From an uncultured Gemmatimonadales bacterium (lineage in GTDB: Bacteria; Gemmatimonadota; Gemmatimonadetes; Gemmatimonadales; GWC2-71-9), in the NCBI GenBank assembly GCA_963757525.1, contig CAVWRM010000001.1:3224884-3288883 (forward strand): a stretch of DNA of 64,000 bases, in the 5' to 3' direction. The position numbers were made by a program, and so were the translations under genes. The notes beneath the pieces were generated by a model. It made no database searches. It was not told where the DNA came from and saw only the letters and a program-made list of their open reading frames with translations. Positions 1 through 64,000 of this stretch are shown piece by piece (position 1 is the stretch's first letter; the number at the start of each line of letters is the position of its first letter).

Positions 1-1
1 G

Positions 2-2383
2 CGCAATGCCGGTGCGCCCCTCACGCTCGGTGAGCGGACCGGGCCCTATCGGGTGATCCGGGAGCTGGGAGCCGGTGGCATGGGTGTGGTGTTCCTGGCC
101 GAGCGGGAGGACGTGGGCAAGCGCGTCGCGCTCAAGCTGCTGCGCGAGGGCGGGATGGCCTCCGGCGAGCGGGTGCGACGGTTTCTGCTCGAACGGCGTG
201 TGCTCGCGCGGCTGGAGCATCCCAACATCGCCCGGCTCCTCGATGCCGGCGCCACCGAGCATCGCACACCTTACCTCGTCATGGAATACGTGGAGGGCAC
301 GCCGATCGACCGGTTCTGCGACGAGCACCGCCTACCGATCGCCGACCGCCTGGAGCTGTTTCGAACGGTCTGCCAGGCCGTCCACTACGCGCACCAAAGC
401 CTCGTGATCCACCGGGATCTCAAGCCCTCCAACATCCTGGTGACCGAAAACGGGCAGGTGAAGCTTCTCGATTTCGGGATCGCCAAGCTCCTGGCCGATC
501 ACACGTCGCTGGCCCTCGCCGAGGCCCGGACCGGGCTCCTGATGCTCACGCCCGAATACGCGTCGCCGGAGCAGGTAAGAGGCGAGTCCGTCACCACTGC
601 CAGCGACGTCTACTCCCTCGGCGTGGTCCTCTACCAGCTCCTGACCGGCTCACGGCCGTACCAGTTGGCCTCGCGCACGCCGGCTGAGGTCGAGCGGGTG
701 GTCTGCGAGGCGATGCCGGCGCGGCCTTCCGACGCCATCGTGCGCGAGGACCCCGGCGGCGTTGCCGCGGCGAGAAACACATCCATCGAGCGATTGCGCC
801 GCGGTCTGCGCGGCGACCTCGACACCATCGTGCTCAAGGCGCTCAGCAAGGAGCCGGGCCGCAGGTATCTCTCGGCGTACCAATTGTCGGACGATCTTCG
901 CCGGCATCTCGACCGGCTGCCGGTGCTGGCCCGGAAGGACACGGCCGCATACCTCATGGGGAAGTTTCTCCGGCGCCACTGGATTGGCGCCGGCGCGGCG
1001 GCGCTCATCATCCTGAGCCTCGTCGCCGGGATCGCGGCGACCGCCTGGCAGGCGCAGCGTGCCGAGGCCCAGCGCATCGTGGCGGAGGAACGCTTCCGTG
1101 ACGTCCGCTCGCTCGCCACGACGGTGCTGTTCGAGATCCACGATGCCGTGGCCGAGCTTCCCGGTGCCACCCGGGCGCGCGCGCTGCTCATGGGGAGAGG
1201 CCTCGAGTACCTGAACCGCCTCTCGCGACAGAGTCACGGCGACCCGGGTCTCCAAGGGGAGATCGCCCAGGCATACATCAGGCTCGGCGTCGCGCAGGGC
1301 AATCCGACCGGCGCCAATCTCGGGGACCTCGGGGCCGCTCGCGTGAGCCTTACCAAGGCCCTGATGATGGCGAGCGAGCTGGTCGACAACGACTCCACCA
1401 ACCGAGCCGCCCGCCGCTCGTTGGCTTTGGCCCACGAAAAGCTCGGCGATGTCAAAGCCTGGAGCGGTGACGTCCCCGGCGCTGTCGCCGATGCCCGCGA
1501 GGCGCTGCGGCACTGGGAGTACCTCTCGCGGACCGATCCCGACAATGCCGGCGCCCGGCTCCCCGTCGCCATCAGCACCACCAAGCTGGGCGATCTGCTC
1601 GGCCATCCGGCGTTCCCGAACCTCGGCGACCGCGCCGGCGCGGAACTGCAGTACCGGCGAACCCTCGCGCTGCTGCAGACGCCGATCGTCGACAGCGTGG
1701 CCGAGCGACGGCGCCGCCGGCACATCGCACTGAGTCACGAGCGGCTCGGCATGATGTTCAAGCTCGAGGGCCGGTACGACGAGGCCCTCGATGCGCTCGA
1801 GCGATCCCTCGCGCTCCGCGAAGAGCTCTCCCGGGAGGACCTCACGACCGCCGATGCCACACGCGACGTCGCCGTGTCCCGGGAGAATCTGTGCCAGGTG
1901 CATCTTGCCCGGGGAAACGTCGCTGCGGCCTCGGAGGACTGCGGAAAGGCGGTCGAGCTATACCGGGGACTCCACGCGGCCGACCCCGGCAACGCACAGG
2001 GTCTCACCGATCTGGCCGTGGCCGAGAGCGAGACCGCGGAGGTACTCGAGGCGCGAGGACAATGGACGGCGGCGCTCTCGGCCCTCGATCGGAGTACCCG
2101 GCTGCTTCAGGAATTTCTGCGCACCAATCCGGGGAACTTGCCGGCGGAGCGCCAGCTGGCCCGCAATCCGCTCCATGGGAGCGTGCTCCAAGCCCGGATC
2201 GCAGGCACCTTGCGCGGCGCCGATCGCGCCCGGCACGAGAGCGAGGCTCGGAGCCTGTTCGAGCGCGGTCGCGAGGCGCTCCTCATCTCCCTGACGAAGG
2301 GTACCACGAGCGAGGACGAGGCCGACAAGAGCCTCCGGACCGAAGCGGAGCGGGTGATCTCGCGGATGCCTGCCGGGAAATGA
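2..2383 (+). CDS. Hanks-type Ser/Thr protein kinase with one TM segment and a helical-repeat (TPR-like) C-terminal region; 5' end probably outside the window
   Basis: Frame is open from nt 2 (upstream of the GTG at 53). Motifs: 'LGAGGMGVV' P-loop, 'VALK', 'HRDLKPSNIL', 'DFG', 'SPE'. Hydrophobic 'AGAAALIILSLVAGIAATAW'. Repeat-rich tail. Confidence 0.85.
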   Translation, partial: RNAGAPLTLGERTGPYRVIRELGAGGMGVVFLAEREDVGKRVALKLLREGGMASGERVRRFLLERRVLARLEHPNIARLLDAGATEHRTPYLVMEYVEGTPIDRFCDEHRLPIADRLELFRTVCQAVHYAHQSLVIHRDLKPSNILVTENGQVKLLDFGIAKLLADHTSLALAEARTGLLMLTPEYASPEQVRGESVTTASDVYSLGVVLYQLLTGSRPYQLASRTPAEVERVVCEAMPARPSDAIVREDPGGVAAARNTSIERLRRGLRGDLDTIVLKALSKEPGRRYLSAYQLSDDLRRHLDRLPVLARKDTAAYLMGKFLRRHWIGAGAAALIILSLVAGIAATAWQAQRAEAQRIVAEERFRDVRSLATTVLFEIHDAVAELPGATRARALLMGRGLEYLNRLSRQSHGDPGLQGEIAQAYIRLGVAQGNPTGANLGDLGAARVSLTKALMMASELVDNDSTNRAARRSLALAHEKLGDVKAWSGDVPGAVADAREALRHWEYLSRTDPDNAGARLPVAISTTKLGDLLGHPAFPNLGDRAGAELQYRRTLALLQTPIVDSVAERRRRRHIALSHERLGMMFKLEGRYDEALDALERSLALREELSREDLTTADATRDVAVSRENLCQVHLARGNVAAASEDCGKAVELYRGLHAADPGNAQGLTDLAVAESETAEVLEARGQWTAALSALDRSTRLLQEFLRTNPGNLPAERQLARNPLHGSVLQARIAGTLRGADRARHESEARSLFERGREALLISLTKGTTSEDEADKSLRTEAERVISRMPAGK

Positions 2384-2408
2384 CCCCCCTCAAATTGAGC
2401 ACCGCGAC

Positions 2409-3302
2409 GTGATGGCCGGTTCTGAGGCCACGACGTTCGGACATGTCGCACTGGCCGGCGCTCCCAACGCCGGCAAGTCCTCGCTGCTCAATGCGCTCGT
2501 CGGCCAGCGGTTGGCGATCGTCAGTCCCCGAGCTCAGACTACACGGCTTCCGGTGATCGGACTGCGGACCGACGATCGCCGGCAGATCGTGTTCCACGAT
2601 CTCCCCGGCCTGCTGGATCCCGCCTATCTCCTCCAGGTCCGCATGCAGAGCGCGGCGGTGAGCGCGCTCGCCGACGTGGACCTGATTCTGCATCTTCATC
2701 CAGCGTCCGATGCACCCGCGCCGTCGTTCACGAGCCTGGCCCGGCTGGATCCGCCGCCATCGGCTCCGGTGCTCGTGGTATACACCAAGAGGGATCTCGT
2801 GAGCGAGCGGCACGCTCTCGACCTGGAGCGGAGCGATCTCGTCGTCTCGGCCAGAACCGGAGCCGGCCTCGACCGTCTGATCGCGCGGACCAGCGGCTAT
2901 CTGCCGCCCGGCGAGCATCGGTTCGATGGCGAAGACGTGGGGACGCAGCCGGTGCGGTTCTTTGCGGGCGAGTACGTACGCGAAGCCGCGTTCGCCCTGC
3001 TTCAGGACGAGGTGCCCTACGCCGTATCGGCCGAGGTGGAGGAGTTTCGCGAAGCCGAACGGCCCGTGTACATTCGGGTCACTCTGTACGTCGAGCGTGA
3101 GTCGCAAAAGCGGATCGTGATCGGCGCCGGAGGGCGCACCATCAAAGCCATCGGCGCCCAGGCGCGCGAGCAGATGGAATCCCTTCTCGGCGCTCCGGTG
3201 TACCTCGATCTCTGGGTCAAGGTGCTGCCCCACTGGAGGGCCGACGCGGCGGCGCTCGCACGGCTCGGATTTCCGGACCCCATTCGGAGGGAGGTTCCGT
3301 GA
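2409..3302 (+). CDS. era: GTPase Era
   Basis: G1 '[14 protein letters not shown]', 'TTR', 'DLPG', 'TKRD'. C-terminal KH-like segment '[27 protein letters not shown]'. An ATG at 2412 is an alternative start. Confidence 0.9.
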
Positions 3303-3484
3303 CCCTGGCGCCTGAGCTCTTGCAGATCCTGGTCTGCCCGAAATGCAAGGGCGACCTCGAGTACCGTCCCGCCCCCGCCCCCGCCCCCGCCCCCGAGGCG
3401 TTGATCTGCCACGCCTGCCGGCTGGTCTACCCGGTGGAGGATGGCATTCCCATCATGCTGATCGAAGAGGCCAAGCCCCTCTGA
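3299..3484 (+). CDS. Trm112/UPF0434-family small zinc-ribbon protein
   Basis: '[14 protein letters not shown]...[27 protein letters not shown]' with two CxxC pairs. GTGA overlap with the era stop. Confidence 0.75.
3368..3394 (+). repeat. Hexanucleotide (CCCGCC)n microsatellite encoding (PA)n inside the Trm112-like gene
   Basis: Direct read: cccgcc repeated about 4.5 times, translated as PAPAPAPAP between the two CxxC pairs. Confidence 0.9.
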
Positions 3485-3531
3485 CCGACCGCTCCAGCCC
3501 CTCACCGAGCGGGCGGGGGATTCCCTGGCGG

Positions 3532-4569
3532 TTGGTCCTTCTCACCGCCCTCCCCGTCAGCATCGTCCTCGGCTACGTCGTTCACGCCTCCGCCCTTTGG
3601 GTGTTCATCACCGCATGCCTGGGCGTTCTGCCACTCGCGGGGGCCATGGGAGAGGCCACCGAGCACCTGGCCCATCATACGGGCCCTACCGTCGGGGGCC
3701 TCCTCAACGCGACGTTCGGCAATGCCGCCGAGCTGATCATCGCGATCGTGGCGCTCCGGGCCGGGCTGACGGACCTGGTCAAGGCGTCCATCACCGGGAG
3801 CATCCTTGGCAACCTCTTGCTCATTATGGGGTTAGCTATCATAGCCGGAGGGATCAATCGGCGGGAGCTCCGCTTCGATCGGACCAACGCGGGAATAAGC
3901 GCCGGCATGCTCTGCTGCGCCGTCGTCGCCCTCGTTTTTCCCGCGCTTTATCACAACCTCCACACGGGCGGGGCGGCGCGGTTGTCCGAGCTCAGGATGT
4001 CGGAGGCCGTGGCCGTAATCCTGCTGATTACGTACGCCTGCTCGTTGTTCTTCACGCTGCGGACGCACCGACGGCTCTTCGGGACGGAGGCGCACCCGAC
4101 TGACGGCCCGGTCTGGGGGAAGGGGAAGGCGGTGGCGGTGTTGGCCGCGGCGACCGTCGGCGTGGCCGTGGAGTCGGAGCTGCTCGTGCACGCGGCGAGT
4201 GAGGCGACCGAGGCCGTGGGGCTGCCATCCGTGTTCCTCGGTCTCATCGTGATTCCCATCATCGGCAACGCGGCGGAGCACGCGGCGGCGGTGATGCTGG
4301 CGAGGAAGGGACAGATCGATCTGGGGCTGCAGATTGCGCTCGGATCCAGCACTCAAATCGCCCTGCTGGTCGCGCCGATATTAGTGTTCGCGGGCCTGAC
4401 CCTGGGCACCAATATGGATCTGGTATTCAGGCCGTTCGAGGTCGTCGCGCTGGGGCTGGCGACGCTGCTGACGGCGATCATCCTGCTGGATGGGGAGACG
4501 CACTGGTTCGAGGGAGTGCAACTTCTTGCAGTGTATGGGATGGTAGCGGTCGGCGCCTATTTTCTATGA
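3532..4569 (+). CDS. Ca2+/H+ antiporter (CaCA/CAX family)
   Basis: Two alpha-repeat signatures, 'GNAAELIIAIVAL' and 'GNAAEHAAAVMLA', in a polytopic hydrophobic protein. The start is uncertain: TTG 3532 chosen, GTG 3601 is an alternative. The 5' part of the 3343 ORF overlaps the Trm112 gene. Confidence 0.8.
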   Translation: MVLLTALPVSIVLGYVVHASALWVFITACLGVLPLAGAMGEATEHLAHHTGPTVGGLLNATFGNAAELIIAIVALRAGLTDLVKASITGSILGNLLLIMGLAIIAGGINRRELRFDRTNAGISAGMLCCAVVALVFPALYHNLHTGGAARLSELRMSEAVAVILLITYACSLFFTLRTHRRLFGTEAHPTDGPVWGKGKAVAVLAAATVGVAVESELLVHAASEATEAVGLPSVFLGLIVIPIIGNAAEHAAAVMLARKGQIDLGLQIALGSSTQIALLVAPILVFAGLTLGTNMDLVFRPFEVVALGLATLLTAIILLDGETHWFEGVQLLAVYGMVAVGAYFL

Positions 4570-4631
4570 CCGTCTTGGCCCCAGCGGGCGGCCAAGCTAG
4601 CTTGTGATAACCCCTTACGAAAGGTCATGGG

Positions 4632-5615
4632 TTGCGAACTCGCCCGACGATACTCTTCTATTCGCCGGACGGCTCGCCGGTGCCAGCGCTGGTGCGCCAG
4701 TGGGCATCTACTAACGCCTTTCCGCTCCTGGTCTTCATCCAGCCCGACGAGGTCGAAGCGATCGTCCTGCGCGGGCATCCGTGCCTGCTGTTCGTGGATG
4801 GCAACGGGGCGCGCGAGGAAGCCGTCGGGCTCGTCACGCGGCTGAAGAGCGATGCCTTCACGGCGATCGTGCCGGTGACCGCGCTGGCCCCGGATCACCA
4901 CTCCGACCAGGTGCAGGCGTGGTTCGCGGCCGGCGCCGACGAGGTGGTCACCGGACTCTTCACCCCGGCAGAGCAGCGCGCACGCCTCGATGCCATGCTC
5001 GTGCGCACCGAGCGTGACGTTTCGGTGCATCCGTCCACCCGGCTGCCCGGCACCACCGAAATCGAGCGCGAGATTCGCCGCCGGCTGGAGTCCGACCAGG
5101 ACTTCGCGGTGTGCTACGCCGACCTCGATCACTTCAAGGAGTTCAACGACCGGTACAGCTATTACGATGGCGACCGTGTCATCTATCTTCTCTCCCGGAT
5201 CCTGCACGACGTGGTCAAGGGACTCATGGGGGCGCGAGGCTTCGTCGGTCATATCGGCGGCGACGACTTCATTTTCGTGATCCCGGCGACCGAGATCAGT
5301 CAGGTGTGCGGCGAGATTCTCGACGTATTCGACACGCTGATCCCGCTGCAGTACAACGAGCAGGACCGGCGCGCCGGTTACTTCTTCGGGAAGGATCGCC
5401 GGGGCCAGCTGCACCGGGTGCCGCTCATGACCCTGTCGATCGGCATCGTGACCAACCGGCACCGCCGGTTTGCGCATCCGGCGCAGGTGAGCGAGCTTGC
5501 GACGGAAATGAAGAGTTACGCCAAGACCCTCCCCGGCTCGGTGTTCGTGGTGGACCGCCGGCAGGGCGCCAACGGCGAGGAACGCCCGGGCTCGGCGTTC
5601 CGCGAACAGCCGTGA
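4632..5615 (+). CDS. Receiver-like domain + GGDEF-family domain protein (variant motif GGDDF)
   Basis: N-terminal CheY-like pattern ('ILFYSPDG', 'LLFVDGNG'). C-terminal 'DLDHFKEFND...GDRVI...GHIGGDDFIFV'. TTG is the only in-frame start after the stop at 4608, with GAAAGG 7 nt upstream. Confidence 0.75.
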   Translation: MRTRPTILFYSPDGSPVPALVRQWASTNAFPLLVFIQPDEVEAIVLRGHPCLLFVDGNGAREEAVGLVTRLKSDAFTAIVPVTALAPDHHSDQVQAWFAAGADEVVTGLFTPAEQRARLDAMLVRTERDVSVHPSTRLPGTTEIEREIRRRLESDQDFAVCYADLDHFKEFNDRYSYYDGDRVIYLLSRILHDVVKGLMGARGFVGHIGGDDFIFVIPATEISQVCGEILDVFDTLIPLQYNEQDRRAGYFFGKDRRGQLHRVPLMTLSIGIVTNRHRRFAHPAQVSELATEMKSYAKTLPGSVFVVDRRQGANGEERPGSAFREQP

Positions 5616-5622
5616 GGATCAG

Positions 5623-6435
5623 ATGAACGTCACGTGTCCCAACTGCGCAACCATCTACCGCGTGGACCCGGCAAAGGTGCCGGAGTCCGGCGTGCGCGCA
5701 CGCTGCAACGTGTGCAGCGCGGTGTTCGCCGTGCGGGTGGAGGCGCCCGCGGTGCCGGCACCGAGAGCCGCGACGCCGCCCCCCGCGGCCCCGGCACCGT
5801 CGCTGCACCCACGCGCTGAGGCGCCGCGACCGGCTCCAACGGCAGTGGCGGCTCCGCCTGCCCCCACGCCTGCACCGGCTCCGCAGCCCGTGCCGGCCGT
5901 TCCACGCCCTGGGGCTTTCCCCGTAGTCACGGCCCCGCCGGCACCTCAGGCCCCCGCAGGTCCGGCCGCCAGCCCGGCTCGTCCCGCCGCTCCGGCTCGG
6001 CCGTTCGCGCCGGTCGCTGCGCCGGTCACGTCCCCGGCGCCGGCCGTGCCCCAATCACCGATGGCACAGCCGCCGGCGTTCGCGCCCGCAACACCATCGC
6101 CGGCGCCCGCACCGATGGCAGCTCCGCGCCCCGCGTCCCCGGCGGCACCAGCCTCCACGCCCGCGCCCAGGGCGGTGAACCCGTTCCTGTCTCAGGATCC
6201 CTCGCTCAAGGCTCGCCGGCTCGCGCGCGCGCTCATCTCCGACATGGTGGTGTACCACCCGGCCAAGCGACAGGACGGGTTGCGCGACGGGACCCTGAGG
6301 GAGCTGTTCGCGGAGGAGATCAAGAAGAGCTGGGAGGAATACGCCGACCAGGTCGGCCGCGAGATCGCCGACTCGACGCCCTACTTCAAAGAGGCGCTCA
6401 ACGAGATCCTGGCCGGCGGGAGGCAGATGTTCTAG
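5623..6435 (+). CDS. MJ0042-type zinc-ribbon protein with a long Pro/Ala-rich linker and a conserved-looking C-terminal helical domain
   Basis: 'MNVTCPNCATIYRVD...RARCNVCSAVFAV', then about 150 aa of P/A low complexity, then 'ARALISDMVVYHPAKR...EEIKKSWEEYADQVG'. Lies 7 nt after the GGDEF gene. Confidence 0.7.
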   Translation: MNVTCPNCATIYRVDPAKVPESGVRARCNVCSAVFAVRVEAPAVPAPRAATPPPAAPAPSLHPRAEAPRPAPTAVAAPPAPTPAPAPQPVPAVPRPGAFPVVTAPPAPQAPAGPAASPARPAAPARPFAPVAAPVTSPAPAVPQSPMAQPPAFAPATPSPAPAPMAAPRPASPAAPASTPAPRAVNPFLSQDPSLKARRLARALISDMVVYHPAKRQDGLRDGTLRELFAEEIKKSWEEYADQVGREIADSTPYFKEALNEILAGGRQMF

Positions 6436-6436
6436 A

Positions 6437-6525
6437 GGGCGGAACGGCGGAACGGCGGAGCGCACGATGGGCTCAGTAAGAGGTCCAGCGTCTCGCCGAT
6501 CGCGACACCTGCCGCCGTTCCGCCC
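6437..6525. repeat. Long-range inverted repeat with tandem GGCGGAAC octamers in the spacer upstream of prfB
   Basis: GGGCGGAACGGCGG (6437-6450; the octamer is repeated to 6458) is the exact reverse complement of CCGCCGTTCCGCCC (6512-6525). It is followed by a C/T-rich tract containing TTCCCGTC twice. Confidence 0.8.
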
Positions 6526-6588
6526 TTCCGTCTTTCCCGTCCTTCCCGTCTATCTTTCCACTGACTCCAGAACCCACGGGTACCCCGA

Positions 6589-7693
6589 ATGGCCGATCTC
6601 GTCGACCGCCTGACGGAGCTGCAGCACCGGATCCTCGAGCTCCGAGACTTCCTTTGACCTGCCGGCTAAATCCGCCCGCCTGATCAGCCTCGAATCCCAG
6701 CAGGCCGAAGCCGGCTTCTGGAACAATCCGGAGTCGGCCCGGGCGTCCGTCCAGGAGCTCAAGCGTCTCAAGGCCTGGGTCACGCCCTACGAAGGCCTGC
6801 GCCAGCGTCTCGACGGCGCGGTCGAGATGGCGCAGCTTCTCGAGCAAGAGCCCGACCAGTCCATGGAGGCGGAGGTCGTGCGAGAGGCCGAGGAGCTCTC
6901 CGCGGCGGTCGAGGCCTTCGAGCTCCAGGCGATGCTGCAGGGCCCGGAGGATGCTCGCGACGCGCTGCTCACCATTCACCCCGGCGCCGGCGGCACCGAA
7001 TCGCAGGACTGGGCCGAGATGTTGATGCGGATGTATGTCCGCTGGGCCGAGCGTCACGGCTTCGAGGTCGCGATCCTCGACCTGCTCCCCGGCGAAGAGG
7101 CGGGGATCAAGTCGGTCTCCATCCAGATCAAGGGCGAATACGCCTACGGCTATCTCAAGGCGGAGAAGGGTGTCCACCGCCTGGTCCGCATCTCGCCGTA
7201 CGACAGCCAGGCCCGGCGACATACCTCGTTCGCCTCGGTGTTCGTCTACCCCGACATCGACGATACGATCGAGATCGATCTCCGGGAGGAGGACATCAAG
7301 ATGGATGTGTTCCGCGCGTCGGGCGCCGGGGGCCAGCACGTCAACAAGACCTCGTCGGCGGTCCGCCTGACCCACGTGCCCACCGGCGTCGTGGTATCCT
7401 GCCAGCAGGAGCGGAGCCAGACGAAGAACCGCGCCACGGCGATGAAGATGTTGCGGGCCGCCCTGTACCAGCGAAAGTTGGAGGAGCAGGAAGCGGCGCG
7501 CGCCGCGGTGGAGGCCACCAAGACCGACAACTCGTGGGGCAATCAGATCCGCTCGTACGTCTTCCAGCCGTACACGATGGTCAATGACCACCGGACCGAG
7601 GTCAAGGTCGGCGACGTCCAGCGCGTGATGGACGGAGATCTGGACACGTTCATCCAGGCGTACCTCAAGCGGTTCGGAGGCAAGGCCGCGTGA
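6589..7693 (+). CDS. prfB: Peptide chain release factor 2, requires programmed +1 frameshift at 6652-6658
   Basis: The ATG 6589 ORF of 22 codons ends 'CTT TGA C'. The +1 frame continues 'DLPAKSARLISLESQQAEAGFWNNPE...' into the 6827 ORF, which has 'SGAGGQHVNKT' and 'RRHTSFASV'. Confidence 0.93.
6652..6658 (+). promoter_or_regulatory. prfB autoregulatory +1 frameshift site CUU UGA C
   Basis: Exact canonical heptamer ctt tga c. The downstream frame (6656) is in phase with the RF2 body (6827-6656 = 171). Confidence 0.88.
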
Positions 7694-9201
7694 GCACGGT
7701 GGACGAGCGCACCTACCTCGAAACGGCGCGTCGCGACAAGCGGACGGCACTCGAGGCCGCCGGTGTGCCGCCCTTCGCCTATCGCTACGAGCGGAGTCAT
7801 CTGGCGGCGGACGCGGTCGCGCTCTATCAGGATGCCATGGGCGAGAACGGACCTCCCGTCGCGGTGGCCGGACGGATCGTTGCCCTGCGGTCGCAGGGCA
7901 AGACGACGTTCATGCATTTGGAGGACGCGAGCGGGCGGGTGCAGGTCTACTTCAAGCGCGACCTGTTGGGCGCGGCATGGGACATCATCGAGCTGCTCGA
8001 TCTCGACGATCACGTCGGTGTGAAGGGAGCCCTCTTCAGGACCCGGACCGGTGAGGTGACCGTCCGCGCCGGCGAGGTCACGCTGCTGGCCAAGTCGCTC
8101 CGCCCCCTCCCCCGCGGCAAAACGCAAGCCGGGGCGGACGGGGCGACCACCTTCGGCGGGCTCACCGATCCCGAGGTGCGCTACCGCCAACGGTACGCCG
8201 ATCTCGCGGTGCATCCCGACGTTCGGGAGGTCTTTCGCCTCCGCGCCAGGGCGGTCAGCTATCTCCGCCGGCGGCTCGACGCGCTCGGGTTCCTCGAGGT
8301 GGAGACACCCATCCTCCAGCCGTTGTATGGGGGCGCGGCGGCGCGGCCCTTCATGACCCATCACAACGCGCTCGACATGCCGCTCTACCTCCGGATCGCC
8401 GACGAGCTCTACCTCAAGCGCCTGCTGGTCGGCGGTCTCGAGCGGGTGTACGAGATCGGTCACGATTTCCGGAACGAAGGGATGGACCGGACGCACAATC
8501 CCGAGTTCACCATGCTCGAGCTGTACCAGGCATACGCCGACTACACCGACATGATGGATCTGACCGAGTCCCTGGTCGTCGGCGTGCTCGACGACTGTCT
8601 CGGGACCCGGGTCATCGGGCGTCAGGGGACCACCCTAGACTTCACGCCGCCCTTCGCCAGGGTCCGCTTCGTCGAGGCCGTGCAGGAGCGCTGCGGGCTC
8701 GACCTCCGCACCGCGAGCGACGAGGAGATGCGGGCGGTGCTGCGCGCACGGGGGGTGGAAGCCGACGAGGTGAGGGATCTCCTCGGCGGGAGGCTGCAGG
8801 ACGAAGTCTTCAAGACCGTCCTCGAGCCGGAGCTGGTGCAGCCCACCTTCGTGATGGACTACCCGCGGGCGCTCTCCCCCCTCGCCAAGGTCCACCGGAC
8901 CGATCCCGAGCTCACCGAGCGGTTCGAGCTGTTCGTGGGCGGGCGGGAGCTGGCCAACGCATTCAGCGAGCTCAACGACCCGGACGATCAGCGGCGCCGC
9001 TTCGAGGAACAGGCGCGCCAGCGGGCCGCGGGCGACGAGGAGGCTCACGCCTTCGATGCCGACTATATCCGCGCGCTGGAGTACGGCATGCCGCCGGCCG
9101 GTGGCATGGGCATGGGCGTCGACCGGCTGCTCATGCTCGTGGCCGACCAGCCCTCGATCCGCGACGTGATTCTCTTTCCCGCGATGAGGCCGGAGGCCTA
9201 G
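7690..9201 (+). CDS. lysS: Lysine--tRNA ligase (class II)
   Basis: 'HNPEFTMLELYQAYADY', 'ERFELFVGGRELANAFSELNDP', 'GMPPAGGMGMGVDRL'. GTGA overlap with the prfB stop. Confidence 0.93.
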   Translation: MSTVDERTYLETARRDKRTALEAAGVPPFAYRYERSHLAADAVALYQDAMGENGPPVAVAGRIVALRSQGKTTFMHLEDASGRVQVYFKRDLLGAAWDIIELLDLDDHVGVKGALFRTRTGEVTVRAGEVTLLAKSLRPLPRGKTQAGADGATTFGGLTDPEVRYRQRYADLAVHPDVREVFRLRARAVSYLRRRLDALGFLEVETPILQPLYGGAAARPFMTHHNALDMPLYLRIADELYLKRLLVGGLERVYEIGHDFRNEGMDRTHNPEFTMLELYQAYADYTDMMDLTESLVVGVLDDCLGTRVIGRQGTTLDFTPPFARVRFVEAVQERCGLDLRTASDEEMRAVLRARGVEADEVRDLLGGRLQDEVFKTVLEPELVQPTFVMDYPRALSPLAKVHRTDPELTERFELFVGGRELANAFSELNDPDDQRRRFEEQARQRAAGDEEAHAFDADYIRALEYGMPPAGGMGMGVDRLLMLVADQPSIRDVILFPAMRPEA

Positions 9202-10497
9202 GTGGCGACAGGCGAGCGGGCGGATGAGCGCGGAATCCTCCGGTGGCCGAGCCGCCTGGAGTGGCGGATCGCCAAGCGGTACCTGAGGAGCCGGCGAGGC
9301 TCCCGGGCGGCGTCGCTCAACACGGTCATCTCCACCGGAGGCGTGGCGGTCGGCGTGATGGCGCTGATCGTGGTGCTGGGCGTGATGAACGGGCTGCGGA
9401 ACGACCTTCGCGAGCGCATCCTGATCGCCAATCCCCACCTCCGGATCCTGACCTACGGCGCCGGTCTCAGGATGGACGACTGGCAGAGCGTCCTGACCCG
9501 GGTGCGCAAGGCGCCCGGAGTGGTCGCCGCGGCGCCGGAGGTGATCAGTCAGGCGGGGATCACCGCCGGCCAGGATTATGGCGAGGGGGTCAACCTCCTC
9601 GGCTTCGATCCCGACACCGGCAAGGCCTCCGTCACGTCGTTCCCGCAATCGATCAAGAAAGGCGATCTCTCCTTCCGCCCGACGAAGCCCGGTGTGGATG
9701 GCGGCATTCTCATCGGTAACAGACTGGCCTCGCGCCTCTCGGTGGAGATCGGTGATGTCGTCACCCTCGTGCCGGTGACGCAGGCCAAGATGAACGCCGC
9801 GATCGGCGTCGCGGTCCCGAGATTCTGGAAATTCGAGGTCACCGGCCTGTTCGAGACCGGAATGTTCCAGTATGACAACCAGTTCGTCGTGGTGAAGCGG
9901 GAGATCGCTCAACAGTTCACAGGCCTGGGCAATGCCGTGTCGGGGTTGGCGGTCCGGGTCGCCGATCCCAGCCGGGCGCCGGAGATCGGTAAGGCGCTCG
10001 AGAAGCGGCTGGGCTACCCCTACCGGGCCCTCGACTGGCAGACCCAGAACGTGAGCCTCTTCAGCGCGCTCGAGCTCGAGAAGATCGCGATGGGCCTCAT
10101 TATCTTTTTCATCATGGTCGTCGCCGCGTTCAACATCGTCGGCACGCTGACCATGGTGGTGGCCGATAAGACCCGTGAGATCGGCATCCTGAGGGCGATG
10201 GGCCTGACCTCCCCGAGTGTCGCGCGGATCTTCCTGCTCCAGGGCGGAGTGATCGGTATCGTGGGAACCGGCCTGGGGCTCATTGGCGGGCTGGTCGTGG
10301 CGTACGTCGTGGACAAGTCCGGGTGGATCCGGATCAATCCCGCGGTCTATTTCATCGACCACCTGCCGGTGCATGTCGAGGCGCTCGACGTCTCGGTGGT
10401 GGTGCTCGCGAGCCTGGCCGTAGCGCTGCTGGCGACCCTGTATCCGTCCCGCTCGGCGGGCGCGCTGACTCCGGTGGAAGCGATCCGGCACGAATGA
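9202..10497 (+). CDS. Lipoprotein-releasing system permease (LolC/LolE, FtsX-like)
   Basis: 'WRIAKRYLRSRR...SLNTVISTGGVAVGVMALIVVLGVMNG', MacB-like periplasmic part, C-terminal FtsX helices 'REIGILRAMGL'. Starts directly after the lysS stop. Confidence 0.85.
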   Translation: MATGERADERGILRWPSRLEWRIAKRYLRSRRGSRAASLNTVISTGGVAVGVMALIVVLGVMNGLRNDLRERILIANPHLRILTYGAGLRMDDWQSVLTRVRKAPGVVAAAPEVISQAGITAGQDYGEGVNLLGFDPDTGKASVTSFPQSIKKGDLSFRPTKPGVDGGILIGNRLASRLSVEIGDVVTLVPVTQAKMNAAIGVAVPRFWKFEVTGLFETGMFQYDNQFVVVKREIAQQFTGLGNAVSGLAVRVADPSRAPEIGKALEKRLGYPYRALDWQTQNVSLFSALELEKIAMGLIIFFIMVVAAFNIVGTLTMVVADKTREIGILRAMGLTSPSVARIFLLQGGVIGIVGTGLGLIGGLVVAYVVDKSGWIRINPAVYFIDHLPVHVEALDVSVVVLASLAVALLATLYPSRSAGALTPVEAIRHE

Positions 10498-11195
10498 GCG
10501 CCATTCTCGAGGCCACCGGGCTCCGCAAAGTGTACCAGAGCGGGGACGGGTCCGTGATCGAGGTGCTCACCGGTGTCAGCCTCGAGGTGAGCCGCGGCGA
10601 GTTCGTGGCCATCGTGGGTGCCAGCGGGTCGGGCAAGAGCACGCTGCTTCACCTGCTGGGCGCGCTCGACGCCCCCTCCGGCGGTACGGTGCAGCTCGAT
10701 GGGCGGCCCTACGGCGAGCAGAGCCCCGCGGAGCTGGCCGCCATCCGTAACCGGAAGATCGGATTCGTGTTTCAGTTTCACCACTTGTTGCGGGAGTTCA
10801 CGGCGCTCGAAAACGTCATGATGCCGCTCCTGATCGCCGGTGAAAGCGAGTCGAGGGCCAGGTCACGCGCGGAGGAGCTCCTCGCGGTGGTCGGGCTGGC
10901 GGGACGCATGACCCATCGGCCGGCCGAGCTGTCCGGCGGGGAGCAACAGCGGGCAGCGGTGGCCCGCGCGCTCGCGCCCGACCCCGTGCTGGTGCTCGCC
11001 GACGAGCCGTCGGGCAACCTGGATTACGCCAACAGCGAGCGGCTGCACGCGCTGTTCGCGCGGCTGAGCCGGGAGTTCGAGACCGCGCTGGTGGTCGTGA
11101 CGCACAACCGGCTGCTCGCGGGCCGAGCCGATCGGGTCCTGTCGCTCGAGGGCGGCCACCTCGTGCCGCTTTCCGGCGTGGAGTCGATGCCCTGA
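10494..11195 (+). CDS. lolD: Lipoprotein-releasing system ATP-binding protein
   Basis: Walker A 'GASGSGKSTLL', signature 'LSGGEQQR', Walker B 'LVLADEP'. ATGA overlap with the permease stop. The upstream part of ORF 10323 was trimmed. Confidence 0.88.
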   Translation: MSAILEATGLRKVYQSGDGSVIEVLTGVSLEVSRGEFVAIVGASGSGKSTLLHLLGALDAPSGGTVQLDGRPYGEQSPAELAAIRNRKIGFVFQFHHLLREFTALENVMMPLLIAGESESRARSRAEELLAVVGLAGRMTHRPAELSGGEQQRAAVARALAPDPVLVLADEPSGNLDYANSERLHALFARLSREFETALVVVTHNRLLAGRADRVLSLEGGHLVPLSGVESMP

Positions 11196-11689
11196 TGCCC
11201 TGCGACCAGTGCCACACGCGCGAGGCCATCATTCACCTGACTCAGATCGTGAACGAGCAGGTGACCACGCTCCATCTGTGCGAGCGTTGCGCCGCGGAAA
11301 AGGGCGTCGAGAGCCCCGGTGCGGTCGCCAAAACCCCGCTCGGCACCTTTCTCGCCGCGATGGGGAAGGGCCTGCCCGAAACCACGCCGGCGCCGCGGTC
11401 GTCGGAAACCTGCGGACGCTGCGGGGCCTCGCTCAAGGATTTCAACGAGAGTGGACGGCTGGGCTGCTCCGAGTGCTGGCGGACGTTCGAGACGCCGCTG
11501 CGCGACTTGCTGCGCCGGCTGCATGGCTCGACCCACCATCTGGGTGAGCGGTACGCCGAGACCCTGCCCGCCCCGGTGGGCGGGCGGGCCGAGGCCGCCG
11601 AGCTGCGCGAACAGCTGCGGGTGGCCGTGGAGACGGAGAACTTCGAGCTGGCGGCCGAGCTGCGCGACCGTCTCCGGGTGATCGAATGA
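11195..11689 (+). CDS. mcsA: McsA-like activator of protein arginine kinase (zinc-ribbon + UVR motif)
   Basis: 'CDQCHTREAIIHLTQIVNEQVTTLHLCERCA', 'CGRCG...GRLGCSECW', C-terminal 'ENFELAAELRDRL'. TGATG overlap with lolD. Confidence 0.78.
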   Translation: MPCDQCHTREAIIHLTQIVNEQVTTLHLCERCAAEKGVESPGAVAKTPLGTFLAAMGKGLPETTPAPRSSETCGRCGASLKDFNESGRLGCSECWRTFETPLRDLLRRLHGSTHHLGERYAETLPAPVGGRAEAAELREQLRVAVETENFELAAELRDRLRVIE

Positions 11690-12768
11690 TCGACCTGAGC
11701 CTCCTCACCGACGGCGGCGTCGGCTGGCTCGATGCCAGCGGCCCGGCCAGTCACCTGGTGCTGTCCACCCGGATCCGGCTGGCCAGAAACCTGTCGGGGC
11801 ACGTGTTCCAAGGACGCAACTCGGAGACGGAGCGGGAGGAGATCCTGACCACGGTCGAGCAGGCCGCGCGGGAGACGGTCCTGCTCAGGCGGGCCACCAA
11901 GTTCCGGCTCGACCGTCTCGATCGTGTCGACCGCCAGTTACTGCACGAGCGCCATCTGGTGAGCAAGGAATTGGCAGGGCTCGATGCCGACGGCCGGGTC
12001 CGCTCGGGAGCGACGCTCCTGGTGCAGGACCGGATCGGCGTCATGCTGAACGAGGAGGACCACCTCCGGATTCAGGGGATGCATTCGGGATTCGCCCTGG
12101 ACGCGACCTACGCCGAGGCCGACCGGCTGGACGCCGAACTGGGACAACGACTTGCTTTCGCATTTCACCCCGAGTTCGGTTATCTTACCTCGTGTCCGAC
12201 CAACGTCGGGACCGGGTTGCGGGCATCGGTCCTGATCCACCTGCCGGGCCTGGTTCTCACCAAGGAAATCTCGAAGGTCCTGCAGGGGCTCGCGCAGGTC
12301 GGGTTGACGTTCCGTGGCCTGTACGGTGAGGGCAGCGAGGTCGTCGGCAACTTTTTCCAGTTGTCCAATCAGACGACACTGGGGAGTTCCGAGCACGAGC
12401 TGCTCGACCATCTGGCGAAGATGGTCCGCCAAGTCATGGACTACGAGGAGCAGGCCCGGCAGGTCCTGCTCCGCGACGCGCCCGCCGTCATCGAGGACAA
12501 GGTCTGGCGGGCCTACGGGCTTCTCCGGTACGCCCGATCGCTGTCCTTCGAAGAGGCGATGAACCTGTTGAGCGGCGTGCGGTTGGGCGTGGGGGTCGAG
12601 TTGATTCCCGACGTGGCGATGTACACGCTGAACAAACTGCTGGTCTACACCCAGCCGGCCCACCTCGCGGTGGCCGAGGGAGTGGCCCCAGATGAAGCCG
12701 ACCTGCCGATCAGGCGGGCACGGTTCGTGCGCAAAGTGTTGGAATCCGAAGTAGGGCGCCGTGGATGA
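11686..12768 (+). CDS. mcsB: Protein arginine kinase McsB (ATP:guanido phosphotransferase family)
   Basis: 'NEEDHLRIQ', 'GYLTSCPTNVGTGLRASVLIHLPGL', 'RGLYGEGSE..GNFFQLSNQ'. ATGA overlap with mcsA. Confidence 0.88.
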   Translation: MIDLSLLTDGGVGWLDASGPASHLVLSTRIRLARNLSGHVFQGRNSETEREEILTTVEQAARETVLLRRATKFRLDRLDRVDRQLLHERHLVSKELAGLDADGRVRSGATLLVQDRIGVMLNEEDHLRIQGMHSGFALDATYAEADRLDAELGQRLAFAFHPEFGYLTSCPTNVGTGLRASVLIHLPGLVLTKEISKVLQGLAQVGLTFRGLYGEGSEVVGNFFQLSNQTTLGSSEHELLDHLAKMVRQVMDYEEQARQVLLRDAPAVIEDKVWRAYGLLRYARSLSFEEAMNLLSGVRLGVGVELIPDVAMYTLNKLLVYTQPAHLAVAEGVAPDEADLPIRRARFVRKVLESEVGRRG

Positions 12769-12807
12769 GCCGCGACGACGGCCTTCGGAGCTACGCAGGA
12801 AACCGCA

Positions 12808-15282
12808 ATGAACGGCTATAACTTCACCGACCGCGTTCGGAAAGTCCTCCAGATGGCCCGCGAAGAGGCCGCCCGTCTCCACCATGAATACGTGGGCACG
12901 GAGCACATTCTCCTGGGTCTCATCCGGGAGGGTGAGGGCGTTGCCGCCGCCGTGCTGACCAACCTGAACGTCGACCTCGAAGACATCCAGCAGAAGATCG
13001 AGGAGACGGTCAAGAAGGGCAAAGCGGCCGCCGCCGCGGGTCCCGATCTGCCCTACACCTCGCGCGCCAAGAAGGTGCTCGAGCTGGCGATGACGGAGGC
13101 CCGCGAGCTCAACCACTCGTACGTGGGCACCGAGCACCTGCTGCTCGGCCTGCTGCGCGAGGAGAAGGGCATCGCCGCCCAGGTCCTCACCGACGCCGGC
13201 GTGAACCTCGAGCAGTCGCGCGCCGAAACGCTGCGGCTGCTCGGCAGCGACATGCCGCAGGCGTCCACCACCGGTGGGGCCACCGGCCAGCCTGCCTCGG
13301 CGCCCAAGTCCGAGAAGAAGTCCAAGACCCCGGCGCTCGACCACTTCTGCCGCGATCTCACCCAGCTCGCCGCCGAAGGCCAGCTCGATCCGACCATCGG
13401 GCGGGCCAAGGAGATCGAGCGGGTCATGGAGATCCTCGCCCGCCGGAAGAAGAACAACCCGGTCCTGATCGGGGAGCCCGGCGTCGGCAAGACCGCCATC
13501 GTCGAGGGGCTGGCGCTGCTCATCGCCAATGGGCTCTGCCCGGACGTCCTCCGCGATCACCGCGTGCTGTCGCTCGACATGGCGGCCGTCATCGCCGGCA
13601 CCAAGTACCGGGGGCAGTTCGAGGAGCGGCTCAAGGCGGTCATGAACGAGATCGCCCAGAACAAGCAGATCATCCTCTTCATCGACGAGCTGCACACTCT
13701 GGTGGGCGCCGGCGCGGCCGAAGGGGCCATCGACGCCTCCAACATGCTCAAGCCCGCGCTCGCTCGAGGCGAGCTGCAGTGCGTGGGCGCCTCCACGCTG
13801 AACGAGTACCGGAAGTACATCGAGAAGGACGGCGCGCTCGAGCGTCGCTTCCAGACGGTGGTGGTGGAGCCGCCCAGCGTCCCCGAGACCGTGGAGATCC
13901 TGAAGGGTCTTCGCAAGAAGTACGAGGACCATCACCGGATCAGCATTCCCGACGCCACCCTCACGGCGGCGGCGGAGCTCTCGGAGCGCTACATCACCGA
14001 CCGGTTCCTGCCCGACAAGGCCATCGACGTGATCGACGAGGCGGGGGCACGGGCGCGTCTGGCGTCGCAGGTGCCCCCGGCGGAAGTGGCCGAGCTCAAG
14101 GCGGCGCTCGAGAAGGTCAACCTGCAGAAGGAAGACGCGGTGCGCGACCAGAACTTCGAGCGCGCGGCCTCGCTCCGCGATCAGGAGCGTGATCTGCAGA
14201 ACCAGATCCGGCTGAAGAACGAGGAGTGGGAAAAGGACCGGCAGACCCGGCGGCCGGTCATCGACGAGGAGGCCATCGCCTTCATCGTCTCCCGCTGGAC
14301 CGGTATTCCGGTAACCCGGCTACAGGAGGCGGAGACGGCGCGGCTCCTCAGGATGGAAGACGAGATCCACGCGTCGGTGGTGGGCCAGGACGAGGCCATC
14401 AAGGCCGTGTCGCGCGCCATCCGGCGCTCGCGGGCCGGCCTCAAGGATCCCAACCGGCCGATCGGCTCGTTCGTCTTCTCGGGTCCCACCGGAGTCGGCA
14501 AGACCGAGTTGGCCCGCGCGCTGGCCAAGTTCCTGTTCGCCGACGCGCAGGCCCTGATCCGGGTGGACATGTCGGAGTACATGGAGAAGTTCTCGGTGTC
14601 GCGCCTCATCGGCGCGCCTCCCGGCTACGTCGGATACGAAGACAGCGGCACGCTCACCAAGGCTGTGCGGCGGAAGCCCTATTCGGTCGTCCTTCTGGAT
14701 GAGATCGAGAAGGCGCACCCGGACGTCTTCAACATCCTGCTGCAGGTGCTGGACGAAGGGCACCTGACGGACAACTACGGGCGGGTCATCGATTTCAAGA
14801 ACACCGTGGTGATCATGACTTCGAACGTGGGCGCCCGCGACATCATGCAGGGCAAGTCGCTCGGCTTCCACGGCGCCGACGTCAAGAGCAGCTTCGACAA
14901 GATGCAGGAGAAGGTGAAGGACGAGATGAACAAGGTGTTCAATCCCGAATTCCTCAACCGGCTGGACGACGTCATCGTCTTCCATCCGCTGACCAAGGAG
15001 CATATCGCCCAGATCGTCACCATCCTGCTGCGCGAGGTGCAGCGCCGCCTGGGTGACGAGGTGAAGCTGACCCCGGCCGCGGTCGATTTCCTGGTCGAGC
15101 ACGGCTACGACCAGAGCTACGGCGCCCGCCCGCTGAAGCGCTCCATCCAGCGCTACATCGAGGATCCCCTCAGCGAGAAGATCCTCATGGGCGATTTCGG
15201 CCGCGGCGACGAGATCGAGGTCGACGTCGCGCCGGATGGCGAGAAGCTCGTGTTCCGGGCCCTGACAGGGACCCAGGCGTAA
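12808..15282 (+). CDS. clpC: ATP-dependent Clp protease ATP-binding subunit ClpC
   Basis: Double Clp-N repeat ('[13 protein letters not shown]', '[13 protein letters not shown]'). Two AAA+ modules ('GEPGVGKTA', 'GPTGVGKTE'). UVR-like '[13 protein letters not shown]'. Confidence 0.92.
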
Positions 15283-15289
15283 GCTCGCC

Positions 15290-15317
15290 GAGCGCCGGCC
15301 CACCCGGGCCGGCGCTC
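15290..15317 (+). terminator. GC-rich hairpin downstream of clpC (possible terminator, no U-tract)
   Basis: GAGCGCCGGCCC-ACCC-GGGCCGGCGCTC, a perfect 12-bp stem with a 4-nt loop, 8 nt after the TAA. It is followed by CTCACC rather than a T run. Confidence 0.45.
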
Positions 15318-15331
15318 TCACCTTCCACCCT

Positions 15332-17722
15332 GTGCGGATGCAGCGACTCCCATCGATCGTCGCGGCCGTTAGCCTCCTGTTCGGGGCGCCGGCCGCGCTC
15401 ATGGCTCAAGACTCCGCCTCGGCTACCGTCGACAGCATCGTCGTCGAGGGGAACTCCCGGCTCACCGCCGCGCAGATCATCGGGACCGCGGGTGTCGTGG
15501 TCCATCAACCCATCAACTACCGCGATATCCAGCGCGCCATCACGGCCCTGTTCCGCACCGGCCAGTTCGACGATGTCGTGGCCGAGCAGCGCGCCGCGGG
15601 CGAAACCCTGATCCTGGCGCTCAAGGTCAAGGAGCGGCCGGTGCTCCGGAAGTGGGCGGTGCGCGGCGTCGAGAAGCTGTCCGAGGGCGAGGTCAAGGGA
15701 CGGGTCAAGCTCAGCGAGGCGAGGCCGATCGATCGCAACGCGGTGGAGCAGTCGCGCGCGGCAATCGATTCGCTCTACAAACGGGCGGGCTACTACGCGG
15801 CCCAGGTGAAGACCATCGAGATTCCGGCCGACTCGGCCGGGGTGCGGCTCGTCTTCGACGTGCAGGAAGGCGCCCGGGTGGCGATCGGGCAGGTGACGAT
15901 CGAGGGCAACAAGAAGTTCGACGACAAGGCCGTGGTCAAGCACATGGCCACCCGCCCAGAAGGGTTCTGGTGGTTCCAGAACGGCGAATACGACGAGCGC
16001 AAGGTCGACGGGGACGTGCGCGAGCGTCTGCCCCGCTGGTACGCGGACCAGGGCTTCGTCGATTTCCAGGTCACTCACGACTCCCTGATTCCGGATTCCA
16101 GCGGGGGCAGGGCCGTGCTGCGACTCTCCGTGGACGAGGGGCAGGAGTACCAGGTCGGCACGTTCGACATCGAGGGCAACCGGCGGTTTTCGAGCGAGGA
16201 GCTGCAGGCCTTCTATCCCTTTGCGCCCATCAAGGCCGACGGGACGCCTGTGGGCGGACCTCGTCCGTACAACAGGTCGGACTGGGAATCGGCCACCGAG
16301 AAGGTCCAGAACCTCTACGCCAACAACGGCTATCTGTACGCCCAGATCGAGCCCACCGAGGTCCGGCGGACCACGGCCGACGGCCGTCACTGGATCGATC
16401 TTCGGTGGACCATCCGGGAGGGCTCCCCCGCCACGATCAACAAGATCGAGATCGTGGGGAACGACGTCACTCACGAGCGGGTGATCCGCGAAGCGATCGT
16501 GATGCTGCCTGGCGACTTGTTCAGCCGCGAGCGGCTGATCCGCTCGTACCAGAACGTCTCCAACCTCGGGTTTTTCCAGCAGCCGCTCCCCTCGCCCGAC
16601 GTGAAGCCATCGGCGAACGGGGTGGACGTGGACATCGTGTTCCGGGTGGAGGAGCGTCGGACCGGGAATATCAACTTCGGCGCGTCGCTGGGGCAGGGCA
16701 CCGGTGTCGGCGGCTTCCTGGGGCTCGAGGAGCCGAACCTCTTCGGCCGGGGCAAGCGGGGCAAGCTCCAGTGGCAGTTCGGGTCGAACATCAACGACTT
16801 CACCTTGAGTTACACCGATCCGGCCATCAAGGAGAGCCGGATCTCGGGTACGGTCTCGCTGTTCGACTCGCGGGCGCGCTACACCATCGGCGATCTGGGG
16901 CAGCAGAAGCGCACCGGCGGTTCGGTCCAGCTCGGCTTCCCGTTCCTCGGGTCGCGATACACCCGTCTGTTCACCTCGTATTCCTTCCAGCGGATCCGCT
17001 ACAGCGGTGGCTCGGAGGACCTGCGGACCCGGTTCAACTGCAGCGCCTGCACCCGCTCGTCGGTAGGAGTCAGCATTCTGCGCGATACGCGGTACGGTCT
17101 GCCGTTCGCCACCGGCGGGTCGTCGGCCAGCGTGAGCGGCGAGCTGAACGGCGGCATTCTGGGCGGCACGGGCAACTACCGGAAGGTGGATCTCGAGGGC
17201 AAGTGGTACGCCCCCCTTGGGTCGCTCGGTGGCGGCGCCCAGCTCGGGGCCGGCGGGGTCCAGTTCGTCCTGGGGCTGACCACCAAGTCCGGCTTCATCT
17301 TCGGCGACGCGGGACCCTTCTACTCGGAACTCTACACCCTGGGCGGCGTACAGTATGGTATCCCCCTCAGGGGCTACGATGAGTTCTCGATCACGCCCAA
17401 CGGGTTCGATCCCAATGCCAGCAGCAATACGGCGAGCGCCGACGCCTTCGGGAAGTCCTACGCGGCATTCACCATCGAGGCGGGGGCGCGCATCAGCCAG
17501 TCGCTCTATGTGGATGCGTTCTTCGACGCCGGTAATGTCTATCGCACGGCGCGCCAGTGGGATCCCACCCGGCTCTTCCGGGGCGCGGGCTTCGGGGCCG
17601 CCGTGGTCTCGCCGCTCGGGCCGATCGGGGTTGATCTGGGATACGGCTTCGACAAGGTGGACGGGCTCGGCCGTCCGGCGCCGGGGTGGCAGCTGCATTT
17701 CAAGCTGGGCAATTTCTTCTAA
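15332..17722 (+). CDS. bamA: Outer membrane protein assembly factor BamA
   Basis: Signal peptide 'AAVSLLFGAPAALMAQD'. POTRA-like repeats ('VVEGN..', 'ITIEGNKKF', 'FDIEGNRRF', 'IEIVGND'). C-terminal beta-barrel ending 'HFKLGNFF'. Confidence 0.9.
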   Translation: MRMQRLPSIVAAVSLLFGAPAALMAQDSASATVDSIVVEGNSRLTAAQIIGTAGVVVHQPINYRDIQRAITALFRTGQFDDVVAEQRAAGETLILALKVKERPVLRKWAVRGVEKLSEGEVKGRVKLSEARPIDRNAVEQSRAAIDSLYKRAGYYAAQVKTIEIPADSAGVRLVFDVQEGARVAIGQVTIEGNKKFDDKAVVKHMATRPEGFWWFQNGEYDERKVDGDVRERLPRWYADQGFVDFQVTHDSLIPDSSGGRAVLRLSVDEGQEYQVGTFDIEGNRRFSSEELQAFYPFAPIKADGTPVGGPRPYNRSDWESATEKVQNLYANNGYLYAQIEPTEVRRTTADGRHWIDLRWTIREGSPATINKIEIVGNDVTHERVIREAIVMLPGDLFSRERLIRSYQNVSNLGFFQQPLPSPDVKPSANGVDVDIVFRVEERRTGNINFGASLGQGTGVGGFLGLEEPNLFGRGKRGKLQWQFGSNINDFTLSYTDPAIKESRISGTVSLFDSRARYTIGDLGQQKRTGGSVQLGFPFLGSRYTRLFTSYSFQRIRYSGGSEDLRTRFNCSACTRSSVGVSILRDTRYGLPFATGGSSASVSGELNGGILGGTGNYRKVDLEGKWYAPLGSLGGGAQLGAGGVQFVLGLTTKSGFIFGDAGPFYSELYTLGGVQYGIPLRGYDEFSITPNGFDPNASSNTASADAFGKSYAAFTIEAGARISQSLYVDAFFDAGNVYRTARQWDPTRLFRGAGFGAAVVSPLGPIGVDLGYGFDKVDGLGRPAPGWQLHFKLGNFF

Positions 17723-17752
17723 GTGTCACGTACCTTTCATCGGGAGCAGAGC

Positions 17753-18295
17753 ATGAAGCTGTTGTCCGTCGTGGGAAGCTCGGTCCTCGCCATCGCCTTT
17801 CTCGCGATCGCCTCTCCAGCGGAGGCCCAGGGAGGTGGAGCGGCCGGCAAGATCGGCTACGTGAACACGCAGGCGATCCTGAAGCAGACGCCGGGCTACG
17901 CGCAGGCCGAATCGACTTTCGCGAAGGAGCTCGAGTCCTATCGCGCGGAGGTGCAGAAGCTGCAGGCCAGCCTCGACTCGGCGGCCTCGGACTTCGAGCA
18001 GAAGTCCGTGATGCTGAGCGCCACTGCGCGCCAGACCAAGCGGAAGGACCTCGAGGCCCAGCAGAAGAAGCTGGAGGAGCGGACCCAGGAGCTGCAGCAG
18101 AACGCGTCGAAGCGGGAACGCGAGCTTCTCGACCCGATTCAGACCAAGGTCAACAGCATCATCGAGGGTATCCGCGCCGCCGGCAACTACGCGATGATCT
18201 TCGATGTCAGCGCGCCGAACAGCGGCATCGTCACCGCCGACAAATCGCTGGACCTGACGCCCAAGGTCATTCAGCAGTTGAAGTCGGGTACCTGA
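17753..18295 (+). CDS. OmpH/Skp-family periplasmic chaperone
   Basis: Signal peptide 'MKLLSVVGSSVLAIAFLAIASPAEAQ', then a coiled-coil K/E/Q-rich body. Located between bamA and lpxD. The ATG has GGGAGC upstream; the ORF track's GTG 17723 is an alternative start. Confidence 0.8.
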   Translation: MKLLSVVGSSVLAIAFLAIASPAEAQGGGAAGKIGYVNTQAILKQTPGYAQAESTFAKELESYRAEVQKLQASLDSAASDFEQKSVMLSATARQTKRKDLEAQQKKLEERTQELQQNASKRERELLDPIQTKVNSIIEGIRAAGNYAMIFDVSAPNSGIVTADKSLDLTPKVIQQLKSGT

Positions 18296-18299
18296 GCCG

Positions 18300-19328
18300 G
18301 TGACATCATCCGGCATGACTGCGCAGGCGGTCGCCGATCTGGTCGGCGGCCGCCTGCTTGGCAATGGAGGGGTGGTGCTCCACGCCGTGCGGCCTCTCGA
18401 TTCCGCCGGCCCGGACGCGCTCTCGCTCGCGGTCTCGCCCCGGTACGCCGACCAGCTGAAGGCCTCGCACGCCGGCGCCGTCCTGGTGCCCGACGCGCTG
18501 GCGTCGGTCGGCGGCCCCACCAGGATCGTGGTGCGCGATCCCTACCGCGCCCTGGTGCAGGTGATGAGCGCCCTGTTTCCGTCGCACGCCCCCGCGCCCG
18601 ATATCGACCCGTCGGTCCGCCTCGGCGCGGGTTGCATCGTGGGCAGCGACGTCAGCATCGGCCCATTCACGGTGCTCGGACGGAACGTGCGGCTTGGCGA
18701 CCGCTGCCGGCTCGCCGAAGGAGTATCGCTCGGCGATGAGGTCACCATCGGGGAGGACACCGTGATCGGCCCGCGGGTGGTGTGCTACCAGGGGAGCCGG
18801 ATCGGGCGGAGGGTGGTGCTCAAGGCGGGGGCGGTGATCGGGGGCGACGGATTCGGGTATCTTCCCGGCCCGGACGGGCACCGCCGCATCCCCCACGTGG
18901 GTGTCTGTATCATCGAGGACGACGTGGAGATCGGCTCCAATTCGACCGTCGATCGGGGGAGCGTTGATGATACCGTGGTGGGGACGGGGACCAAGCTCGA
19001 CAATCTCGTGCACGTCGGGCACAACGTGCGGATCGGAGAGCGATGCCTTCTCATGGCCGGGGTCGGAGTCGCGGGCAGCACCCGGCTCGGCAACGATGTG
19101 ATCCTCGCCGGGCACGTGGGCGTCACCGATCACCTCCTGATCGGGGACGGCGCCCGGATCGCGGCCAAGAGCGCCGTGTTCGGCGACGTGCCCCCCGGGG
19201 CGGCCTACAGCGGCCACCCGGCCCGGGCGCATCGCCAGTTTCTCCGCGCCCAGGCGGCGCTCTACCGGCTGAGTCCGATCCTGTCCGACATCGAGAAGCT
19301 CATTCCCGGGCGGGGCGGCGATGAGTAG
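18300..19328 (+). CDS. lpxD: UDP-3-O-acylglucosamine N-acyltransferase
   Basis: N-terminal LpxD-type domain followed by left-handed beta-helix hexapeptide repeats ('IGPRVV..', 'VEIGSNSTVDRG', 'GHNVRIG'). Located in the lpx cluster. Confidence 0.88.
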   Translation: MTSSGMTAQAVADLVGGRLLGNGGVVLHAVRPLDSAGPDALSLAVSPRYADQLKASHAGAVLVPDALASVGGPTRIVVRDPYRALVQVMSALFPSHAPAPDIDPSVRLGAGCIVGSDVSIGPFTVLGRNVRLGDRCRLAEGVSLGDEVTIGEDTVIGPRVVCYQGSRIGRRVVLKAGAVIGGDGFGYLPGPDGHRRIPHVGVCIIEDDVEIGSNSTVDRGSVDDTVVGTGTKLDNLVHVGHNVRIGERCLLMAGVGVAGSTRLGNDVILAGHVGVTDHLLIGDGARIAAKSAVFGDVPPGAAYSGHPARAHRQFLRAQAALYRLSPILSDIEKLIPGRGGDE

Positions 19329-20592
19329 GCGGACGCTCGCGGGCCCGGCCGAGGTTCGGGGGAAGGGACTGCATACCGGCCGCACGGTGACGGCGCGCTG
19401 CCTGCCGGGCCCCGCGCCCCACGGCATCGTGTTCCGCCGCACGGACCTTCCCGGCGCGCCGTCGATTCCGGCCCGGCTGAGCGAGGTGCAGTCCACCGAG
19501 CGCCGCACCATGCTCGGGAGCCCCGAGGCGGGCGTGCAGACTGTGGAGCATCTGCTGGCCGCGGCCGCCGCGCTCGAGCTCGACGATCTCGTGGTGGAGA
19601 TCGACGGCCCGGAGCCCCCCATCGGTGACGGATCGTTCTCCCCCTATCTCCAGGCGCTCGAGGCCGCGGGCGTCGCAGAGCAGCCGGGCGAGCCGGTGGT
19701 CTATCGCGTGCTCGCCCCGTTCCAGCTGGTCGAGGCGGATTCGAGCTACGTCGTGGCGCCGGCCAAATCACTCCGGCTCACCACGACGATCGAATGGCCG
19801 CACCCGCTGATCGGGCGGCAGTCGGGGAGCTTCGACATCACGCCGGAGGCCTTCGGGCGCGAGCTGGCCGGCGCCCGAACCTTCGGGTTCCTGAACGAGG
19901 CTGAGGCCCTCCGGTCTCGGGGCCTCGCATTGGGTGCCGCGCTCGATTCGACCCTGGTGCTCTCGGACGAGGGCCTCGTGGGCGGGGAGCTGCGCTGGGC
20001 CGACGAGTTCGTGCGCCACAAGGCCGCGGACATTCTGGGCGACCTGGCGCTCTCCGGCGGCCGGGTGCAGGCCCATGTGATCGCGACGAGACCGAGTCAT
20101 CAGGGCAACATCGCGCTGGCCCGATGGCTCACCCGTACCGGACAGCGCGACGGAGGCGTGGCGATGGACATCGGCCGGATCCTGGACGTGATCCCCCATC
20201 GATACCCGTTCCTGCTGGTGGACCGGATCCTCGAGGTGGAGGGTACGAAACGGATCGTCGGGATCAAGAACGTCACGATCAACGAGCCGTTCTTCCAGGG
20301 CCATTTTCCCGGTCATCCGATCATGCCCGGCGTGCTGATCATCGAAGCGATGGCGCAGGTCGGCGGGATGCTCCTCCTCGGCACGATCGAGGATCCCGAG
20401 CAGAAGGTCGTGTACTTCATGTCGCTCGACAACGTGAAGTTCCGCCGGCCGGTGCTTCCCGGCGATCAGCTCCGCTGCGAGCTGGAGATGATCCAGAACC
20501 GGGGACGCACCTGCCGCATGAAGGGGGTCGCCTACGTGGACGGGAACATCGTCGCTGAGGCTGAGATGATGGCGAGGGTCGTCGACCGGTGA
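19321..20592 (+). CDS. lpxC/fabZ: Bifunctional UDP-3-O-acyl-GlcNAc deacetylase / 3-hydroxyacyl-ACP dehydratase (LpxC-FabZ fusion)
   Basis: The N-terminal half is LpxC-like ('GKGLHTGR', 'TVEHLLAA', '[13 protein letters not shown]'). The C-terminal half is FabZ ('[13 protein letters not shown]', '[26 protein letters not shown]'). Confidence 0.9.
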
Positions 20593-21365
20593 CGGCGCGC
20601 GTGCACCCGACGGCCATGATCGACCCCTCCGCCAGGATGGGCGACGGAGTGGAGATCGGGCCGTGGGTGCTGGTTGGCGAGCAGGTGACGGTCGGCGATC
20701 GCTGCCGGATCGGGCCCCGCGCGCGGCTCCAGTGCAACGTGAAGCTCGCCGAAGACGTGAGCGTCGGCGACGGCACCATCATCGGCGGCGACCCGCAGGA
20801 TCTGAAGTATCGCGGCGAGGAGACCTGGGTCGAGATCGGGCCCGGCACGATTATCCGGGAGTACAGCACGATCAACCGGGGGACCTCCGCGAGCTACAAG
20901 ACGACGGTCGGTGCGCGCTGCTTCATCATGAGCTACGTTCATCTCGCCCACGACTGCCACGTGGGCGACGAGGTGGTCATCGCCAACGCCACCCAGTTCG
21001 CCGGCCACGTCACCGTGCACGACCGGGCCGTGCTGAGCGGGCTCAATGCGGTGCACCAGTTCGTGACCATCGGCACCCACGCCTTCGTCGGAGGCGGCTC
21101 CCGGGTGAACCAGGACATTCCGCCGTACGTCAAGGCGGTGGGCAACCCGATGGAGCTGTACGGGCTCAACTCCATCGGTCTGCAGCGGGCCGGGTTTGGA
21201 GCCGACACCATCTCGGCGCTCAAGCGGGCCTACCGGCTGTTCTTCAACTCGGAGCTCAATCTGTCCCAGGCACTGGAGCGAGCTCGGGCCGATCTGCCAC
21301 CGTTCCCCGAGGTGGAGCACTTCCTCGAGTTCGTCGCGTCGTCGGAGCGCGGCGTCCCGGCGTGA
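20589..21365 (+). CDS. lpxA: Acyl-ACP--UDP-GlcNAc O-acyltransferase
   Basis: Hexapeptide beta-helix followed by the helical 'GLNSIGLQRAGF..ISALKRAYRLFF'. GTGA overlap with the upstream gene. Confidence 0.9.
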   Translation: MTARVHPTAMIDPSARMGDGVEIGPWVLVGEQVTVGDRCRIGPRARLQCNVKLAEDVSVGDGTIIGGDPQDLKYRGEETWVEIGPGTIIREYSTINRGTSASYKTTVGARCFIMSYVHLAHDCHVGDEVVIANATQFAGHVTVHDRAVLSGLNAVHQFVTIGTHAFVGGGSRVNQDIPPYVKAVGNPMELYGLNSIGLQRAGFGADTISALKRAYRLFFNSELNLSQALERARADLPPFPEVEHFLEFVASSERGVPA

Positions 21366-22342
21366 CCACACTCCTTCCGGTCGGTGTCGTGGGCGTGGGC
21401 GCGCTCGGTCGGCATCACGCGCGCCACCTTGCCCAGCTCGAGGGCGCCCGCCTGGCCGGCATCTACGACATCGATCCGGTCCGCGGCGCGGCCATCGCCT
21501 CGGAGTACGGCACCCGGAGCTTCGGAGATCTCGACGAGCTGCTCCGCGAGGTGGAGGCCGTGACCGTTGCGGTGCCGACGCCCGCGCATATGGAGGTGGG
21601 GCTGCAGGCGCTGGCGGCCGGCGTGCCGGTGCTGATGGAGAAGCCGCTGGCCGAGTCCCTCGCCGCCGCCGATGCGCTGATCGAACGCGCGCGCACGCGT
21701 GGGGTGCAACTCCAGGTGGGACACATCGAGCGCTACAACCGGGCGCTTCGCGCGGCCGAGCCGTACCTCGATGGTCCCCGCTACATCGAGAGCCAGCGAC
21801 TCGCGCCCTTCCAGCCCCGCGGCACCGACGTCGCCGTGGTGCTCGACCTCATGATCCACGATCTCGATCTGGTGCTGCACCTGACGGGTGGCGCCGAGGC
21901 CACCGAGGTCCGCGCCTCGGGGCTCCCGCTCCTCTCCTCCCATCTCGATCTCGCCAACGCCAGGGTGGAGTTCGCCAACGGCGCCGTGGCCACGGCGACG
22001 GCTTCCCGAGTGTCGCGGGAGCGGATCCGCCGGCTGCGCCTCTTTCAGCCGAACGGCTACTTTTCGCTCGACCTGGCGAGCGGCGGCGGCGAGTTCATGC
22101 GGGTGCGGCCGGGCTGGCAGCCGGGCACCGGCGAGGCCCTGTCGGACGTCGTGGAGCGGATCGCCCTCGAGGCGCCCGAGGCCGACGCGCTGGCGCTCGA
22201 GCTGCAGAGCTTCGTGCATGCGGTGCGCGGAGGGCGGGACGTCGTCGTGCGAGGGGAAGAGGGGCGTGCCGCGCTCGCCCTCGCGTTGCGGGTGGCGGAC
22301 GCGATTCGTACGTCGCCCCTGGCCGCCACCACGGTCGGATGA
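21362..22342 (+). CDS. Gfo/Idh/MocA-family NAD(P)-dependent oxidoreductase embedded in the lpx chain
   Basis: Rossmann start 'VGVVGVGALGRHHARHL', 'VAVPTPAHMEV', 'VLMEKPLA'. GTGA overlap with lpxA and ATGA overlap with lpxB. The upstream part of ORF 20663 was trimmed. Confidence 0.8.
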   Translation: MTTLLPVGVVGVGALGRHHARHLAQLEGARLAGIYDIDPVRGAAIASEYGTRSFGDLDELLREVEAVTVAVPTPAHMEVGLQALAAGVPVLMEKPLAESLAAADALIERARTRGVQLQVGHIERYNRALRAAEPYLDGPRYIESQRLAPFQPRGTDVAVVLDLMIHDLDLVLHLTGGAEATEVRASGLPLLSSHLDLANARVEFANGAVATATASRVSRERIRRLRLFQPNGYFSLDLASGGGEFMRVRPGWQPGTGEALSDVVERIALEAPEADALALELQSFVHAVRGGRDVVVRGEEGRAALALALRVADAIRTSPLAATTVG

Positions 22343-23469
22343 TCGCGCGAGCCTCTCCGCGCATCTTCCTGTCCGCCGGCGAGCCATCGGGAGATCTCCA
22401 CGGCGCCGGCGTCGTGCGTGCGTTGCGAGCCCGCCACCCCGACGCAGTCATCGAAGCACTCGGCGGCCCCCGCATGGCCGAAGCCGGCGCCACCATCCGC
22501 TACCCCATCGAAGGACTGTCCGCCTTCGGCCTGGTGGAAGTGATCACCAAGCTCGGCGCCCACCTGCGCCTGCTGCACGCGCTCCGTGACGACTTCCGCG
22601 CCGGACGCTACGACCTCGTGATCCTGATCGACTATCCCGGCTTTCATCTCCGGGTGGCAGAAGCGGCCCGCCGGGCGGGCACCAAGGTGCTCTACTACAT
22701 TGCGCCGCAACTGTGGGCCTGGCGTCCCGGTCGCGCCCGCCGGTTCGCGGCCGCCGTGGATCGTCTGGCTGTGGTCCTGCCGTTCGAGCAGCGGTTCTTC
22801 GGCGACCTCGGTCTTCGGAGCGAGTACGTGGGACATCCCCTCGTCGATCGCGAGCCGTGGCCCACGCGTGAGCTGGCGCGCACGCGACTCGGCATCGCGC
22901 CCGAGAGCAGGGTCCTCGGCATCTTTCCCGGGAGCCGGAGTCAGGAGGTGGGCCGGCTCTGGATTCCGTTCCGCGACGCCGCCCTCAAGCTCAAGGCCGA
23001 AGGCCGCTGCGACCGGATCCTGGTGGCCGGCACGGCGGACGGAGAGTATCCCGATCCCGGACCCATCGAGATCGTGCGGGACGATCCGCGGTCGCTCTTC
23101 GCGGCGGCCGATGCGGCGCTCGCCAAGTCGGGCACGACCACCCTCGAGGCCGCGCTGGCCGATACGCCGATGGTCGTCGCCTACAAGGTGCATCCCTTTA
23201 CCTGGTTCATGTTCCAGCGCCTCCGCACCGTCCGCTGGGTCAGCCTGGTAAACCTGGTCGCGGAACGGGAGGTCGTTCCCGAGATGCTCCAGGAGAACGC
23301 GGAGACCGGTCCGCTCGCCGACGCCCTCCGCCCGCTGCTCGATCCCCGCGATCCACGGACCATCGCGCAGCGCGAAGGTCTCGCGCTGGTGCGCCGGCGA
23401 CTCGGCGCTCCGGGAGCGACGACGCGGGTGGTCGCCCTCGCGGATGAGTTGCTCGGTGCGGCCGGGTGA
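22339..23469 (+). CDS. lpxB: Lipid-A-disaccharide synthase
   Basis: 'IFLSAGEPSGDLHGA', 'IDYPGFHLR', 'YYIAPQLWAWR', 'KSGTTTLEAAL'. Start set at the ATG that overlaps the upstream stop. Confidence 0.88.
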   Translation: MIARASPRIFLSAGEPSGDLHGAGVVRALRARHPDAVIEALGGPRMAEAGATIRYPIEGLSAFGLVEVITKLGAHLRLLHALRDDFRAGRYDLVILIDYPGFHLRVAEAARRAGTKVLYYIAPQLWAWRPGRARRFAAAVDRLAVVLPFEQRFFGDLGLRSEYVGHPLVDREPWPTRELARTRLGIAPESRVLGIFPGSRSQEVGRLWIPFRDAALKLKAEGRCDRILVAGTADGEYPDPGPIEIVRDDPRSLFAAADAALAKSGTTTLEAALADTPMVVAYKVHPFTWFMFQRLRTVRWVSLVNLVAEREVVPEMLQENAETGPLADALRPLLDPRDPRTIAQREGLALVRRRLGAPGATTRVVALADELLGAAG

Positions 23470-24089
23470 GGGCCTCGCCGGCCAACATCCGGCGGTTCGC
23501 CGCACCGGCCATCAAACTGCTGGCGTCCACGTGGCGGATCAGCACCGAGAACGAAGAACGGTGGCGCCCGCTGTACGAGGCGCGGCGTCCCCACGTCTTT
23601 CTCCTCTGGCACGAGGCCTTGCTTCCGCTTCTCTGGCAACATCGGCATCAGGCGATCACGATCATCGTGAGCACCGCGCGTGACGGCCAGTATCTGGCCG
23701 ATTTTGCCGGCTCGCTGGGGTATGGGGCGGTGCGCGGATCAAGTCACAAGGGAGCCGCCCGCGCCCTCCTCGGCGCGGTCCGCGAGCTGCGGAGCGGCCG
23801 GACCGTGGCCTTTACTCCCGACGGACCCCGGGGGCCGCGGCGGGAGCTCAAGCCGGGCGTCGTGGCCGCCGCGCAGCGGGGCAGAGGCGTCGTCGTGCCG
23901 CTGCATGCCGAGGCAAACCGGGCATGGCGTTTACATTCGTGGGACCGACTTATGATTCCCAAGCCTGCCGCCCGGGTTCGCATCATCTACGGCCGACCGT
24001 TCGAGGTCGCCGAAGGGGACGATGGCCTGTCGCGGGGAGTGGCCGACGCCCTCGAGCGGCTCCAAGAGATCGCGGGAGCGGCCGAGTGA
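23466..24089 (+). CDS. DUF374 / lysophospholipid-acyltransferase-like protein
   Basis: 'FLLWHEALLPL...IIVSTARDGQYLA...GYGAVRGSS.KGAARAL...TPDGPRGP'. Overlaps lpxB and lpxK by 4 nt each. Confidence 0.7.
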   Translation: MRASPANIRRFAAPAIKLLASTWRISTENEERWRPLYEARRPHVFLLWHEALLPLLWQHRHQAITIIVSTARDGQYLADFAGSLGYGAVRGSSHKGAARALLGAVRELRSGRTVAFTPDGPRGPRRELKPGVVAAAQRGRGVVVPLHAEANRAWRLHSWDRLMIPKPAARVRIIYGRPFEVAEGDDGLSRGVADALERLQEIAGAAE

Positions 24090-25126
24090 CGCGTCGGGGG
24101 GACAGCCATCGGGTGCTGCGCTGGCTGTGGACCAGCCGCCGGCCGGACGCGCGGCTTGCCAGGCTCGCCTTGCTCCCGGTCTCCGGACTCTGGCGGGGCG
24201 CGATGGCGGCGCGGGGACTGGCCTATCGCCGCGGCTGGATGACGGTCCAGGACCTCCCGCTGCCCGCCGTGGCCGTCGGGAACCTGACGGTGGGCGGATC
24301 GGGAAAGACCCCGGTCGCCATCTGGGCGGCACGCCACTACGTGAGCCGCGGCCTCCGTCCCGGCATTCTGCTACGGGGCTACGGCGGCGACGAGACGCTG
24401 GTTCACCAGCATGACGTCCCCGAGGCGGTCGTGGTGGCCGACCCCGATCGCGCCGCGGGCGCCGAGCGGGCGCTGGCGCGGGGCGCCGAAGTCCTGGTGC
24501 TGGACGACGCGTATCAGCGCCTCGATGTCCGCCGCGATCTCAACATCGCGGTCATCAGCGCGGAGACCAGTCGCGCCGTCCGCTGGTCGCTGCCCGCCGG
24601 GCCTTGGCGCGAGGGCTGGGAGGCGCTCGATCGGGCCGATGCTCTGATCGTCACCCGGAAGCGCGCCACCTGGGAGGCCGCCCGCACGCTGGCTGAGGAC
24701 TTGGCCGACCGGACCGGACGTCCCGTCGCCGTGGCGCATCTTGGTCTCCGCCACCTCGAGGGGCTCGTGTCCGGTACGCACCACCCGGCGGAGAGTCTCG
24801 CGGGCAAGCGAGTGGTGGCGGCTTCCGGCATCGCTGACCCGGATGCCTTCGTGGCACAGACCAAAGCCACCGGAGCCGCCGTGCAGGTCGCCACGTGGAA
24901 GGACCATCACGCGTATCGCGACGAAGATGTGGCCTGGCTGGCCCACGCGGCCCGGCGCGCCGACTACGTGGTGATCACGCAGAAGGACGCGGTCAAGCTG
25001 CGTGACCGGTGGCCGAATGTCGCGCCGGAGCCGCTGGTGGCCGTGCTCGATCTCGTCTGGGAGGAAGGCGGCGAGCAGATCGCCGCCGCGCTGGATGCCG
25101 TCGTCGCCCCGGTGGAAGGCCTGTAA
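24086..25126 (+). CDS. lpxK: Tetraacyldisaccharide 4'-kinase
   Basis: '[13 protein letters not shown]' P-loop, '[10 protein letters not shown]', 'VLDDAYQ', 'ITQKDAVKL'. GTG start overlaps the DUF374 stop. Confidence 0.85.
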
Positions 25127-25152
25127 TTCACCCTGGAGATCCCGAAAACTCT

Positions 25153-26460
<1,308 letters not shown>

Positions 26461-26925
26461 GTGGAGATCACCCTCCTCGCTGTCGGAAAGCTGAGGCCGG
26501 CGCTGCGGGAGGTCGCGGACGACTACGCCCGGAGGCTCGGCCGGTACTTCAAGCTCCGGGAGGTCGAGGTGAAGGAGGCGAGTCGCGCTCCCACCGTCGA
26601 ACGCCAGCTCGAGGAAGAGGCACGCCGCCTCGGCGGCCGGCTGACGCGCGGCGCGCTGATGGTCGCGCTGTCGCGCCAGGGCTCCCCGCTGGGAAGCCGC
26701 GATCTGGCCGCTGAGGTGGGCCGATGGCGGGTGGCCGCGAGGCCAGTGGATCTCATCGTCGGCGGCTCCAACGGCCTGGGCCGGGACCTGCTGAAGCGCG
26801 CAGCGCTCCGCTGGAGTCTCGGTCCGGCGACGCTGCCTCACGAGCTGGCCCGCGTCGTCGTCCTCGAGCAGCTCTATCGGGCCTGCACGATTCTGGGGGG
26901 AGAGAAGTATCACAAGGGCGGATGA
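26461..26925 (+). CDS. rlmH: 23S rRNA (pseudouridine1915-N3)-methyltransferase (SPOUT)
   Basis: About 154 aa. 'ITLLAVGKL...EY.KRL', 'LIVGGSNGL', 'LSLGPATLPHELARVVVLEQLYRA'. Starts right after the gdhA stop. Confidence 0.88.
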   Translation: MEITLLAVGKLRPALREVADDYARRLGRYFKLREVEVKEASRAPTVERQLEEEARRLGGRLTRGALMVALSRQGSPLGSRDLAAEVGRWRVAARPVDLIVGGSNGLGRDLLKRAALRWSLGPATLPHELARVVVLEQLYRACTILGGEKYHKGG

Positions 26926-27029
26926 AGGCTCAAGGCTCAAGGCTGAAGGCTCAAGGCCGAAGGCTGCAGGCTCTAGGCTGCCGGCTAGGACCCCCGGCTT
27001 TCAGCCTTTAGCCTTGAGCCTTTAGCCGT
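26925..27029. repeat. Heptanucleotide tandem repeat (AAGGCTN)x9 followed by 4 inverted units, forming a long imperfect hairpin
   Basis: Direct read. Units run 26925-26987. The inverted copies CAGCCTT/TAGCCTT/GAGCCTT/TAGCC run 27002-27027. 26941-26966 pairs with 27002-27027 at 23 of 26 positions. Confidence 0.85.
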
Positions 27030-27746
27030 ATGCCCGAATGGTATGAAGAGTGGTTCGGCGAAGAATACCTCCAGCTCTACCCTCATCGTGACGACGCCGA
27101 CGCCGAGCGGATGGTGTCGCTCATCCTCGCTACGGTGCCGTTCGAGCCCGGATGGCGCGTGCTCGACGTGGCCTGCGGGGCCGGGCGCCACGCCCGCGCC
27201 TTCCGGGAGGCCGGCGCCATGTGCTTCGGGGTCGACCTTTCCGCCAGCCTTCTGCGCGTGGCGCGCGGCGCAACCGACGCGCCGCTCATCCGGGCCGACA
27301 TGCGCGTTCTCCCGATCCGGCCCGCCTCGATGGCGCTCACCGTCAATCTCTTTACCAGCTTCGGCTATTTCGAGCACGACGCCGAGCACGGCCACGCGCT
27401 CCAGGAAATGGTGGGGACCGTCCGGCAGGGTGGGTGGTTCGTGATCGACGTCCTCAATCCCTCCGCGGTGAGGGCCGGACTGGTCCCGCACGAAACGGTG
27501 CGGACGGGAAGCGTCTCGGCGAATGTCACGCGAACCATTTCGAAGGACCGCCGGTTTGTGTGCAAGACCATCAAATGGTCTACCGGACGCAAGTTCGTCG
27601 AGCGGGTCAGACTTTTCGAGCCCGGGGACATGATCGCCATGCTGACCAGGGCTGGCGTACGTATCGAGCACCGCTTCGGTGACTACGACGGTCACCCCAT
27701 GACCGCCTCGTCGGCGCGCACGATCCTGATAGGTCGGACCGCATGA
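27030..27746 (+). CDS. Class I SAM-dependent methyltransferase
   Basis: Motif I 'VLDVACGAGRHA', 'GVDLS', 'ADMRVLP', 'LTVNLFTSFGYF'. ATGA overlap with the bshC start. Confidence 0.8.
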   Translation: MPEWYEEWFGEEYLQLYPHRDDADAERMVSLILATVPFEPGWRVLDVACGAGRHARAFREAGAMCFGVDLSASLLRVARGATDAPLIRADMRVLPIRPASMALTVNLFTSFGYFEHDAEHGHALQEMVGTVRQGGWFVIDVLNPSAVRAGLVPHETVRTGSVSANVTRTISKDRRFVCKTIKWSTGRKFVERVRLFEPGDMIAMLTRAGVRIEHRFGDYDGHPMTASSARTILIGRTA

Positions 27747-29272
27747 CGCTCCGGCTGGTTGCCACGCCGCTCGACGTATCCCTCGAGCGGCCCGGTGAAC
27801 GCGAGGGTGGCCTGGACCCCGCCCTCACGGAGGCGTTCTGGCCATCGCCCGCGGTGGAGGAAGGGCTCCGCCGTCTCCGTCTTCCCGGCGCCGTGGCCGT
27901 GACTTCCGGCCAGCAACCGGGACTCTTCACCGGGCCGCTGTACACGGTCTACAAGGCTCTCTCGACCGCTGCTCTCGCTCGGCGGCTCGAGCAGATGTGG
28001 CAGAGACCCGTGGTCCCGATCTTCTGGCTCGCCGGAGACGACCACGACTTCGCTGAGGCCAGCGAGGCGTCCTGGATCGGAGCCGATGGATCCCTCAAGA
28101 CCGTGTCGCTCGCGCCGCGGCTCCCGGACGCACCGCTCACCCCGATGTACCGCGAGCCGCTCGGCGAGTCGGTGGTGCCCGCCACGCAGGCCCTGCTCGA
28201 GGGGCTCCCACCATCCGAGTTCCGCGAGGAGACGGCGGACTGGATCGCCCGGCACTATCACCCCGACCGGACAGTGGCGGCGAGCTTCGCCGGGGCGATG
28301 GCCGAGCTGCTCGCGCCGTTCGGCATCGTCTGTTTCGACTCCACCCACGCGGCCTCCAAGCGGGCTGCTGCCCCTCTGCTCGTGCGCGCGCTTCGACAGG
28401 CGCGGGCGCTCGACGACGATCTCGATCGATTTGCCGAATCGCAGGGCGCCACGGCTCGCACCTCCGGTGTCACGGTCGGTGACGGGGCATCCCTCGTCAT
28501 GCTGGAGGCGTCGCAGGGGAGGGACCGCCTCATCCTCGATGGCGAAGTGTTCGTTACCCGCCGCAGCAAGGAGCGGTTCGGCCTTTCGGCCCTCGAGCGG
28601 ATCGCGCGCGAGGAGCCGGCTCGGCTCTCCCCGAATGTCCTGCTCCGGCCCGTGGTCGAGAGCGCACTCCTTCCGACGGTGGCGTACCTCGGCGGCCCGG
28701 GTGAGCTTCGCTACCTCTCGCTTACGCCGCCGGTTTACCAGCGCCTGGAGGTAGTCCGGCAGCGCCCGCTGCCCCGCTGGTCGGGCATCCTGGTCGAGGC
28801 GCGGGTGGACCGGGTGCTCGAGAAGTTCGGCATCACCCTCGACGACCTGTCCGCGCCGCCGGGCGCGCTCGAGTCGAGGCTGGTTCGATCGCAGCTTCCC
28901 CCGGAGGCCTCCGAGGCGCTCTCGAGCCTCCGCGCGGCGCTCGAGACCGGGTACCGTGCGCTGGCCACCGTGGCCCGGGAGATCGATCCCACGCTCGAGC
29001 GGTCGATCCAGGGCACGCTGCAGCAGGCGCTCGGCGGCAGCCAGGACGCCGAGCGGAAGCTGGTCCAGCACCTGAAGCGGAGACAGGAGACCGAGCTTTC
29101 CCAGCTCGCGCGCGCCCGGACGACGATTCTCCCGAACGGCAAGCCGCAGGAGCGCGTGCTGACCATCGCGCCGTTCCTCGCCCGCTACGGCCGCGACCTG
29201 CTCGTCCGGCTTTCGAGCGCCATGGATCACTGGTATGCGGACGGTCTTGTAGGGCCGTCCAAACCCGCGTAG
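27743..29272 (+). CDS. bshC: Bacillithiol biosynthesis cysteine-adding enzyme BshC
   Basis: 'SGQQPGLFTGPLYTVYKALS', 'PIFWLAGDDHDFAE', 'SPNVLLRPVVESALLPTVAYLGGPGELRY', 'PQERVLTIAPFLARYG'. These match my recollection of B. subtilis BshC (YllA). Confidence 0.85.
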   Translation: MTLRLVATPLDVSLERPGEREGGLDPALTEAFWPSPAVEEGLRRLRLPGAVAVTSGQQPGLFTGPLYTVYKALSTAALARRLEQMWQRPVVPIFWLAGDDHDFAEASEASWIGADGSLKTVSLAPRLPDAPLTPMYREPLGESVVPATQALLEGLPPSEFREETADWIARHYHPDRTVAASFAGAMAELLAPFGIVCFDSTHAASKRAAAPLLVRALRQARALDDDLDRFAESQGATARTSGVTVGDGASLVMLEASQGRDRLILDGEVFVTRRSKERFGLSALERIAREEPARLSPNVLLRPVVESALLPTVAYLGGPGELRYLSLTPPVYQRLEVVRQRPLPRWSGILVEARVDRVLEKFGITLDDLSAPPGALESRLVRSQLPPEASEALSSLRAALETGYRALATVAREIDPTLERSIQGTLQQALGGSQDAERKLVQHLKRRQETELSQLARARTTILPNGKPQERVLTIAPFLARYGRDLLVRLSSAMDHWYADGLVGPSKPA

Positions 29273-29281
29273 ACTCGACCC

Positions 29282-29569
29282 ATGTCGGTCATCGCGCTCA
29301 TTCTCCTCGTGGCGCTTCTCATCCCCATCATGGGCATCGTGCTGGACTCGCCGATCGGGCGTGCGCTCGCCCGGCGGCTCGAGGGTTCACCCGCCGCGCC
29401 GCCGGCCGTCGGAGATCTGCTGAAGAAGGTGGAGACGTTGGAGGCGGAGGTCGAGCAGCTCAGCCGTACCGTGGACTCGCTGCAGGAAGAAACCGCCTTT
29501 CTCCATCGCCTGCTGGCCGATCCCTCCGCGCCGTCCCGCTCCACCCTGCCACCGCCCCCGGGAACCTGA
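29282..29569 (+). CDS. Hypothetical membrane-anchored coiled-coil protein
   Basis: N-terminal TM 'VIALILLVALLIPIMGIVL', heptad-like 'LLKKVETLEAEVEQLSRTVDSLQEETAFL', proline-rich tail. High GC3. No family recognised. Confidence 0.5.
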   Translation: MSVIALILLVALLIPIMGIVLDSPIGRALARRLEGSPAAPPAVGDLLKKVETLEAEVEQLSRTVDSLQEETAFLHRLLADPSAPSRSTLPPPPGT

Positions 29570-29601
29570 GCGCTCCCCGGGCTCGAGCCGCGCGACCGGC
29601 G

Positions 29602-31134
29602 GTGATGGTTGCCGCGGGCATCCTCGCCAGCCGCATCCTCGGCCTGGTCAGAAATCGGGTCTTCGCCCATTTCTTCGGGACGTCCGACGCCGCGGACGCC
29701 TTCAACGCCGCCTTCCGGATTCCCAATTTTCTGCAGAACCTCTTTGGCGAAGGGGTGCTCTCCGCATCGTTCATTCCCGTCTATGCCGGGCTCCGCGCCC
29801 GGGGCGATGACGCGGAGGCCAGACGAGTCGCCGGCGCCGTCGCCGCCCTGCTGGCGCTCGTCACGTCGGTGCTGGTCCTGCTCGGAGTCCTGCTCACGCC
29901 GTGGCTCATCTCGATCATCGCCCCAGGATTCCATGGGGAGAAACGGCTGGAAACGGTCCGTCTCGTACGGATCCTCTTTCCCGGAGCGGGGCTGCTGGCA
30001 ATGTCGGCCTGGTGCCTCGGCGTACTCAACAGTCACCGGAAGTTCCTGCTCTCCTACTCGGCCCCGGTCATCTGGAATCTCGCCATCATCGTCGCCCTGG
30101 TTTGGCTCGGTCCCGGGCAGGCGCAGTATCCCCTCGCCGAGATCGCGGCCTGGGGCGCGGTGGTGGGAAGCTTTCTCCAGTTCGTCGTGCAGTACCCGAC
30201 CGTCTACCGGATCCTGGAGGGGACCTGGCCACGGCTGGTGCGGGGGTCGGCGGCCGTGGCCACCGTGATCAGGAACTTCTTCCCGGTATTCGTCGGCCGG
30301 GGCGTGGTCCAGATCAGTGCCTATGTGGACACCGTGCTCGCGAGCCTGCTGCCCACCGGCGCGGTCGCCGGTCTCTCCTACGCCCAGGTGATCTACACGC
30401 TTCCGGTGAGCCTTTTCGGCATGTCCGTCTCTGCGGCCGAGCTTCCGGAGATGGCGAGCGCGACGGGCAGCGAGGCCGAGCGCGCGACGTATCTCCGGGG
30501 CCGGCTCGACGCCGGGCTGCGCCAGATCGCCTTCATGGTCGTGCCGTCGGGCGTGGCCTTCATCGCGCTGGGCGACATCGTCATCGGGGCCTTGTATCAG
30601 TCCGGCGAGTTCACTCCGGCCATGACGCTGTACGTCTGGGGCATCCTGGCCGGGTCGGCGGTCGGCCTGCTCGCGTCGACGCTGGGACGCCTGTACGCCT
30701 CGACGTTCTGGGCACTCCACGACACCAGGACTCCGCTGCGCACCGCTACGATCCGGGTCGGCCTCACCATCGGACTGGGCTATCTCTTCGCCCTGCCGCT
30801 CCCCCGTGCGCTGGGCATCGAGCCCCGTTGGGGCGCGGCCGGCCTCACCGCCTCCGCCGGAATCGCGGGCTGGGTGGAGTTCCTGCTTCTCCGACACCGG
30901 CTCACCCCGCGGATCGGGCGAACCGGCCTCCCGCTGGGGCTCTCGGCCCGCCTCTGGGGAAGCGCCGTGCTGGCGGCGGCGGCCGCGCTCGGGCTGCGCC
31001 GGCTGCTTCCGGTGCAGCACCCGATCGTCCTGGCGATATTTCTCCTCGGGACATACGGCGCGGCGTATCTCGCGCTGACCGCCGGCCTCGGGGTGGCCGA
31101 GGCCAGAGGGCTCCTCCGACGACTGAGGCGATGA
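29602..31134 (+). CDS. murJ: Lipid II flippase MurJ (MviN)
   Basis: 'SRILGLVRNRVFAHFFG', 'DAFNAAFRIPNFLQNLFGEG.LSASFIPV', about 14 hydrophobic segments. Confidence 0.88.
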   Translation: MMVAAGILASRILGLVRNRVFAHFFGTSDAADAFNAAFRIPNFLQNLFGEGVLSASFIPVYAGLRARGDDAEARRVAGAVAALLALVTSVLVLLGVLLTPWLISIIAPGFHGEKRLETVRLVRILFPGAGLLAMSAWCLGVLNSHRKFLLSYSAPVIWNLAIIVALVWLGPGQAQYPLAEIAAWGAVVGSFLQFVVQYPTVYRILEGTWPRLVRGSAAVATVIRNFFPVFVGRGVVQISAYVDTVLASLLPTGAVAGLSYAQVIYTLPVSLFGMSVSAAELPEMASATGSEAERATYLRGRLDAGLRQIAFMVVPSGVAFIALGDIVIGALYQSGEFTPAMTLYVWGILAGSAVGLLASTLGRLYASTFWALHDTRTPLRTATIRVGLTIGLGYLFALPLPRALGIEPRWGAAGLTASAGIAGWVEFLLLRHRLTPRIGRTGLPLGLSARLWGSAVLAAAAALGLRRLLPVQHPIVLAIFLLGTYGAAYLALTAGLGVAEARGLLRRLRR

Positions 31135-32951
31135 CGGGTCCAGCGATTTCCGACGCACTGCAGCGCAAGCTCGATACACTCCCTGAGGGTCCCGGCGTCT
31201 ATCTCTGGAAGGACGCGAACGGGGACGTGCTCTACGTGGGCAAGGCCAAGCGCCTCAAGAGCCGGGTCCGCAGCTATTTCGCCGGCGATGTGGACCCGAG
31301 CCCCATGCACCGCGCTCTCCAGCGGGTGATCGCCGATGTCGAGACGATCGTGGTGTCGTCCGAGCCCCAGTCCCTGATTCTCGAGAACAATCTCATCAAG
31401 GAGTACCGTCCCCGGTTCAACATCCGGCTCAAGGACGACAAGAGCTATCCCTCCATCGCGGTCACCCTCGTCGATCCGTTCCCTCGCGTCATCGTCACCC
31501 GCAAACGCGACATTCCCGGGGCGCGCTACTTCGGTCCCTATACCGACGTTGCCCAGCTCCGGCGGACGCTGGCGATCATCCGCCGGCTGTACACGGTTCG
31601 CAGCTGTGCCGACGACTTGCCGCGCGAGACCCGGGAGCGTCCATGCCTCGATTACCATATCGGCCGTTGTCTCGCGCCCTGCGTGGGGTGGCAGTCGGAA
31701 GAGGACTACGGGCGCATGGTCCGGGACGTCCTCGACTTCCTCGAGGGGCGGACCCAGGACGTGCGCGTCAAGGTGAGGGAGGCCATGCTCGCGGCCAGTG
31801 CCCACCAGGACTTCGAGCGAGCCCAGGAGCACCGGGACGCATTGCGCTGGCTCGACCGTCTCGACCAGCCGCTGGCTGTCGAGGTGATGGGGACGGGAGA
31901 TGCCGATGTGGTCGGCTACGCGCGGGACGGCAACGATGCGGTAGGCGCCCTGTTCAGGGTTCGCGAAGGCCGGATCGTCGGCCGGGAGCACCGGTTCCTG
32001 GAAGGGGTCGAGGAGGAGGAGGACGCGGCAGTGCTCGAGGCCTTCCTCGTACGTTATTACGTGCCGGCCGAGGCGCGAGTGAAACGTCTGGTCATCCCCT
32101 TTCCACCGGCGGAATGGGACACCCTGCGGGAGCTCTTGCCGCAGACCGACTGGATCATCCCCCAACGCGGCACGGCAGCCCGCTGGCTCGAACTGGCCGA
32201 TCATAACGCCAGGCATCTCCTCGAGAGCCTGCGCATCGAGTCGTTCGAGACCGAGGAGCGCGCGGAGGATCCGGTGTACGCGTTGGGTCGCGACCTCGGC
32301 CTCAATGCCGTGCCCCGCAGCTTCATCTGCGTCGACATCTCGCACAACCAGGGGCGGGACACCGTCGGGTCGCTCGTCTGGTTCGAGGCGGGTCGGCCGC
32401 GGAAGAGCGAGTACCGCAAATTCAAGATTCAGGGCCCGGGCCAGCAGGACGACTTCGCCGCCATCGACGAGGTGATCACCCGATATCTCACCCGCAGGCG
32501 CGACGAAGGGCTGGCGCTGCCCGATCTGGTCGTGATCGACGGCGGCAAGGGCCAGCTCAGCGCCGCGCTCACCGCCGCGGAGCGGCTCGGGTATGGCCAC
32601 CTGCCGATGGTGAGTCTGGCGAAGCGGGAAGAAGAGGTCTTTCTCCCTGGGAGGTCGGAGAGCCTTCGCCTGTCGCGACGGAGTCCGTCACTTCGATTGC
32701 TGCAACGGGCCCGCGACGAGGCGCACCGGTTCGGCGTCGCGTACAACCGAAAGCGGCGCACCACGCGCACGATTACCTCCGAGCTGCTCAACATTCCCGG
32801 CGTCGGTCCCAACCGGCGGCGCCTCCTGCTCGAGCGGTTCGGCAGCCTCGCGGGGGTCCGCTCGGCGTCGGTATCGGAGCTGGCGACCGTGCCCGGGTTC
32901 TCGACCAGGCTGGCCGAACGGATTCTGATCCATCTTCAGGAACGAACCTAG
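31131..32951 (+). CDS. uvrC: Excinuclease ABC subunit C
   Basis: GIY-YIG 'GVYLWKD..GDVLYVGKAKRLKSRVRSYF', UVR 'FERAQEHRDALRWL', C-terminal (HhH)2 'LNIPGVGPNRRRLLLERFGS'. ATGA overlap with murJ. Confidence 0.92.
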   Translation: MTGPAISDALQRKLDTLPEGPGVYLWKDANGDVLYVGKAKRLKSRVRSYFAGDVDPSPMHRALQRVIADVETIVVSSEPQSLILENNLIKEYRPRFNIRLKDDKSYPSIAVTLVDPFPRVIVTRKRDIPGARYFGPYTDVAQLRRTLAIIRRLYTVRSCADDLPRETRERPCLDYHIGRCLAPCVGWQSEEDYGRMVRDVLDFLEGRTQDVRVKVREAMLAASAHQDFERAQEHRDALRWLDRLDQPLAVEVMGTGDADVVGYARDGNDAVGALFRVREGRIVGREHRFLEGVEEEEDAAVLEAFLVRYYVPAEARVKRLVIPFPPAEWDTLRELLPQTDWIIPQRGTAARWLELADHNARHLLESLRIESFETEERAEDPVYALGRDLGLNAVPRSFICVDISHNQGRDTVGSLVWFEAGRPRKSEYRKFKIQGPGQQDDFAAIDEVITRYLTRRRDEGLALPDLVVIDGGKGQLSAALTAAERLGYGHLPMVSLAKREEEVFLPGRSESLRLSRRSPSLRLLQRARDEAHRFGVAYNRKRRTTRTITSELLNIPGVGPNRRRLLLERFGSLAGVRSASVSELATVPGFSTRLAERILIHLQERT

Positions 32952-32954
32952 CCC

Positions 32955-33854
32955 GTGCCCGAGCTACCCGATGTCGTGGTCTACCTCGAGGCGCTCGCGC
33001 CCCGGGTGCAGGGACAACCGCTCGACGCGATCCGGGTGCAGAGTCCGTTCGTCACGCGGACGGTCGATCCCCCCATTGCCACGGCAGTCGGCCGGCGCGT
33101 GGTCGAGCTTCGGCGGATCGGCAAGCGGCTCGTTCTCGGTCTCGAGGGGGAGCTGTACCTGATCATCCATCTCATGATTGCGGGACGCCTCCGCTGGCGG
33201 CCCCGCGGCGCCAAGCCGCCGGGACGGGCCGGGCTCGCTGCCTTCGACTTCCCGACCGGCACACTGCTGCTCACCGAGGCTGGAAGCAAGCGGCGCGCCT
33301 CGATTCATCTGGTACAGGGCAAGGCGGCTCTGGCGGATGTGAACCGTGGCGGGCTCGAGCCGCTCGAAATCGATGCGGCGGCGTTCGGCCGGCGGCTCCG
33401 GAGCGAGAACCACACGCTCAAGCGCGCGCTCACCGATCCCAGATTGTTCAGCGGGATCGGCAATGCCTACTCTGACGAGATCCTGCATCGCGCGCGCCTC
33501 TCGCCGTTGCAGCTCACCTCGAGGCTGAACGCGCCCGAAGTTGCCCGGTTGTACCAGGCGGTGAAGGATGTTTTGACCGAGTGGACCGAGCGATTGCGCC
33601 GGGAGACGGGAGAGGGCTTTCCCGAAAAAGTCACCGCCTTCCGGGAGGGGATGGCGGTACACGGCCGCTATCGCGAGCCGTGTCCGGTGTGCGGGACCCC
33701 GGTGCAGCGGATCCGCTATGCGGACAACGAAACCAACTACTGTCCGACTTGTCAGACCGAGGGGAGACTCCTGGCCGACCGAGGCCTGTCACGGCTGTTG
33801 CGGGAGGACTGGCCCCGGAATCTCGACGAGATGGAGGAACGACTGGCCCGATGA
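32955..33854 (+). CDS. Fpg/Nei-family DNA glycosylase/AP lyase
   Basis: N-terminal 'PELPDV', H2TH 'LTDPRLFSGIGNAYSDEILHRA', zinc finger 'CPVCGTPV....YCPTCQ'. Confidence 0.85.
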   Translation: MPELPDVVVYLEALAPRVQGQPLDAIRVQSPFVTRTVDPPIATAVGRRVVELRRIGKRLVLGLEGELYLIIHLMIAGRLRWRPRGAKPPGRAGLAAFDFPTGTLLLTEAGSKRRASIHLVQGKAALADVNRGGLEPLEIDAAAFGRRLRSENHTLKRALTDPRLFSGIGNAYSDEILHRARLSPLQLTSRLNAPEVARLYQAVKDVLTEWTERLRRETGEGFPEKVTAFREGMAVHGRYREPCPVCGTPVQRIRYADNETNYCPTCQTEGRLLADRGLSRLLREDWPRNLDEMEERLAR

Positions 33855-35014
33855 CCGTCACCTCGGTACTCGACTGGAAGCTTCACTGCTCCGGCTGCGG
33901 GACGGTGGCCGACCCGGATGGGCTCCCCACGGTGTGCGAGGCGTGCGGGCAGCCGTGGCTGGTCCGCTATCCGGGCCGAGTGCTCACGCTCACGGACAGG
34001 GCCGAGACTCATCGCGGTCACGGCATGTGGCGTTTCCGGCGGTTCCTGCCGCTCGCGCCCGGCGAAGAGCCGGTTACGCTGGGCGAGGGTGACACGCCGC
34101 TGCTCCGGGCCGGCCGTACGGGCAACGAGATCGGACTCGCGGATCTGTGGATCAAGGACGAGGGGACCAATCCGACGGGCTCCTTCAAATCCCGCGGGAT
34201 GGCGATGGCGGTCACCCGAGCGACACTGGCCGGCGCGGAGTCGCTCGTGGTTCCCACCGCCGGCAACGCCGGTGTCGCACTGGCTGCCTACGCCGCGAGG
34301 GCGGGGAAGCACGCGAAGATCTTCGCCCCCGACACCACGCCCAACACCATCCTGTCCCAGATTCGCTGGTTCGGCGGTGACCTGTCGCTTCTCGACGGTC
34401 ACATCGGCGATTGCGGAAGGGCGGCGCTCGAGTACGCCCGCGACACCGGCGCGTTTCCCATGTCGACGCTGCGAGAGCCGTATCGCATCGAGGGGAAGAA
34501 AACCCTGGGCCTCGAGCTCGCACGGCAGCTCGGATGGAAGCTGCCCGACGTCGTGATCTATCCCGCGGGCGGAGGCACCGGCCTCATCGGCATGTGGCTC
34601 GCCTTCGCGGTGCTGCTCCGGATCGGATGGGCGTCGGGCACCCCGCCGCGTCTCTTTGCCGTCCAGTCCTCGGGATGTGCGCCCGTGGTGCGTGCCGTGG
34701 CCGAAGGGGGGGAGCGATGCGAGCCCTGGGCCGACGCCTGGACCGTGGCCAGCGGGCTACGGGTGCCTGCGCCGCTCGGCGGCACCTTGATGCTCCGCGC
34801 TATCCGCGATACCGGCGGGGGCGCAGTAGCGGTGCCCGATGACGATCTGGTCGAACGGGCCCGGGCGGTCTCGGCCTGGGAGGGAGTGGACATGTCGCCC
34901 GAGGGAGGGGCGACCGTGGCGGCCGCGGCGGCCCTGCGCGAATCGGGGGCCATTCGCGAGGCCGAGCGGGTGGTCCTGTTCAACACCGGCGCGGGATGGC
35001 TGTACCGAGGGTGA
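33851..35014 (+). CDS. thrC: Threonine synthase
   Basis: N-terminal Cys4 ribbon 'CSGCG...CEACG', PLP lysine 'NPTGSFKSRGM', 'PTAGNAGVA', 'GGGTGLIG'. ATGA overlap with the upstream gene. Confidence 0.85.
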   Translation: MTVTSVLDWKLHCSGCGTVADPDGLPTVCEACGQPWLVRYPGRVLTLTDRAETHRGHGMWRFRRFLPLAPGEEPVTLGEGDTPLLRAGRTGNEIGLADLWIKDEGTNPTGSFKSRGMAMAVTRATLAGAESLVVPTAGNAGVALAAYAARAGKHAKIFAPDTTPNTILSQIRWFGGDLSLLDGHIGDCGRAALEYARDTGAFPMSTLREPYRIEGKKTLGLELARQLGWKLPDVVIYPAGGGTGLIGMWLAFAVLLRIGWASGTPPRLFAVQSSGCAPVVRAVAEGGERCEPWADAWTVASGLRVPAPLGGTLMLRAIRDTGGGAVAVPDDDLVERARAVSAWEGVDMSPEGGATVAAAAALRESGAIREAERVVLFNTGAGWLYRG

Positions 35015-35054
35015 GATTGCCTTGCACGGCGAACCCGGCGATATTCTTAAGTCT

Positions 35055-36359
35055 ATGTCGGAAAGCCGCTTTGCCATTCTGGACCCGGCCGCGGGGATCA
35101 GCGGCGACATGGTACTCGGCGCTCTGGTCTCGGCGGGCGCGGAGCGAGGGTGGCTGCGCGGCATTCCAGCTAGACTCGGCCTGCCGGACGTCACGGTAGA
35201 CGTCGAGCGGGTCGATCGGGGCGGGGTAAGCTGTCTCAAGGTCAACGTCCGACTTCCGGGCGGCAGGATGGAGCACCCTACCGAGCCCCACGCCCACCCG
35301 CACCATCATCCCCATCAGCAGCCCGATCCCTCCCCGGCCGATCACGACGGGTCGCACCGGCACGTCGGCGAGCTGCTCGACGTGATCGACCGGGCGCCGC
35401 TCTCGCCCTGGGTGCGCGAGCGGGCATCGCGCGCCTTTCGTCTCCTCGGAGAAGCGGAAGGCAGAGTGCACGGCGTGGCGCCCGAGCGTGTGGCGCTGCA
35501 CGAGGTCGGCGCCGCGGACGCGCTGGTGGATATCGTCGGTGCGGTAGAGGGGTTCGAACGGCTCGGTATCAGCAGGGTCTACAACCGGCCCGTCGCCATC
35601 GGGAGCGGGTGGGTACGGTCGGCGCACGGTATCATTCCGGTCCCCGCGCCGGCCACGGCCATTCTGCTCGAGGGCATCGACGTCGAGTCCAGCGGCCCGG
35701 CGACCGGAGAAGCGACCACCCCGACAGGCGCGGTGCTGCTGCGGGTGCTCTCGTCGGGCGCGCCTCCTCGGCGCTGGCGCCCGGTCCAGGCCGGCGCGTG
35801 GGGAGCCGGAGGGCGGAACCCCTCGGGGTATGCCAACGCGCTGCGCCTCGTGATCGCGGAGCCCGCGGCCGAGGCCGGCGAGGTGGTGCTCCTGTCCACC
35901 GATCTCGACGACCTGAGCCCGGAGTATATCGACCCGCTCCGCGAAGCCCTGTTCACGGCCGGGGCGCTGGATGTCCAGGTCTGGGCCACCCAGTCCAAGA
36001 AGGGACGCACCGGTTTCCGTTTGGAGACAACGGTGTCTCCCGGAGTGGCCGATGCCGTCGCGGATGCGCTCTTCCGACACAGCACCACCGCGGGGATTCG
36101 CCGCCAGTCGGCCGAGCGGATAACGCTCGCGCGGCGGGAGCTGCAGGTTGATGCAGGCGACGGAACACAGGTGCGGGTCAAGGTGCTCGACGCACCTGAT
36201 GGCCCTCGCGTCAAGCCGGAATACGATGACGTAGCGGCAGTGGCCCGCCGGACCGGCCGGCCCGCCCATGAGGTGGCAAGGGACTTGCATGAGCGGGCAC
36301 TCCGCCAGGTCAGTCCGGACGGAGCCGCCCGACCTCTGACCCCGAACAAGGAGTCGTGA
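35055..36359 (+). CDS. larC: LarC-family nickel insertion protein (DUF111)
   Basis: 'LDPAAGISGDMVLGALVSAG', His-rich 'HPTEPHAHPHHHPHQQ', 'ALHEVGAADALVDIVG', 'TPTGAVLL'. ATG 35055 chosen within ORF 34839. Confidence 0.8.
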   Translation: MSESRFAILDPAAGISGDMVLGALVSAGAERGWLRGIPARLGLPDVTVDVERVDRGGVSCLKVNVRLPGGRMEHPTEPHAHPHHHPHQQPDPSPADHDGSHRHVGELLDVIDRAPLSPWVRERASRAFRLLGEAEGRVHGVAPERVALHEVGAADALVDIVGAVEGFERLGISRVYNRPVAIGSGWVRSAHGIIPVPAPATAILLEGIDVESSGPATGEATTPTGAVLLRVLSSGAPPRRWRPVQAGAWGAGGRNPSGYANALRLVIAEPAAEAGEVVLLSTDLDDLSPEYIDPLREALFTAGALDVQVWATQSKKGRTGFRLETTVSPGVADAVADALFRHSTTAGIRRQSAERITLARRELQVDAGDGTQVRVKVLDAPDGPRVKPEYDDVAAVARRTGRPAHEVARDLHERALRQVSPDGAARPLTPNKES

Positions 36360-36362
36360 CGA

Positions 36363-37811
36363 GTGAACGCCAAGATCGCGTCGGCCATTCTCGTGCTCGT
36401 GACGGTGGTAGCGAAGGCCGCCCCGGCACAGCAGCGCGTGATCGATGACCGCATCGCCAAGAGCATGCCCACGAGCTATCGGGGTGCCGACTGCGGCATC
36501 AAGCCGGGCCATTTCAAGGTGAGCAGCGGCGCGAGCTACTTGAAGTCGGCCATCGAGACCGACGTGCCCGAGAACCGAACCCGCATTCTGGGTCAGGGAC
36601 AGAAGGTCCTGACGGAGGCCATTCAGGACAACGGGCAGGAGAAGAATCCAGCCGCCTGGTACTACCTGGGCCGGATCTACCTGCACCAGGGCGACCTTTA
36701 CGGCGCTGATTCGGCGCTCAAGCGGTCGGCGGCGCTGGCCCCCAACTGCGCGCAGGAGATCGACAATTACCGCCGCAATGCCTGGGTGGGGCTGGTCAAG
36801 GCCGGCAGCAAGTTCGAAGAGGAAAAGAATGCCGACTCGGCGCTCGCGCTGTACCGGGAGGCCGGGGCCATTTATCAGGGCTCGCCGGTGACGTACTACC
36901 AGATCGCTTCGATCCTGAACGACAAGGGTGAGGCCGACAGCGCCGCGATGTATTTCGGTCGCGCCGCCGACGCGGGCGCCAACGCCAAGGACACCATCGA
37001 GATCAAGATTCGCGATCGCTCGGCGTTCAATCAGGCCGCGCTACTGCTCAACAAGCAGGACTACGCGGGCGCGGCGGCGGCGTTCGAGAGGTACCTCAAG
37101 TGGCAGCCCAACGACAACGAAGCCAAGCGTGGTCTCGCCTCGGCCTACCGCGCTCAGGGGCAGAACGACAAGGCCCAGGCGCTGGAGAAGGACCTGGTTG
37201 CCTCCGGTGGGACGCCCGGGGGAGCCGGCGGCGGCGCGGGTGCGGGAACGCAGGACCTCATGGGCGCGGGCGTCAATCTCTACAACGACAAGAAGTACGC
37301 GGAGGCCGCCGCGGCCTTCGAGAAGGCGGTCGCCGCGGAGCCGTACAATCGCGACGCCCTGTCCAATCTGAGCAATACGTATCTGGCCCTCAAGAACGGA
37401 CCCAAGCTGCTCGCGACAGCCTCCAAGCTGGTCGCGATCGAGCCGATGAGCGAGACCGCGCTCAAGCTTCAGGGCGAGGGTTATAAGCAGAGCGGAAAAG
37501 TGAACGACGCGGTCAAGACCGCGGAGCAGGTCCTGGCGTTGCCGGTCGACGTCAAGGTCGCGGACTTCACGACCAAGCCCCAGGGGGCGGATCTCGCGGC
37601 CACGGCCACCGGCCGCGACGCGCAGACTCCCTCGGGCAAGGCGATCGCACCGGCGCCGGTCTCGCTGGTATTCGAGTTCCTCGATGCGGGCGGTGGTGTA
37701 GTCGCCACACAGGAAGCCCAGGTGCCCGCCCTCAAGGCGGGAGCCTCGCAGGATCTCAAGGTCACGGCGCAAGGCGCCGGCATCACAGCCTGGCGCTACA
37801 AGCGCAAGTAA
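36363..37811 (+). CDS. Secreted TPR-repeat protein
   Basis: Signal peptide 'AILVLVTVVAKAAPAQQ'. Multiple A/Y/L-rich 34-aa-type repeats ('AWYYLGRIYLHQGDLYGA', 'YYQIASILNDKGEADSA', 'ALSNLSNTYLALKN'). Confidence 0.75.
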   Translation: MNAKIASAILVLVTVVAKAAPAQQRVIDDRIAKSMPTSYRGADCGIKPGHFKVSSGASYLKSAIETDVPENRTRILGQGQKVLTEAIQDNGQEKNPAAWYYLGRIYLHQGDLYGADSALKRSAALAPNCAQEIDNYRRNAWVGLVKAGSKFEEEKNADSALALYREAGAIYQGSPVTYYQIASILNDKGEADSAAMYFGRAADAGANAKDTIEIKIRDRSAFNQAALLLNKQDYAGAAAAFERYLKWQPNDNEAKRGLASAYRAQGQNDKAQALEKDLVASGGTPGGAGGGAGAGTQDLMGAGVNLYNDKKYAEAAAAFEKAVAAEPYNRDALSNLSNTYLALKNGPKLLATASKLVAIEPMSETALKLQGEGYKQSGKVNDAVKTAEQVLALPVDVKVADFTTKPQGADLAATATGRDAQTPSGKAIAPAPVSLVFEFLDAGGGVVATQEAQVPALKAGASQDLKVTAQGAGITAWRYKRK

Positions 37812-37825
37812 CGCGGGAGACGGCT

Positions 37826-38764
37826 ATGGCAGCCCCGGCACGCCGGCAACCCGAACACCCGGAACGCGGCCTCACCACCACACGCGCGCCCTTCATCGAG
37901 CAGGCGCAGCGGGAAGGCCGGCTGTATATCCACCAGCCGTACGAGCTGTACTCCGAGGCCAACCACGAGGCCTGGCGGCGGCTGTTCACCCGGATGGAAG
38001 ACCGGTGGCGCCGCTACGCCAACGCGCGCTTCCTGCAGGGCATCGACAATCTCTGTCTCGACCCCGACCGGGTGCCGAAGCTGGAGGACGTCAACCGATT
38101 TCTGAGCCCGCTGACCGGATTCCAGGCCAAGCCGGTCAGCGGGTACGTCCCCTCGTTCATCTTCTTCGATTGTCTCCGCAACCGGGCCTTTCCGACGACG
38201 ATCACCATCCGCGACGGCGCGACGCTCGACTATCTGCCCGAGCCCGACATCTTCCACGACATCGCCGGCCACGTGCCGATGCACACCGATCGGGCCTTCG
38301 CCGATACGCTGGTCCGTTTCGGCGATTGCGCCCACACGGCGGCGGAGATCGTGAGCGGCATCAAGGACGAAGGGGAGCGGATTCGCCGGGTCACAAGCAT
38401 CTTCAAGGCGCTGGCCCGGTTCTTCTGGTTCACCATCGAGTTCGGGCTGATGCGGGACTCGGACGGGCTCAAGGTCTACGGCAGCGGCCTGCTCAGCTCG
38501 TATGGCGAGATCGCGAACGCCATCGACTCCCCCCAGGTGCAGCGGTACCCGCTCCAGCTCGAGTGGGTCATCAACCAGTACTTCGAGATCGATCACTACC
38601 AACCGTTACTCTTCATCGTGGACGGCTTCGACCACTTGTTCGAGCTGGTCGGCCGGCTTGAGCAGTGGATGCGGGAGGGCAAGCTGGACAACGTCTCACC
38701 GGGAGAGCCGGCGGTCAGCGAGCCGGACCTGCGGAGCTTTCTGGAGGCCGCGGGGAGTCGGTAG
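37826..38764 (+). CDS. phhA: Phenylalanine-4-hydroxylase (aromatic amino acid hydroxylase family)
   Basis: 'PEPDIFHDIAGHVPMH', 'FWFTIEFGL', 'YGSGLLSSYGE'. GGGAGA RBS upstream of the ATG. Confidence 0.85.
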   Translation: MAAPARRQPEHPERGLTTTRAPFIEQAQREGRLYIHQPYELYSEANHEAWRRLFTRMEDRWRRYANARFLQGIDNLCLDPDRVPKLEDVNRFLSPLTGFQAKPVSGYVPSFIFFDCLRNRAFPTTITIRDGATLDYLPEPDIFHDIAGHVPMHTDRAFADTLVRFGDCAHTAAEIVSGIKDEGERIRRVTSIFKALARFFWFTIEFGLMRDSDGLKVYGSGLLSSYGEIANAIDSPQVQRYPLQLEWVINQYFEIDHYQPLLFIVDGFDHLFELVGRLEQWMREGKLDNVSPGEPAVSEPDLRSFLEAAGSR

Positions 38765-38774
38765 GAGAACGAGC

Positions 38775-39041
38775 ATGTCCTCGTCAATTCGTGAGGCCCG
38801 AGTTCTTCCCGAGCACGCCCATTTATACCCCGACCTCGACCCTGCCGAATGGGTCCCGGCGTGTACGCTGGCCGAGTATGTGCTCGAGCGGGGCCTGTAC
38901 CAGCGGAGAACGAGAGTGCGTGTCCATCCCCGTCTGCTCGATGAGTCTCACTTCGCGTTCCGGGGAGGCGATCCCAGGGACGACGGGTGGACCGGCCGGA
39001 CGCAACGCCTGACCGACACGGGCACGTTTGAGGCGCCCTAG
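38775..39041 (+). CDS. Hypothetical protein
   Basis: The ATG is preceded by GGAG at 38764. 88 codons with moderate GC3. No recognisable motif, and not PhhB-like. Confidence 0.4.
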   Translation: MSSSIREARVLPEHAHLYPDLDPAEWVPACTLAEYVLERGLYQRRTRVRVHPRLLDESHFAFRGGDPRDDGWTGRTQRLTDTGTFEAP

Positions 39042-39119
39042 GGTGGTGGGCCATCACCTTGATGTCGCGGAGATGAGGCGTCATCTTTCCCCGCGGACAG
39101 CCTGAACGCCACGGCACAC

Positions 39120-39191
<72 letters not shown>

Positions 39192-39202
39192 CTGCTGACC
39201 TC

Positions 39203-40225
39203 TCATCCCCCGCTTCGAGCTTCCTCGAGGCGGGGGTTTTCTTGATCGCCGGCCTGCCGGCCCACCCGCCACTTCACGAGCCATTCCGCCCTGAGCAATA
39301 CGAGCACCAGCGGAGGGATGAGGCCGAACCAGAGCACCACTATCCCGTTGTACCACATCTGATGAGCCAGCGTCTCGAAACCGGGGCCTCCCGTGAGGCG
39401 CAGCCCCTGCCAGCCGACCAGGGTAAACAGCATCAGCATCATCGCCTGCACCCGCGTTCTGGCCACCAGGATGGCGGGCAGGATATCGTAGAAGAGACCA
39501 TTGACCGGGATCAGCGCCAGCGCGAGCAGCAACCGAGCATCAGGATCGCGCCAGCGGAGGAGCGCCAGAAGCATCAGGAATCCTCCCGGGCGAAGTCCCA
39601 GCGGTCGGATGTGGGTCGCTTCCTGGAGCGCGTGACGCCACTCGAGCGGCCACCTGGGGTTGAACACGAGGCTCACCAGCACCAGCGCGAGCCCGCCCAC
39701 CACGATCACGAGCGCATCGCGCCTGGTGCGCGACCCGGCGAGCACCACGACTCCGAGATTTGGCTTCGCCGGGGCCAGCCAGCCGAGCGACGGCAGCAGA
39801 ATCGCCGCCGTCATAAGCGGCGCCCACTGAGTATTGCGGAGGCCGATGAGAAAGGGCGCGCCCAGGAAGACGGCCCACAGCTCCGGCCGCTTTTTTCCGA
39901 TCGCGTAGCCGAACAGGCCGGCCGTGGCCACCGCCCAAGTGAAGCGGGCGACCTCGAGCGGCAGCATGGCAAACGGGAGCAAGACCACCGCGGCGGTCAG
40001 CGGGTAGTACAACAGGAAGCCGAATCCATTGGCGGGCCCCACCGTCACATAGGGATCTTCTCCGGCCAGAAGGCTCCGGGCGGCAAACCAGGATTGATCG
40101 ATGTCGGGGCCGGGTGAGCCGAGCGGGGTGTGGAGCACGTAGAGCACGACCATGATCGCGGCCAGTGCCGCGCCGATCACGGCGTAGAGAAGAGGGAGGC
40201 GGCGTCTCAATGCATCAGGAACCAT
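39203..40225 (-). CDS. Polytopic membrane protein, GT87/DUF2029-like glycosyltransferase
   Basis: About 10 hydrophobic segments. First loop 'DQSWFAARSLLAGEDPY' resembles the DUF2029 acidic-loop motif. Start set at ATG 40225, because the 40291 extension is antisense to a high-GC3 plus-strand ORF. Confidence 0.6.
   Translation of the reverse strand: MVPDALRRRLPLLYAVIGAALAAIMVVLYVLHTPLGSPGPDIDQSWFAARSLLAGEDPYVTVGPANGFGFLLYYPLTAAVVLLPFAMLPLEVARFTWAVATAGLFGYAIGKKRPELWAVFLGAPFLIGLRNTQWAPLMTAAILLPSLGWLAPAKPNLGVVVLAGSRTRRDALVIVVGGLALVLVSLVFNPRWPLEWRHALQEATHIRPLGLRPGGFLMLLALLRWRDPDARLLLALALIPVNGLFYDILPAILVARTRVQAMMLMLFTLVGWQGLRLTGGPGFETLAHQMWYNGIVVLWFGLIPPLVLVLLRAEWLVKWRVGRQAGDQENPRLEEARSGG
39207..39243 (+). 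terminator. Intrinsic terminator after tRNA-Gly
   Basis: CCCCCGCTTCGAG-CTTC-CTCGAGGCGGGGG, a 13-bp stem with one G-U pair, followed by TTTTCTT. It overlaps the last codons of the convergent minus-strand gene. Confidence 0.75.
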
Positions 40226-40466
40226 GAACCGCGGCTCGGATACCTTCGTCTGGGGAGTGCGCTGGGAGACGGTCGAGCGCCGGGATGACATTCCGCTCTA
40301 CGGCGCCCTCCTGCCCGAGATCTATCCCTCGCTCGGCGACGCGCAGCGAGCCCAGCACCGATTCGACCGGGAGCTCCCGCTCCGGGCCGACCCCGAAAGC
40401 GGCGGCGAGCCCCGGCGCGTCCGCTATGTGGTCTACGCCCGACAGCCCGACGCGCCGGACGGCTGA
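40224..40466 (+). CDS. Hypothetical small protein
   Basis: 80 codons with very high GC3 (counted by eye). No recognisable family. Its ATG shares a CATG with the divergent membrane-protein start. Confidence 0.5.
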   Translation: MNRGSDTFVWGVRWETVERRDDIPLYGALLPEIYPSLGDAQRAQHRFDRELPLRADPESGGEPRRVRYVVYARQPDAPDG

Positions 40467-40487
40467 CCCTTGGCCCGGGCTCTCGAA

Positions 40488-40868
40488 TCAGCTGCTGGCG
40501 GGAAAGCGGCCCGACTCGATGAGGATCTGCCGCACCCGATCGAGCAGCTCCTCGGGGCGAAACGGCTTGGCCAGGACGGGGCCCAGCGCCGCAGGCTCGC
40601 CGTAAGCGGAGATGAGGAGGACGGGAATCGCTGGAGTCAGAGCGGCAAGATAAGCAGCCAGGGCTCGGCCATCCATATTGGGCATCCGGATGTCGGAGAC
40701 GACCACGTCCACCGGCCCATGGTTCTCCGCCAGCGCGAGGGCCTGCAATCCGTCGCCGGCCTCCAGGATCTCGTAGTCGGCGTCGCCGAGGATCCGGCGC
40801 AGGTATCGCCGAACCATCGTTTCGTCGTCGACGACCATCACGCGGGCGCGCCGAGGGACCCGAGACAT
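40488..40868 (-). CDS. Single-domain CheY-like response regulator
   Basis: 'VMVVDDE', phospho-acceptor 'VVVSDIRMPNMDG', 'LLISAYG', 'LAKPF'. No output domain. The upstream part of ORF ..41288 was trimmed. Confidence 0.85.
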   Translation of the reverse strand: MSRVPRRARVMVVDDETMVRRYLRRILGDADYEILEAGDGLQALALAENHGPVDVVVSDIRMPNMDGRALAAYLAALTPAIPVLLISAYGEPAALGPVLAKPFRPEELLDRVRQILIESGRFPASS

Positions 40869-40973
40869 GGCGCGAATGTACGTTTCAACGGTGATCCCCG
40901 CCAATCGGGGTTGCATGGTCGGGCTCACTGCGCATGGTTCGGTGGACCTTCTACCGTGGGCCAGGGAGGAGCC

Positions 40974-41222
40974 GTGAGCGAGCAGAAACGACAGGGGCGA
41001 GCCAAGTCCGATACCGTCGATGATCTCGAGCGTCAGGCCGACGAGGTCCGCCGGCACGTCGCTGACCTGCAACACGAGGCCGAGAAGACCCTGGAGCGGG
41101 CCGAGGAGCTGGAGCAGAAAGGCCGAGAGCTCGACGCGGAGGACAAGGAGATCCGGCGTAAGGCGCACGAGCCGATGGGATTCCCGCCGCCGCCACCCAA
41201 GAAAGGGAAGGGCAAGGGGTAG
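40974..41222 (+). CDS. Hypothetical coiled-coil protein with a Pro/Lys/Gly tail
   Basis: The GTG is preceded by AGGGAGGAG (40963-40971). 'DDLERQADEVRRHVADLQHEAEKTLERAEELEQKGRELDAEDKEIRRK...PPPPPKKGKGKG'. Confidence 0.5.
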   Translation: MSEQKRQGRAKSDTVDDLERQADEVRRHVADLQHEAEKTLERAEELEQKGRELDAEDKEIRRKAHEPMGFPPPPPKKGKGKG

Positions 41223-41275
41223 CGGCCGGGCGCGGAGCCCCAGCAGGCGTACCTGGTGGCAGACCCGAGCAAGGG

Positions 41276-41304
41276 TTGCAAAAATCAAGAAATCTTGATA
41301 TAAT
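41276..41304 (+). promoter_or_regulatory. Sigma70-like promoter (TTGCAA-17 nt-TATAAT) with an embedded palindromic operator upstream of arsR
   Basis: TTGCAA 41276-41281 and TATAAT 41299-41304. Palindrome ATCAAGA-AA-TCTTGAT 41284-41299. The arsR ATG begins 7 nt after the -10. Confidence 0.65.
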
Positions 41305-41310
41305 TACACC

Positions 41311-41634
41311 ATGGCCATTCGAACCGATGCCGACCTCGCTCGTGCCGCCGAGTTGTTTCACGCCCTCTCGGACCAGACCAGGCTGTCGATTCTCCAGCGC
41401 CTTCGCCTGGGTGAACGCTGCGTCTGCGAGCTGACCGACGCGCTCGAGGCCGCCCAGTCCCGGCTCTCGTTTCACTTGAAGGTGCTCAAGGATGCCGGCC
41501 TGGTGACGGACCGGCGGGAAGGTCGGTGGATGTACTACACGCTATCCGCCGATGCCATGAACGAGCTGGGAGAATTGGTCGAGGGCCTGGGTTCCACGCC
41601 GACGGCGGCTGAGCGCCGGAGCGGCTGTTGCTGA
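41311..41634 (+). CDS. arsR: ArsR/SmtB-family metalloregulator
   Basis: 'LFHALSDQTRLSILQRL', metal site 'ERCVCELTDAL', winged-helix 'HLKVLKDAGLV..RREGRWMYY', C-terminal 'GCC'. Confidence 0.88.
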   Translation: MAIRTDADLARAAELFHALSDQTRLSILQRLRLGERCVCELTDALEAAQSRLSFHLKVLKDAGLVTDRREGRWMYYTLSADAMNELGELVEGLGSTPTAAERRSGCC

Positions 41635-41660
41635 GGTCAACCTGTTTTTTTGACTGACAT

Positions 41661-41676
41661 ATCAACCTTTTTTGAT
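41661..41676 (+). promoter_or_regulatory. Second ATCAA-N6-TTGAT site between arsR and arsM
   Basis: ATCAA (41661-65) CCTTTT TTGAT (41672-76). The half-sites and spacing are the same as in the arsR promoter palindrome. Confidence 0.45.
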
Positions 41677-41686
41677 GAGGGTCAGA

Positions 41687-42514
41687 ATGAGCAGCCAGGA
41701 TATCAAGACCATCGTGCGGGAGCGGTACGGCCAAGCGGCGCTCCGGGCCTCGAGCGGGGCCACATCCGGATGTTGTGGCGGATCGTGCGGCGCCGCGACC
41801 GACGACCCGATCACCTCGAATCTGTACACTCAGGCGGAGACCGCGCTCGTTCCGGCCGAGGCGGTGTTCGCCTCGCTCGGCTGCGGCAACCCGACGGCCC
41901 TCGCCGAGCTCCGCCCGGGCGAGGTTGTTCTCGACCTCGGCTCCGGCGGCGGTATCGACGTGCTCCTCTCGGCGCGGCGCGTCGGACCCACCGGCAAGGC
42001 GTACGGCCTCGACATGACCGACGAGATGCTTGCCCTCGCGCGCGACAATCAGCGGAAGGCCGGACTCGCGAATGTCGAGTTTCTGAAGGGCGACATCGAA
42101 GCGATCCCGCTCCCGGACGCTTCCGTGGACGTGATCATCTCCAACTGCGTGATCAATCTCTCCGCCGACAAGCGAAAGGTGATTGCCGAGGCCTTCCGGG
42201 TGCTTGCACCAGGCGGCCGGCTCGCCGTCTCCGACGTGGTGGTCCGCGGCCACGTTCCCGCCGAGGTCCGTTCCAGCATGGAGCTGTGGGTCGGCTGCAT
42301 CGCGGGCGCACTCGCCGAGGAGGAGTTCCGGGCGCTTCTCCGGGAGACAGGGTTCGACGACATCTCCATCGAGCCCACTCGCATCTACGAGTTGGACGAC
42401 GCCCGGGCATTCCTCTCCGCCTCGGGACTGGATAGCGAGGTACTGGCGCGGGAGGTCGGCGGCTGCGTCATGGGTGCGTTCGTTCGGGCGCGGAAACCCG
42501 GACCGGCTTCGTGA
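41687..42514 (+). CDS. arsM: Arsenite S-adenosylmethionine methyltransferase
   Basis: 'VRERYG', Cys cluster 'GCCGGSCG', 'LGCGNP', SAM motif '[12 protein letters not shown]', '[10 protein letters not shown]'. ATG 41687 with GAGGG upstream. Confidence 0.85.
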
Positions 42515-43488
42515 TCGTGCCGGGAAGGGCGCCAGGGAAGTTCACGATCCGCCAGGCGACGAGGGACGACTACGCGGCGGTCGAGCGCCTGCTCAACGCC
42601 GCCTCCCTGCCGGTCGAGGGACTGGACCCGACACTCGATGACTTCTTCGTGGCGGAACAGGCGGACCAGCAGGTGGTGGGAACCATCGGTCTGGAGCCGT
42701 ATGGCGAGGCAGCCCTCCTGCGGTCCGCCGCCGTCGCGCCGGCCGCGCAAGGCGTGGGCGTCGGCGAGGCACTGGTCAACCGGCTCTCGGATCATGCGCG
42801 GACGCGCGGGATCCGGGAGCTGTACCTCCTCACGACCACGGCGCTCGGCTACTTCACCCGATTCGGCTTCATGCGGATCGATCGCGCCGATGTGCCGCCG
42901 GCGGTTCGGGAGTCGGTCGAGTTCCGCGAGTCCTGTCCTGCTTCGGCGGCGGCGATGCGGAAGCCGTTGTCGTCCCCCCGGGTGCTCTTTCTCTGCACCG
43001 GGAACAGCGCGAGGAGCCGGATGGCGGAAACGATCCTGAATCGCAAGGCCGGGGGACGCTTCGTCGCGGAGAGCGCGGGATCCCGGCCGGCCGCGCGGGT
43101 GAATCCGCACGCCATCGCGGCCCTGGAACGCCACGGGTATTCGTGGACCGGGGGCCCGCCTCGGTCCGTGGATCGTGTACTGGGCGGCCAGTGGGACTTC
43201 GTGATCACGGTGTGCGACCGGGCCAAGGAATCATGTCCTGTTTTTCCCGGCCAGCCGGTGCAAGCGCACTGGGGCATGCCTGACCCGGCCGAGGTTGAGG
43301 GAACGGACCAGGAGATTCGCCGGGCGTTCGATGACGCCCTGATCGCGATCAGCCGCCGGCTCGATCTGTTTTTGGCCCTGCCCCTCGAAAAGCTGTCGGC
43401 AATGGCGCTGGCAAGCCGCGTCCAGGCCATCGGTCATCTCCCCACGTCGCCGGCTGAGGACGCAATCAGTCTGAATCACGGCGGGTGA
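42511..43488 (+). CDS. arsC: Fusion of a GNAT N-acetyltransferase (ArsN-like) and an LMW-PTP-type (thioredoxin-coupled) arsenate reductase
   Basis: GNAT 'VAPAAQGVGVGEAL' and 'GYFTRFGF'. ArsC 'LFLCTGNSARSRMAE' (CX5R-S) and 'VITVCDRAKESCPVFPG'. GTGA overlap with arsM. Confidence 0.8.
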   Translation: MIVPGRAPGKFTIRQATRDDYAAVERLLNAASLPVEGLDPTLDDFFVAEQADQQVVGTIGLEPYGEAALLRSAAVAPAAQGVGVGEALVNRLSDHARTRGIRELYLLTTTALGYFTRFGFMRIDRADVPPAVRESVEFRESCPASAAAMRKPLSSPRVLFLCTGNSARSRMAETILNRKAGGRFVAESAGSRPAARVNPHAIAALERHGYSWTGGPPRSVDRVLGGQWDFVITVCDRAKESCPVFPGQPVQAHWGMPDPAEVEGTDQEIRRAFDDALIAISRRLDLFLALPLEKLSAMALASRVQAIGHLPTSPAEDAISLNHGG

Positions 43489-43999
43489 AGACCACCCGGG
43501 CGGGATTCCCCTGGACGATCGAACGGTCGGGGATGCGGCCGCCAACCACCGAGCCGGCCGCGACGATGACGTCATCGCCCAGCTCCGAGCCGTCGAGGAT
43601 CACGGAATTGGCCCCGACCCAGACCCGGTGGCCGATGCGTACACCCTGACTGGAGAAACGCTGAGCCTGAAGAGGAACTCCGAGCTGGTCGTAGTGATAG
43701 CTGGTGGTGAGGATGGTGCAGTTGGGACTGATGAGGACGTCGTCACCGAGCGTGAGGCCGCCGGGACCGGCGCCGATGAAGCTGTTGCTGCCGATCTGGA
43801 CTCCCCGGCCCATGGTGAATGGGCCGAAGATCTTCACCTTGGCAAAGGCCGAGATCACGCATCCAGGCCCCCAGGCGGTGGACGAGGCGAGGTCCACTTC
43901 CGACCGTCCGCTGATGACCGTTCCATGGCGGACGAAGTAGTACAGCCGCACCATGAACATCGGGACGAGGGCCCGCCGGACCGAATTCCAGAATGGCAT
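43466..43999 (-). CDS. Hexapeptide-repeat (LbH) acyl/acetyltransferase
   Basis: 'VQIGSNSFIGAG', 'IGHRVWVGANSVILDGSELGDDVIVAAGSVV.G.IP..SIVQGNPARV'. Its 3' end overlaps the arsN/arsC 3' end by 23 nt. Confidence 0.8.
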   Translation of the reverse strand: MPFWNSVRRALVPMFMVRLYYFVRHGTVISGRSEVDLASSTAWGPGCVISAFAKVKIFGPFTMGRGVQIGSNSFIGAGPGGLTLGDDVLISPNCTILTTSYHYDQLGVPLQAQRFSSQGVRIGHRVWVGANSVILDGSELGDDVIVAAGSVVGGRIPDRSIVQGNPARVVFTRRDSD

Positions 44000-44023
44000 C
44001 GTGCGTTGCCCGATGGTGATGGG

Positions 44024-44575
44024 CTAGCGGACCGCGGCGATCAGGAAGCGCGCGGCGGCCTGGCTCTGGTTATGCCACCGGCGGGAGTCGCCGGCGTGGA
44101 TGGTGGCCGTCTGCCCGGTCTCCAGAATGTGTTCGCCGCGGTCCGTCGTCAGGACCACGGTACCCTCCAAAATCAGGGCGAACTCCTCGGACGGCGCGGG
44201 GAAGGGGCGCGATCCGCTGCTTCCTCCGGGATCGAGCGTCACCAGAAGCGGCAGGATCCGGGCGCCAAGATTTTCCGCCGAGAGGTACGCGATGCGTGCC
44301 TTGGACCATTCGCTCCGAACGCCGCCCTCCGCCGCCGCCTCCGTCCGCCCGGCCGGTGCCTTCGATCCGTCGAGCTCGCGGAAGAACTCCGCGAGGGTCA
44401 GCCCGAAGGCGCCCGCGATACGCTCCATCGAGGCGATCGAGGGTGAGGCCTGATCATTCTCGACCTGGGATATGAAGCTGGCCGAAAAACCCGACTTCTC
44501 CGCGACAGCGCGCAGCGTGAGCCCGGTGGCTTCACGAAGCCGGCGGACCGTGCCGCCTAGCCTGAGCTCGGACAT
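44024..44575 (-). CDS. XRE-family HTH + cupin-domain protein
   Basis: HTH 'LRRLREATGLTLRAVAEKSGFSASFISQVENDQASPSI'. Cupin 'FALILEGTVVLTTD.GEHILETGQTATIHAGDSRRWHN'. Strong RBS GGGGGGAGAGGG upstream of the ATG. Confidence 0.8.
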   Translation of the reverse strand: MSELRLGGTVRRLREATGLTLRAVAEKSGFSASFISQVENDQASPSIASMERIAGAFGLTLAEFFRELDGSKAPAGRTEAAAEGGVRSEWSKARIAYLSAENLGARILPLLVTLDPGGSSGSRPFPAPSEEFALILEGTVVLTTDRGEHILETGQTATIHAGDSRRWHNQSQAAARFLIAAVR

Positions 44576-44961
44576 CCCTCTCCCCCCGCCAGCGCCACCG
44601 CCACCACCAGTCGTCCCATCAGTCGCCACGCGACCCGCGCTTCGGCCGGCCCGGCTGGCGCCGTCCATGCGGCGCGGCCAGCAGCCGGCCCCCCTCCCAT
44701 GCGCACGGCGAGCTCCGGCACGAGGGGGGCGCCCCGGCAGGCCTTGAAGACGGCTTCCCGGCAGCACAGCACGATCGTGAGGGCGCGCCGCAGCGACGGC
44801 TGCCCGTCGCACCACTCCCGTTCCGCGGGCGAGAGGAAACGGTCGGCGACCCGCCTCACGGCAACCTCGCCCAGCCGATTCAGCATGGCGGGCTCCTCGA
44901 TATCGATCCCGATACCGGCGATCCCGTCGCTCCCACGGCGCGTCGGGACGACGGCCGACAT
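44557..44961 (-). CDS. AcpS-type 4'-phosphopantetheinyl transferase
   Basis: 'IAGIGIDIEE', 'RFLSPAEREW', 'CCREAVFKAC'. About 134 aa. Overlaps the ACP stop by 1 nt and the XRE-cupin start by 19 nt. Confidence 0.72.
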   Translation of the reverse strand: MSAVVPTRRGSDGIAGIGIDIEEPAMLNRLGEVAVRRVADRFLSPAEREWCDGQPSLRRALTIVLCCREAVFKACRGAPLVPELAVRMGGGPAAGRAAWTAPAGPAEARVAWRLMGRLVVAVALAGGEGCPSSG

Positions 44962-45212
44962 CAGGCCGCGCCCTCCTGGCGATGCAGCCGCTCCACGATG
45001 CGATCGAAGGATGTGAGGGCGCGGATCTCCTCATTGGTGAGCGTCGTCCCGAACTCGTGCTCGATCTGCGACACCAGCATGAGATGAACGAGCGAGGTCC
45101 ACGCAGGCGCCGTATCCTGGGAAAACCCGGGGCCGATCGCGTCGGCCGGCGTCCCGGTGACCTGCGCGAGCAACTCGCGAACCCGGGCCGCGACGGCGTC
45201 GGCGCCGGTCAT
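44961..45212 (-). CDS. Acyl carrier protein (stand-alone)
   Basis: 83 aa. 'VRELLAQVTG.PADAIGP...APAWTSLVHLMLVSQIEHEFG..LTNEEI' fits the ACP helix II pattern with the Ser in 'WTSL'. ATGA overlap with the FkbH-like stop. Confidence 0.7.
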   Translation of the reverse strand: MTGADAVAARVRELLAQVTGTPADAIGPGFSQDTAPAWTSLVHLMLVSQIEHEFGTTLTNEEIRALTSFDRIVERLHRQEGAA

Positions 45213-47053
45213 GAGCTTCGCCCTGAGCCCGCGTGGGTCGCGGCGTCGCGCCCCGCCTCTTCGATCCACGCCGGCCACTCCGGCCCCGGTCGATCGAGTC
45301 GCCGAACCCAGCGTCCCCCGCCGTCCTCCTCAAACCCATGGTTCGGCAGGAACGTCGCCGCTACCTGATTGCGGCCCGAATCGATGAATTCGGCGGACAG
45401 CGCGGTGGCACCCGTCGCCCTTGCGTCCGCGGCGATTCGTGCGATCAGGGCACTTTCGACCGACTTCCCGATCACGCGACAGCTCATGAGAAACGAATCC
45501 AGCAGCCAGTCCCCCGGCCCGGGCACCGCGACCGCGACGCCGGTGAGGCCGAAGTCTCCGAAGCGGTCCGCCACCCGCATGGTGTAGACCCGCCAGTCGC
45601 CACGGCTGACGTTCCGCCGGATGGTCGTCTCGTCGTGCCGCCTCGTCGTCAGATTGAACTGGTTGGTCTTCAGGAAAAGCTGCACCACCCGGCTCATGGA
45701 ATCATCCCCCACCAGCTCGATGCTTACTCGCAGCTCGAGCCCGCGGAGGAAGTCCTCCACCGAGCCGACCCGCGAGCGGTAGGCGTCGCGCTCCCTGGTC
45801 TCCTGATACTGTGCCGTACGGCGCGCGTCTTCCGAGGTCTGCCCCAGCACCAGCAGCGAAGGCAGCGACCCGATCCAGTCGGCGTAGAGGGAGGAGTCCG
45901 TCGGCAGGTCCGGCACGATGAGCTGGGGGATCTGCTCGTGCACCCAGGCCCGCTCGTGCGGACTGTCGTCGATCAGGAGCATATGATCGAGCCCGATGTT
46001 CAGCTCGGCGGCGATGGAGCGGATGCTGCTGGCCTTGTCTTCCCAGTTGACCCGGAGTGCGGCGAGGTGCTGCTCACGGATCAACATATGGGGATGCTCC
46101 CGCAGCACGTGCAGCACCTCGTCTTCGTTGTTCTTGCTTGAAAGGGCCAACAAGATGCCCTGGCGCTGGAGATCGAGCAGCTCGCGCTGGAAATCGAGAA
46201 ACTGCTGGCCCGGCCACTGGGGGCCGAGGGCGATGCCGGACGCGCCGTCCTCGCCCAGCACGCCGCCCCAAAGCGTGTTGTCGAGGTCGAGCACGATACA
46301 CTTCGTCGCCTTGCCGAGCGCCGCGAGGGCGAAGCCGACATAACGTCGCGCCACCGCCGACATGAGCGCGTCCGACCAGGTCACGTGCCCGCGATAGTGC
46401 GAGGGCCAGTTGAACGCGACGGTCCGGCCGATCTGGGAGACGACGTCGGCCAACGGAAACAGGAAGCTCTGCTGACGGGCCGCAAGCCTCAGACGGAGGT
46501 GCTTGTTCGCATGGGCCACCGTATGAGCGAACGTGCCTTTGTCGCGGAAGGCATTGACGCCCTCCGTGCTTCGGCGCGGCAGGGGAAAGTCGTTGACGAC
46601 GACCAGGCCGCTGCCGGCATGCTGGAACGTCTCCAGTCCCGCGAAGAGCGGCGTGAGCAGACCGCCCACCACCTGTTCGCTTCCGAGCGGAGGCGCTTCG
46701 GCCCACCGCTGATTCCAGAGGACGTCGCTGTCGATCGCGAGGAACGTGACGTCCGGCCGAAACCGGTACAGACCGGACCCCTGATCGAGCAACTCCGGCA
46801 GATATTGGCCGTAGGCGCCGAGGTATGGCTCGATCCAGATTCCCACCCGGGCGCCTTCCACCCGCAGTACCGGGATGAAGGGCTCCAGGGTGAACGATCC
46901 GAGCAGGGCGACCCGGGCCCGCAGGTGCTGCGGAACGGCCTCCCCGGCCACGCGGTCGAGCTCACGCGCGGCCGCGACGTACGAGGCCCACGAGCTTCCC
47001 TCCCGCACCCCGATGGCCAGGTTCTTCAGTGTTAGGCTGTCGATCATCGCCAC
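45209..47053 (-). CDS. FkbH-like protein (HAD subfamily IIIC phosphatase domain + C-terminal GNAT-like acyltransferase domain)
   Basis: 'KCIVLDLDNTLWGGVLGEDG', 'LSSKNNEDEV', 'MLLIDDSPHER', C-terminal 'KTNQFNLTTRR...FLMSCRVIGK'. GTG 47053 or ATG 47047 start. Confidence 0.85.
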   Translation of the reverse strand: MAMIDSLTLKNLAIGVREGSSWASYVAAARELDRVAGEAVPQHLRARVALLGSFTLEPFIPVLRVEGARVGIWIEPYLGAYGQYLPELLDQGSGLYRFRPDVTFLAIDSDVLWNQRWAEAPPLGSEQVVGGLLTPLFAGLETFQHAGSGLVVVNDFPLPRRSTEGVNAFRDKGTFAHTVAHANKHLRLRLAARQQSFLFPLADVVSQIGRTVAFNWPSHYRGHVTWSDALMSAVARRYVGFALAALGKATKCIVLDLDNTLWGGVLGEDGASGIALGPQWPGQQFLDFQRELLDLQRQGILLALSSKNNEDEVLHVLREHPHMLIREQHLAALRVNWEDKASSIRSIAAELNIGLDHMLLIDDSPHERAWVHEQIPQLIVPDLPTDSSLYADWIGSLPSLLVLGQTSEDARRTAQYQETRERDAYRSRVGSVEDFLRGLELRVSIELVGDDSMSRVVQLFLKTNQFNLTTRRHDETTIRRNVSRGDWRVYTMRVADRFGDFGLTGVAVAVPGPGDWLLDSFLMSCRVIGKSVESALIARIAADARATGATALSAEFIDSGRNQVAATFLPNHGFEEDGGGRWVRRLDRPGPEWPAWIEEAGRDAATHAGSGRSS

Positions 47054-47201
47054 CTGAGCGTAGAGTTATACTGGACGGCGTCCTGTAAAGTAGCACTGAA
47101 CGAGCGTGCGCGTTGTGATTCGAGTCCCCAGGCCCGATCGGGCCCCGGGACCCCCGTCTCGTCTGCATACAGACTTGTTCGACAATCAGTTAGCCCACTC
47201 G

Positions 47202-49016
47202 GTGGGGAGGCCGGCTCTGAAGCCCTGCATCCTATCGTTGTCCCTGGCTGTGTTCTGGGTGGGGTGCGGGGGAGGGGACACATCAGCCGGCCCTGGCGGC
47301 GAGAGACAGCCGGCGGCGCTCGAGGTCCTCGAAGGGAACGACCAGGTCGGACAGCCAGACCAGGCGCTTGCGCTCCCCGTGAAAGTCCTCGTCACGGATG
47401 CGAGCGGAGACCCTGTGCCCAGGGTGAGCGTGGCGTTCGGGACGGACGAGGGCGACGGAGACCTCTCGCCCCCGACCGTCGAGACGGACGCCGACGGGAT
47501 CGCCGAGTCCGCGTGGACTCTCGGCCCGATGCCTGGCGCGAACACGGCGACCGCAACGGTTCAGGGACTGCCGGCGGTCGTGCTCTCAGCGACGGCGGTG
47601 AGTCCGCCCCCCACGACTCTGGTGATGATCGCCGGGAACGGACAGGAGGCCGTGGCCGGTGCCGATGTGCCCGCCCCACCGACGGTCGAGGTCCGGGACG
47701 GAGCCGGACATCCGACCGCCGGAGTCGAGGTGCGGTTCGACGCGACGGGCGGCGGCTCGGTATCGCCGGAGGCGGTGGTGACAGGCCAGGATGGCCGGGC
47801 CTCACCCGATCGCTGGACTCTCGGCACGACGGCGGGGGAGGACACCCTCCGGGCATCGTCACCTGCGGTGTCCGGCGCCGTCGTCGAGTTCGTGGCCGGC
47901 GCGATCCCCGGCCCCGTGAGCGCCTCGACCTCGTCCATCTCCATTGCACCAGACCGACCGGTGACCGGCGAGACCGCCGACATCCGTGTCGTAGCCCGGG
48001 ACTCCTACGGCAACCCGGTGAGCGAGGTCGCTGTCACGCTCGACGCGACCGGTTCCGGTCACACGATCGGACAGCCGGCACAGCCGACCGGTCCGGATGG
48101 AGTCGCCACCGGGACGATGGTGTCCTCGCAGGCGGGATCGACCACCATTTCAGCAGAGGCCGGCAGCGTCCCGCTCGAGCACACGGTCACCCTCACGGTG
48201 GCGTTCGGTGAAGCCACGCTGGTCGGCCGCACCTATTGCACCATCGGTGGGGTGACCTCGGTCATGGATGTGTACGTACCCGACACCTCACATCCGCGTC
48301 CACTCCCTGTCGCCGTCCATGTCCATGGTGGCGGCTACACCGGCGGAAGCCGGTCAACGGGGTTCTACTTCTCGGACATCGAGCCCGTTCTGCTCGACCG
48401 CGGCTATCTGGTCGTGAGCCTCGACTACCGGTTGGCGCCGGCCCATAAATATCCCGCGCAGATCGAAGACGTGAAGTGCGCCATCCGGCATCTGCGGGCC
48501 AAGGCCGACCTCTATGGATTGGACACGGCTCGAATCGGCGTGTGGGGATCGAGCGCGGGGGCGCAGCTCGCCGGCCTCATGGGCACAACCGGCGGCCACT
48601 CGACCTTCGACGATGCCGGAGGGTTTCAAGGGCAGTCGAGCGAGGTCCAGGCGGTGATCGCGATGTCGGCCATCACCGATTTTACCCGCACGGCGGAGCT
48701 GAACGACAACTACAAGCCCGAGTTCCCCTCATGGCCCGACCCGGACTCTCCGGACCTCATCGAAGCGAGTCCGGCATCGCACGTGACCCCGGACGATAGT
48801 CCCTTCTTGTTCATCGCCGGCGAGGACGACGATCTCGTCCTGCCGGCCCAGTCTCAGCACATGGACGCGCTGCTCCACGGCAGCGGGGTGGCGTCCGAGC
48901 TGTTGCTCGTCTCCCACGCCGACCATGCTCTCATGAGCACCGACGCCCCGATTTCCCCCACCGTGACGGCCATCGTTCAGCGGATGGCCAATTTCTTCGA
49001 TCAGCACCTGCGCTGA
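47202..49016 (+). CDS. Lipoprotein: three Ig-like (Big-type) repeats + alpha/beta-hydrolase esterase domain
   Basis: Lipobox 'AVFWVGC'. Repeats of the type 'V.V.D..G.PV.GV.V.F....G'. Esterase 'VHVHGGGYTGGS', nucleophile 'GVWGSSAGA', 'SHADHAL'. GTG 47202 chosen within ORF 47106. Confidence 0.78.
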   Translation: MGRPALKPCILSLSLAVFWVGCGGGDTSAGPGGERQPAALEVLEGNDQVGQPDQALALPVKVLVTDASGDPVPRVSVAFGTDEGDGDLSPPTVETDADGIAESAWTLGPMPGANTATATVQGLPAVVLSATAVSPPPTTLVMIAGNGQEAVAGADVPAPPTVEVRDGAGHPTAGVEVRFDATGGGSVSPEAVVTGQDGRASPDRWTLGTTAGEDTLRASSPAVSGAVVEFVAGAIPGPVSASTSSISIAPDRPVTGETADIRVVARDSYGNPVSEVAVTLDATGSGHTIGQPAQPTGPDGVATGTMVSSQAGSTTISAEAGSVPLEHTVTLTVAFGEATLVGRTYCTIGGVTSVMDVYVPDTSHPRPLPVAVHVHGGGYTGGSRSTGFYFSDIEPVLLDRGYLVVSLDYRLAPAHKYPAQIEDVKCAIRHLRAKADLYGLDTARIGVWGSSAGAQLAGLMGTTGGHSTFDDAGGFQGQSSEVQAVIAMSAITDFTRTAELNDNYKPEFPSWPDPDSPDLIEASPASHVTPDDSPFLFIAGEDDDLVLPAQSQHMDALLHGSGVASELLLVSHADHALMSTDAPISPTVTAIVQRMANFFDQHLR

Positions 49017-49238
49017 GCCCGCGGTGCCAGTGGGGACCATCCGGCGCGCCGTTGCGGCACCGTTGGTCGGAATGACCCAACAACCCGACCCTGAAGGAAT
49101 CATTAAGTGACGGAGGGACAATCACTTCCTGGGATTGTCCCCAGGTAGGCCATGGCGCGGAACCTGCGGCAAGGGGCAAGGCTACCTATACTTCGCCCGC
49201 TGAGCTTTTGCACCACCGAACCCCAACGACGCGTATAC

Positions 49239-51385
49239 ATGACCCGCTCCCCCCGACTCGCCACTCGTCTCGGCACGATCCTTCTCGCCGTCGGCGCCCT
49301 CACCTGCGGCGGTGATGGCACCGACCCCAATCCTGCCGATCCGACGAAGCTTGCAGTGACCACCCAGCCGTCGAGCTCCGCGCAGAACGGACAGGCCCTT
49401 GCGGTGCAACCCGTGGTGCAGGTCCAGGACGCCAACGGTGAAGACGTAGCCGCGCCGAGCGGCACAACGATCACGGCATCGGTGACCGGCGGAGGCGCCA
49501 CGGTTCAGGGCACGGCCACCGTGACGCCCGATGCCACCGGCAAGGCGACGTTCACCGACCTGGCTCTCACCGGCGCCGGCGGCACGTATACGCTCCAGTT
49601 CAGCGGCAACGGACTTTCCGGCGCGACCTCGTCCAACATCGTGCTCGCGGGCGGGCCGCCGTCGACCATCACGGTCACCATTCAGCCCACCAGCGCACTC
49701 GACGAGGAAGTCTTCGACCCGTCACAACAGCCCGTGGTGACCGTGACCGACGCCGGCGGCAACCCCGCGGCCGACGTGTTGGTCACCGCGTCGATCGCGT
49801 CGGGCACCGGAACGCTGCAGGGCAGGGACACGGCCACCACGGACGCCTCCGGCGTCGCGCGGTTCACCGACCTCGGGATCGGCGGCGCCGGCTCGCAGAC
49901 GCTCGGCTTCAGCGGCGGCGGCGCCACCGGCACCTCCGCGCCGATCAACATCGCCACCCTCTCGGCGCAGGCGACGGCGGGCCAGTGGGACGCGCCGGTG
50001 GCGTGGGACATCGTGCCGCTGCACATGCACCTGCTGCCCACGGGCAAGATTCTCGCCTGGGGGCGGTTCGAGAATGGTACGATGATGATGGCCAATCCAC
50101 GCCTCTGGGATCCGGCGGCAGGACCGCCCACGACCGCCATAACCGTACCCGCGGATACCATGCTCTTCTGCGCCGGTCATGGGTTCATGGCCGATGGGAC
50201 ACTAATGGTGTCAGGGGGGCACAAACTGGACGATCGCGGGCTCGATGTGACCAATTTCTTCAACCCGGCAACCCAACAGTGGACGGCCGGGCCCAAGATG
50301 GCCAAAGGGCGCTGGTATCCCACCGTCACCGAGCTGCCCGATGGCCGGATGATCACTGTGGCGGGCAAGGACACGAGTAAGACCACGGTGCTCATTCCGG
50401 AGATCTGGGAGAATAACCATTGGGTTCAGCTCCCCGGTGCACCTCTCAGCTTCCCTACTATCCGCGTGACTTCGTCTCACCCGACGGGCGCATCTTCATG
50501 GCAGGCGAGCGCACGATGTCACGCTGGCTGAGCGTTGACGCCATGGGGGCGGGCGGGCGGGGAACTTGGGTCAACGGACCCGCACACATCTGGCCGTTCA
50601 ACCGCGACTATGGGTCGGCGGTCATGTACGAGGCGGGGAAGATCCTGTATGTCGGTGGAGGCGGCGACCTGACCTGGGACACCCCGGATCCGAAGAACGG
50701 GACGCCCACCGCAACGGCAGAGAAGATCGATCTCACGCAGGTGTCGCCGACATGGGAAAGCGCTGGATCGTTACCGACGCCGCGGCGGCACCTCAACGCC
50801 ACGGTGCTCCCCGACGGCAAAGTGCTTGTGACCGGCGGCGTCAGCGGGGCCGGCTTCAACAACATCGGCACGGCTCAACACGCCGCGGAGATCTGGGACC
50901 CTGCCACCAATAACTGGACCGGTCTCGCAAGCAATGCGGTGAACCGAGGGTATCACTCGGTTTCGCTCCTCCTCCCCGACGCCACAGTGCTGCACGGCGC
51001 CAGCGGAAATGCGAACATTCCCGGGACGTCTACCCCGTACCCCGACGAGGAGAGTCACGAGATCTACCATCCGCCCTACCTCTTCAAGGGTGCCCGGCCG
51101 ACGATCACGAACGTCGCCTCCCCCGTGAGCTACGGCGGCGATTTCACCGTGACGACACCCAACGCCGCCCAGATCACGACGGTGCGTATCACCCGGCTGG
51201 GCTCGGTGACCCACGCGTTCGACCAGAACGGCCGCACGATGAGGCTATCCTTCACGGCCGGGGCCGGCAGCATCAGCGTCACCGCGCCGGCCAACGCCAA
51301 CGCCGCGCCGCCGGGCGATTACCTGCTCTTCGTGCTCAATCGGAATGGGGTGCCGTCGGCGGCAAAGGTGGTGCGGATTCAGTAG
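49239..51385 (+). pseudogene. Glyoxal oxidase / galactose-oxidase-like lipoprotein (Ig-like repeats + Kelch-type propeller + DUF1929-like C-terminus) interrupted by a 1-nt frame change near 50440-50456
   Basis: ORF 49152..50531 ends '...NNHWVQLPGAPLS' plus junk. ORF 50420..51385 is junk plus 'LPYYPRDFVSPDGRIFMAGE...'. The two halves form one continuous propeller. Signal peptide 'LGTILLAVGALTCGG'. Confidence 0.75.
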
Positions 51386-52980
51386 GCCACGTCGAGCATG
51401 ATCGTGGGCTCGCTGGCGGAGGGCGAAGGCTTGCCCTCCGCCAGGTTGTTTTCCCACCATGCGCGCGCGTGGCCTGCAGTCCACGGATCGCCCGCGTCCA
51501 CCCGCACCAGCGCCTCCGCCAGCTCGCCGGCAGACGCCGGCCGGCCTGCAGGCTCCTTGGCCAGACAACGAAGAATGATCTCGTCGAGCGCGCGGGGGAT
51601 GGCGAGTCCCGACCTGTCCGACGGCGGTACCGGCCGGCCCTGCAGGTGCTGGAGGATCATCCTGAGCGCGTTGTCCGCCTCGAAGACCAGCGTGCCCGTG
51701 AGCAGGAAGTAACCGACGCACCCCAGCGAATAGAGATCCACCCGCGCGTCGATCGCTTCGCCCGACGCCATCTCCGGTGGCATGTATGCCGGGGTCCCGG
51801 TCGTGGCCTGGGGAGCGGTGAGCAGGGTCTGCCGGCCCGCCTCCTGATCCCGCTTGGCGAGCCCGAAATCCAGCACCTTGATGAAGTCGTAATCGAGACC
51901 GAGCCGGCAAAGATGCAGGTTGGCCGGCTTGATGTCCCGGTGTATCAAACCGGACGCGTGGGCTTCGGCGAGGGACGCACACGCCTGCAGGAGCAGGTGG
52001 ACCACGCGAGCCGGTGGCTGCGGCCCGAAGCGACGGACCAGCGTCTCGAGGTCCATCCCGTCCAGCAGCTCCATCACGATGTAGAAGCGCCCGTCACGCG
52101 TCACGCCGAAGTCGTAGAGCTGGATGCTGTGGGGCGAGCGCAGGCTCGCGGCCGCCTGGGCCTCCCGCCGGAACCTCGCCACCGCGGTGGCGCTGTCCTC
52201 GTCGTCCCGACGCGGACGGATCAGTTTGATGGCGGCGGGGCGCGCCAGCAGGCGGTGGTGCGCCCGCCACACCTCGCCCATTCCGCCCTCGCCGATCCGG
52301 TCCGCCAGCCGGTAGCTGCCCATCTCTCTCGCGCGGCTCACCTGTCGCCCCATCCGCAGGATGATCTTCGACGGAAGGACCGCCAGCAGCGCACAGACGT
52401 AGTTGGGCGTGTAGGCCCAGACGAGGAGTGGGAGACTCGGGAGCTCCACGCCGCGGAGATGCGCCACGATGAGACCGACCGGGTCCATACTGGCCGCGAG
52501 GAGCGATGCGATGAGCGTCTTCCTGGGCGGTGCCGGCACGATCAGCGGCTGAATCAGGATCAGCACGCACAGCCACGAGAGCCGTCCGCCCAGCACCGCC
52601 GGATTCCACTGGTTCACGAGCCCGACTCCGAAGGCGAGTACGACTTCGTAGGCCAGCCCGACGTTGACGAGCTTGTGACCCTGGCTCCGGCAGGTGGGCG
52701 CCCACCGGTAGAGGGCCACCGACAGGAGGATGAACACCACCGCGAAGACGTCGGCGAGCGGCGGCCACGCCAGCACCGCGTCCCGGGGCAGATCGAGCAG
52801 CGGGCGGATCAGGTGGTTCATCACCAGGCCGATGGTCCACAGCCCGATCCAGACGGCCGCCGCGATGCGGAGCCGCTGGACGATCTCGCCGACCAGCTCG
52901 TCGGGCAGCGAGGCGTCGGCTCCCCCGGTGGTCGAGGGCGTCGTGTTGACCTGGGGCTCCACTCGTGAGTGGCTGGGCAT
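51379..52980 (-). CDS. Ser/Thr protein kinase with an N-terminal six-helix membrane domain
   Basis: Six hydrophobic segments in the first ~215 aa. Then 'IGEGGMGEVWRA', 'AIKLI', 'HRDIKPANLHL', 'DFGLAK', 'GTPAYMPPE'. Its 3' end overlaps the upstream gene by 7 nt. Confidence 0.85.
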   Translation of the reverse strand: MPSHSRVEPQVNTTPSTTGGADASLPDELVGEIVQRLRIAAAVWIGLWTIGLVMNHLIRPLLDLPRDAVLAWPPLADVFAVVFILLSVALYRWAPTCRSQGHKLVNVGLAYEVVLAFGVGLVNQWNPAVLGGRLSWLCVLILIQPLIVPAPPRKTLIASLLAASMDPVGLIVAHLRGVELPSLPLLVWAYTPNYVCALLAVLPSKIILRMGRQVSRAREMGSYRLADRIGEGGMGEVWRAHHRLLARPAAIKLIRPRRDDEDSATAVARFRREAQAAASLRSPHSIQLYDFGVTRDGRFYIVMELLDGMDLETLVRRFGPQPPARVVHLLLQACASLAEAHASGLIHRDIKPANLHLCRLGLDYDFIKVLDFGLAKRDQEAGRQTLLTAPQATTGTPAYMPPEMASGEAIDARVDLYSLGCVGYFLLTGTLVFEADNALRMILQHLQGRPVPPSDRSGLAIPRALDEIILRCLAKEPAGRPASAGELAEALVRVDAGDPWTAGHARAWWENNLAEGKPSPSASEPTIMLDVAY

Positions 52981-53110
52981 GGGGACGGGTAGGTGGGGGT
53001 TGGTGGAATCTCATGCCTGGGACGGACTTTGCCAATGGCCCGGCGGAGCTATTCTTCTACAAATTGCCTCACACCAACGGCATCCGGGCATCAGCCCGAG
53101 GGGGTCGGCC

Positions 53111-54154
53111 GTGCCGCAGCCCGCCAGGGGCAGCTTCGCCAGGCTCAGCGAAAATCCCGTCACCCGTGTCGTGGCCTACTACGTCCTGCTGGCTGCGGGC
53201 ACGGCCCTTCTCTGGCAGATCTTTCCCGGTCTCCACACCGTCTTCTCCGCCGAGCGGCTGGATGCGCTGACCGCCGGGAAGGACCACCTCGGCAATGATC
53301 CGCTCTTCGAGTCGCTGAGCGGCACTGCCGGGCAGCATCTGCCGCCGCCCGTCGCCCTGGCCGTCACCACGGCACTCTGCATGACCGGCGCCTTCCTGCT
53401 GATGATCCCGGTCGCGTGGGTGTACATCATGACCCGCCAGAAGAAGGGCTACCGCCAGTCGGTGGTGCAGACCCTCGTCATCCTGCCGATCGTCGTTGCG
53501 GGCGTCGTCCTGCTGGTCAAGAACAGCGTCGCGCTGGCGTTCAGCCTCGGCGGCATCGTCGCCGCGGTGAGCTTCCGCAACACGCTGCGCGATACGAAAG
53601 ACGCCGTCTGCATCTTCCTTGCGACCGCCGTGGGCCTCGCGGCGGGTGTGCAGGTGATGTCGGCCGCCGCGGTCATGTCGCTGCTCTTCAACGTCGTCAT
53701 CCTGATCTTCTGGTATACCGACTTCGGCCGGGCGCCGGCCCATCTCGAGGGGCCGGCCGCGGCCCGCCGGCTGGCGCGGTCGCGGGCCAACGCCAATCGG
53801 AGCGGGGCCTTCGTCTCGATGCTCGATCGGGAGATCCTGCGGTCCATGACGCCGGAACAACTCCAGGCGATCGTGGCCCGGGCCCAGAAACGCGGCTCGG
53901 GCAAGGTGCCCAAGCCGCTCGAGACCTCGGTGAGGATCCGCACGTCGCAGGCCGAATCCGTGCAGCGGGCGGTCGAGGCGCTGCTCACCGAGCAGGTGAA
54001 GGAATGGAAGCACACCCACACCTCGCGCGACGGTGGGGGCATCGCCGTGCTGGAGTATCGGGTGCGCCTCAAGAAGAGCCTGCCGGGTGACGCACTGCTC
54101 CAGGTGATACGCAACCGGCTGGGCAACCAGATCGCCGATGCCGAAGTCAAGTAA
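53111..54154 (+). CDS. DUF4956-like membrane protein with a C-terminal soluble domain
   Basis: 'VWVYIMTRQKKGYRQSVVQTLVILPIVVAGVVLLVKNSVALAFSLGGIVAAVSFRNTLRDTKDAVCIFLATAVGLAAG' matches my recollection of the DUF4956 core. GTG 53111 with GAGGGG 6 nt upstream. The start is uncertain. Confidence 0.65.
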   Translation: MPQPARGSFARLSENPVTRVVAYYVLLAAGTALLWQIFPGLHTVFSAERLDALTAGKDHLGNDPLFESLSGTAGQHLPPPVALAVTTALCMTGAFLLMIPVAWVYIMTRQKKGYRQSVVQTLVILPIVVAGVVLLVKNSVALAFSLGGIVAAVSFRNTLRDTKDAVCIFLATAVGLAAGVQVMSAAAVMSLLFNVVILIFWYTDFGRAPAHLEGPAAARRLARSRANANRSGAFVSMLDREILRSMTPEQLQAIVARAQKRGSGKVPKPLETSVRIRTSQAESVQRAVEALLTEQVKEWKHTHTSRDGGGIAVLEYRVRLKKSLPGDALLQVIRNRLGNQIADAEVK

Positions 54155-54166
54155 AGCCCGGCCGGC

Positions 54167-56602
54167 GTGAGCGACCTCCTTCCCGAGCTCCAACGCCTCC
54201 TCAAGGACCGATACGCGGTCGAGCGCGAGGTGGGCCGAGGCGGCATGGCGCAGGTATTTCTCGCGCGGGACAAGAAATACGGGAGACGGGTCGCCATCAA
54301 GATCATGGACCCGGACATCTCCAGCGCCGTCGGGCCCGAGCGCTTTCTCCGCGAAGTCCAGATCACCGCCCAGCTCCAGCACACCAACATCGTCCCTCTC
54401 CTCGACTCGGGCGAAGCCGAAGGCCTCCTGTACGCCGTGATGCCGTACATCGAAGGCGAGTCGCTCCGCGACCGGATGATGTGCTGCGGCAGGGTGTCCG
54501 TCGCCGAGGCCGCCTCGATCGCCTGCGAGGTAGCCGACGCCCTCGAGTACGCCCATCGCCACGGGGTGGTGCACCGCGACGTCAAGCCCGAGAACATCCT
54601 GCTCTCGAATGGTCACGCCGTCGTGGCGGACTTCGGCGTCGCCCGCGCCGTGGAGCTGTCGGGCGGAGCGACGCTGACCGGCATCGGGCTGCCCATCGGC
54701 ACGGTGGCCTACATGAGCCCGGAACAGGCGACGTCCGCAGCGGGCGTCGATGGCCGCAGCGACATCTACAGCCTCGGATGCGTACTCTACGAGATGCTGG
54801 CGGGGCGGATGGCCTTCAGCGGTCCGACCCTCAAGAGCGTGCTCACCCAGCAGCTCACCAGCGACCCGCCGCTGGAGCATCTGGAGGCCGCCGAGGTGCC
54901 GCCCGGTCTCATCACGACGGTGCGCCGAAGCATGGAGAAGGCGCCGGAGGATCGCTTCCAGACCGCCGGCGCCCTTGCTGAGGCGTTACGCGAGACGCTC
55001 GGCGCCCTTCCGCGACTCTCGACCCCGGTCCCGGCAGTAACTCCGGAGTCGGTCCGATCCGGCGAGCCCGAGCGGGGATCAGCCGGGCGCTGGTTGATCC
55101 CCGCCGCGCTGCTCGCCGCGATCGCGCTCGTCTTCCTCGTATGGCATCCCTTCGAGTCCCATCGCCCGACCGTCCCCAAGCCGCCCACGGCGAGCCGCTA
55201 CGCGGCCTCGGTGGCGGTGCTCCCCTTCGACAACCTGAGCGGTGACTCCTCCAACGAGTACTTCAGCGAGGGCATCACCGAAGAGATCATCGGCCAGCTC
55301 GCGCAGGTCGAGGGTCTCAAGGTGATCTCGCGAACCTCGGTCATGGCTCTCAAGGGCAGTTCGCTCACGCTGCCGCAGATCGGCGAGACCCTGGGCGTCC
55401 AGCACGTGGTCGAGGGGGCGGTCCGAAGACAGGGAAACCGGGTCCGGGTGTCGGCCGAGCTGATCGAGGCCAGGTCCGAGGAGCACCTCTGGGCCGGCAT
55501 CTTCGAGGGCGACCTGTCCGACCGGTTCCGGGTGCAGGAGGAGATCGCCCGCAAGGTGACGGAAAAGCTGGCCAGCGGGCTGACCGGCATGCGAACGATG
55601 GCCGAGGGCGCGATGGCCACGCAAAGCGCGGCGTTCGACGCGGTATTGCGCGGCCGGTACATCATGAATCGCCGGGATCCCCAGGCGCTCGAGTCGGCGA
55701 TCGGGCTGTTCAACGAAGCGGTGAAGCTCGACAGCGCCTACGCTATGGGATACGCCGGGATGAGCTCGGCATACTCGACGTGGGTGTTCTACGGCTACCG
55801 AGGGAATTTCAGCCAGTATCAGGCGGCCGCCCGGGCGAAATCGCTGGCGCTTCGTGCCGTGGCGCTCGATTCCGGCCTCGCGGAGGCGCATCACGCCCTG
55901 GCCGACGCCCTGGTGGTGAACGAGGCTCCGCTGGACTCCGCGCTCGCGGAGCTGCGGCGGGCGCTCCAGCTCAAGCCGAACGACGCAGCGATCCGGATGT
56001 CGGCCGCGTTCTCGCTCGCGGCGAGTCACCGATACAACGGCGCGATCCGCCAGGCCCAGGCCGCGGTCGGGTTGGACCCGCTCGCCACCGGGCTGCGCCA
56101 CGGTCTCATCGTGCTGGCCCTCGGGGGGCGGGAATACAACACCGCCCTCGAGGAGGCCCGGCGAGTGCAGGCGCTGGCGCCGGCCGATCCGGTGACGGCC
56201 GTGCTCCAGAGCTACGCGCTGCTCTTGAGCGGCAACGCGAGCGGCTGCCTGGCGCTGGACCTGGGCCCCTGGCTCGCGGCCCGGTCCATGTGTCTGTACC
56301 GCGCCGGACGCCGCGAGGAGGCGCGCGAGCTCATCGACTCGCTCGAGCAGCAGCTTCGTGCCGGCAAGTTCACCAATGCCCACCAGTATTCGGATCTCGC
56401 CGCCTACTTCGCCTGGACCGGTGACGTGGACCGCTCCCTCGAATGGTTCGAGCGCTCGGTGCGGGTGACACCGGTGATCGCCTACTGGCAGATCGACTCG
56501 GGACTCTTCGACCGCATCAGGCAGGACCCGAAGTTCATCCAGGGACTGGCGCGAATCTCCGAGGACGCCCGCACCCGCGCCGCGGCCGCCAGCCCCCGAT
56601 GA
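54167..56602 (+). CDS. Ser/Thr protein kinase with TM, periplasmic TolB-N-like module and TPR repeats
   Basis: 'VGRGGMAQVFLA', 'VAIKIM', 'HRDVKPENILL', 'DFGVARA', 'YMSPEQ'. TM 'WLIPAALLAAIALVFLVW'. 'VAVLPFDNLSGDSSNEYFSEGITEEII'. TPR-like tail. Confidence 0.88.
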   Translation: MSDLLPELQRLLKDRYAVEREVGRGGMAQVFLARDKKYGRRVAIKIMDPDISSAVGPERFLREVQITAQLQHTNIVPLLDSGEAEGLLYAVMPYIEGESLRDRMMCCGRVSVAEAASIACEVADALEYAHRHGVVHRDVKPENILLSNGHAVVADFGVARAVELSGGATLTGIGLPIGTVAYMSPEQATSAAGVDGRSDIYSLGCVLYEMLAGRMAFSGPTLKSVLTQQLTSDPPLEHLEAAEVPPGLITTVRRSMEKAPEDRFQTAGALAEALRETLGALPRLSTPVPAVTPESVRSGEPERGSAGRWLIPAALLAAIALVFLVWHPFESHRPTVPKPPTASRYAASVAVLPFDNLSGDSSNEYFSEGITEEIIGQLAQVEGLKVISRTSVMALKGSSLTLPQIGETLGVQHVVEGAVRRQGNRVRVSAELIEARSEEHLWAGIFEGDLSDRFRVQEEIARKVTEKLASGLTGMRTMAEGAMATQSAAFDAVLRGRYIMNRRDPQALESAIGLFNEAVKLDSAYAMGYAGMSSAYSTWVFYGYRGNFSQYQAAARAKSLALRAVALDSGLAEAHHALADALVVNEAPLDSALAELRRALQLKPNDAAIRMSAAFSLAASHRYNGAIRQAQAAVGLDPLATGLRHGLIVLALGGREYNTALEEARRVQALAPADPVTAVLQSYALLLSGNASGCLALDLGPWLAARSMCLYRAGRREEARELIDSLEQQLRAGKFTNAHQYSDLAAYFAWTGDVDRSLEWFERSVRVTPVIAYWQIDSGLFDRIRQDPKFIQGLARISEDARTRAAAASPR

Positions 56603-59600
56603 CCGGCCCGCCCGATCGCCAGCTCAAGTGGGATGTTCCCACTCCGGAGCGTCTTCGGGATCTGGCCTCGGGTCCGCTCCCGCTTCGCCTCCCGTCCACT
56701 CCCGTCACGCGCGCTCTGTACCGCGACATCTACTTCGACACGGCCGATGGCGCGCTGTCGCGCCGGGGCGTGGTGTGCCGCTGGCGGATCGGGGCGGATG
56801 ATCGTCGCGCGCTCAAGGTGCGCTTCTCCGCAGGCGACGCCGTCGTCTCGGAGACACCGGAGACCGAAGCGTCCGCCGCTCTCGCGGGCGCGAGCGAGGC
56901 CGCCCGGCGACTCCGCGGCGTGGTGAACCAGGCCGACCTCCAGCCGCTGGTGGAGCTCGAGGTCGAGCGGCTGACCCGGGAGTCGAAATCGCCATGGCCG
57001 TGGCGCGGGCAGTTCACCTTCTTCTACGACGCGGTCTCGGTGCGTCGCGCCGGCATCGCCCGCACCTTCCAGGAAATGAAGGTCCGCCGCCTTCGTGGCG
57101 GCTCACCGACGCTCGAAGCTATCGGCGCCGCGATGCCCGAGGTCCGCCCCATTCTCGAGGGCAAGCTGGCTCGGGCCCAGCGGCTGTCGGCGGGACTCGA
57201 GCGGGAGGCGCTCGCCCGGTCGCTCGCCTCGGGCCGGACCACCGCGCTCCTCGTGCTCGACCGTGGCCGGGTAGCGCTCCGGCGCGGGGAGGGCCGGCAC
57301 CGACTCCCGGTCGGCGCGGGGCAGGGGGAGGCGGCATGCCGGCATCTGCTGCAGCAGACGCTCGGCAGCTCCGTGGGCGACCTCGCGTTCCTCGGCACCG
57401 TGGCCGGGATCGGCGCGGTCCACCTGCTCGACGTCTGGCTCGCGCGCCGGGTGCGCACCGATCAGGAGGCCTCGGCCGACATCGACTGGCTCCCGCTGGA
57501 CGACGTGATCGCCACCGCCGGCGGGCCGGGCCTCGGCGATCCCGAGACACTTACGGCGATCGCCTTCGCGCTGCGCTCGGGTGTCAGTCCCGAGCCAGCG
57601 ACGACGGCGCCGGTGATCCAACCAGCTCCAGCCTCCGGTGGGCCGGTCGCCGTCGACGATTCCGAGGCGACCCCGCTCCTCGATCCCGACATCAGTGTCG
57701 TCGAGTTCAACGCCCGGGTGCTCGCGCTCGCGGAAGACGCCCGGATACCGATCGTCGAACGCCTCGGCTTTCTGTCGATCGTGAGCTCGAATGTCGACGA
57801 GTTCTTCATGGTGAACGTCGGCGCCTTGAAGCAGGAAGCGCAGGACGGCCGGCTCGACGCGGTGGGCCTCCGGCTCCGCGGGCTCCTGGAGCGGCAGACG
57901 CGCACGGCGGAGACCTGTCTCGAGAAGCTCCGCTCTTACGGCGTGACGATTCGTTCATGGGACGGCCTGAGCGACATGGCCCGCGCGCGGATGATCGAGC
58001 GCTTCCAGCGCGAGATCTATCCTCTCGTCACGCCCCGGGCGATCACGATGAGCCCGGGATTTCCCGTTCCGCTCCTGCCCCATCTCACGCTCTGCATGGC
58101 GGTGTCCCTGATGGACGCGGACGAGGGGTCGACCCACTTCGCCTATCTGAGGATGCCCGAGCGCCTGCCGCGCTTTCTCCCCACCGGCGAAGGCGGCGAG
58201 GTCATCCCCATCGAGGAGGTGGTGCGCGCCAACGTCGCGGCGTTCTACCCCGGCCGCACCATCGACGGCGCCTTCCTCTTCCGGCTCACCCGCGCGGCGG
58301 AGATCGAACTCGACGATCGCGAGGCGGGCGACCTGCTGCAAGCCGTGCGCGAGGCCGTGGGGGGCCGGGCGTCGAACGCGGTGGTCCGGCTCGAGGTGGA
58401 GCGGCCGATGCCGCGAGTGATCCGCGACCGGATCCGCTGGGAGCTCCGGTTCGAGCGCGACGCCGAGGGCACCGGCGTTTCCGACGCCGACGTGTACGAG
58501 GTGGGCGGCCTGCTCGATCTGCGGGCCTTGCGCGAGCTCGGCGCGGCCGCAGTTCCCGCGGGCGGCGGCCGGTTTCCTGCCCTGGCCGCGCGGGATCCTT
58601 TCGCGCAGGACACGGACCTCTGGACCCGTCTCGATGCCGGCGACGTGCTCCTGTTTCATCCGTACGAGGACTACTCGGCGAGCATCGTGCGGTTCTTCTC
58701 CGAGGCGGCCGAGGATCCGCAGGTCGCCTCGATCCGACTCACGCTCTACCGTGTGGGCGAGCAGTCGCCGATCGTGGATGCGCTGCTTCGAGCCCGCGCG
58801 GCGGGCAAGGAAGTGATCCTGTTCGTCGAGCTGAAGGCGCGGTTCGACGAGGCGCGGAACGTGGCCTGGGTGCAGCGCCTCGAGGACGCGGGCGCCACGG
58901 TCGTGTACGGCGTAGTGGGACTCAAGAATCACGCGAAGGTCGGGCTCGTGCTGCGGCGCACCGGCACGGCCGGCGAGCTCCGGCGCTACGTGCACATCGC
59001 CACGGGCAACTACAACGTCGCGACCGCGCGCCAGTACACCGACCTCGGCCTCCTCTCCGCCGACCAGCGACTGGGCAATGACGTGCACGAGCTCTTCAAC
59101 GAGCTGACCGGGTCGAGCCAGCCCCCGGGGGGGAGGCACGATCGGATCGTCGTCGCCCCGACGCATCTCCTGCCGCACGTGCTGGCGGCGATCGAGAACG
59201 AGATCGGCCACGCCCGCGCGGGCCGCGAGGCGAGAATCCGGGCCAAGCTCAACGGGCTTGCTGATACCGAGGTGATCCGCGCACTCTATCGCGCCTCCGA
59301 GGCGGGCGTGGACATCCAGCTGGTGGTGCGCGGACTCTGCACGCTCAGGCCCGGACTTCCGGGCATCTCCAGCCGCATCCGGGTGGTAAGCCTCCTCGGC
59401 CGCCTCCTCGAGCACGGCCGGATCTACCACTTCGCCAACGGCGGCGACGATCGCTATTACATCGGCTCGGCCGACTGGCGTCCCCGCAACCTCCGCCGCC
59501 GGGTCGAGGTGATCGTCTCGATTACGGACCCCGACCACCGCGCCCGGCTGAACAACATTCTCGAGGTGGAGCTCGCCGACCCCAACGCCTGGGAGCTTCA

Positions 59601-59700
59601 GCCGGACGGCCGGTACCGTCAGCGGGAGGGCGCCGGCACCGAGCCGGGAAGCCAGGAACGGTTCGCTTCAGAAAGCACTTCCGATCCACAAGCGAAGTGA
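56599..59700 (+). CDS. ppk1: Polyphosphate kinase 1 with a ~360-aa N-terminal extension (CYTH/TTM-like domain + degenerate Nudix-like domain)
   Basis: PPK1 'VEFNARVLALAED..IPIVERLGFLSIVSSNVDEFFMV', 'GLKNHAKVGLV', 'ATGNYN', 'GSADWRPRNL'. Extension 'YRDIYFDTADGALSRRGVVCRWRI'. ATGA overlap with the kinase stop. Confidence 0.88.
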   Translation: MTGPPDRQLKWDVPTPERLRDLASGPLPLRLPSTPVTRALYRDIYFDTADGALSRRGVVCRWRIGADDRRALKVRFSAGDAVVSETPETEASAALAGASEAARRLRGVVNQADLQPLVELEVERLTRESKSPWPWRGQFTFFYDAVSVRRAGIARTFQEMKVRRLRGGSPTLEAIGAAMPEVRPILEGKLARAQRLSAGLEREALARSLASGRTTALLVLDRGRVALRRGEGRHRLPVGAGQGEAACRHLLQQTLGSSVGDLAFLGTVAGIGAVHLLDVWLARRVRTDQEASADIDWLPLDDVIATAGGPGLGDPETLTAIAFALRSGVSPEPATTAPVIQPAPASGGPVAVDDSEATPLLDPDISVVEFNARVLALAEDARIPIVERLGFLSIVSSNVDEFFMVNVGALKQEAQDGRLDAVGLRLRGLLERQTRTAETCLEKLRSYGVTIRSWDGLSDMARARMIERFQREIYPLVTPRAITMSPGFPVPLLPHLTLCMAVSLMDADEGSTHFAYLRMPERLPRFLPTGEGGEVIPIEEVVRANVAAFYPGRTIDGAFLFRLTRAAEIELDDREAGDLLQAVREAVGGRASNAVVRLEVERPMPRVIRDRIRWELRFERDAEGTGVSDADVYEVGGLLDLRALRELGAAAVPAGGGRFPALAARDPFAQDTDLWTRLDAGDVLLFHPYEDYSASIVRFFSEAAEDPQVASIRLTLYRVGEQSPIVDALLRARAAGKEVILFVELKARFDEARNVAWVQRLEDAGATVVYGVVGLKNHAKVGLVLRRTGTAGELRRYVHIATGNYNVATARQYTDLGLLSADQRLGNDVHELFNELTGSSQPPGGRHDRIVVAPTHLLPHVLAAIENEIGHARAGREARIRAKLNGLADTEVIRALYRASEAGVDIQLVVRGLCTLRPGLPGISSRIRVVSLLGRLLEHGRIYHFANGGDDRYYIGSADWRPRNLRRRVEVIVSITDPDHRARLNNILEVELADPNAWELQPDGRYRQREGAGTEPGSQERFASESTSDPQAK

Positions 59701-59784
59701 TAGAAGGGCTTGAATTTAGGAGCTAACGCGGCATCTTTCGCCGAAGTCCGGCCGCAATGGAGCGTCCGGTTTGCCAAGCCGCGT

Positions 59785-61062
59785 ATGATCAGAGTCACAG
59801 GAGTCGAGGCGGGGTCGATCGCGGAGGAGCTGGGGCTCCGGGCGGGAGCGGAGCTGCTCTCGGTCGACGGGCGCGAGCTGGAGGACTTTCTCGACTGGGA
59901 GTTCGCCACCGCCGAGGAGGCCTTCCTGCTGCACGTGCGGATGCCGGGAGGTGAGGAGATCGAGTTCGACATCGAGCGGCCGCTGGGCGAGCCGATGGGC
60001 GTGGCGCTCGAGCCCGTGCGCATCCGACGCTGCGCCAACCGCTGCGACTTCTGCTTCGTGGACGGCCTGCCCGACGGGCTACGCGACGTGCTGTACATCC
60101 GCGACGACGACTACCGGCTCTCCTTCCGCTACGGCAACTTCGCCACGCTCACCAATCTCAAGCCCCGCGACATCCGCCGCATCAAGGAATACCGGCTTTC
60201 GCCGCTCTACGTCTCCGTGCACGCCACCGATACCACGGTTCGACGGTACCTGCTCCGGAATCCATCGGCGCCGGATCTCATTCCCCAGCTTCGCGAATTC
60301 GCCGACGCCGGCATCGAGTTTCACACCCAGGTCGTGATGTCCCCCGGCGTGAACGACGGTGCGGTGCTGCGCCAGACGCTCGCCGAGCTGTTCGCCTTCG
60401 GACCCGCGATCCTCGGGTGCTCCGTGGTGCCGGTGGGACTCACCGAGCACAGCAAGCATCACCTCGTGCGCGAGCCGACGGCTGGCGAATGCCGGGCCGC
60501 CATCGCGCTGATCGACGCCCAGGCGGCGGTCGCGCGGCGGGAGCGGGGCCTCACCTGGGCGTTCGGCGCGGACGAGCTGTATCTGCGCGCCGGCGTCGAG
60601 CTGCCACCGGCGGAGATCTACGACGGGTTCGATCAGGTCGAGAACGGCGTCGGCGCGGTGCGGTGGCTGCAGCGGCGGATCGCGGACCAGCGTGGCGAGC
60701 TCGAGCGGCTGGCGGGGCGACGAGTCGGCGTCGTGACGGGCACGGCGATGGCGCCGCTCATGCCGATGGTGCTGGAGCCGCTCGCGGCCGTGACCGGCGC
60801 GCGCTTCGAGCTCATTCCGGTGGAGAACTCGCTGTTCGGTGCGTCAGTGACGACCGCCGGATTGCTGCCCGGCGCCGCCGTGCGGGAGGCGCTCGTGGCC
60901 CGGGACGATCTCGATCTGGCGCTCCTGCCCGGCGAGTGTCTCAACGACGACGGGCTCTTCATCGACAGCATGAGCTTCGACGCGCTCGCCGGCGCACTTT
61001 CGTTCGAGGTCCGCGCATCGAAGGACTTCGTCGACGCCCTCTCCGCGCCGGCGGCCGCGTGA
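59785..61062 (+). CDS. PDZ + DUF512 (radical-SAM-like) protein
   Basis: PDZ 'VEAGSIAEELGLRAGAELLSVDG'. 'CANRCDFCFVDGLP...LYIRDDDYRLSFRYGNFATLTNL'. Located upstream of der. TTG 59710 is an alternative start. Confidence 0.75.
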   Translation: MIRVTGVEAGSIAEELGLRAGAELLSVDGRELEDFLDWEFATAEEAFLLHVRMPGGEEIEFDIERPLGEPMGVALEPVRIRRCANRCDFCFVDGLPDGLRDVLYIRDDDYRLSFRYGNFATLTNLKPRDIRRIKEYRLSPLYVSVHATDTTVRRYLLRNPSAPDLIPQLREFADAGIEFHTQVVMSPGVNDGAVLRQTLAELFAFGPAILGCSVVPVGLTEHSKHHLVREPTAGECRAAIALIDAQAAVARRERGLTWAFGADELYLRAGVELPPAEIYDGFDQVENGVGAVRWLQRRIADQRGELERLAGRRVGVVTGTAMAPLMPMVLEPLAAVTGARFELIPVENSLFGASVTTAGLLPGAAVREALVARDDLDLALLPGECLNDDGLFIDSMSFDALAGALSFEVRASKDFVDALSAPAAA

Positions 61063-62381
61063 GCAAGCCGACCGTCGCAATCGTCGGCCGCCCCAACACC
61101 GGCAAGTCCACCCTCTTCAACCGGATTCTCGGCGGGCGCCGGGCCATCGTATCGGACCGTCCGGGCACCACCCGCGACCGCCACTTCGGCGAGGCGGAGT
61201 GGAATGGACGCCACTTCTGGGTGGTGGACACCGGCGGCCTCGTGCCGGAGTCGCACGACTCGATGGATCGCGCGATCCGCCAGCAGGTCGAGTTCGCCAT
61301 CGCCGAGGCGGACTTGATCCTCTTCGTAGTGGACGGCGACGAAGGCGTCAATCCGGTGGACCGGGCCATCGCCGACCGTTTGCGCCAGGCGCAGCGCCCC
61401 GTCGTCCTGGCGGTCAACAAGCTCGACGATCTCGAGCGGAGCACCGCCCAGTACGACTTCTACCAGCTCGGATTCGGCGACCCGTACGGCGTGAGCGCGG
61501 CAGTGGGGAAGGGCAGTGGCGACCTGCTGGACGTGATGGTGGATCGGCTGCCTCCCGCGGGAGAGGGAGATACCGAGGATGCGATCAACGTCGCGGTGGT
61601 GGGTCGGCCAAACGCCGGAAAGTCCTCGCTCGTGAATCGGCTGCTGGGGGAGGAGCGCCACGTGGTGGCGCCCGAGGCCGGGACGACGCGCGATGCGGTC
61701 GACTCACCATTGCGCTACAGTGGGAAGCTCCTCAAGTTCATTGATACCGCAGGGTTACGACGGCGCGCTAAAGTAGAAGATGACCTCGAATTCTACTCCA
61801 CCTTACGGACCGAGCGGGCCATCGAGCGCGCCACCGTGTGCGTGCTCGTGGTGGATGCGGTCATCGGCCTCCACAACCAGGACCTCCGCATCGCCACGGA
61901 GGCGTGGGACCAGGGGTGCGGGCTGATCATCGTAGTGAACAAGTGGGACCTGATCGAAGAGAAGGATGCCAACACCGCGCACCGCGGCCAGGAGGAGCTG
62001 ATCGCGCGCGCGCCCTTCCTGCGCTACGTCCCCTTCGTGTATGCCTCCGCCATCACGGGCCAGCGGGTACGGAAGATTCTCGATCTCGTTCTGGAGGTGG
62101 CCGACGGCCGGGGACAACGCATTCCCACCGCGGAAGTGAACAAGGTGCTCACCGACCTGCTGGAGCGCACCGCGCCTCCCCAGAAGCCGGGTGAGGAGGT
62201 CAAGCTCCTCTACGCGTCGCAGATCGGCACCGCGCCCCCGACGTTCGCGATCGTGAGCAACCGACCGGACGACGTGCCCGAGTCGTACCAGCGCTATCTG
62301 GCGCACGGGTTCCGCTCGGTGTGGCCCTTCACCGGCTCACCGCTGCGGCTGCGTTTCACGCGCCGGGGGTCGCGCCGGTGA
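61059..62381 (+). CDS. der: Ribosome-associated GTPase Der (EngA)
   Basis: Two G domains ('GRPNTGKSTLFN', '[12 protein letters not shown]'; 'DTGG', 'DTAG'; 'NKLD', 'NKWD') plus a KH-like C-terminus. GTGA overlap with the upstream gene. Confidence 0.92.
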   Translation: MSKPTVAIVGRPNTGKSTLFNRILGGRRAIVSDRPGTTRDRHFGEAEWNGRHFWVVDTGGLVPESHDSMDRAIRQQVEFAIAEADLILFVVDGDEGVNPVDRAIADRLRQAQRPVVLAVNKLDDLERSTAQYDFYQLGFGDPYGVSAAVGKGSGDLLDVMVDRLPPAGEGDTEDAINVAVVGRPNAGKSSLVNRLLGEERHVVAPEAGTTRDAVDSPLRYSGKLLKFIDTAGLRRRAKVEDDLEFYSTLRTERAIERATVCVLVVDAVIGLHNQDLRIATEAWDQGCGLIIVVNKWDLIEEKDANTAHRGQEELIARAPFLRYVPFVYASAITGQRVRKILDLVLEVADGRGQRIPTAEVNKVLTDLLERTAPPQKPGEEVKLLYASQIGTAPPTFAIVSNRPDDVPESYQRYLAHGFRSVWPFTGSPLRLRFTRRGSRR

Positions 62382-63007
62382 GCGGCTCGATGATCCCCTG
62401 GCTGCTCGCCTCCTACCTGCTTGGCGCCGTGCCCACGAGCTTCATCACGGCGCGCCTGTTCCGCGGCATCGATCTGCGCCAGCACGGCAGCAAGAATCTC
62501 GGCGCCACCAACCTGTACCGCGTCCTGGGGTGGAAGTTCGCGATTCCCGTCGCGCTGTTCGACGCGGCCAAGGGACTCGTGCCCGTGCTCGTCTTCGCGC
62601 CGAGGGCATCCGCTTCGCAGTTGTTCGGGCTCGTCTGCGGCATGATGGCGGTGCTGGGCCACGTTTATTCGGTGTTCGTGCGCTTCCGGGGCGGAAAGGG
62701 CGTCGCGACGGCGGCCGGCGTGATGCTCGCGATGGCGCCGCTGGCGCTCGGCATCTCGTTCGCGGTGTGGGTCGTCGTGGTGGCGCTGAGCGGCTACGTC
62801 TCGCTCGGCAGCATCATCTCCGCGGCCCTGTTCCCCGTGGCGGTGCAACTGCTCGATCCGCCCGATCAGCCGGCCATCCTCTGGCTCGACGTGGCCGTGG
62901 CGCTCGCGATCGTCTGGCTCCATCGCGCCAATATCGGACGGCTGCTGAAAGGCACCGAGAACCGCTTCGGCCGCCGGGCCGCGCCGACGCCACGAGGGCA
63001 GCCGTGA
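62378..63007 (+). CDS. plsY: Glycerol-3-phosphate acyltransferase PlsY
   Basis: 'SYLLGAVPTSFI', 'HGSKNLGATN', 'GHVYSVFVRFRGGKGVATAAG', 'HRANIGRLLKGTE'. GTGA overlap with der. ATG 62390 is an alternative start. Confidence 0.88.
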   Translation: MSGSMIPWLLASYLLGAVPTSFITARLFRGIDLRQHGSKNLGATNLYRVLGWKFAIPVALFDAAKGLVPVLVFAPRASASQLFGLVCGMMAVLGHVYSVFVRFRGGKGVATAAGVMLAMAPLALGISFAVWVVVVALSGYVSLGSIISAALFPVAVQLLDPPDQPAILWLDVAVALAIVWLHRANIGRLLKGTENRFGRRAAPTPRGQP

Positions 63008-64000
63008 CGGCCGTGGCCGTCCTGGGCGCCGGGAGCTGGGGCACGACCCTGGCCAATCTCCTCGCCTGCAAGGGCGATCAGGTCCGGCTCTGGGCGTACG
63101 AGGCCGAGGTGGTGGCCGCGATCAACCGCGACCGGGAGAATCCGGTGTTTCTCCCCGGCGTGACGCTCGCTCCTTCGCTCCGCGCGGAGAGCGATCTGCA
63201 GACCGCCGTCGCCGGCGCGGACGTCATCGTCTCCGTGCCGCCCAGCCATGCGGCGCGCGCGGTGGTGCGGCAGGTGTCCCCGGCGCTGCCACCGGGCGCC
63301 CTCGTGATCAGCGCCACCAAGGGAATCGAGGCCGACACGCTCGCGCTCATGTCCGACGTGTTCCGGGAATGCGCCCCTCGGGTGCGGTTCGTCGCGCTCT
63401 CCGGGCCGAGCTTCGCCGCCGAGGTGTGCCAGGGACAGCCGACCGCGGTCGTGGCCGCGTCGACCCATGCCGATGCCGCGAGAGAGGCCCAGCGCGTGTT
63501 CGCCACGCCGGCGTTCCGGGTCTACACCGGCGCCGATGTGACCGGCGTCGAGCTGGCGGGCGCCCTCAAGAACGTGATCGCGATCGCCGCGGGGATCCTC
63601 GAGGGTCTGGGACTGGGCAACAACCCGCGCGCGGCCCTCATCACCCGGGGACTCGCCGAGATCACCCGGCTCGGCGTCGCGATGGGCGCCGATCCGCTCA
63701 CCTTCGCGGGGCTGGCCGGCATGGGCGACCTGGTGCTGACCACCACCGGCAGCCTGAGCCGGAACCGCGCGCTCGGTCTCGCGCTCGCGGCGGGCCAGAC
63801 GCTCGGCGAGTATCAGCAGTCGCACCGCACGGTGGCCGAAGGCGCCAACGCGGCGCGGGCGGGCGCCGCGCTCGGCGCGCGACACGGAGTCGAGCTGCCG
63901 ATCGTGCACCAGGTGTGTGAAGTTCTGTTCGATGGGAAGCCCCCGCGAGACGGCGTCGCCGAGCTCATGGGGCGGGAACTCAAACCGGAGCAGTGGAGAT
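63004..64000 (+). CDS. gpsA: NAD(P)H-dependent glycerol-3-phosphate dehydrogenase (3' end runs off the window)
   Basis: Translated by hand: 'VAVLGAGSWGTTLANLL', 'SATKGIE', 'LSGPSFAAEV', 'GALKNVIAIAAG', 'GMGDLVLTTTG..SRN'. GTGA overlap with plsY. No stop before nt 64000. The ORF track shows only an out-of-frame ORF here. Confidence 0.88.
   Translation, partial: MTAVAVLGAGSWGTTLANLLACKGDQVRLWAYEAEVVAAINRDRENPVFLPGVTLAPSLRAESDLQTAVAGADVIVSVPPSHAARAVVRQVSPALPPGALVISATKGIEADTLALMSDVFRECAPRVRFVALSGPSFAAEVCQGQPTAVVAASTHADAAREAQRVFATPAFRVYTGADVTGVELAGALKNVIAIAAGILEGLGLGNNPRAALITRGLAEITRLGVAMGADPLTFAGLAGMGDLVLTTTGSLSRNRALGLALAAGQTLGEYQQSHRTVAEGANAARAGAALGARHGVELPIVHQVCEVLFDGKPPRDGVAELMGRELKPEQWR

Follow-up and report, generated by a model that had tools for sequence, protein, structure and literature searches.

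An NmbA-type methyltransferase gene overlaps bshC in a Gemmatimonadales genome with a predicted N-methyl-bacillithiol pathway

Does a methyltransferase gene that runs into bshC point to the synthesis of N-methyl-bacillithiol in its host? The question is raised by a stretch of 64,000 nucleotides (the window) from the 4.11-Mb genome of a soil-type Gemmatimonadales bacterium. A first-pass annotation of the window had read an ATGA stop/start overlap at 27743 to 27746 between a SAM-dependent methyltransferase gene and bshC, and had proposed possible N-methyl-bacillithiol synthesis in a genome that it described as diderm and FCB-like. This description of the host was right, since the nearest loci in public genomes all belong to Gemmatimonadota (Gemmatimonadales or Gemmatimonadaceae MAGs). 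The features of the locus are as follows.

26461 to 26925, + strand: rlmH, encoding the 23S rRNA pseudouridine-1915 N3-methyltransferase (PF02590 SPOUT_MTase, 141.4 bits)
26925 to 27029, no strand assigned: hairpin of AAGGCTN heptamer repeats, 105 nt, filling the whole rlmH-nmbA spacer
27030 to 27746, + strand: nmbA, 238 aa, ATG start; bacillithiol N-methyltransferase ortholog (predicted), class I SAM-dependent
27743 to 27746, + strand: ATGA stop/start overlap of nmbA and bshC, an arrangement typical of translational coupling
27743 to 29272, + strand: bshC, 509 aa, ATG start; cysteine-adding enzyme of bacillithiol synthesis
29282 to 29569, + strand: 95-aa ORF; hydrophobic segment at the N terminus, then a coiled-coil-like stretch
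29602 to 31134, + strand: murJ, encoding the lipid II flippase (PF03023, 300.6 bits)

Both the ORF list and a reading of the junction confirmed the overlap. The junction sequence is ...ACC GCA TGA CGC...; the methyltransferase ends in GCA TGA, bshC opens with ATG ACG, and the two frames share 4 nt. Junctions were then counted in the 90 related loci that allowed both genes to be resolved, with a script that takes the start nearest to the stop and is biased towards overlaps: 62 loci had a 4-nt NTGA overlap through an in-frame start and 6 had a 1-nt TGATG overlap. In about 40 of the 90, the overlapping start codon is also where residue 1 of BshC aligns. Because the same register recurs in so many related loci, the overlap between nmbA and bshC is no chance feature.

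The downstream gene is bshC, as annotated. Its product scored 355.6 bits against TIGR03998 (thiol_BshC; cut-off, 265.8), with residues 30 to 497 on profile positions 56 to 522, and contains the domains Rossmann-like_BshC (PF10079, 210.8 bits) and CC_BshC (PF24850, 90.3 bits). Against 4WBD, it scored 136.3 bits (residues 34 to 486 against 70 to 521). The N terminus is shorter than those of the profile and of Bacillus subtilis BshC, leaving the first ~55 profile positions unmatched. A tie between this short N terminus and the presence of nmbA was considered and rejected: BshC is equally short in genomes of family f1 that lack nmbA, and it has a full-length N terminus in distant lineages that carry nmbA.

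The product of the upstream gene matches the generic class I SAM methyltransferase families of Pfam (Methyltransf_25, -11, -23, and -31), and no NCBIfam model matched it at or above its cut-off. Its top PDB chain was 9RI2_A (E = 3.5e-41, 144.5 bits; residues 3 to 236 of 238 on 15 to 260 of 266), whereas the second match, the sugar N,N-dimethyltransferase 3BXO, reached only 47.6 bits. 9RI2 is the crystal structure of NmbA (CT1040) from Chlorobaculum tepidum, hereafter CtNmbA (Hammerstad et al. 2025, PMC12719100). Homologs of CT1040 have been delimited by an E value of ≤1e-20, coverage of >80%, identity of >25%, and similar length (PMC12719100, methods); the window protein falls within these limits, with an E value that comes from a PDB-sized database, not RefSeq. 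Identity to the CtNmbA lineage is about 32 to 39% (32% in the structural alignment with 9RI2 and 39% to a Chlorobiaceae ortholog), which we counted against the assignment to NmbA.

Orthology was examined through a close proxy for CT1040, the Chlorobiaceae MAG protein L135, which scores 437.5 bits against 9RI2 and is therefore a CT1040 ortholog. When the proxy's genome, rather than that of C. tepidum, was searched with the window protein, L135 was found at 142.2 bits and the runner-up at 28.5 bits; in the opposite direction, L135 retrieved the window ORF from its genome (139.6 bits; runner-up, 27.6 bits), so that the two are reciprocal best hits. A homolog from Paenibacillus nitricinens, used as a congeneric proxy for Paenibacillus polymyxa NmbA (PpNmbA), gave the same outcome: it shares 41% identity with the window protein, and each was the other's best hit, at 152.5 bits one way and 149.2 bits the other. 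A search of the host's own genome for methyltransferase paralogs gave none above 31 bits. Judged from its sequence, then, the methyltransferase is a true NmbA ortholog. The first-pass annotation had suggested this orthology as a possibility, to be abandoned if the protein proved unrelated to NmbA; the top match to 9RI2 and the reciprocal best hits with a CT1040-lineage protein speak for orthology.

The alignment to 9RI2 extends to the characteristic residues of this family. Motif I (VLDVACGAGRH, residues 44 to 54) and the acidic residues of motifs II/III (D69 and D90) align to the same residues in 9RI2 and are invariant in 33 homologs. In CtNmbA, the aromatic pair Y134/F135 stabilizes the SAM adenine and conserved arginines line the substrate cleft (PMC12719100). 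The window protein has the corresponding pair, Y113/F114, in a GYF at 112 to 114 within an FTSFGYF block, and its R20, R53, R92, R168, R194, and R230 each fall on an arginine in 9RI2; R194 and R230 are nearly invariant, the other four fully so. Altogether, motif I, the motif II/III acidic residues, Y113/F114, and the six arginines are invariant or nearly so among the 33 homologs, which span 5 phyla. The N-terminal cap segment, WYEEWF...YLQLYPHRD, is also kept in the alignment. The two proteins are thus alike in length class, in full-length alignment, in motif I (VLDxACGAGRH), in the FxSFGYF block, in the cap segment (WFEEWF...Y..Y.HRD), and in the conserved arginines, and both hosts carry bshA, bshB, and bshC.

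A structure model was compared with the PDB as well. The AF2 model built from the 33 homologs has a mean pLDDT of 92.6, and its top Foldseek match in the PDB is 9RI2 (TM score, 0.72 to 0.76), although this score does not discriminate, being no better than for other small-molecule N-methyltransferases. The crystal structure of CtNmbA has a narrow four-stranded beta cap, termed a "molecular basket," and according to the same paper AlphaFold mispredicts this cap (PMC12719100). In our model, the cap strands lie at residues 154 to 194, and the N-terminal 20 residues, part of the substrate cap, have a pLDDT of 59 to 69; this low value and the nonspecific TM scores also weigh against the assignment.

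In a maximum-likelihood tree of 89 homologs, the window protein lies inside an 85-row NmbA-type clade. The experimentally validated lineages, Chlorobiaceae and Paenibacillaceae, form a joint sister subclade and do not bracket the window protein, a placement that we also counted against the assignment to NmbA. A branch with 100% SH-aLRT support divides the NmbA-type clade from a second class of paralogs in Gemmatimonadaceae (e.g., L055 to L058). These have the same fold and length, and 9RI2 is their best PDB match too; however, they score 70 to 95 bits against it, versus ~144 bits for the bshC-linked class, share 28 to 33% identity with the window protein, form a separate clade, and never lie beside bshC.

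The host genome holds the remaining bacillithiol genes. The annotation had recommended a search for bshA and bshB outside the window, and both were found above their family cut-offs (TIGR03999, 517.6 bits, and TIGR04001, 237.7 bits, respectively), as were YpdA/Bdr, the bacillithiol disulfide reductase (406.8 bits), and a bacilliredoxin (198.9 bits). YtxJ (TIGR04019) was not found in the genome. No glutathione synthetase in the genome scored above its family cut-off; the best match reached 57.8 bits versus a cut-off of 299.

We next asked how widely the gene pair is conserved, using an evenly sampled set of 121 Gemmatimonadota genomes. bshC was present in 112 of these and an NmbA-type methyltransferase in 65, with ≥110 bits as the threshold for a carrier and one truncated copy included. 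By coordinate comparison, nmbA lies directly upstream of bshC, on the same contig and strand, in 64 of the 65 carriers. The remaining carrier (G024), a bin of 84% completeness, yielded no bshC at all. Two of the 64 linked cases come from unpublished genomes (G057 and G097); leaving both out gives 62 of 63 and alters no conclusion. The pair was confirmed by tblastn in all 35 fetched loci, including one from G057 (L025) that also entered the 90-locus junction count. A further 80 loci were taken from public genomes outside the phylum sample. Here the pair was seen in the Gemmatimonadota loci, in L065 (a MAG labelled Bacillota that clusters with Gemmatimonadales), and in 14 Acidobacteriota loci, 9 of them labelled Thermoanaerobaculia. 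Within loci and 3-kb flanks, no pair was found in Ignavibacteria/Melioribacteraceae, Kapaibacterium, Chlorobiaceae, Paenibacillus, Brevibacillus, or Holophagaceae. A methyltransferase without linkage to bshC in other genomes would have spoken against the proposal in the annotation; instead, the link is conserved.

The arrangement differs from those of the lineages in which NmbA has been studied. The locus tags of nmbA (CT1040) and bshC (CT1558) in C. tepidum are far apart, and no bshC lies within 3 kb of nmbA in the Chlorobiaceae locus examined, whereas the two genes overlap here; Paenibacillus loci likewise have no bshC beside nmbA, unlike the overlapping pair of the window. Within the phylum, Palauibacter and Longimicrobiales loci have nmbA directly upstream of bshC, as here, and the NmbA proteins of Palauibacter, Longimicrobium, Pseudogemmatithrix, and Gemmatimonas sp. 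belong to the same predicted full N-methyl-bacillithiol pathway.

The pair sits in a conserved backbone, rlmH-[nmbA]-bshC-95-aa ORF-murJ. rlmH was upstream in 84 related loci; the window RlmH, assigned by its Pfam match, scored up to 122 bits with NCBIfam models, under their cut-offs. murJ was downstream in 48 related loci. The 95-aa ORF begins 10 nt past bshC, always lies between bshC and murJ, and was matched by tblastn in 36 loci, Longimicrobiales among them. It had no match at cut-off in Pfam or NCBIfam and gave sub-threshold coiled-coil matches only. We inspected ten genomes with bshC but without an NmbA-type match. In eight, rlmH is followed directly by bshC after a short spacer; in the other two, rlmH was not detected in the fetched stretch. 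murJ lies 3' of bshC in all ten, and the 95-aa ORF is present in seven. Thus, at the one fixed site, rlmH|bshC, nmbA is either cleanly present or cleanly absent. Since the methyltransferase tree broadly tracks taxonomy inside the phylum, the history of the gene would fit vertical descent with repeated loss.

The region around the pair was also scanned for regulatory signals. The hairpin upstream of nmbA folds as RNA at -75.4 kcal/mol (z = -5.76) and stops 2 nt before the nmbA ATG. Its heptamer-repeat pattern has 9 matches in the window versus 0 expected and 217 genome-wide versus 0 for the reversed control. No such hairpin would fit into the spacer of the nearest relative (L059), where the match to rlmH stops at 2974 and nmbA begins at 3001. 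Because it belongs to a dispersed, genome-wide repeat family and has no room in the nearest relative's spacer, the hairpin is unlikely to be a dedicated regulator of nmbA-bshC. A promoter scan of 26300 to 29800 turned up no sigma-70-like site. Both this absence and the position of the hairpin so close to the nmbA start were counted against the explanation that we prefer. A terminator scan of the same interval returned two overlapping weak terminator-like matches, both within nmbA; shuffled sequences gave such matches at least as often.

CtNmbA and PpNmbA methylate reduced bacillithiol (BSH) in vitro and are inactive on its disulfide (BSSB), glycine, and glutathione (GSH) (PMC12719100). In C. 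tepidum, deletion of CT1040 abolishes N-methyl-bacillithiol (N-Me-BSH) and leaves BSH, and deletion of CT1213, a second methyltransferase, has no effect (Hiras 2018, PMC6282198). Given the gene anatomy, the orthology to CtNmbA, the full set of pathway genes, and the conservation of the pair, we consider it highly probable that the window nmbA product methylates reduced BSH, that nmbA and bshC are cotranscribed and probably coupled, and that N-methyl-bacillithiol is made. BshA, BshB, and BshC would build bacillithiol, and NmbA would move the methyl group of SAM to the cysteine amine of the reduced thiol, yielding N-methyl-bacillithiol. With the nmbA stop placed inside the bshC start codon, one mRNA would serve both proteins, and translation of bshC would probably be coupled to that of nmbA. 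The methylase would then be made whenever the last bacillithiol enzyme is made, so that methylation would be a constitutive final biosynthetic step, not a conditional modification. The N-methyl-bacillithiol synthesis first suggested for this locus is hence supported by orthology, pathway genes, and conserved linkage, and the host very probably makes this thiol.

Other readings of the locus were weighed against this one. The methyltransferase might be an NmbA-like paralog acting on another small amine, its adjacency to bshC being a historical accident kept by the overlap. Such a paralog is conceivable, as the fold and cap type are common to sugar, peptide, and glycine N-methyltransferases with similar TM scores, a second NmbA-like class unlinked to bshC exists in Gemmatimonadaceae, and outlying NmbA homologs may methylate other acceptors (PMC12719100). 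We nevertheless regard it as quite unlikely: the reciprocal searches with the CT1040 lineage separate best hit from runner-up by >110 bits, linkage to bshC is kept over several Gemmatimonadota orders and a second phylum, nmbA comes and goes cleanly at its one site beside bshC, and the substrate-cleft residues are conserved. It is also very unlikely that the two genes, though adjacent, are expressed separately and that the ATGA overlap is without regulatory significance. Four-nucleotide overlaps are indeed very common in this compact, GC-rich genome; however, this one leaves no space for an intergenic promoter or terminator, the scan found neither apart from the shuffle-level match inside nmbA, and the overlap register is the one that recurs across related loci.

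The order of the genes, methylase and then ligase, would suit an enzyme whose substrate is cysteine or a cysteine donor, methylated ahead of its ligation to GlcN-malate by BshC. The cysteine-ligase activity of BshC is not known to have been reconstituted in vitro, so that its true cysteine donor is not settled, which gives this order of events some latitude. Against it, the same bshC is kept in relatives without nmbA. Moreover, both characterized NmbA enzymes act directly on reduced BSH, with the substrate range described above (PMC12719100), and in C. tepidum N-methyl-cysteine has never been seen and the nmbA mutant accumulates BSH (PMC6282198). Methylation ahead of ligation is therefore hardly to be expected here. 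A further proposal, that in Gemmatimonadota and Thermoanaerobaculia NmbA and BshC form a physical pair passing bacillithiol straight to the methylase, with free BSH scarce, strikes us as unlikely; if true, the coexpressed gene pair would be a possible route to reconstituting the cysteine-adding activity of BshC.

Much of the framework for methylation of reduced BSH by the window enzyme is already published, namely, the NmbA family and its presence in Gemmatimonadota. Gemmatimonadota were named as frequent NmbA carriers (8 of 13 RefSeq species; Supplementary Dataset 1, PMC12719100), and synthesis of BSH or N-Me-BSH in the phylum had already been predicted (Hiras 2018, PMC6282198). The Gemmatimonadota entries of Hammerstad et al. 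are accessions only (PMC12719100), and the family of the present host consists mostly of metagenome bins. Neither the linkage of nmbA to bshC nor its presence or absence at the rlmH|bshC site is mentioned in PMC12719100, PMC6282198, or the literature searched. The conserved operon link in Gemmatimonadota and Thermoanaerobaculia thus appears to be the only new part. It is a modest addition, which offers independent genomic support for the function and a guide for experiments.

For the gene itself, the analysis supplies a firm functional name where current family libraries leave it generic. For the Gemmatimonadales lineage, it predicts N-methyl-bacillithiol, rather than bacillithiol or glutathione, as the main low-molecular-weight thiol. 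Hammerstad et al. (2025, PMC12719100) did not decide between methylation as a fixed last biosynthetic step and methylation as a conditional modification; the conserved overlap argues for the fixed step in two phyla. Close relatives with and without nmbA would provide a natural comparison set for the benefit of the methyl group.

The following features of the window surround or separate rlmH, nmbA, bshC and murJ:

23924-25126, lpxK, part of the upstream context
25009-26460, longest open reading frame of a Glu/Leu/Phe/Val dehydrogenase, overlapping the end of lpxK
26925-27029, no strand assigned, a 105-nt hairpin of AAGGCTN heptamers that makes up the rlmH-nmbA spacer
29282-29569, + strand, a 95-aa open reading frame whose product is hydrophobic at its N-terminal end and coiled-coil-like in its central part

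Since the Pfam match of the dehydrogenase opens only at residue 102, its true start probably lies downstream of that of the longest frame. At the other end of the locus, the 95-aa frame is kept between bshC and murJ throughout Gemmatimonadales and Longimicrobiales and is found in genomes both with and without nmbA; its family matches all fell below the cut-off. The block rlmH-nmbA-bshC-small ORF-murJ also occurs in locus L065 (JBLMWC010000031.1), from a metagenome-assembled genome labelled "Bacillota bacterium," with 55 to 68% identity to the window block. Because L065 nests inside Gemmatimonadales in the tree, its label is probably wrong or the contig misbinned.

A three-unit AAGGCTN pattern was searched in the window's own genome (G000). 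The search returned 217 occurrences at dozens of sites, frequently as inverted arrays, and the reversed control returned none. The repeats look like a REP-like family of dispersed intergenic elements. One copy (G000:C1:2835429-2835455) lies ~120 nt past the 3' end of bshB; given how numerous the copies are, this proximity is probably coincidental.

In BshC of the family to which the window belongs (27743-29272 in the window) and of the neighbouring family, the first ~50 to 70 positions of the TIGR03998 profile are unmatched, and the protein starts 36 residues later than Bacillus subtilis BshC (4WBD). Elsewhere in the phylum sample, in Longimicrobiales and more distant classes, the match begins at position 3. 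Across that sample, the short N-terminus did not correlate with the presence of nmbA.

Many Gemmatimonadaceae genomes carry a second, NmbA-like class of methyltransferase (e.g., loci L055 to L058, in genomes G016, G084, G040, and G010), with 28 to 33% identity to the window protein, 70 to 95 bits against the Chlorobaculum tepidum NmbA structure (9RI2), and no adjoining bshC. Both classes are present together in some genomes (G040, G036, G047, and G052). The published BLAST criteria (Hammerstad 2025, PMC12719100) might count members of this NmbA-like class as NmbA.

Follow-up and report, generated by a model that had tools for sequence, protein, structure and literature searches.

A candidate surface-glycan acylation module with an FkbH-like loader, a dedicated carrier protein and a hexapeptide acyltransferase in a Gemmatimonadales bacterium

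Introduction

In the Dlt system (DltA-DltC-DltB-DltD), teichoic acids are D-alanylated via a dedicated carrier protein, which yields an ester on an envelope polymer. Among enzymes of the left-handed beta-helix (LbH) fold, LpxA and LpxD are precedents for acyl donation from a carrier protein, and acetyl-CoA is the characteristic donor of the LacA/Maa branch. The chemistry by which FkbH-type enzymes load glyceryl units onto an acyl carrier protein (ACP) has also been described (PMC7489565). As for glycans that carry glycerate, native gellan bears an L-glycerate ester at O-2 of Glc (PMC9104527), T. forsythia displays an N-glyceroyl Pse (Pse5Am7Gra), the genetic basis of the N-glyceroyl group being described as unknown as of 2017 (PMC5378307), and C. 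jejuni 11168 produces di-O-methylglyceroyl-Pse, with the fkbH-domain gene cj1302 found in its flagellin glycosylation locus, although neither of the two papers concerned shows cj1302 to be linked to this acyl group (PMC3068675, PMC7099621). The use of FkbH in a glycan context is seen in many genomes; in the literature searched, neither an experimental test of this use nor a demonstration of the substrate of such FkbH proteins was found.

Here, an FkbH-like operon is described from a soil-type bacterium of the Gemmatimonadales, together with the 64-kb stretch of DNA in which it lies (the window) and with its relatives in other genomes.

Organization of the operon

Profile searches and ORF reading identified a five-gene minus-strand operon running from 47047 to 43466, which encodes, in this order, the FkbH-like protein, the ACP, a 4'-phosphopantetheinyl transferase (PPTase), an XRE-cupin regulator and an LbH enzyme (Table 1). 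The gene identities proposed by a sequence-only reading were borne out by Pfam and NCBIfam matches, to TIGR01681/TIGR01686, PF00550, PF01648 and hexapeptide models alike, and its four junctions were recovered on direct reading of the sequence: the ACP start overlaps the FkbH stop (ATGA, 45209-45212), the PPTase start overlaps the ACP stop (TGATG, 44959-44963), the XRE-cupin gene shares 19 nt with the 3' end of the PPTase gene (44557-44575) and a 24-nt gap (44000-44023) precedes the LbH gene. That the five genes are real is supported by the GC3 of FkbH, ACP and LbH (0.82-0.85), the only three on the GC3 filter list, and by orthologues of all five, at 41-83% identity, on other Gemmatimonadales contigs.

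Table 1. Features of the operon and of the adjoining divergent region
Feature	Coordinates	Strand	Remarks
FkbH-like loader	45209..47047 (ORF reaches GTG 47053)	-	612 aa from ATG 47047
Dedicated acyl carrier protein	44961..45212	-	83 aa
AcpS-type 4'-phosphopantetheinyl transferase	44557..44961	-	134 aa
XRE-family HTH + cupin regulator (PuuR-like)	44024..44575	-	183 aa
LbH (hexapeptide) O-acyltransferase, LacA/Maa/WbbJ/WcaF type	43466..43999	-	177 aa
Secreted or lipoprotein-type esterase	47106..49016 (called start 47115)	+	3 Big_1 + BD-FAE / Abhydrolase_3 (Pfam)
Conserved 15-mer CAGTGCTACTTTACA	47084..47098	-	in the 67-nt divergent intergenic region; candidate promoter/operator

The loader, its carrier protein and the PPTase

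The FkbH-like protein scored well over the NCBIfam cutoffs of TIGR01686 (293 bits, cutoff 147) and TIGR01681 (63.5 bits, cutoff 35.8), and comprises an FkbH_N-like N-domain, a HAD-IIIC phosphatase domain and a C-terminal GNAT-fold domain bearing Cys525. In the PDB it matched 3slr (BF1531 N-terminal part + HAD, E 4e-47). An AF2 model (pLDDT 86) was likewise matched by Foldseek to 3slr (TMt 0.85), its C-terminus resembling GNAT folds, and the three-domain arrangement is a confident prediction. The HAD catalytic Asp pair, on which the earlier assignment hinged, is present as D256/D258, and in an alignment with 26 diverse homologues it was invariant together with T260, S306, K340, D362, D363, S524, R526 and the acyl-enzyme Cys of the SCR motif, C525. 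As for the gene boundaries, the earlier call was right except for its start at GTG 47053, since ATG 47047 appears more likely given that the database protein has 612 aa and that ATGATCGAC is kept in relatives. FkbH proteins embedded in PKS or tetronate clusters are 32-37% identical to the query, which is the same level as that of glycan-context FkbH proteins, and the core chemistry is therefore probably shared.

The ACP scored slightly over the gathering score of PF00550 (22.3 versus 20.8 bits) and had no match among NCBIfam models. It carries a W-[D/T]-S motif whose W38 and Ser40 are each 99% conserved among 80 homologues adjoining FkbH genes, and on this sequence signature it is a divergent ACP of the WxS type. 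The PPTase matched PF01648 (40.4 bits, cutoff 25) and remained under every AcpS equivalog cutoff in NCBIfam. Its orthologues occur at loci L001, L005 and L006, and a PPTase gene adjoins FkbH in 18 loci of the wider survey described below, many of them archaeal or CPR.

Two architectures among Gemmatimonadales relatives

Two gene orders were found among the relatives. Type A is the stand-alone layout with the XRE-cupin regulator, as in the window, and in type B an LbH-FkbH-ACP-(PPTase) unit is fused to a small glycan cluster containing an NAD-epimerase, an AsnB-like amidotransferase, a Wzx-like protein and a GT4. The self-contained character first attributed to the cassette thus applies only in part: type B comes near the situation that had been named as evidence against it, namely a cassette lying inside a larger cluster in relatives; the fusion to glycan genes, however, speaks for a role in glycan modification rather than against it. 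One type-A relative also has genes of the epimerase/AsnB/Wzx-like/GT4 kind past the esterase. The 64-kb window has no glycosyltransferase or flippase gene, and of four further type-A contexts inspected, three likewise had none within 10 kb.

A secreted Big_1/BD-FAE esterase, transcribed divergently from the operon, lies beside nearly all type-A and type-B loci. Its orthologues (52-66% identity) adjoin the cassette at L001, L002/3, L005, L006, L008, L009, L089 and the P0002 contig, and the outer flanks vary among loci that keep it; it was not found at L090. The esterase is probably tied functionally to the cassette, removing or editing the ester. By contrast, the second secreted Ig-domain neighbor that had been pointed out, an oxidase, is split by a frameshift and kept only in the closest relative.

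The regulator matched HTH_31/HTH_3 and Cupin_2 in Pfam, and the PuuR model at 75.7 bits, under that model's cutoff. Its presence within the operon was verified, but among relatives the gene was found only in type A (L001, L005, L089 and the P0002 contig), so that it is a lineage-specific add-on and not a core member. The conserved 15-mer of the divergent intergenic region, which is followed by the palindrome GGACGcCGTCC, is kept in the window, L001 and L005; it was seen only in loci bearing the XRE-cupin gene and occurs once in the window, versus 0.01 copies expected by chance.

FkbH-ACP pairs across bacteria and archaea

The wider survey covered 86 fetched loci (83 non-redundant) from bacteria, archaea and CPR. 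A small ACP ORF directly follows FkbH, or lies close by in a few loci, in about 78 of the 86. LbH was the commonest neighbor family (25/83), and GT4 (21/83), AsnB (20/83), NAD-epimerase/dehydratase (18/83), the VOC/glyoxalase family (20/83) and a MaoC+SDR fusion (20/83) also recurred, as did UDP-Glc dehydrogenase, DegT, GT2 and sulfotransferase. Ketosynthase (KS) probes matched only 5 of the 86 loci. In the comparison with polysaccharide clusters that had been proposed, glycan clusters were a far commoner setting of homologous FkbH-ACP pairs than PKS clusters.

These findings bear on whether glyceryl-ACP from the cassette could be destined for a polyketide, tetronate or NRPS pathway that another part of the 3.7-Mb genome encodes. 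This destination is the sole experimentally established one for an FkbH/ACP pair (PMC7489565), and tetronate-type clusters do contain FkbH proteins of the long form, e.g., on a Methylosinus OB3b plasmid together with a type I PKS and a FabH-like gene. Nevertheless, the claimed lack of KS, PKS, NRPS and dehydrogenase genes near the cassette was found to extend across the whole window, no KS, PKS or NRPS gene was detected within 10 kb on either side in nine contexts from Gemmatimonadales, and both the rarity of KS matches and the glycan fusion of type B make this destination highly improbable.

The MaoC, SDR and VOC neighbors suggest that the ACP-bound group is processed further at many related loci, where the final acyl group may differ from plain glycerate. 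Their frequency, the identity of only 32-37% to PKS-context FkbH and the divergent ACP all favor the possibility that glycan-locus FkbH loads another acyl phosphate or phosphorylated hydroxy-acid, or that its product is remodeled so that the transferred group is not glyceryl. However, conservation extends to every catalytic residue of the HAD and Cys domains, and, with no tailoring enzyme in the cassette, the group that is transferred would be the one loaded directly; a non-glyceryl group is thus quite unlikely here.

The acyltransferase and its acceptor

The LbH enzyme is the sole transferase inside the cassette and the candidate for transferring the ACP-borne acyl group. It scored 58.7 bits against Hexapep, and its top NCBIfam match was WbbJ, under cutoff, no equivalog cutoff being reached. 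Galactoside and maltose O-acetyltransferases were its top PDB matches, and its 'TSYH' aligns with their catalytic His in 'TATH'. This placement in the sugar O-acetyltransferase branch fits an ester product and the co-conserved esterase. In Gemmatimonadales, LbH orthologues (64-83% identity) always adjoin FkbH, in both architectures and despite rearrangement.

Alternatively, FkbH, ACP and PPTase could feed a transferase encoded elsewhere (e.g., of the MBOAT, GNAT or AAC(3)-like N-acyltransferase type), with the LbH acting as an ordinary acetyl-CoA O-acetyltransferase that independently decorates the same glycan or a different one. In fact, its nearest characterized relatives use acetyl-CoA, about 58 of the 83 loci lack an LbH nearby, and other transferases lie beside FkbH-ACP instead: Antibiotic_NAT in 7 loci, GNAT Acetyltransf_6 in 10 and an MBOAT on S. 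meliloti pSymA. The FkbH-linked LbHs of other phyla share only 25-40% identity with the cassette enzyme, their comparison gave no sign of a dedicated acyl-ACP-using subfamily, and outside the Gemmatimonadales clade the adjacency could be due to chance, since glycan clusters often contain LbH genes in any case. Such a division of labor is unlikely, though, as the Gemmatimonadales LbH travels with FkbH-ACP through two gene orders and many flanks.

The acceptor could also be a membrane lipid or the lipid A/LPS core instead of a polysaccharide repeat unit. LpxA and LpxD, acyl-ACP-using LbH acyltransferases of lipid A synthesis, are both encoded in the window, whose lipid A cluster is 20 kb from the cassette, and the very small type-B cluster (one GT4, one Wzx-like protein) would suit core or glycolipid decoration. 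Since the LbH enzyme falls outside the LpxA/LpxD branch and the lipid A cluster is unlinked to the cassette in relatives, a lipid acceptor is very unlikely.

Proposed function

The reading tentatively preferred here, to which slightly less than an even chance is given, is a surface-glycan acylation module. By modifying Ser40, the AcpS-type PPTase would turn the carrier protein into holo-ACP. The FkbH-like protein would then accept an acyl phosphate, D-1,3-bisphosphoglycerate by analogy with characterized FkbH enzymes, form an acyl-S-Cys525 intermediate, remove the 3-phosphate through its HAD domain (D256/D258) and pass the glyceryl group to the carrier protein. With glyceryl-S-ACP as donor instead of acetyl-CoA, the LbH enzyme would act on the cytoplasmic side and O-acylate a sugar nucleotide or a lipid-linked glycan at one of its hydroxyls, and the Ig-domain esterase could hydrolyze or trim the ester once the glycan is exported. 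The XRE-cupin protein may be a ligand-sensing repressor or activator acting on the divergent promoter region.

This glycan reading is favored by an FkbH over curated cutoffs with invariant HAD motifs and Cys, by the adjacent ACP with its conserved Ser, by an LbH co-mobile with FkbH-ACP, by glycan neighbors in relatives with KS in so few loci, and by the existence of glycerate-acylated glycans in gellan, T. forsythia and C. jejuni 11168. Against it count the lack of a glycosyltransferase or flippase in the window and around most other type-A cassettes, the acetyl-CoA use of the LbH branch, the low identity of FkbH-linked LbHs across phyla, the LbH adjacency that may be coincidental outside this clade and the MaoC/SDR/VOC neighbors at many related loci, given which the final acyl group may not be plain glycerate. 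The original suggestion that a small acyl group is transferred directly from the ACP is strengthened by the glycan contexts of FkbH-ACP pairs, which narrow the predicted acceptor to a glycan.

Comparison with known systems

The cassette resembles the FkbH/OzmB/Tmn16/RkE/Mad7/Mad14 loaders of methoxymalonyl-ACP and tetronate pathways in its TIGR01686 match, HAD DxDxT motif and conserved Cys, and in the dedicated small ACP gene adjoining the loader gene; the long (~600-aa) FkbH form is shared with the Methylosinus tetronate-type cluster at 33% identity. Unlike those systems, it lacks FkbI/FkbK dehydrogenases, the FkbG methyltransferase, a FabH-like ketosynthase, PKS and NRPS; its partners are instead an LbH O-acyltransferase, a PPTase of its own, a regulator and a secreted esterase, and its relatives lie in a glycan biosynthesis context.

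LacA, Maa, NodL, WbbJ and WcaF are the best sequence matches of the LbH enzyme, with hexapeptide repeats, an aligned catalytic His and a similar size. However, the cassette LbH falls under all equivalog cutoffs and is co-operonic with an ACP and a loader, which suggests an acyl-ACP donor instead of acetyl-CoA. LpxA and LpxD differ from it in belonging to another LbH branch, with long-chain hydroxyacyl donors and a UDP-GlcNAc/GlcN acceptor.

Gellan and the N-glyceroyl nonulosonic acids exemplify the kind of product predicted for the cassette, although gellan carries L-glycerate and FkbH chemistry would yield the D-isomer. Judging from published descriptions, C. jejuni cj1302 is similar in being an FkbH-domain gene in a glycan-modification locus with a glycerate-derived acyl group on the glycan, but the sugar modified there is a flagellin-borne nonulosonic acid.

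As in Dlt, a dedicated carrier protein would be loaded with a small acyl group destined for an ester on an envelope polymer. The two designs differ in the loader, which is an adenylating enzyme in Dlt and an FkbH using an acyl-phosphate-derived group in the cassette, in the transferase, which is an MBOAT with DltD in the former and a soluble LbH in the latter, and in the setting, the cassette host being diderm. The MBOAT-ACP-FkbH-like layout of S. meliloti pSymA represents an FkbH version of the Dlt design.

Organization of the cassette

The five minus-strand genes of the cassette (see the feature table) are chained as the sequence-only reading had described, and direct reading of the junctions confirmed this arrangement. 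The start of the carrier protein gene is coupled to the stop of the FkbH-like gene by an ATGA overlap (45209–45212), which places a dedicated ACP next to the loader, and a TGATG overlap (44959–44963), a 19-nt overlap (44557–44575) and a 24-nt gap (44000–44023) follow. The FkbH, ACP, PPTase and hexapeptide assignments were also borne out, with TIGR01686, TIGR01681, PF00550, PF01648 and Hexapep all matched. For the FkbH-like gene, ATG 47047 is the more likely start over GTG 47053, because the database copy has 612 aa and ATGATCGAC is kept in relatives. The window has a GC content of about 68%, the cassette ORFs (FkbH, ACP, LbH) have GC3 values of 0.82–0.85, and the nearest homologues of the window proteins are found in Gemmatimonadales MAGs.

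Features of the window, with profile matches or gene content
Feature	Position	Strand	Remarks
FkbH-domain protein	45209-47047	minus	TIGR01686 293.1 bits (cutoff 146.65); TIGR01681 63.5 bits (cutoff 35.75)
Carrier protein (ACP), 83 aa	44961-45212	minus	PF00550 22.3 bits, slightly over GA 20.8
AcpS-type PPTase, 134 aa	44557-44961	minus	PF01648 40.4 bits vs 25
XRE-HTH + Cupin_2 protein	44024-44575	minus	top NCBIfam model PuuR, sub-threshold
Hexapeptide transferase (LbH)	43466-43999	minus	Hexapep 58.7 bits; top NCBIfam model WbbJ, sub-threshold
15-mer CAGTGCTACTTTACA	47084-47098	minus	in 67-nt divergent intergenic region 47048-47114
Lipoprotein-like esterase	47106-49016	+	three Big_1 domains and BD-FAE domain; divergent from FkbH
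GlxA-like radical copper oxidase	49152-50531 and 50420-51385	+	two overlapping ORFs
ars operon	41311-43488	+	ArsR, ArsM-like methyltransferase (41672-42514), ArsN2-ArsC fusion
Lipid A / outer-membrane cluster	15332-25126	+	about 20 kb from cassette; LpxC-FabZ fusion at 19321-20592
SPOUT methyltransferase	26461-26925
Methyltransf_25/11-family protein	27030-27746
Ser/Thr protein kinases	53-2383, 51379-52980, 54167-56602		two with TPR repeats
Polyphosphate kinase	56443-59700		PPK domains begin only at about residue 415 of 1,085

The FkbH-like loader and its carrier protein

In textbook accounts, FkbH enzymes provide polyketide pathways with unusual extender and starter units. In an alignment of the loader with 26 diverse homologues (33–73% identity), D256, D258 and T260 of HAD motif I ('DLDNT') were invariant, as were S306, K340, D362-D363 and S524-C525-R526. 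Since D256 and D258 are invariant, lack of the HAD Asp pair, which had been named as a possible refutation of the proposed function, does not apply, and the reading survives. We take Cys525 to be the carrier of an acyl-enzyme intermediate, by analogy with OzmB. The only relative of known structure is 3slr (E 4e-47), which covers the first two-thirds of BF1531 from Bacteroides fragilis, and no full-length FkbH structure was present in the PDB, so that the fold search confirmed the three-domain layout only. In the AlphaFold model (pLDDT 86, pTM 0.77), the N-domain and the HAD domain match 3slr (TMt 0.85), the HAD fold also matches MDP-1, and the C-terminal domain matches many GNAT acetyltransferases; the predicted architecture is therefore FkbH_N, HAD-IIIC and a GNAT-like domain bearing the Cys.

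FkbH domains embedded in PKS proteins of 2,554–5,663 aa match loader residues ~211–583 with 32–37% identity. Additionally, a 633-aa FkbH from a tetronate-type cluster on the Methylosinus OB3b plasmid (order FabH-like, FkbH, ACP, E2-like, FAD-dependent monooxygenase, alpha/beta hydrolase, type I PKS) shares 33% identity with the loader across residues 47–608. These similarities indicate a catalytic core common to the loader and the enzymes that form glyceryl-S-ACP, and the established FkbH role is the conversion of 1,3-bisphosphoglycerate into glyceryl-S-ACP (PMC7489565). The loader is predicted to catalyze the same reaction; the glycerate-derived nature of the acyl group is assumed from homology, and another acyl group could be loaded instead.

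The carrier protein matched no NCBIfam model. W38 and S40 show 99% conservation across 80 ACP homologues encoded beside FkbH genes, and the motif is WDS in 89% of them and WTS in the window ACP, where S40 is the predicted attachment site. The PPTase carries the metal-binding motifs 'GIGIDIEE' and 'CREAVFKA', as read on the sequence, and scores under every AcpS equivalog cutoff, and is therefore not the housekeeping AcpS. Divergent ACP and private PPTase would form a coherent pair.

The hexapeptide transferase

The best PDB matches of the LbH protein are the galactoside and maltose O-acetyltransferases 3ftt, 1kqa and 1ocx (E ~1e-13), and the His of its 'TSYH' motif was aligned to 'TATH' of this group. 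Hexapeptide repeats, a catalytic His in the loop after a coil and a C-terminal cap are all present, as in LacA, Maa, WbbJ and WcaF; no equivalog-level match was obtained (WbbJ came closest, scoring 74 bits where 243 would be needed, and the other models were also under cutoff). Because of its proximity to the galactoside/maltose enzymes with the His aligned, the protein belongs to the sugar O-acyltransferase branch rather than to the LpxA/LpxD or the PglD/NeuD N-acetyltransferase branches. Acetyl-CoA is the normal donor for enzymes of the LacA/Maa branch, and a dedicated FkbH-linked LbH subfamily across phyla was considered and dropped, since these proteins share only 25–40% identity and are no closer to each other than to LacA/Maa. 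Both are weak points of an acyl-ACP-dependent role; in a less likely alternative, the LbH protein would be an ordinary, independent acetyltransferase and the acyl-ACP would be used by a transferase encoded elsewhere.

Genomic surroundings

When ~45 candidate genes spread over the 64 kb were scanned against Pfam, no ketosynthase, PKS, NRPS, glycosyltransferase or flippase turned up, which upholds, for the whole window, the earlier statement that no condensing enzyme lies in the vicinity. The cassette might supply a distant PKS; this explanation carries low weight, given the absence of KS, PKS and NRPS genes from the 64 kb and the fact that FabH-like/PKS probes taken from the Methylosinus cluster matched only 5 of 86 loci fetched around FkbH homologues, none of them from Gemmatimonadales.

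The 3′ end of the ars operon overlaps that of the LbH gene convergently by 23 nt (43466–43488). On the other side lie the esterase and the oxidase, whose domains are an Ig-like/CarboxypepD_reg N-terminus, Glyoxal_oxid_N, Kelch and a GO-like E-set. The frame changes near 50440–50470, and the closest relative has an intact 716-aa gene at the same position; the split may reflect genuine pseudogenization or an indel in the assembly. Neither the ArsM-like protein nor the other two methyltransferases of the window adjoins FkbH or the ACP. The lipid A cluster comprises BamA, a small ORF without Pfam match, LpxD, the LpxC-FabZ fusion, LpxA, LpxB (in a 757-aa ORF of which only the C-terminal half matches), DUF374 and LpxK; a link between this cluster and the cassette was rejected, because the two are not syntenic in relatives. 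The long region before the PPK domains of the polyphosphate kinase ORF may represent an over-called start or an N-terminal extension.

Conservation in Gemmatimonadales

Nine further Gemmatimonadales contexts were read besides the window, and two architectures were distinguished. In type A, the order is FkbH-ACP-PPTase-XRE/cupin-LbH, found in the window, in the P0002 contig (84% identity) and in the loci L001, L005 and L089. Within 10 kb of type A cassettes, glycan genes occur in L001 only, all beyond the esterase (AsnB-like, methyltransferase, two epimerases, deacetylase-like protein, GT4). In type B, found in L002/3, L006, L008 and L090, the order is LbH-FkbH-ACP-(PPTase), directly followed by an NAD-epimerase/dehydratase, an AsnB-like amidotransferase, a weakly matching Polysacc_synt (Wzx-like) protein and a GT4. 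In L006/L090 these four partners measure 340, ~600, ~410 and ~397 aa, in that order. The 7.95-kb contig L009 has the order LbH-FkbH-ACP-PPTase and stops before any partner genes. The LbH gene of L008 is split in two ORFs (L008:9401-9976), possibly by a frameshift or an assembly error. Thus, the description of the cassette as self-contained holds for type A but not for type B, which is joined to glycan genes, and it applies to one of two lineage architectures.

An LbH orthologue (64–83% identity) adjoins FkbH-ACP in both orders, and the Big_1/BD-FAE esterase (52–66% identity) is divergently upstream in all contexts but L090. Since both stay with FkbH-ACP while the outer flanks vary, the evolutionarily stable unit is the esterase, divergent from LbH, FkbH and ACP (plus PPTase). 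The XRE-cupin gene is restricted to type A. In the divergent intergenic region, the 15-mer CAGTGYTACTTTACA lies upstream of FkbH, ~37 nt from its start, in type A loci only, and it occurs solely where the XRE-cupin gene is present too; in the window it is followed by the palindrome GGACGcCGTCC. This element may serve as an operator or promoter, or its conservation may simply reflect that the loci are closely related. Scans of 43300–47300 for sigma-70 promoters and intrinsic terminators found none, with a consensus that may not suit this phylum.

Distribution of FkbH-ACP modules

The FkbH family comprises 14,094 clusters at 50% identity for E <= 1e-3 and 5,989 for E <= 1e-30, PKS-type members included. 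The best 80 genome matches came from Acidobacteriota, Planctomycetota, Myxococcota, Proteobacteria and Firmicutes, as well as from CPR bacteria (Saccharibacteria, Staskawiczbacteria) and archaea (Promethearchaeota/Thorarchaeota, Nitrososphaerales, Nanoarchaeota, Micrarchaeota). In ~78 of the 86 loci, a small ACP ORF sits beside the FkbH gene; a PPTase does so in 18, notably in archaea and CPR. When all ORFs within 6 kb were clustered and cluster representatives annotated, LbH transferases were the commonest neighbor family (25 of 83 non-redundant loci), followed by GT4 (21), AsnB-like amidotransferases (20), VOC/glyoxalase proteins (20), MaoC+SDR fusions (20), NAD-epimerases/dehydratases (18), PPTases (11), UDP-glucose dehydrogenases (10), GNAT proteins of the Acetyltransf_6 type (10), sulfotransferases (10), DegT aminotransferases (8), AAC(3)-like N-acyltransferases (7) and GT2 (6).

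The closest relatives outside Gemmatimonadales are Asgard archaea (38–41% identity), in which PPTase-FkbH-ACP is followed, 240–260 nt downstream, by an LbH gene in the opposite orientation; all four components are therefore found together well beyond this phylum. PPTase-FkbH-ACP sets were seen in Asgard, Nano- and Micrarchaeota and CPR loci (L010, L011, L013, L014, L020, L048, L056, L079), often in the company of sugar genes and of LbH, AAC(3)-like, MaoC or VOC genes. Archaea are not generally credited with the use of ACPs. Beside FkbH-ACP, a MaoC-dehydratase+SDR fusion, stand-alone MaoC and small VOC/glyoxalase genes recur in 20 of the 83 loci (for example L027:12037-13215, L013:12045-12458 and L079:11897-12322), which points to additional modification of the ACP-bound group there; no MaoC, SDR or VOC gene is present in the window cassette.

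Proposed function and significance

The most economical reading is the acylation of a glycan precursor through an FkbH-loaded ACP, with all of the chemistry inferred. The PPTase would prime the ACP, FkbH would load a glycerate-derived acyl group onto it, and the LbH O-acyltransferase would move this group to a hydroxyl of the glycan precursor; after export, the secreted esterase could remove the ester, and the XRE-cupin protein might control the divergent promoters. Direct transfer from the ACP, as proposed from sequence at the outset, is partly supported: the case for it is now stronger, and the acceptor is narrowed down to a glycan, although the self-contained setting fits only one architecture. 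The acceptor could instead be a lipid, and a weak point of glycan acylation is that acceptor-making genes are not near type A cassettes, L001 excepted.

If the cassette does acylate a glycan, a biochemical function could be assigned to the very numerous 'HAD-IIIC family phosphatase + acyl carrier protein' pairs annotated in glycan loci, and there would be an explanation for how sugars, nonulosonic acids among them, acquire glyceroyl substituents and for the ACP and PPTase beside FkbH in the sampled archaea and CPR bacteria. A wider proposal, which we hold only tentatively and consider rather doubtful, is that FkbH-ACP(-PPTase) modules are a widespread route of glycan decoration with glycolysis-derived glycerate across bacteria, CPR and archaea (Asgard included), where a private ACP feeds interchangeable transferases (LbH, GNAT, AAC(3)-like, MBOAT), the mark in Gemmatimonadales being reversible via a dedicated secreted Ig-domain esterase and under cupin-sensor control. 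The compact operon of five genes, which includes a private PPTase but no tailoring enzymes, is a handy minimal system for in vitro reconstitution.

Comparison with known systems

Several glyceroyl decorations have been described, namely an L-glycerate ester in gellan (PMC9104527), N-glyceroyl pseudaminic acid in T. forsythia, the genetic basis of which was called unknown in 2017 (PMC5378307), and 2,3-di-O-methylglyceroyl-Pse in C. jejuni 11168 (PMC3068675); in this strain, the fkbH-domain gene cj1302 is part of the flagellin glycosylation locus (PMC7099621). A literature search on FkbH with polysaccharide, capsule or O-antigen, and on HAD-IIIC/FkbH-like proteins, returned no paper characterizing an FkbH/ACP route to a glycan; the FkbH-ACP module is widespread and uncharacterized in the literature searched. 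What is new here is the tie of FkbH/ACP loading chemistry, as inferred, to glycan acylation instead of polyketide synthesis, and nothing is categorically new.

The window loader shares with the FkbH family scores above the profile cutoffs, the HAD motifs, the C-terminal Cys and the adjacent ACP. In contrast to the methoxymalonyl-ACP pathway (FkbG-K type), the cassette and its immediate flanks lack the 3-hydroxyacyl-CoA-type and acyl-CoA-type dehydrogenases and the O-methyltransferase, and the FabH-like ketosynthase and adjoining PKS of the tetronate 'glycerate utilisation operon' are absent from the 64 kb. The cassette also differs from the Dlt system in its partner, as the window contains no MBOAT (DltB) and the cassette no DltD-like protein. 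A Dlt-like layout is seen on S. meliloti pSymA (L088; CP090105.1 291131-310297), where an MBOAT, a gene annotated 'TonB-dependent receptor', an ACP and a 628-aa FkbH-like 'HAD family hydrolase' occur in this order, with FkbH in place of the adenylating enzyme.

Follow-up and report, generated by a model that had tools for sequence, protein, structure and literature searches.

A locus encoding a DUF4956 protein, a receptor kinase and an extended PPK1

Within the window, by which we mean the whole 64-kb stretch of Gemmatimonadales DNA that was analysed, three genes encoding a DUF4956 membrane protein, a receptor-type Hanks Ser/Thr kinase and a polyphosphate kinase (PPK1) with a long N-terminal extension lie head to tail (Table 1). 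The tight packing of the original prediction was borne out by the sequence, with a short gap between the first two genes and an overlap of the kinase stop codon with the PPK1 start codon; both the spacing and the overlap are retained in window-like loci. In a database comparison, the DUF4956 product was 100% identical to gene call P0158. The second kinase that had been noted is indeed encoded divergently, and its Pkinase domain is preceded by six hydrophobic segments. No terminator-like site was detected between the PPK1 and DUF512 genes. Synteny with the DUF512, Der/EngA and PlsY genes is kept in window-like loci only, and these genes are co-directional housekeeping context outside the conserved module.

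Table 1 Features of the locus, with positions in the window.
Feature	Position	Strand	Basis
Divergent Hanks kinase	51379-52980	-	Pkinase, 139.5 bits
Six-TM N-terminal domain of the divergent kinase	52372-52872	-	
DUF4956 membrane protein, 347 aa (start GTG 53111, stop TAA 54152-54154)	53111-54154	+	PF16316, hhalign, hydropathy and positive-inside counts; start and stop read from sequence
Cytoplasmic beta-alpha-beta-beta-alpha-beta (ferredoxin/ACT-like) C-terminal domain of the DUF4956 protein, residues 270-347	53918-54151	+	AF2 model
12-nt intergenic gap, DUF4956 gene/kinase gene	54155-54166		Read from sequence
Receptor-type Hanks Ser/Thr kinase, 811 aa (start GTG 54167)	54167-56602	+	Pkinase, 166.8 bits; TPR_2, 28.7 bits
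Cytoplasmic kinase domain of the receptor kinase	54212-54964	+	
Single TM segment of the receptor kinase, residues 304-331	55076-55159	+	
Periplasmic FlgO-like and TPR region of the receptor kinase	55160-56599	+	
ATGA overlap, kinase stop codon/PPK1 start codon	56599-56602	+	Read from sequence
PPK1 gene with 360-aa extension	56599-59700	+	
CYTH/triphosphate-tunnel (TTM) domain, residues 8-205 of the PPK1 protein	56620-57213	+	AF2, Foldseek, family profile
Nudix-fold domain with degenerate Nudix box, residues 212-330	57232-57588	+	Foldseek
Disordered Pro/Ala/Ser/Thr-rich linker, residues 331-360	57589-57678	+	pLDDT 32-41
Complete PPK1 (N, middle, C1 and C2 domains) and stop codon (59698-59700)	57679-59700	+	Pfam, TIGR03705
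Downstream genes	59710-63007	+	Pfam
DUF512 radical-SAM-like gene	59710-61062	+	Pfam
Der/EngA gene	~61062-62381	+	Pfam
PlsY gene	62321-63007	+	Pfam

Domains of the extended PPK1

The extension is fused, as had been proposed, to a complete classical PPK1: all four Pfam domain models pass (69.6, 119.9, 210.4 and 193.8 bits), TIGR03705 scores 624.9 bits against a cutoff of 465.85, and the protein aligns to the structures 2o8r and 1xdo with E values of ~1e-87. The catalytic motif set is intact, with GLKNHAK and LLEHGRI aligning on the catalytic His motifs, and from this conservation the enzyme looks active.

The extension (residues 1–360) was modelled by AF2 with a pLDDT of 83.3 and a pTM of 0.71. 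Its best Foldseek match was the triphosphate-bound structure of Escherichia coli YgiF (5a60, E 6.4e-9). Other TTMs came next, and the solved relatives nearest to the tunnel domain are triphosphatases (YgiF, thiamine triphosphatase and an archaeal TTM). A profile of 13 family sequences also matched YgiF by sequence, in a colinear alignment (E 3.9e-4). The Pfam CYTH model (PF01928), which was expected to recognize the domain, scored the window protein below threshold (15.3 bits against 23.2); a relative, P0042, clears it with 41.2 bits. The TTM-like character first ascribed to the extension is upheld for the fold. The VTC model (PF09359) gave no match in the window protein at E<=0.1, and the domain is CYTH-type, not VTC-type.

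Seven CYTH residues are invariant in the family (R42, D43, Y45, D47, T48, R61 and R124), and about ten more, mostly Arg, are near-invariant, including R63, R103, R104, R106, E121, R127 and D144. An E-x-E-x-E strand is present, and conservation extends to the acidic strand E119/E121/E123 and to D144, a pattern shared with metal-dependent TTMs. Judging by these conserved residues, the tunnel looks functional. Its chemistry is uncertain, since the first strand reads Q-L-K-W-D instead of the canonical ExExK (family pattern E/Q-x-R/K-x-D/E) and E159 is variable in the family.

The second domain had been called Nudix-like, which holds for its fold: Foldseek matched it to ADP-ribose pyrophosphatases with an rmsd of 3.3–3.8 Å over ~130 columns. 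However, PF00293 (NUDIX) found no match in the window protein at E<=0.1, and the Nudix box, GQGEAACRHLLQQTLG, keeps G241, G243, E244, A246 and R248 but has R-H-L-L-Q-Q in place of REUXEE, so that the catalytic glutamates, whose positions vary across the family, are gone. On its residues, then, the fold is catalytically degenerate; it is missing from 27 of the 79 loci surveyed below. The linker that follows varies in sequence among relatives, and no conserved phospho-acceptor motif was found in it.

The DUF4956 membrane protein

The DUF4956 assignment passed its HMM check narrowly (PF16316, 32.1 bits; gathering threshold, 30.6), and the family alignment matched a VTC-adjacent Paenibacillus DUF4956 with 96.9% probability (hhalign, E 1.3e-10). 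Hydropathy and positive-inside counts predict six TM segments with the N- and C-termini both inside. A cytoplasmic loop, FRNTLRDTKDA, is invariant, and the TM segments carry invariant polar and charged positions. The C-terminal domain was modelled with a pLDDT above 90, and its Foldseek matches were only to generic alpha/beta-sandwiches (E ~1e-3); it is missing both from the 226-aa Paenibacillus protein and from the fusion described below. The transmembrane part was poorly modelled (pLDDT ~55–65, pTM 0.31), and this poor model gave no Foldseek match to channels, including yeast VTC.

Conservation of the DUF4956/TTM pair

To follow the module across the phylum, we collected 79 species-level Gemmatimonadota loci, of which 72 were evaluable for CYTH-PPK1 and 76 for DUF4956. 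CYTH was fused to PPK1 in all 72, and DUF4956 lay upstream on the same strand in 64 of the 76; in the remaining 12 it was not found within 3.5 kb upstream. The conservation expected of the three-gene neighbourhood was found for DUF4956 and CYTH-PPK1 but not for the kinase, which is adjacent in just 33/76 loci, and the genes flanking the pair vary between clades. Repetition of this order and spacing in 21 species-level genomes, together with the adjacency of DUF4956 in 64/76 loci, puts the arrangement above chance.

Two exceptional arrangements help to define the partners. In L006, a single protein of 1317 aa (P0028) carries DUF4956, CYTH, Nudix-like and PPK1 domains in one frame without a stop, which requires a cytoplasmic DUF4956 C-terminus and fits the predicted topology. 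In one lineage, represented by two independent assemblies (L002 and L003), the DUF4956 gene overlaps a stand-alone 374-aa CYTH-Nudix gene, followed by a convergent uxaC, which indicates that DUF4956 pairs with the TTM module and not with PPK1 as such. Phylum-wide adjacency, this in-frame fusion and the stand-alone pairing together mark DUF4956 as a genuine, conserved partner of the TTM domain.

Outside the phylum, DUF4956 was expected to neighbour VTC-domain genes. It does so in Paenibacillus and Nonomuraea, where the TTM is VTC-type, and the same has been reported in Firmicutes and Actinobacteria (PMC7112168); the homology of the Nonomuraea protein to that of the window is backed by a tblastn match. 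CotH and Cthe_2159 follow DUF4956 in these two genera, CotH in the Nonomuraea cluster, and Pel exopolysaccharide loci of Gram-positives carry the VTC/DUF4956 cluster (PMC7112168).

Public records label the TTM-PPK1 proteins "polyphosphate kinase" or "CYTH domain-containing protein", and our literature search found no description of a DUF4956/TTM-PPK1 system, in agreement with the original claim of novelty. The pairing in this soil bacterium of the Gemmatimonadales and across the phylum ties the uncharacterised DUF4956 family to polyphosphate (polyP) for the first time.

Kinases and X390

The receptor kinase contains VAIK, HRDVKPEN and DFG motifs. Among the 33 loci with an adjacent Hanks kinase, the gene lies between DUF4956 and PPK1 in 21, downstream in 7, divergently in 2 and as a short form in 3, the position between the genes being found only in the window's clade (21 species). 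As most loci (43/76) lack it, the kinase cannot be essential to the core. Matches to the sensor domain (KTmid, KTtpr) occurred only beside the module and in none of the flanking bystander kinases; in L038, a different kinase lies directly upstream. Of the 21 window-like loci, 18 have a match to the TM domain of the six-TM kinase at the same position; the remaining 3 are truncated at, or close to, the upstream end of their contig. L049 and L054 also match it, and L006 has a 46%-identical homologue upstream on the same strand.

In 29 loci the module is adjoined by a secreted protein, X390, which has four invariant Cys and carries a signal peptide. X390 and the kinase share no locus (0 observed, 12.6 expected; Fisher p = 1.6e-10, uncorrected for phylogeny), suggesting that they fill one functional slot. 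The translational coupling first proposed for the kinase and PPK1 is seen as the ATGA overlap, but the kinase lies outside the conserved core.

Could the kinase be there by accident, inserted between two linked genes in Hanks-rich genomes and without any role in polyP regulation? The presence of three Hanks kinases in the window, the restriction of the between-gene position to one clade, the 43 loci with no adjacent kinase and the linker devoid of a conserved phospho-acceptor motif would all fit. We nevertheless consider this unlikely, as the same sensor-domain subfamily is adjacent in three different gene orders and is unmatched in bystander kinases, the stop/start overlap is kept in window-like loci, kinase and X390 exclude each other, and the six-TM homologue recurs in L006 in another arrangement.

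A candidate membrane-docked polyP synthase

The reading that we favour, with a probability of about one half, is that of a membrane-docked polyP synthase in which DUF4956 docks the TTM domain and thereby tethers PPK1 to the membrane, with a kinase exerting control in this lineage. The conserved charged loop and C-terminal domain of DUF4956, both cytoplasmic, would bind the N-terminal CYTH/TTM domain of PPK1 and so keep the enzyme against the inner surface of the cytoplasmic membrane. The tunnel, lined with arginines, might grip a phosphate chain, be it a short primer or the growing polymer's free end, while the HKD-type core would elongate polyP from ATP. The degenerate Nudix fold would serve in ligand binding or packing, without catalysis. 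In the window's clade, output may be tuned by two Hanks kinases, the receptor kinase with its periplasmic TPR sensor, translationally coupled to PPK1, and the divergent six-TM kinase, both phosphorylating some cytoplasmic part of the complex. The polymer would stay cytoplasmic and nucleate a granule at the membrane.

Because the module resembles the yeast VTC complex, in which a TTM polymerase (Vtc4) is joined to a transmembrane channel, coupled synthesis and translocation, the reading first put forward, should also be weighed: a DUF4956 oligomer would form a conduit through which the TTM threads PPK1-made polyP to the periplasm or surface, with the kinases or X390 acting from outside. Such translocation is plausible by analogy, if on the whole doubtful. 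PPK1 products are normally cytoplasmic granules, Gemmatimonas reportedly accumulates polyP intracellularly, and we know of no bacterial polyP exporter. Moreover, the DUF4956 model, poor as it is, resembles neither a channel nor the transmembrane domain of VTC in its fold, and the VTC HMM found no match. What speaks for a conduit, besides the VTC-like pairing, is the polar and charged positions in the six TM segments, the signal peptide of X390 beside the pair in 29 loci, the periplasmic TPR domain of the receptor kinase, the CotH and Cthe_2159 genes after DUF4956 in Nonomuraea and Paenibacillus, and the cluster in Gram-positive Pel loci (PMC7112168).

That the CYTH domain is instead an independent enzyme or sensor (triphosphatase, polyP end trimmer or NTP sensor) acting allosterically on PPK1, and DUF4956 just an operon-sharing protein, such as a phosphate- or cation-responsive membrane protein, seems improbable: its nearest solved relatives are triphosphatases, it shares the conserved E119/E121/E123 and D144 with metal-dependent TTMs, and YgiF also fuses CYTH to a polyP-binding CHAD domain (PMC10892726), but ExExK is replaced, and both the in-frame DUF4956-CYTH-PPK1 fusion and DUF4956 beside a CYTH-Nudix gene without PPK1 are left unexplained.

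The many extracytoplasmic partners of DUF4956/TTM pairs (X390, CotH, Cthe_2159 and Pel loci) speak against purely cytoplasmic docking, which does not explain them.

Comparison with known systems

Compared with Nudix hydrolases, the second domain has the fold of Thermus thermophilus ADP-ribose pyrophosphatase (1V8U, rmsd ~3.4 Å over 130 residues) but lacks the REUXEE catalytic glutamates (R-H-L-L-Q-Q). YgiF, a CYTH-CHAD inorganic triphosphatase (5A60), is the best match to the tunnel domain by both structure and sequence profile, and both proteins fuse CYTH to a polyP-related module; the window domain, however, lacks ExExK, and its partner is a polyP synthase instead of the granule-binding CHAD.

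The yeast VTC complex likewise belongs to a polyP pathway and couples a triphosphate-tunnel domain to a membrane protein. The window module, by contrast, has no VTC, SPX or DUF202-type transmembrane domains, its DUF4956 has no fold match to the VTC transmembrane domain, and its polymerase is PPK1. With the bacterial PPK1 of E. coli (1XDO) and Porphyromonas gingivalis (2O8R), the window protein shares four domains, an end-to-end alignment and both His motifs, but it adds the 360-aa N-terminal CYTH and Nudix-like extension, and across the Gemmatimonadota the enzyme has a DUF4956 membrane protein as a conserved neighbour.

In the VTC/DUF4956/CotH cluster, as in the window, a homologous DUF4956 adjoins a TTM-superfamily protein, and a protein kinase is a frequent third gene. 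The window system differs in that its TTM is CYTH-type, not VTC-type, and is fused to a classical PPK1, its kinase is of the Hanks type and not CotH, and its DUF4956 is longer at both ends, by one TM segment at the N-terminus and a ferredoxin-like domain at the C-terminus.

Organization of the module

The module comprises three plus-strand genes, encoding a DUF4956 membrane protein, a receptor Hanks kinase (kinase-TPR: kinase domain, one transmembrane (TM) segment and TPR region) and a PPK1 with an N-terminal extension of 360 aa. The tight same-strand layout of the original prediction, with its short gap and stop/start overlap, was confirmed from the sequence, as was the second Hanks kinase, transcribed divergently, with six predicted TM segments before its kinase domain. 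The DUF4956 product is identical to a database gene call. The window has a G+C content of ~68%, and a promoter and terminator scan, which returned no sigma-70-like promoter and no terminator within or directly after the module, was uninformative on the operon limits.

Features of the window and of the compared loci (L numbers; mostly Gemmatimonadota relatives) with their coordinates
Feature	Position	Strand	Remarks
DUF4956 gene	53111-54154	+	GTG start preceded by a GAGGGGG-like ribosome-binding site; 347 aa
C-terminal domain of DUF4956	53918-54151		ferredoxin/ACT-like
Gap between DUF4956 and kinase genes			12 nt
Coupled kinase gene	54167-56602	+	GTG start; stop overlaps PPK1 start (ATGA, 56599-56602)
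PPK1 gene	ends 59700	+	extended PPK1
DUF512, der, plsY	downstream of PPK1		no terminator-like site between
Second kinase gene	51379-52980	divergent	130 nt upstream of DUF4956 gene
Third Hanks-type kinase	53-2383	+	776-aa ORF; kinase domain ~41-931
Galactose/glyoxal-oxidase-like gene	49152-51385	+	seemingly split; two ORFs overlapping in different frames
First oxidase ORF	49152-50531		CarboxypepD_reg, Big_1, Glyoxal_oxid_N
Second oxidase ORF	50420-51385		Kelch, GO-like_E_set
SAM methyltransferase and acetyltransferase genes	41672-43488	+	4-nt overlap
DUF4956-PPK1 fusion	L006:2453-6406		one 1317-aa ORF in a single frame
Stand-alone CYTH-Nudix-like gene	L002:461-1585; L003:599-1723		374 aa; overlaps DUF4956 end
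X390 genes (examples)	L082:6771-7943; L006:1404-2465; L046:2867-4063		secreted protein
Nonomuraea DUF4956	L088:4539-5666		sub-threshold MgtC match

Elsewhere in the window, the third Hanks-type kinase brings the count to three in 64 kb, indicating a kinase-rich genome. The split oxidase-like gene could be a pseudogene, or the split could stem from a sequencing error or a frameshift. In the SAM methyltransferase pair, the second gene encodes a GNAT acetyltransferase with a fused low-molecular-weight phosphatase/ArsC-like domain.

An intact PPK1 carrying a tunnel domain

All four Pfam domains of PPK1 (N, middle, C1 and C2) were found above their curated thresholds (69.6, 119.9, 210.4 and 193.8 bits), TIGR03705 scored 624.9 against a cutoff of 465.85, and the alignment with solved PPK1s reached E ~1e-87. 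The catalytic histidines of the C1 and C2 HKD-like motifs are kept, GLKNHAK and LLEHGRI aligning with GLKVHAK and YLEHSRI of 2o8r. Judged by its sequence, the window enzyme is a PPK1 family member.

The extension was modelled with AlphaFold (AF2) on nine homologues (pLDDT 83.3, pTM 0.71), with disorder confined to residues 333-360. Residues 8-205 form a triphosphate-tunnel barrel, for which the best Foldseek match in the PDB was E. coli YgiF with triphosphate (5a60, E 6.4e-9). Further TTMs and thiamine triphosphatases ranked behind it, the matches to 5a60, 2gfg and 7nsf lying between E 6e-9 and 3e-7. Residues 212-330 form a Nudix fold that matches the ADP-ribose pyrophosphatases 1v8u, 1v8y and 2gb5 (rmsd 3.3-3.8 A). 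The TTM-type extension originally proposed is borne out by these matches, but the window protein itself fails PF01928 (CYTH), with 15.3 bits against a gathering threshold of 23.2. A profile of 13 family members matches the YgiF sequence colinearly (E 3.9e-4), and P0042, a related protein, passes Pfam CYTH with 41.2 bits, so that sequence and structure point the same way.

Across 82 sequences, seven tunnel residues (R42, D43, Y45, D47, T48, R61 and R124) are invariant, and R56, R63, R103, R104, R106, E121, R127 and D144 are conserved in at least 85%. At the position of the N-terminal ExExK motif, the window reads QLKWD and the family consensus is E/Q-x-R/K-x-D/E. In the Nudix box, G241, G243, E244, A246 and R248 are retained, while REUXEE has become R-H-L-L-Q-Q, the family columns holding H/R and R/Q/A and not E. 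From this pattern of conservation we conclude that the tunnel, although atypical, is probably functional, and that no canonical hydrolase is present in the Nudix fold. An active Nudix hydrolase was rejected, as the catalytic glutamates are missing from the box and their columns vary; PF00293 (NUDIX), named in the original prediction, did not match the window protein. No conserved phospho-acceptor was found in the linker.

The extension was also considered as a VTC domain. PF09359 (VTC) gave no match on the window protein at E<=0.1, and comparing the CYTH profile with the Paenibacillus VTC protein by hhalign gave a non-significant alignment of 20 columns (E 0.071). The tunnel is classed as a CYTH-type TTM only, and not as VTC.

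The DUF4956 membrane protein

The window protein passes PF16316 (DUF4956) narrowly (32.1 bits against a gathering threshold of 30.6), its relatives scoring 36.9-77 bits, and hhalign showed its family to be homologous to the Paenibacillus DUF4956 protein (96.9% probability, E 1.3e-10). Hydropathy and positive-inside counts predict six TM segments, with both the N- and the C-terminus in the cytoplasm. The DUF4956 proteins of Gemmatimonadota carry an extra, confidently modelled ferredoxin/ACT-like domain at the C-terminus, which the DUF4956 proteins from Paenibacillus and Hymenobacter (~225 aa) lack.

A relationship with MgtC/YhiD, hinted at by one JGI name and by the Nonomuraea protein, was discarded after an hhalign comparison with E. 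coli YhiD showed no similarity. PF02308 (MgtC/SapB/YhiD) did not match the window protein; the sub-threshold MgtC match of the Nonomuraea protein (18.8 bits, E 0.002) spans almost the entire profile. To our knowledge, no function has been assigned to DUF4956 or to its bacterial VTC-like partners.

Conservation of the DUF4956 pairing

Of 1.84 billion representative proteins scanned in full with HMMER, 412 belong to the family at E<=1e-3, and many of these are 1010-1080 aa long, the length of the fusion of extension and PPK1. Scanning one genome per species gave 79 loci, nearly all in Gemmatimonadales or Gemmatimonadaceae MAGs, which were mapped with thirteen query segments (tblastn) and the DUF4956 HMM. 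A look-up of clusters for cultured carriers returned metagenomic members only. The CYTH domain precedes PPK1 in all 72 evaluable loci; the Nudix-like domain occurs in 52/79 and is missing from Gemmatimonadaceae.

In 64 of the 76 evaluable Gemmatimonadota loci a DUF4956 gene is found upstream in the same orientation, and its association with the extended PPK1 is thereby conserved in relatives. The window's gene order (DUF4956, kinase-TPR, fusion) was found in 21 loci, all followed by DUF512-der-plsY; the TM domain of the six-TM kinase was matched upstream in 18 of them, the other three being cut at or near the upstream contig end. Seven loci, plus one more cut by the contig end, have the order DUF4956, fusion, kinase-TPR; three have a short kinase between DUF4956 and the fusion, and two have a divergent kinase-TPR before the fusion. 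Elsewhere, only 8-79 nt separate DUF4956 from a directly adjoining fusion, or the secreted protein gene X390, which is absent from the window, lies between DUF4956 and CYTH-PPK1 (23 loci).

Two further configurations tie DUF4956 to the tunnel module. In locus L006, one ORF joins DUF4956, CYTH, Nudix-like and PPK1 domains; its in-frame fusion requires a cytoplasmic DUF4956 C-terminus, matching the predicted topology. This ORF lacks the ferredoxin-like C-terminal domain of DUF4956; before it come X390 and a gene homologous to that of the window's six-TM kinase. Loci L002 and L003 stem from two independent assemblies, and in both a stand-alone CYTH-Nudix-like gene without PPK1 overlaps the end of DUF4956 and has a convergent uxaC after it, so that DUF4956 pairs with the tunnel module even in the absence of PPK1. 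Taken together, the link between DUF4956 and TTM-PPK1 is strong.

Some short products in these sets have another origin. At least five of the six short proteins from the first homology search are fragments of frameshifted genes in noisy long-read assemblies, and P0005, a genuine stand-alone gene, is the exception. On six long-read MAG contigs (L001, L004, L005, L021, L068 and L069), frameshifts are numerous in the gene for the PPK1 fusion and in the genes around it, giving artefactual short 'proteins' in public sets (P0001-P0004, P0006, P0012, P0046 and P0156). Some of these frameshift products resemble kinase-TPR/CYTH fusions and are read-through artefacts.

Outside the phylum, three DUF4956 genes from a plasmid collection were examined. 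The association with VTC-domain genes, expected from the original prediction, was seen in Paenibacillus (order VTC, 183.8 bits; DUF4956; Cthe_2159 protein) and Nonomuraea (VTC, 151.9 bits; DUF4956; CotH, 105 bits), but in Hymenobacter no recognisable TTM neighbour was present. The gene upstream of the Hymenobacter DUF4956 is related to neither X390 nor the CYTH domain. Independently, PMC7112168 counts DUF4956 among the accessory genes of Gram-positive pel loci, together with cotH and a gene for a polyphosphate polymerase.

Kinases and X390 as alternating neighbours

Both the coupled and the divergent kinase are complete Hanks kinases (Pkinase 166.8 and 139.5 bits), with VAIK, HRD and DFG present. 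From hydropathy and positive-inside counts, the coupled kinase is predicted to have its single TM segment at residues 304-331, placing a C-terminal part of ~480 aa (FlgO-like and TPR) outside the cytoplasm. Matches to this sensor part were found only beside the module, and bystander kinases in the flanks of these loci gave none. The homologue of the six-TM kinase in L006 lies upstream on the same strand (46% identity), and in L038 a different kinase, of 958 aa, is found immediately upstream.

A Hanks kinase adjoins the module in 33/76 loci, in four arrangements. In 29 species-level loci, X390 takes the place of the kinase as neighbour; it encodes a conserved protein of 370-390 aa with a signal peptide, four invariant cysteines and invariant HN and DFD motifs, which Pfam, NCBIfam and PDB sequence and profile searches left without a match. 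A CotH-like kinase was considered for X390, as its HN...DFD motif may resemble that of CotH. Comparison with the Nonomuraea CotH by hhalign aligned this motif with the catalytic region, at a non-significant level (E 0.23, 0.3% probability). Kinase and X390 never occur together (0 loci against 12.6 expected; Fisher p = 1.6e-10, shared ancestry ignored), and they may fill the same slot.

Based on the 33/76 loci and on this mutual absence, the kinase is a recurrent accessory and not a core part of the module. The alternation of Hanks kinase and X390 hints at a regulatory or processing layer.

A proposed membrane-docked PPK1

As for the original prediction of a regulated polyphosphate module, support is partial: strong for the link between DUF4956 and TTM-PPK1, moderate and confined to some lineages for the link to the kinase. 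The best-supported account is a PPK1 docked at the membrane. DUF4956 would bind the tunnel domain at the inner membrane face, the tunnel would hold the phosphate chain while PPK1 elongates it, and in the window's clade the kinases would modulate the complex.

The stronger idea of the original prediction was a translocation of polyP similar to that of VTC. DUF4956 and the TTM would then form a bacterial VTC counterpart, driven by PPK1, that moves new polyP to the periplasm or surface, with a Hanks kinase, CotH or possibly X390 acting on or sensing the exported polymer or protein targets. Extracytoplasmic partners do recur (X390, the periplasmic TPR domain, CotH, Cthe_2159 and the pel loci). However, no channel-like fold was detected for DUF4956: the Foldseek matches were generic and confined to the small C-terminal alpha/beta domain of the model, with none to VTC or a channel, a weak test given the low confidence of the modelled TM part. 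We regard this reading as rather unlikely; if true, an exported polymer would make the module the first bacterial polyP translocase.

In Gemmatimonadota, the functional clue to DUF4956 is that its tunnel partner is joined to a polyP synthase of proven type, and in one genome to DUF4956 itself. It makes the first direct genomic case for a DUF4956/TTM pair that handles polyP, and the pairing offers a concrete, testable complex. Gemmatimonadota are abundant soil bacteria, and the isolate on which the phylum was founded accumulates polyP; a specialised PPK1, docked at the membrane and under signal control, would hence, if true, bear on phosphorus storage in soils and wastewater treatment.

Comparison with known systems

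In public records, these proteins are named 'polyphosphate kinase' or 'CYTH domain-containing protein', and a full-text literature search found no paper on a CYTH-PPK1 fusion, on DUF4956 function or on Hanks-kinase control of PPK1. Compared to Nudix hydrolases, the second domain of the extension shares the fold but departs from the Nudix box GX5EX7REUXEEXGU and its catalytic glutamates. Compared to the CYTH/TTM family, the barrel fold and the basic and acidic tunnel residues are kept, but ExExK is not. PF09359, SPX and the DUF202-type channel subunits of the yeast VTC complex were unmatched by Pfam in the three genes, and the module is like that complex by its logic only. It does resemble the uncharacterised VTC/DUF4956/CotH cluster.
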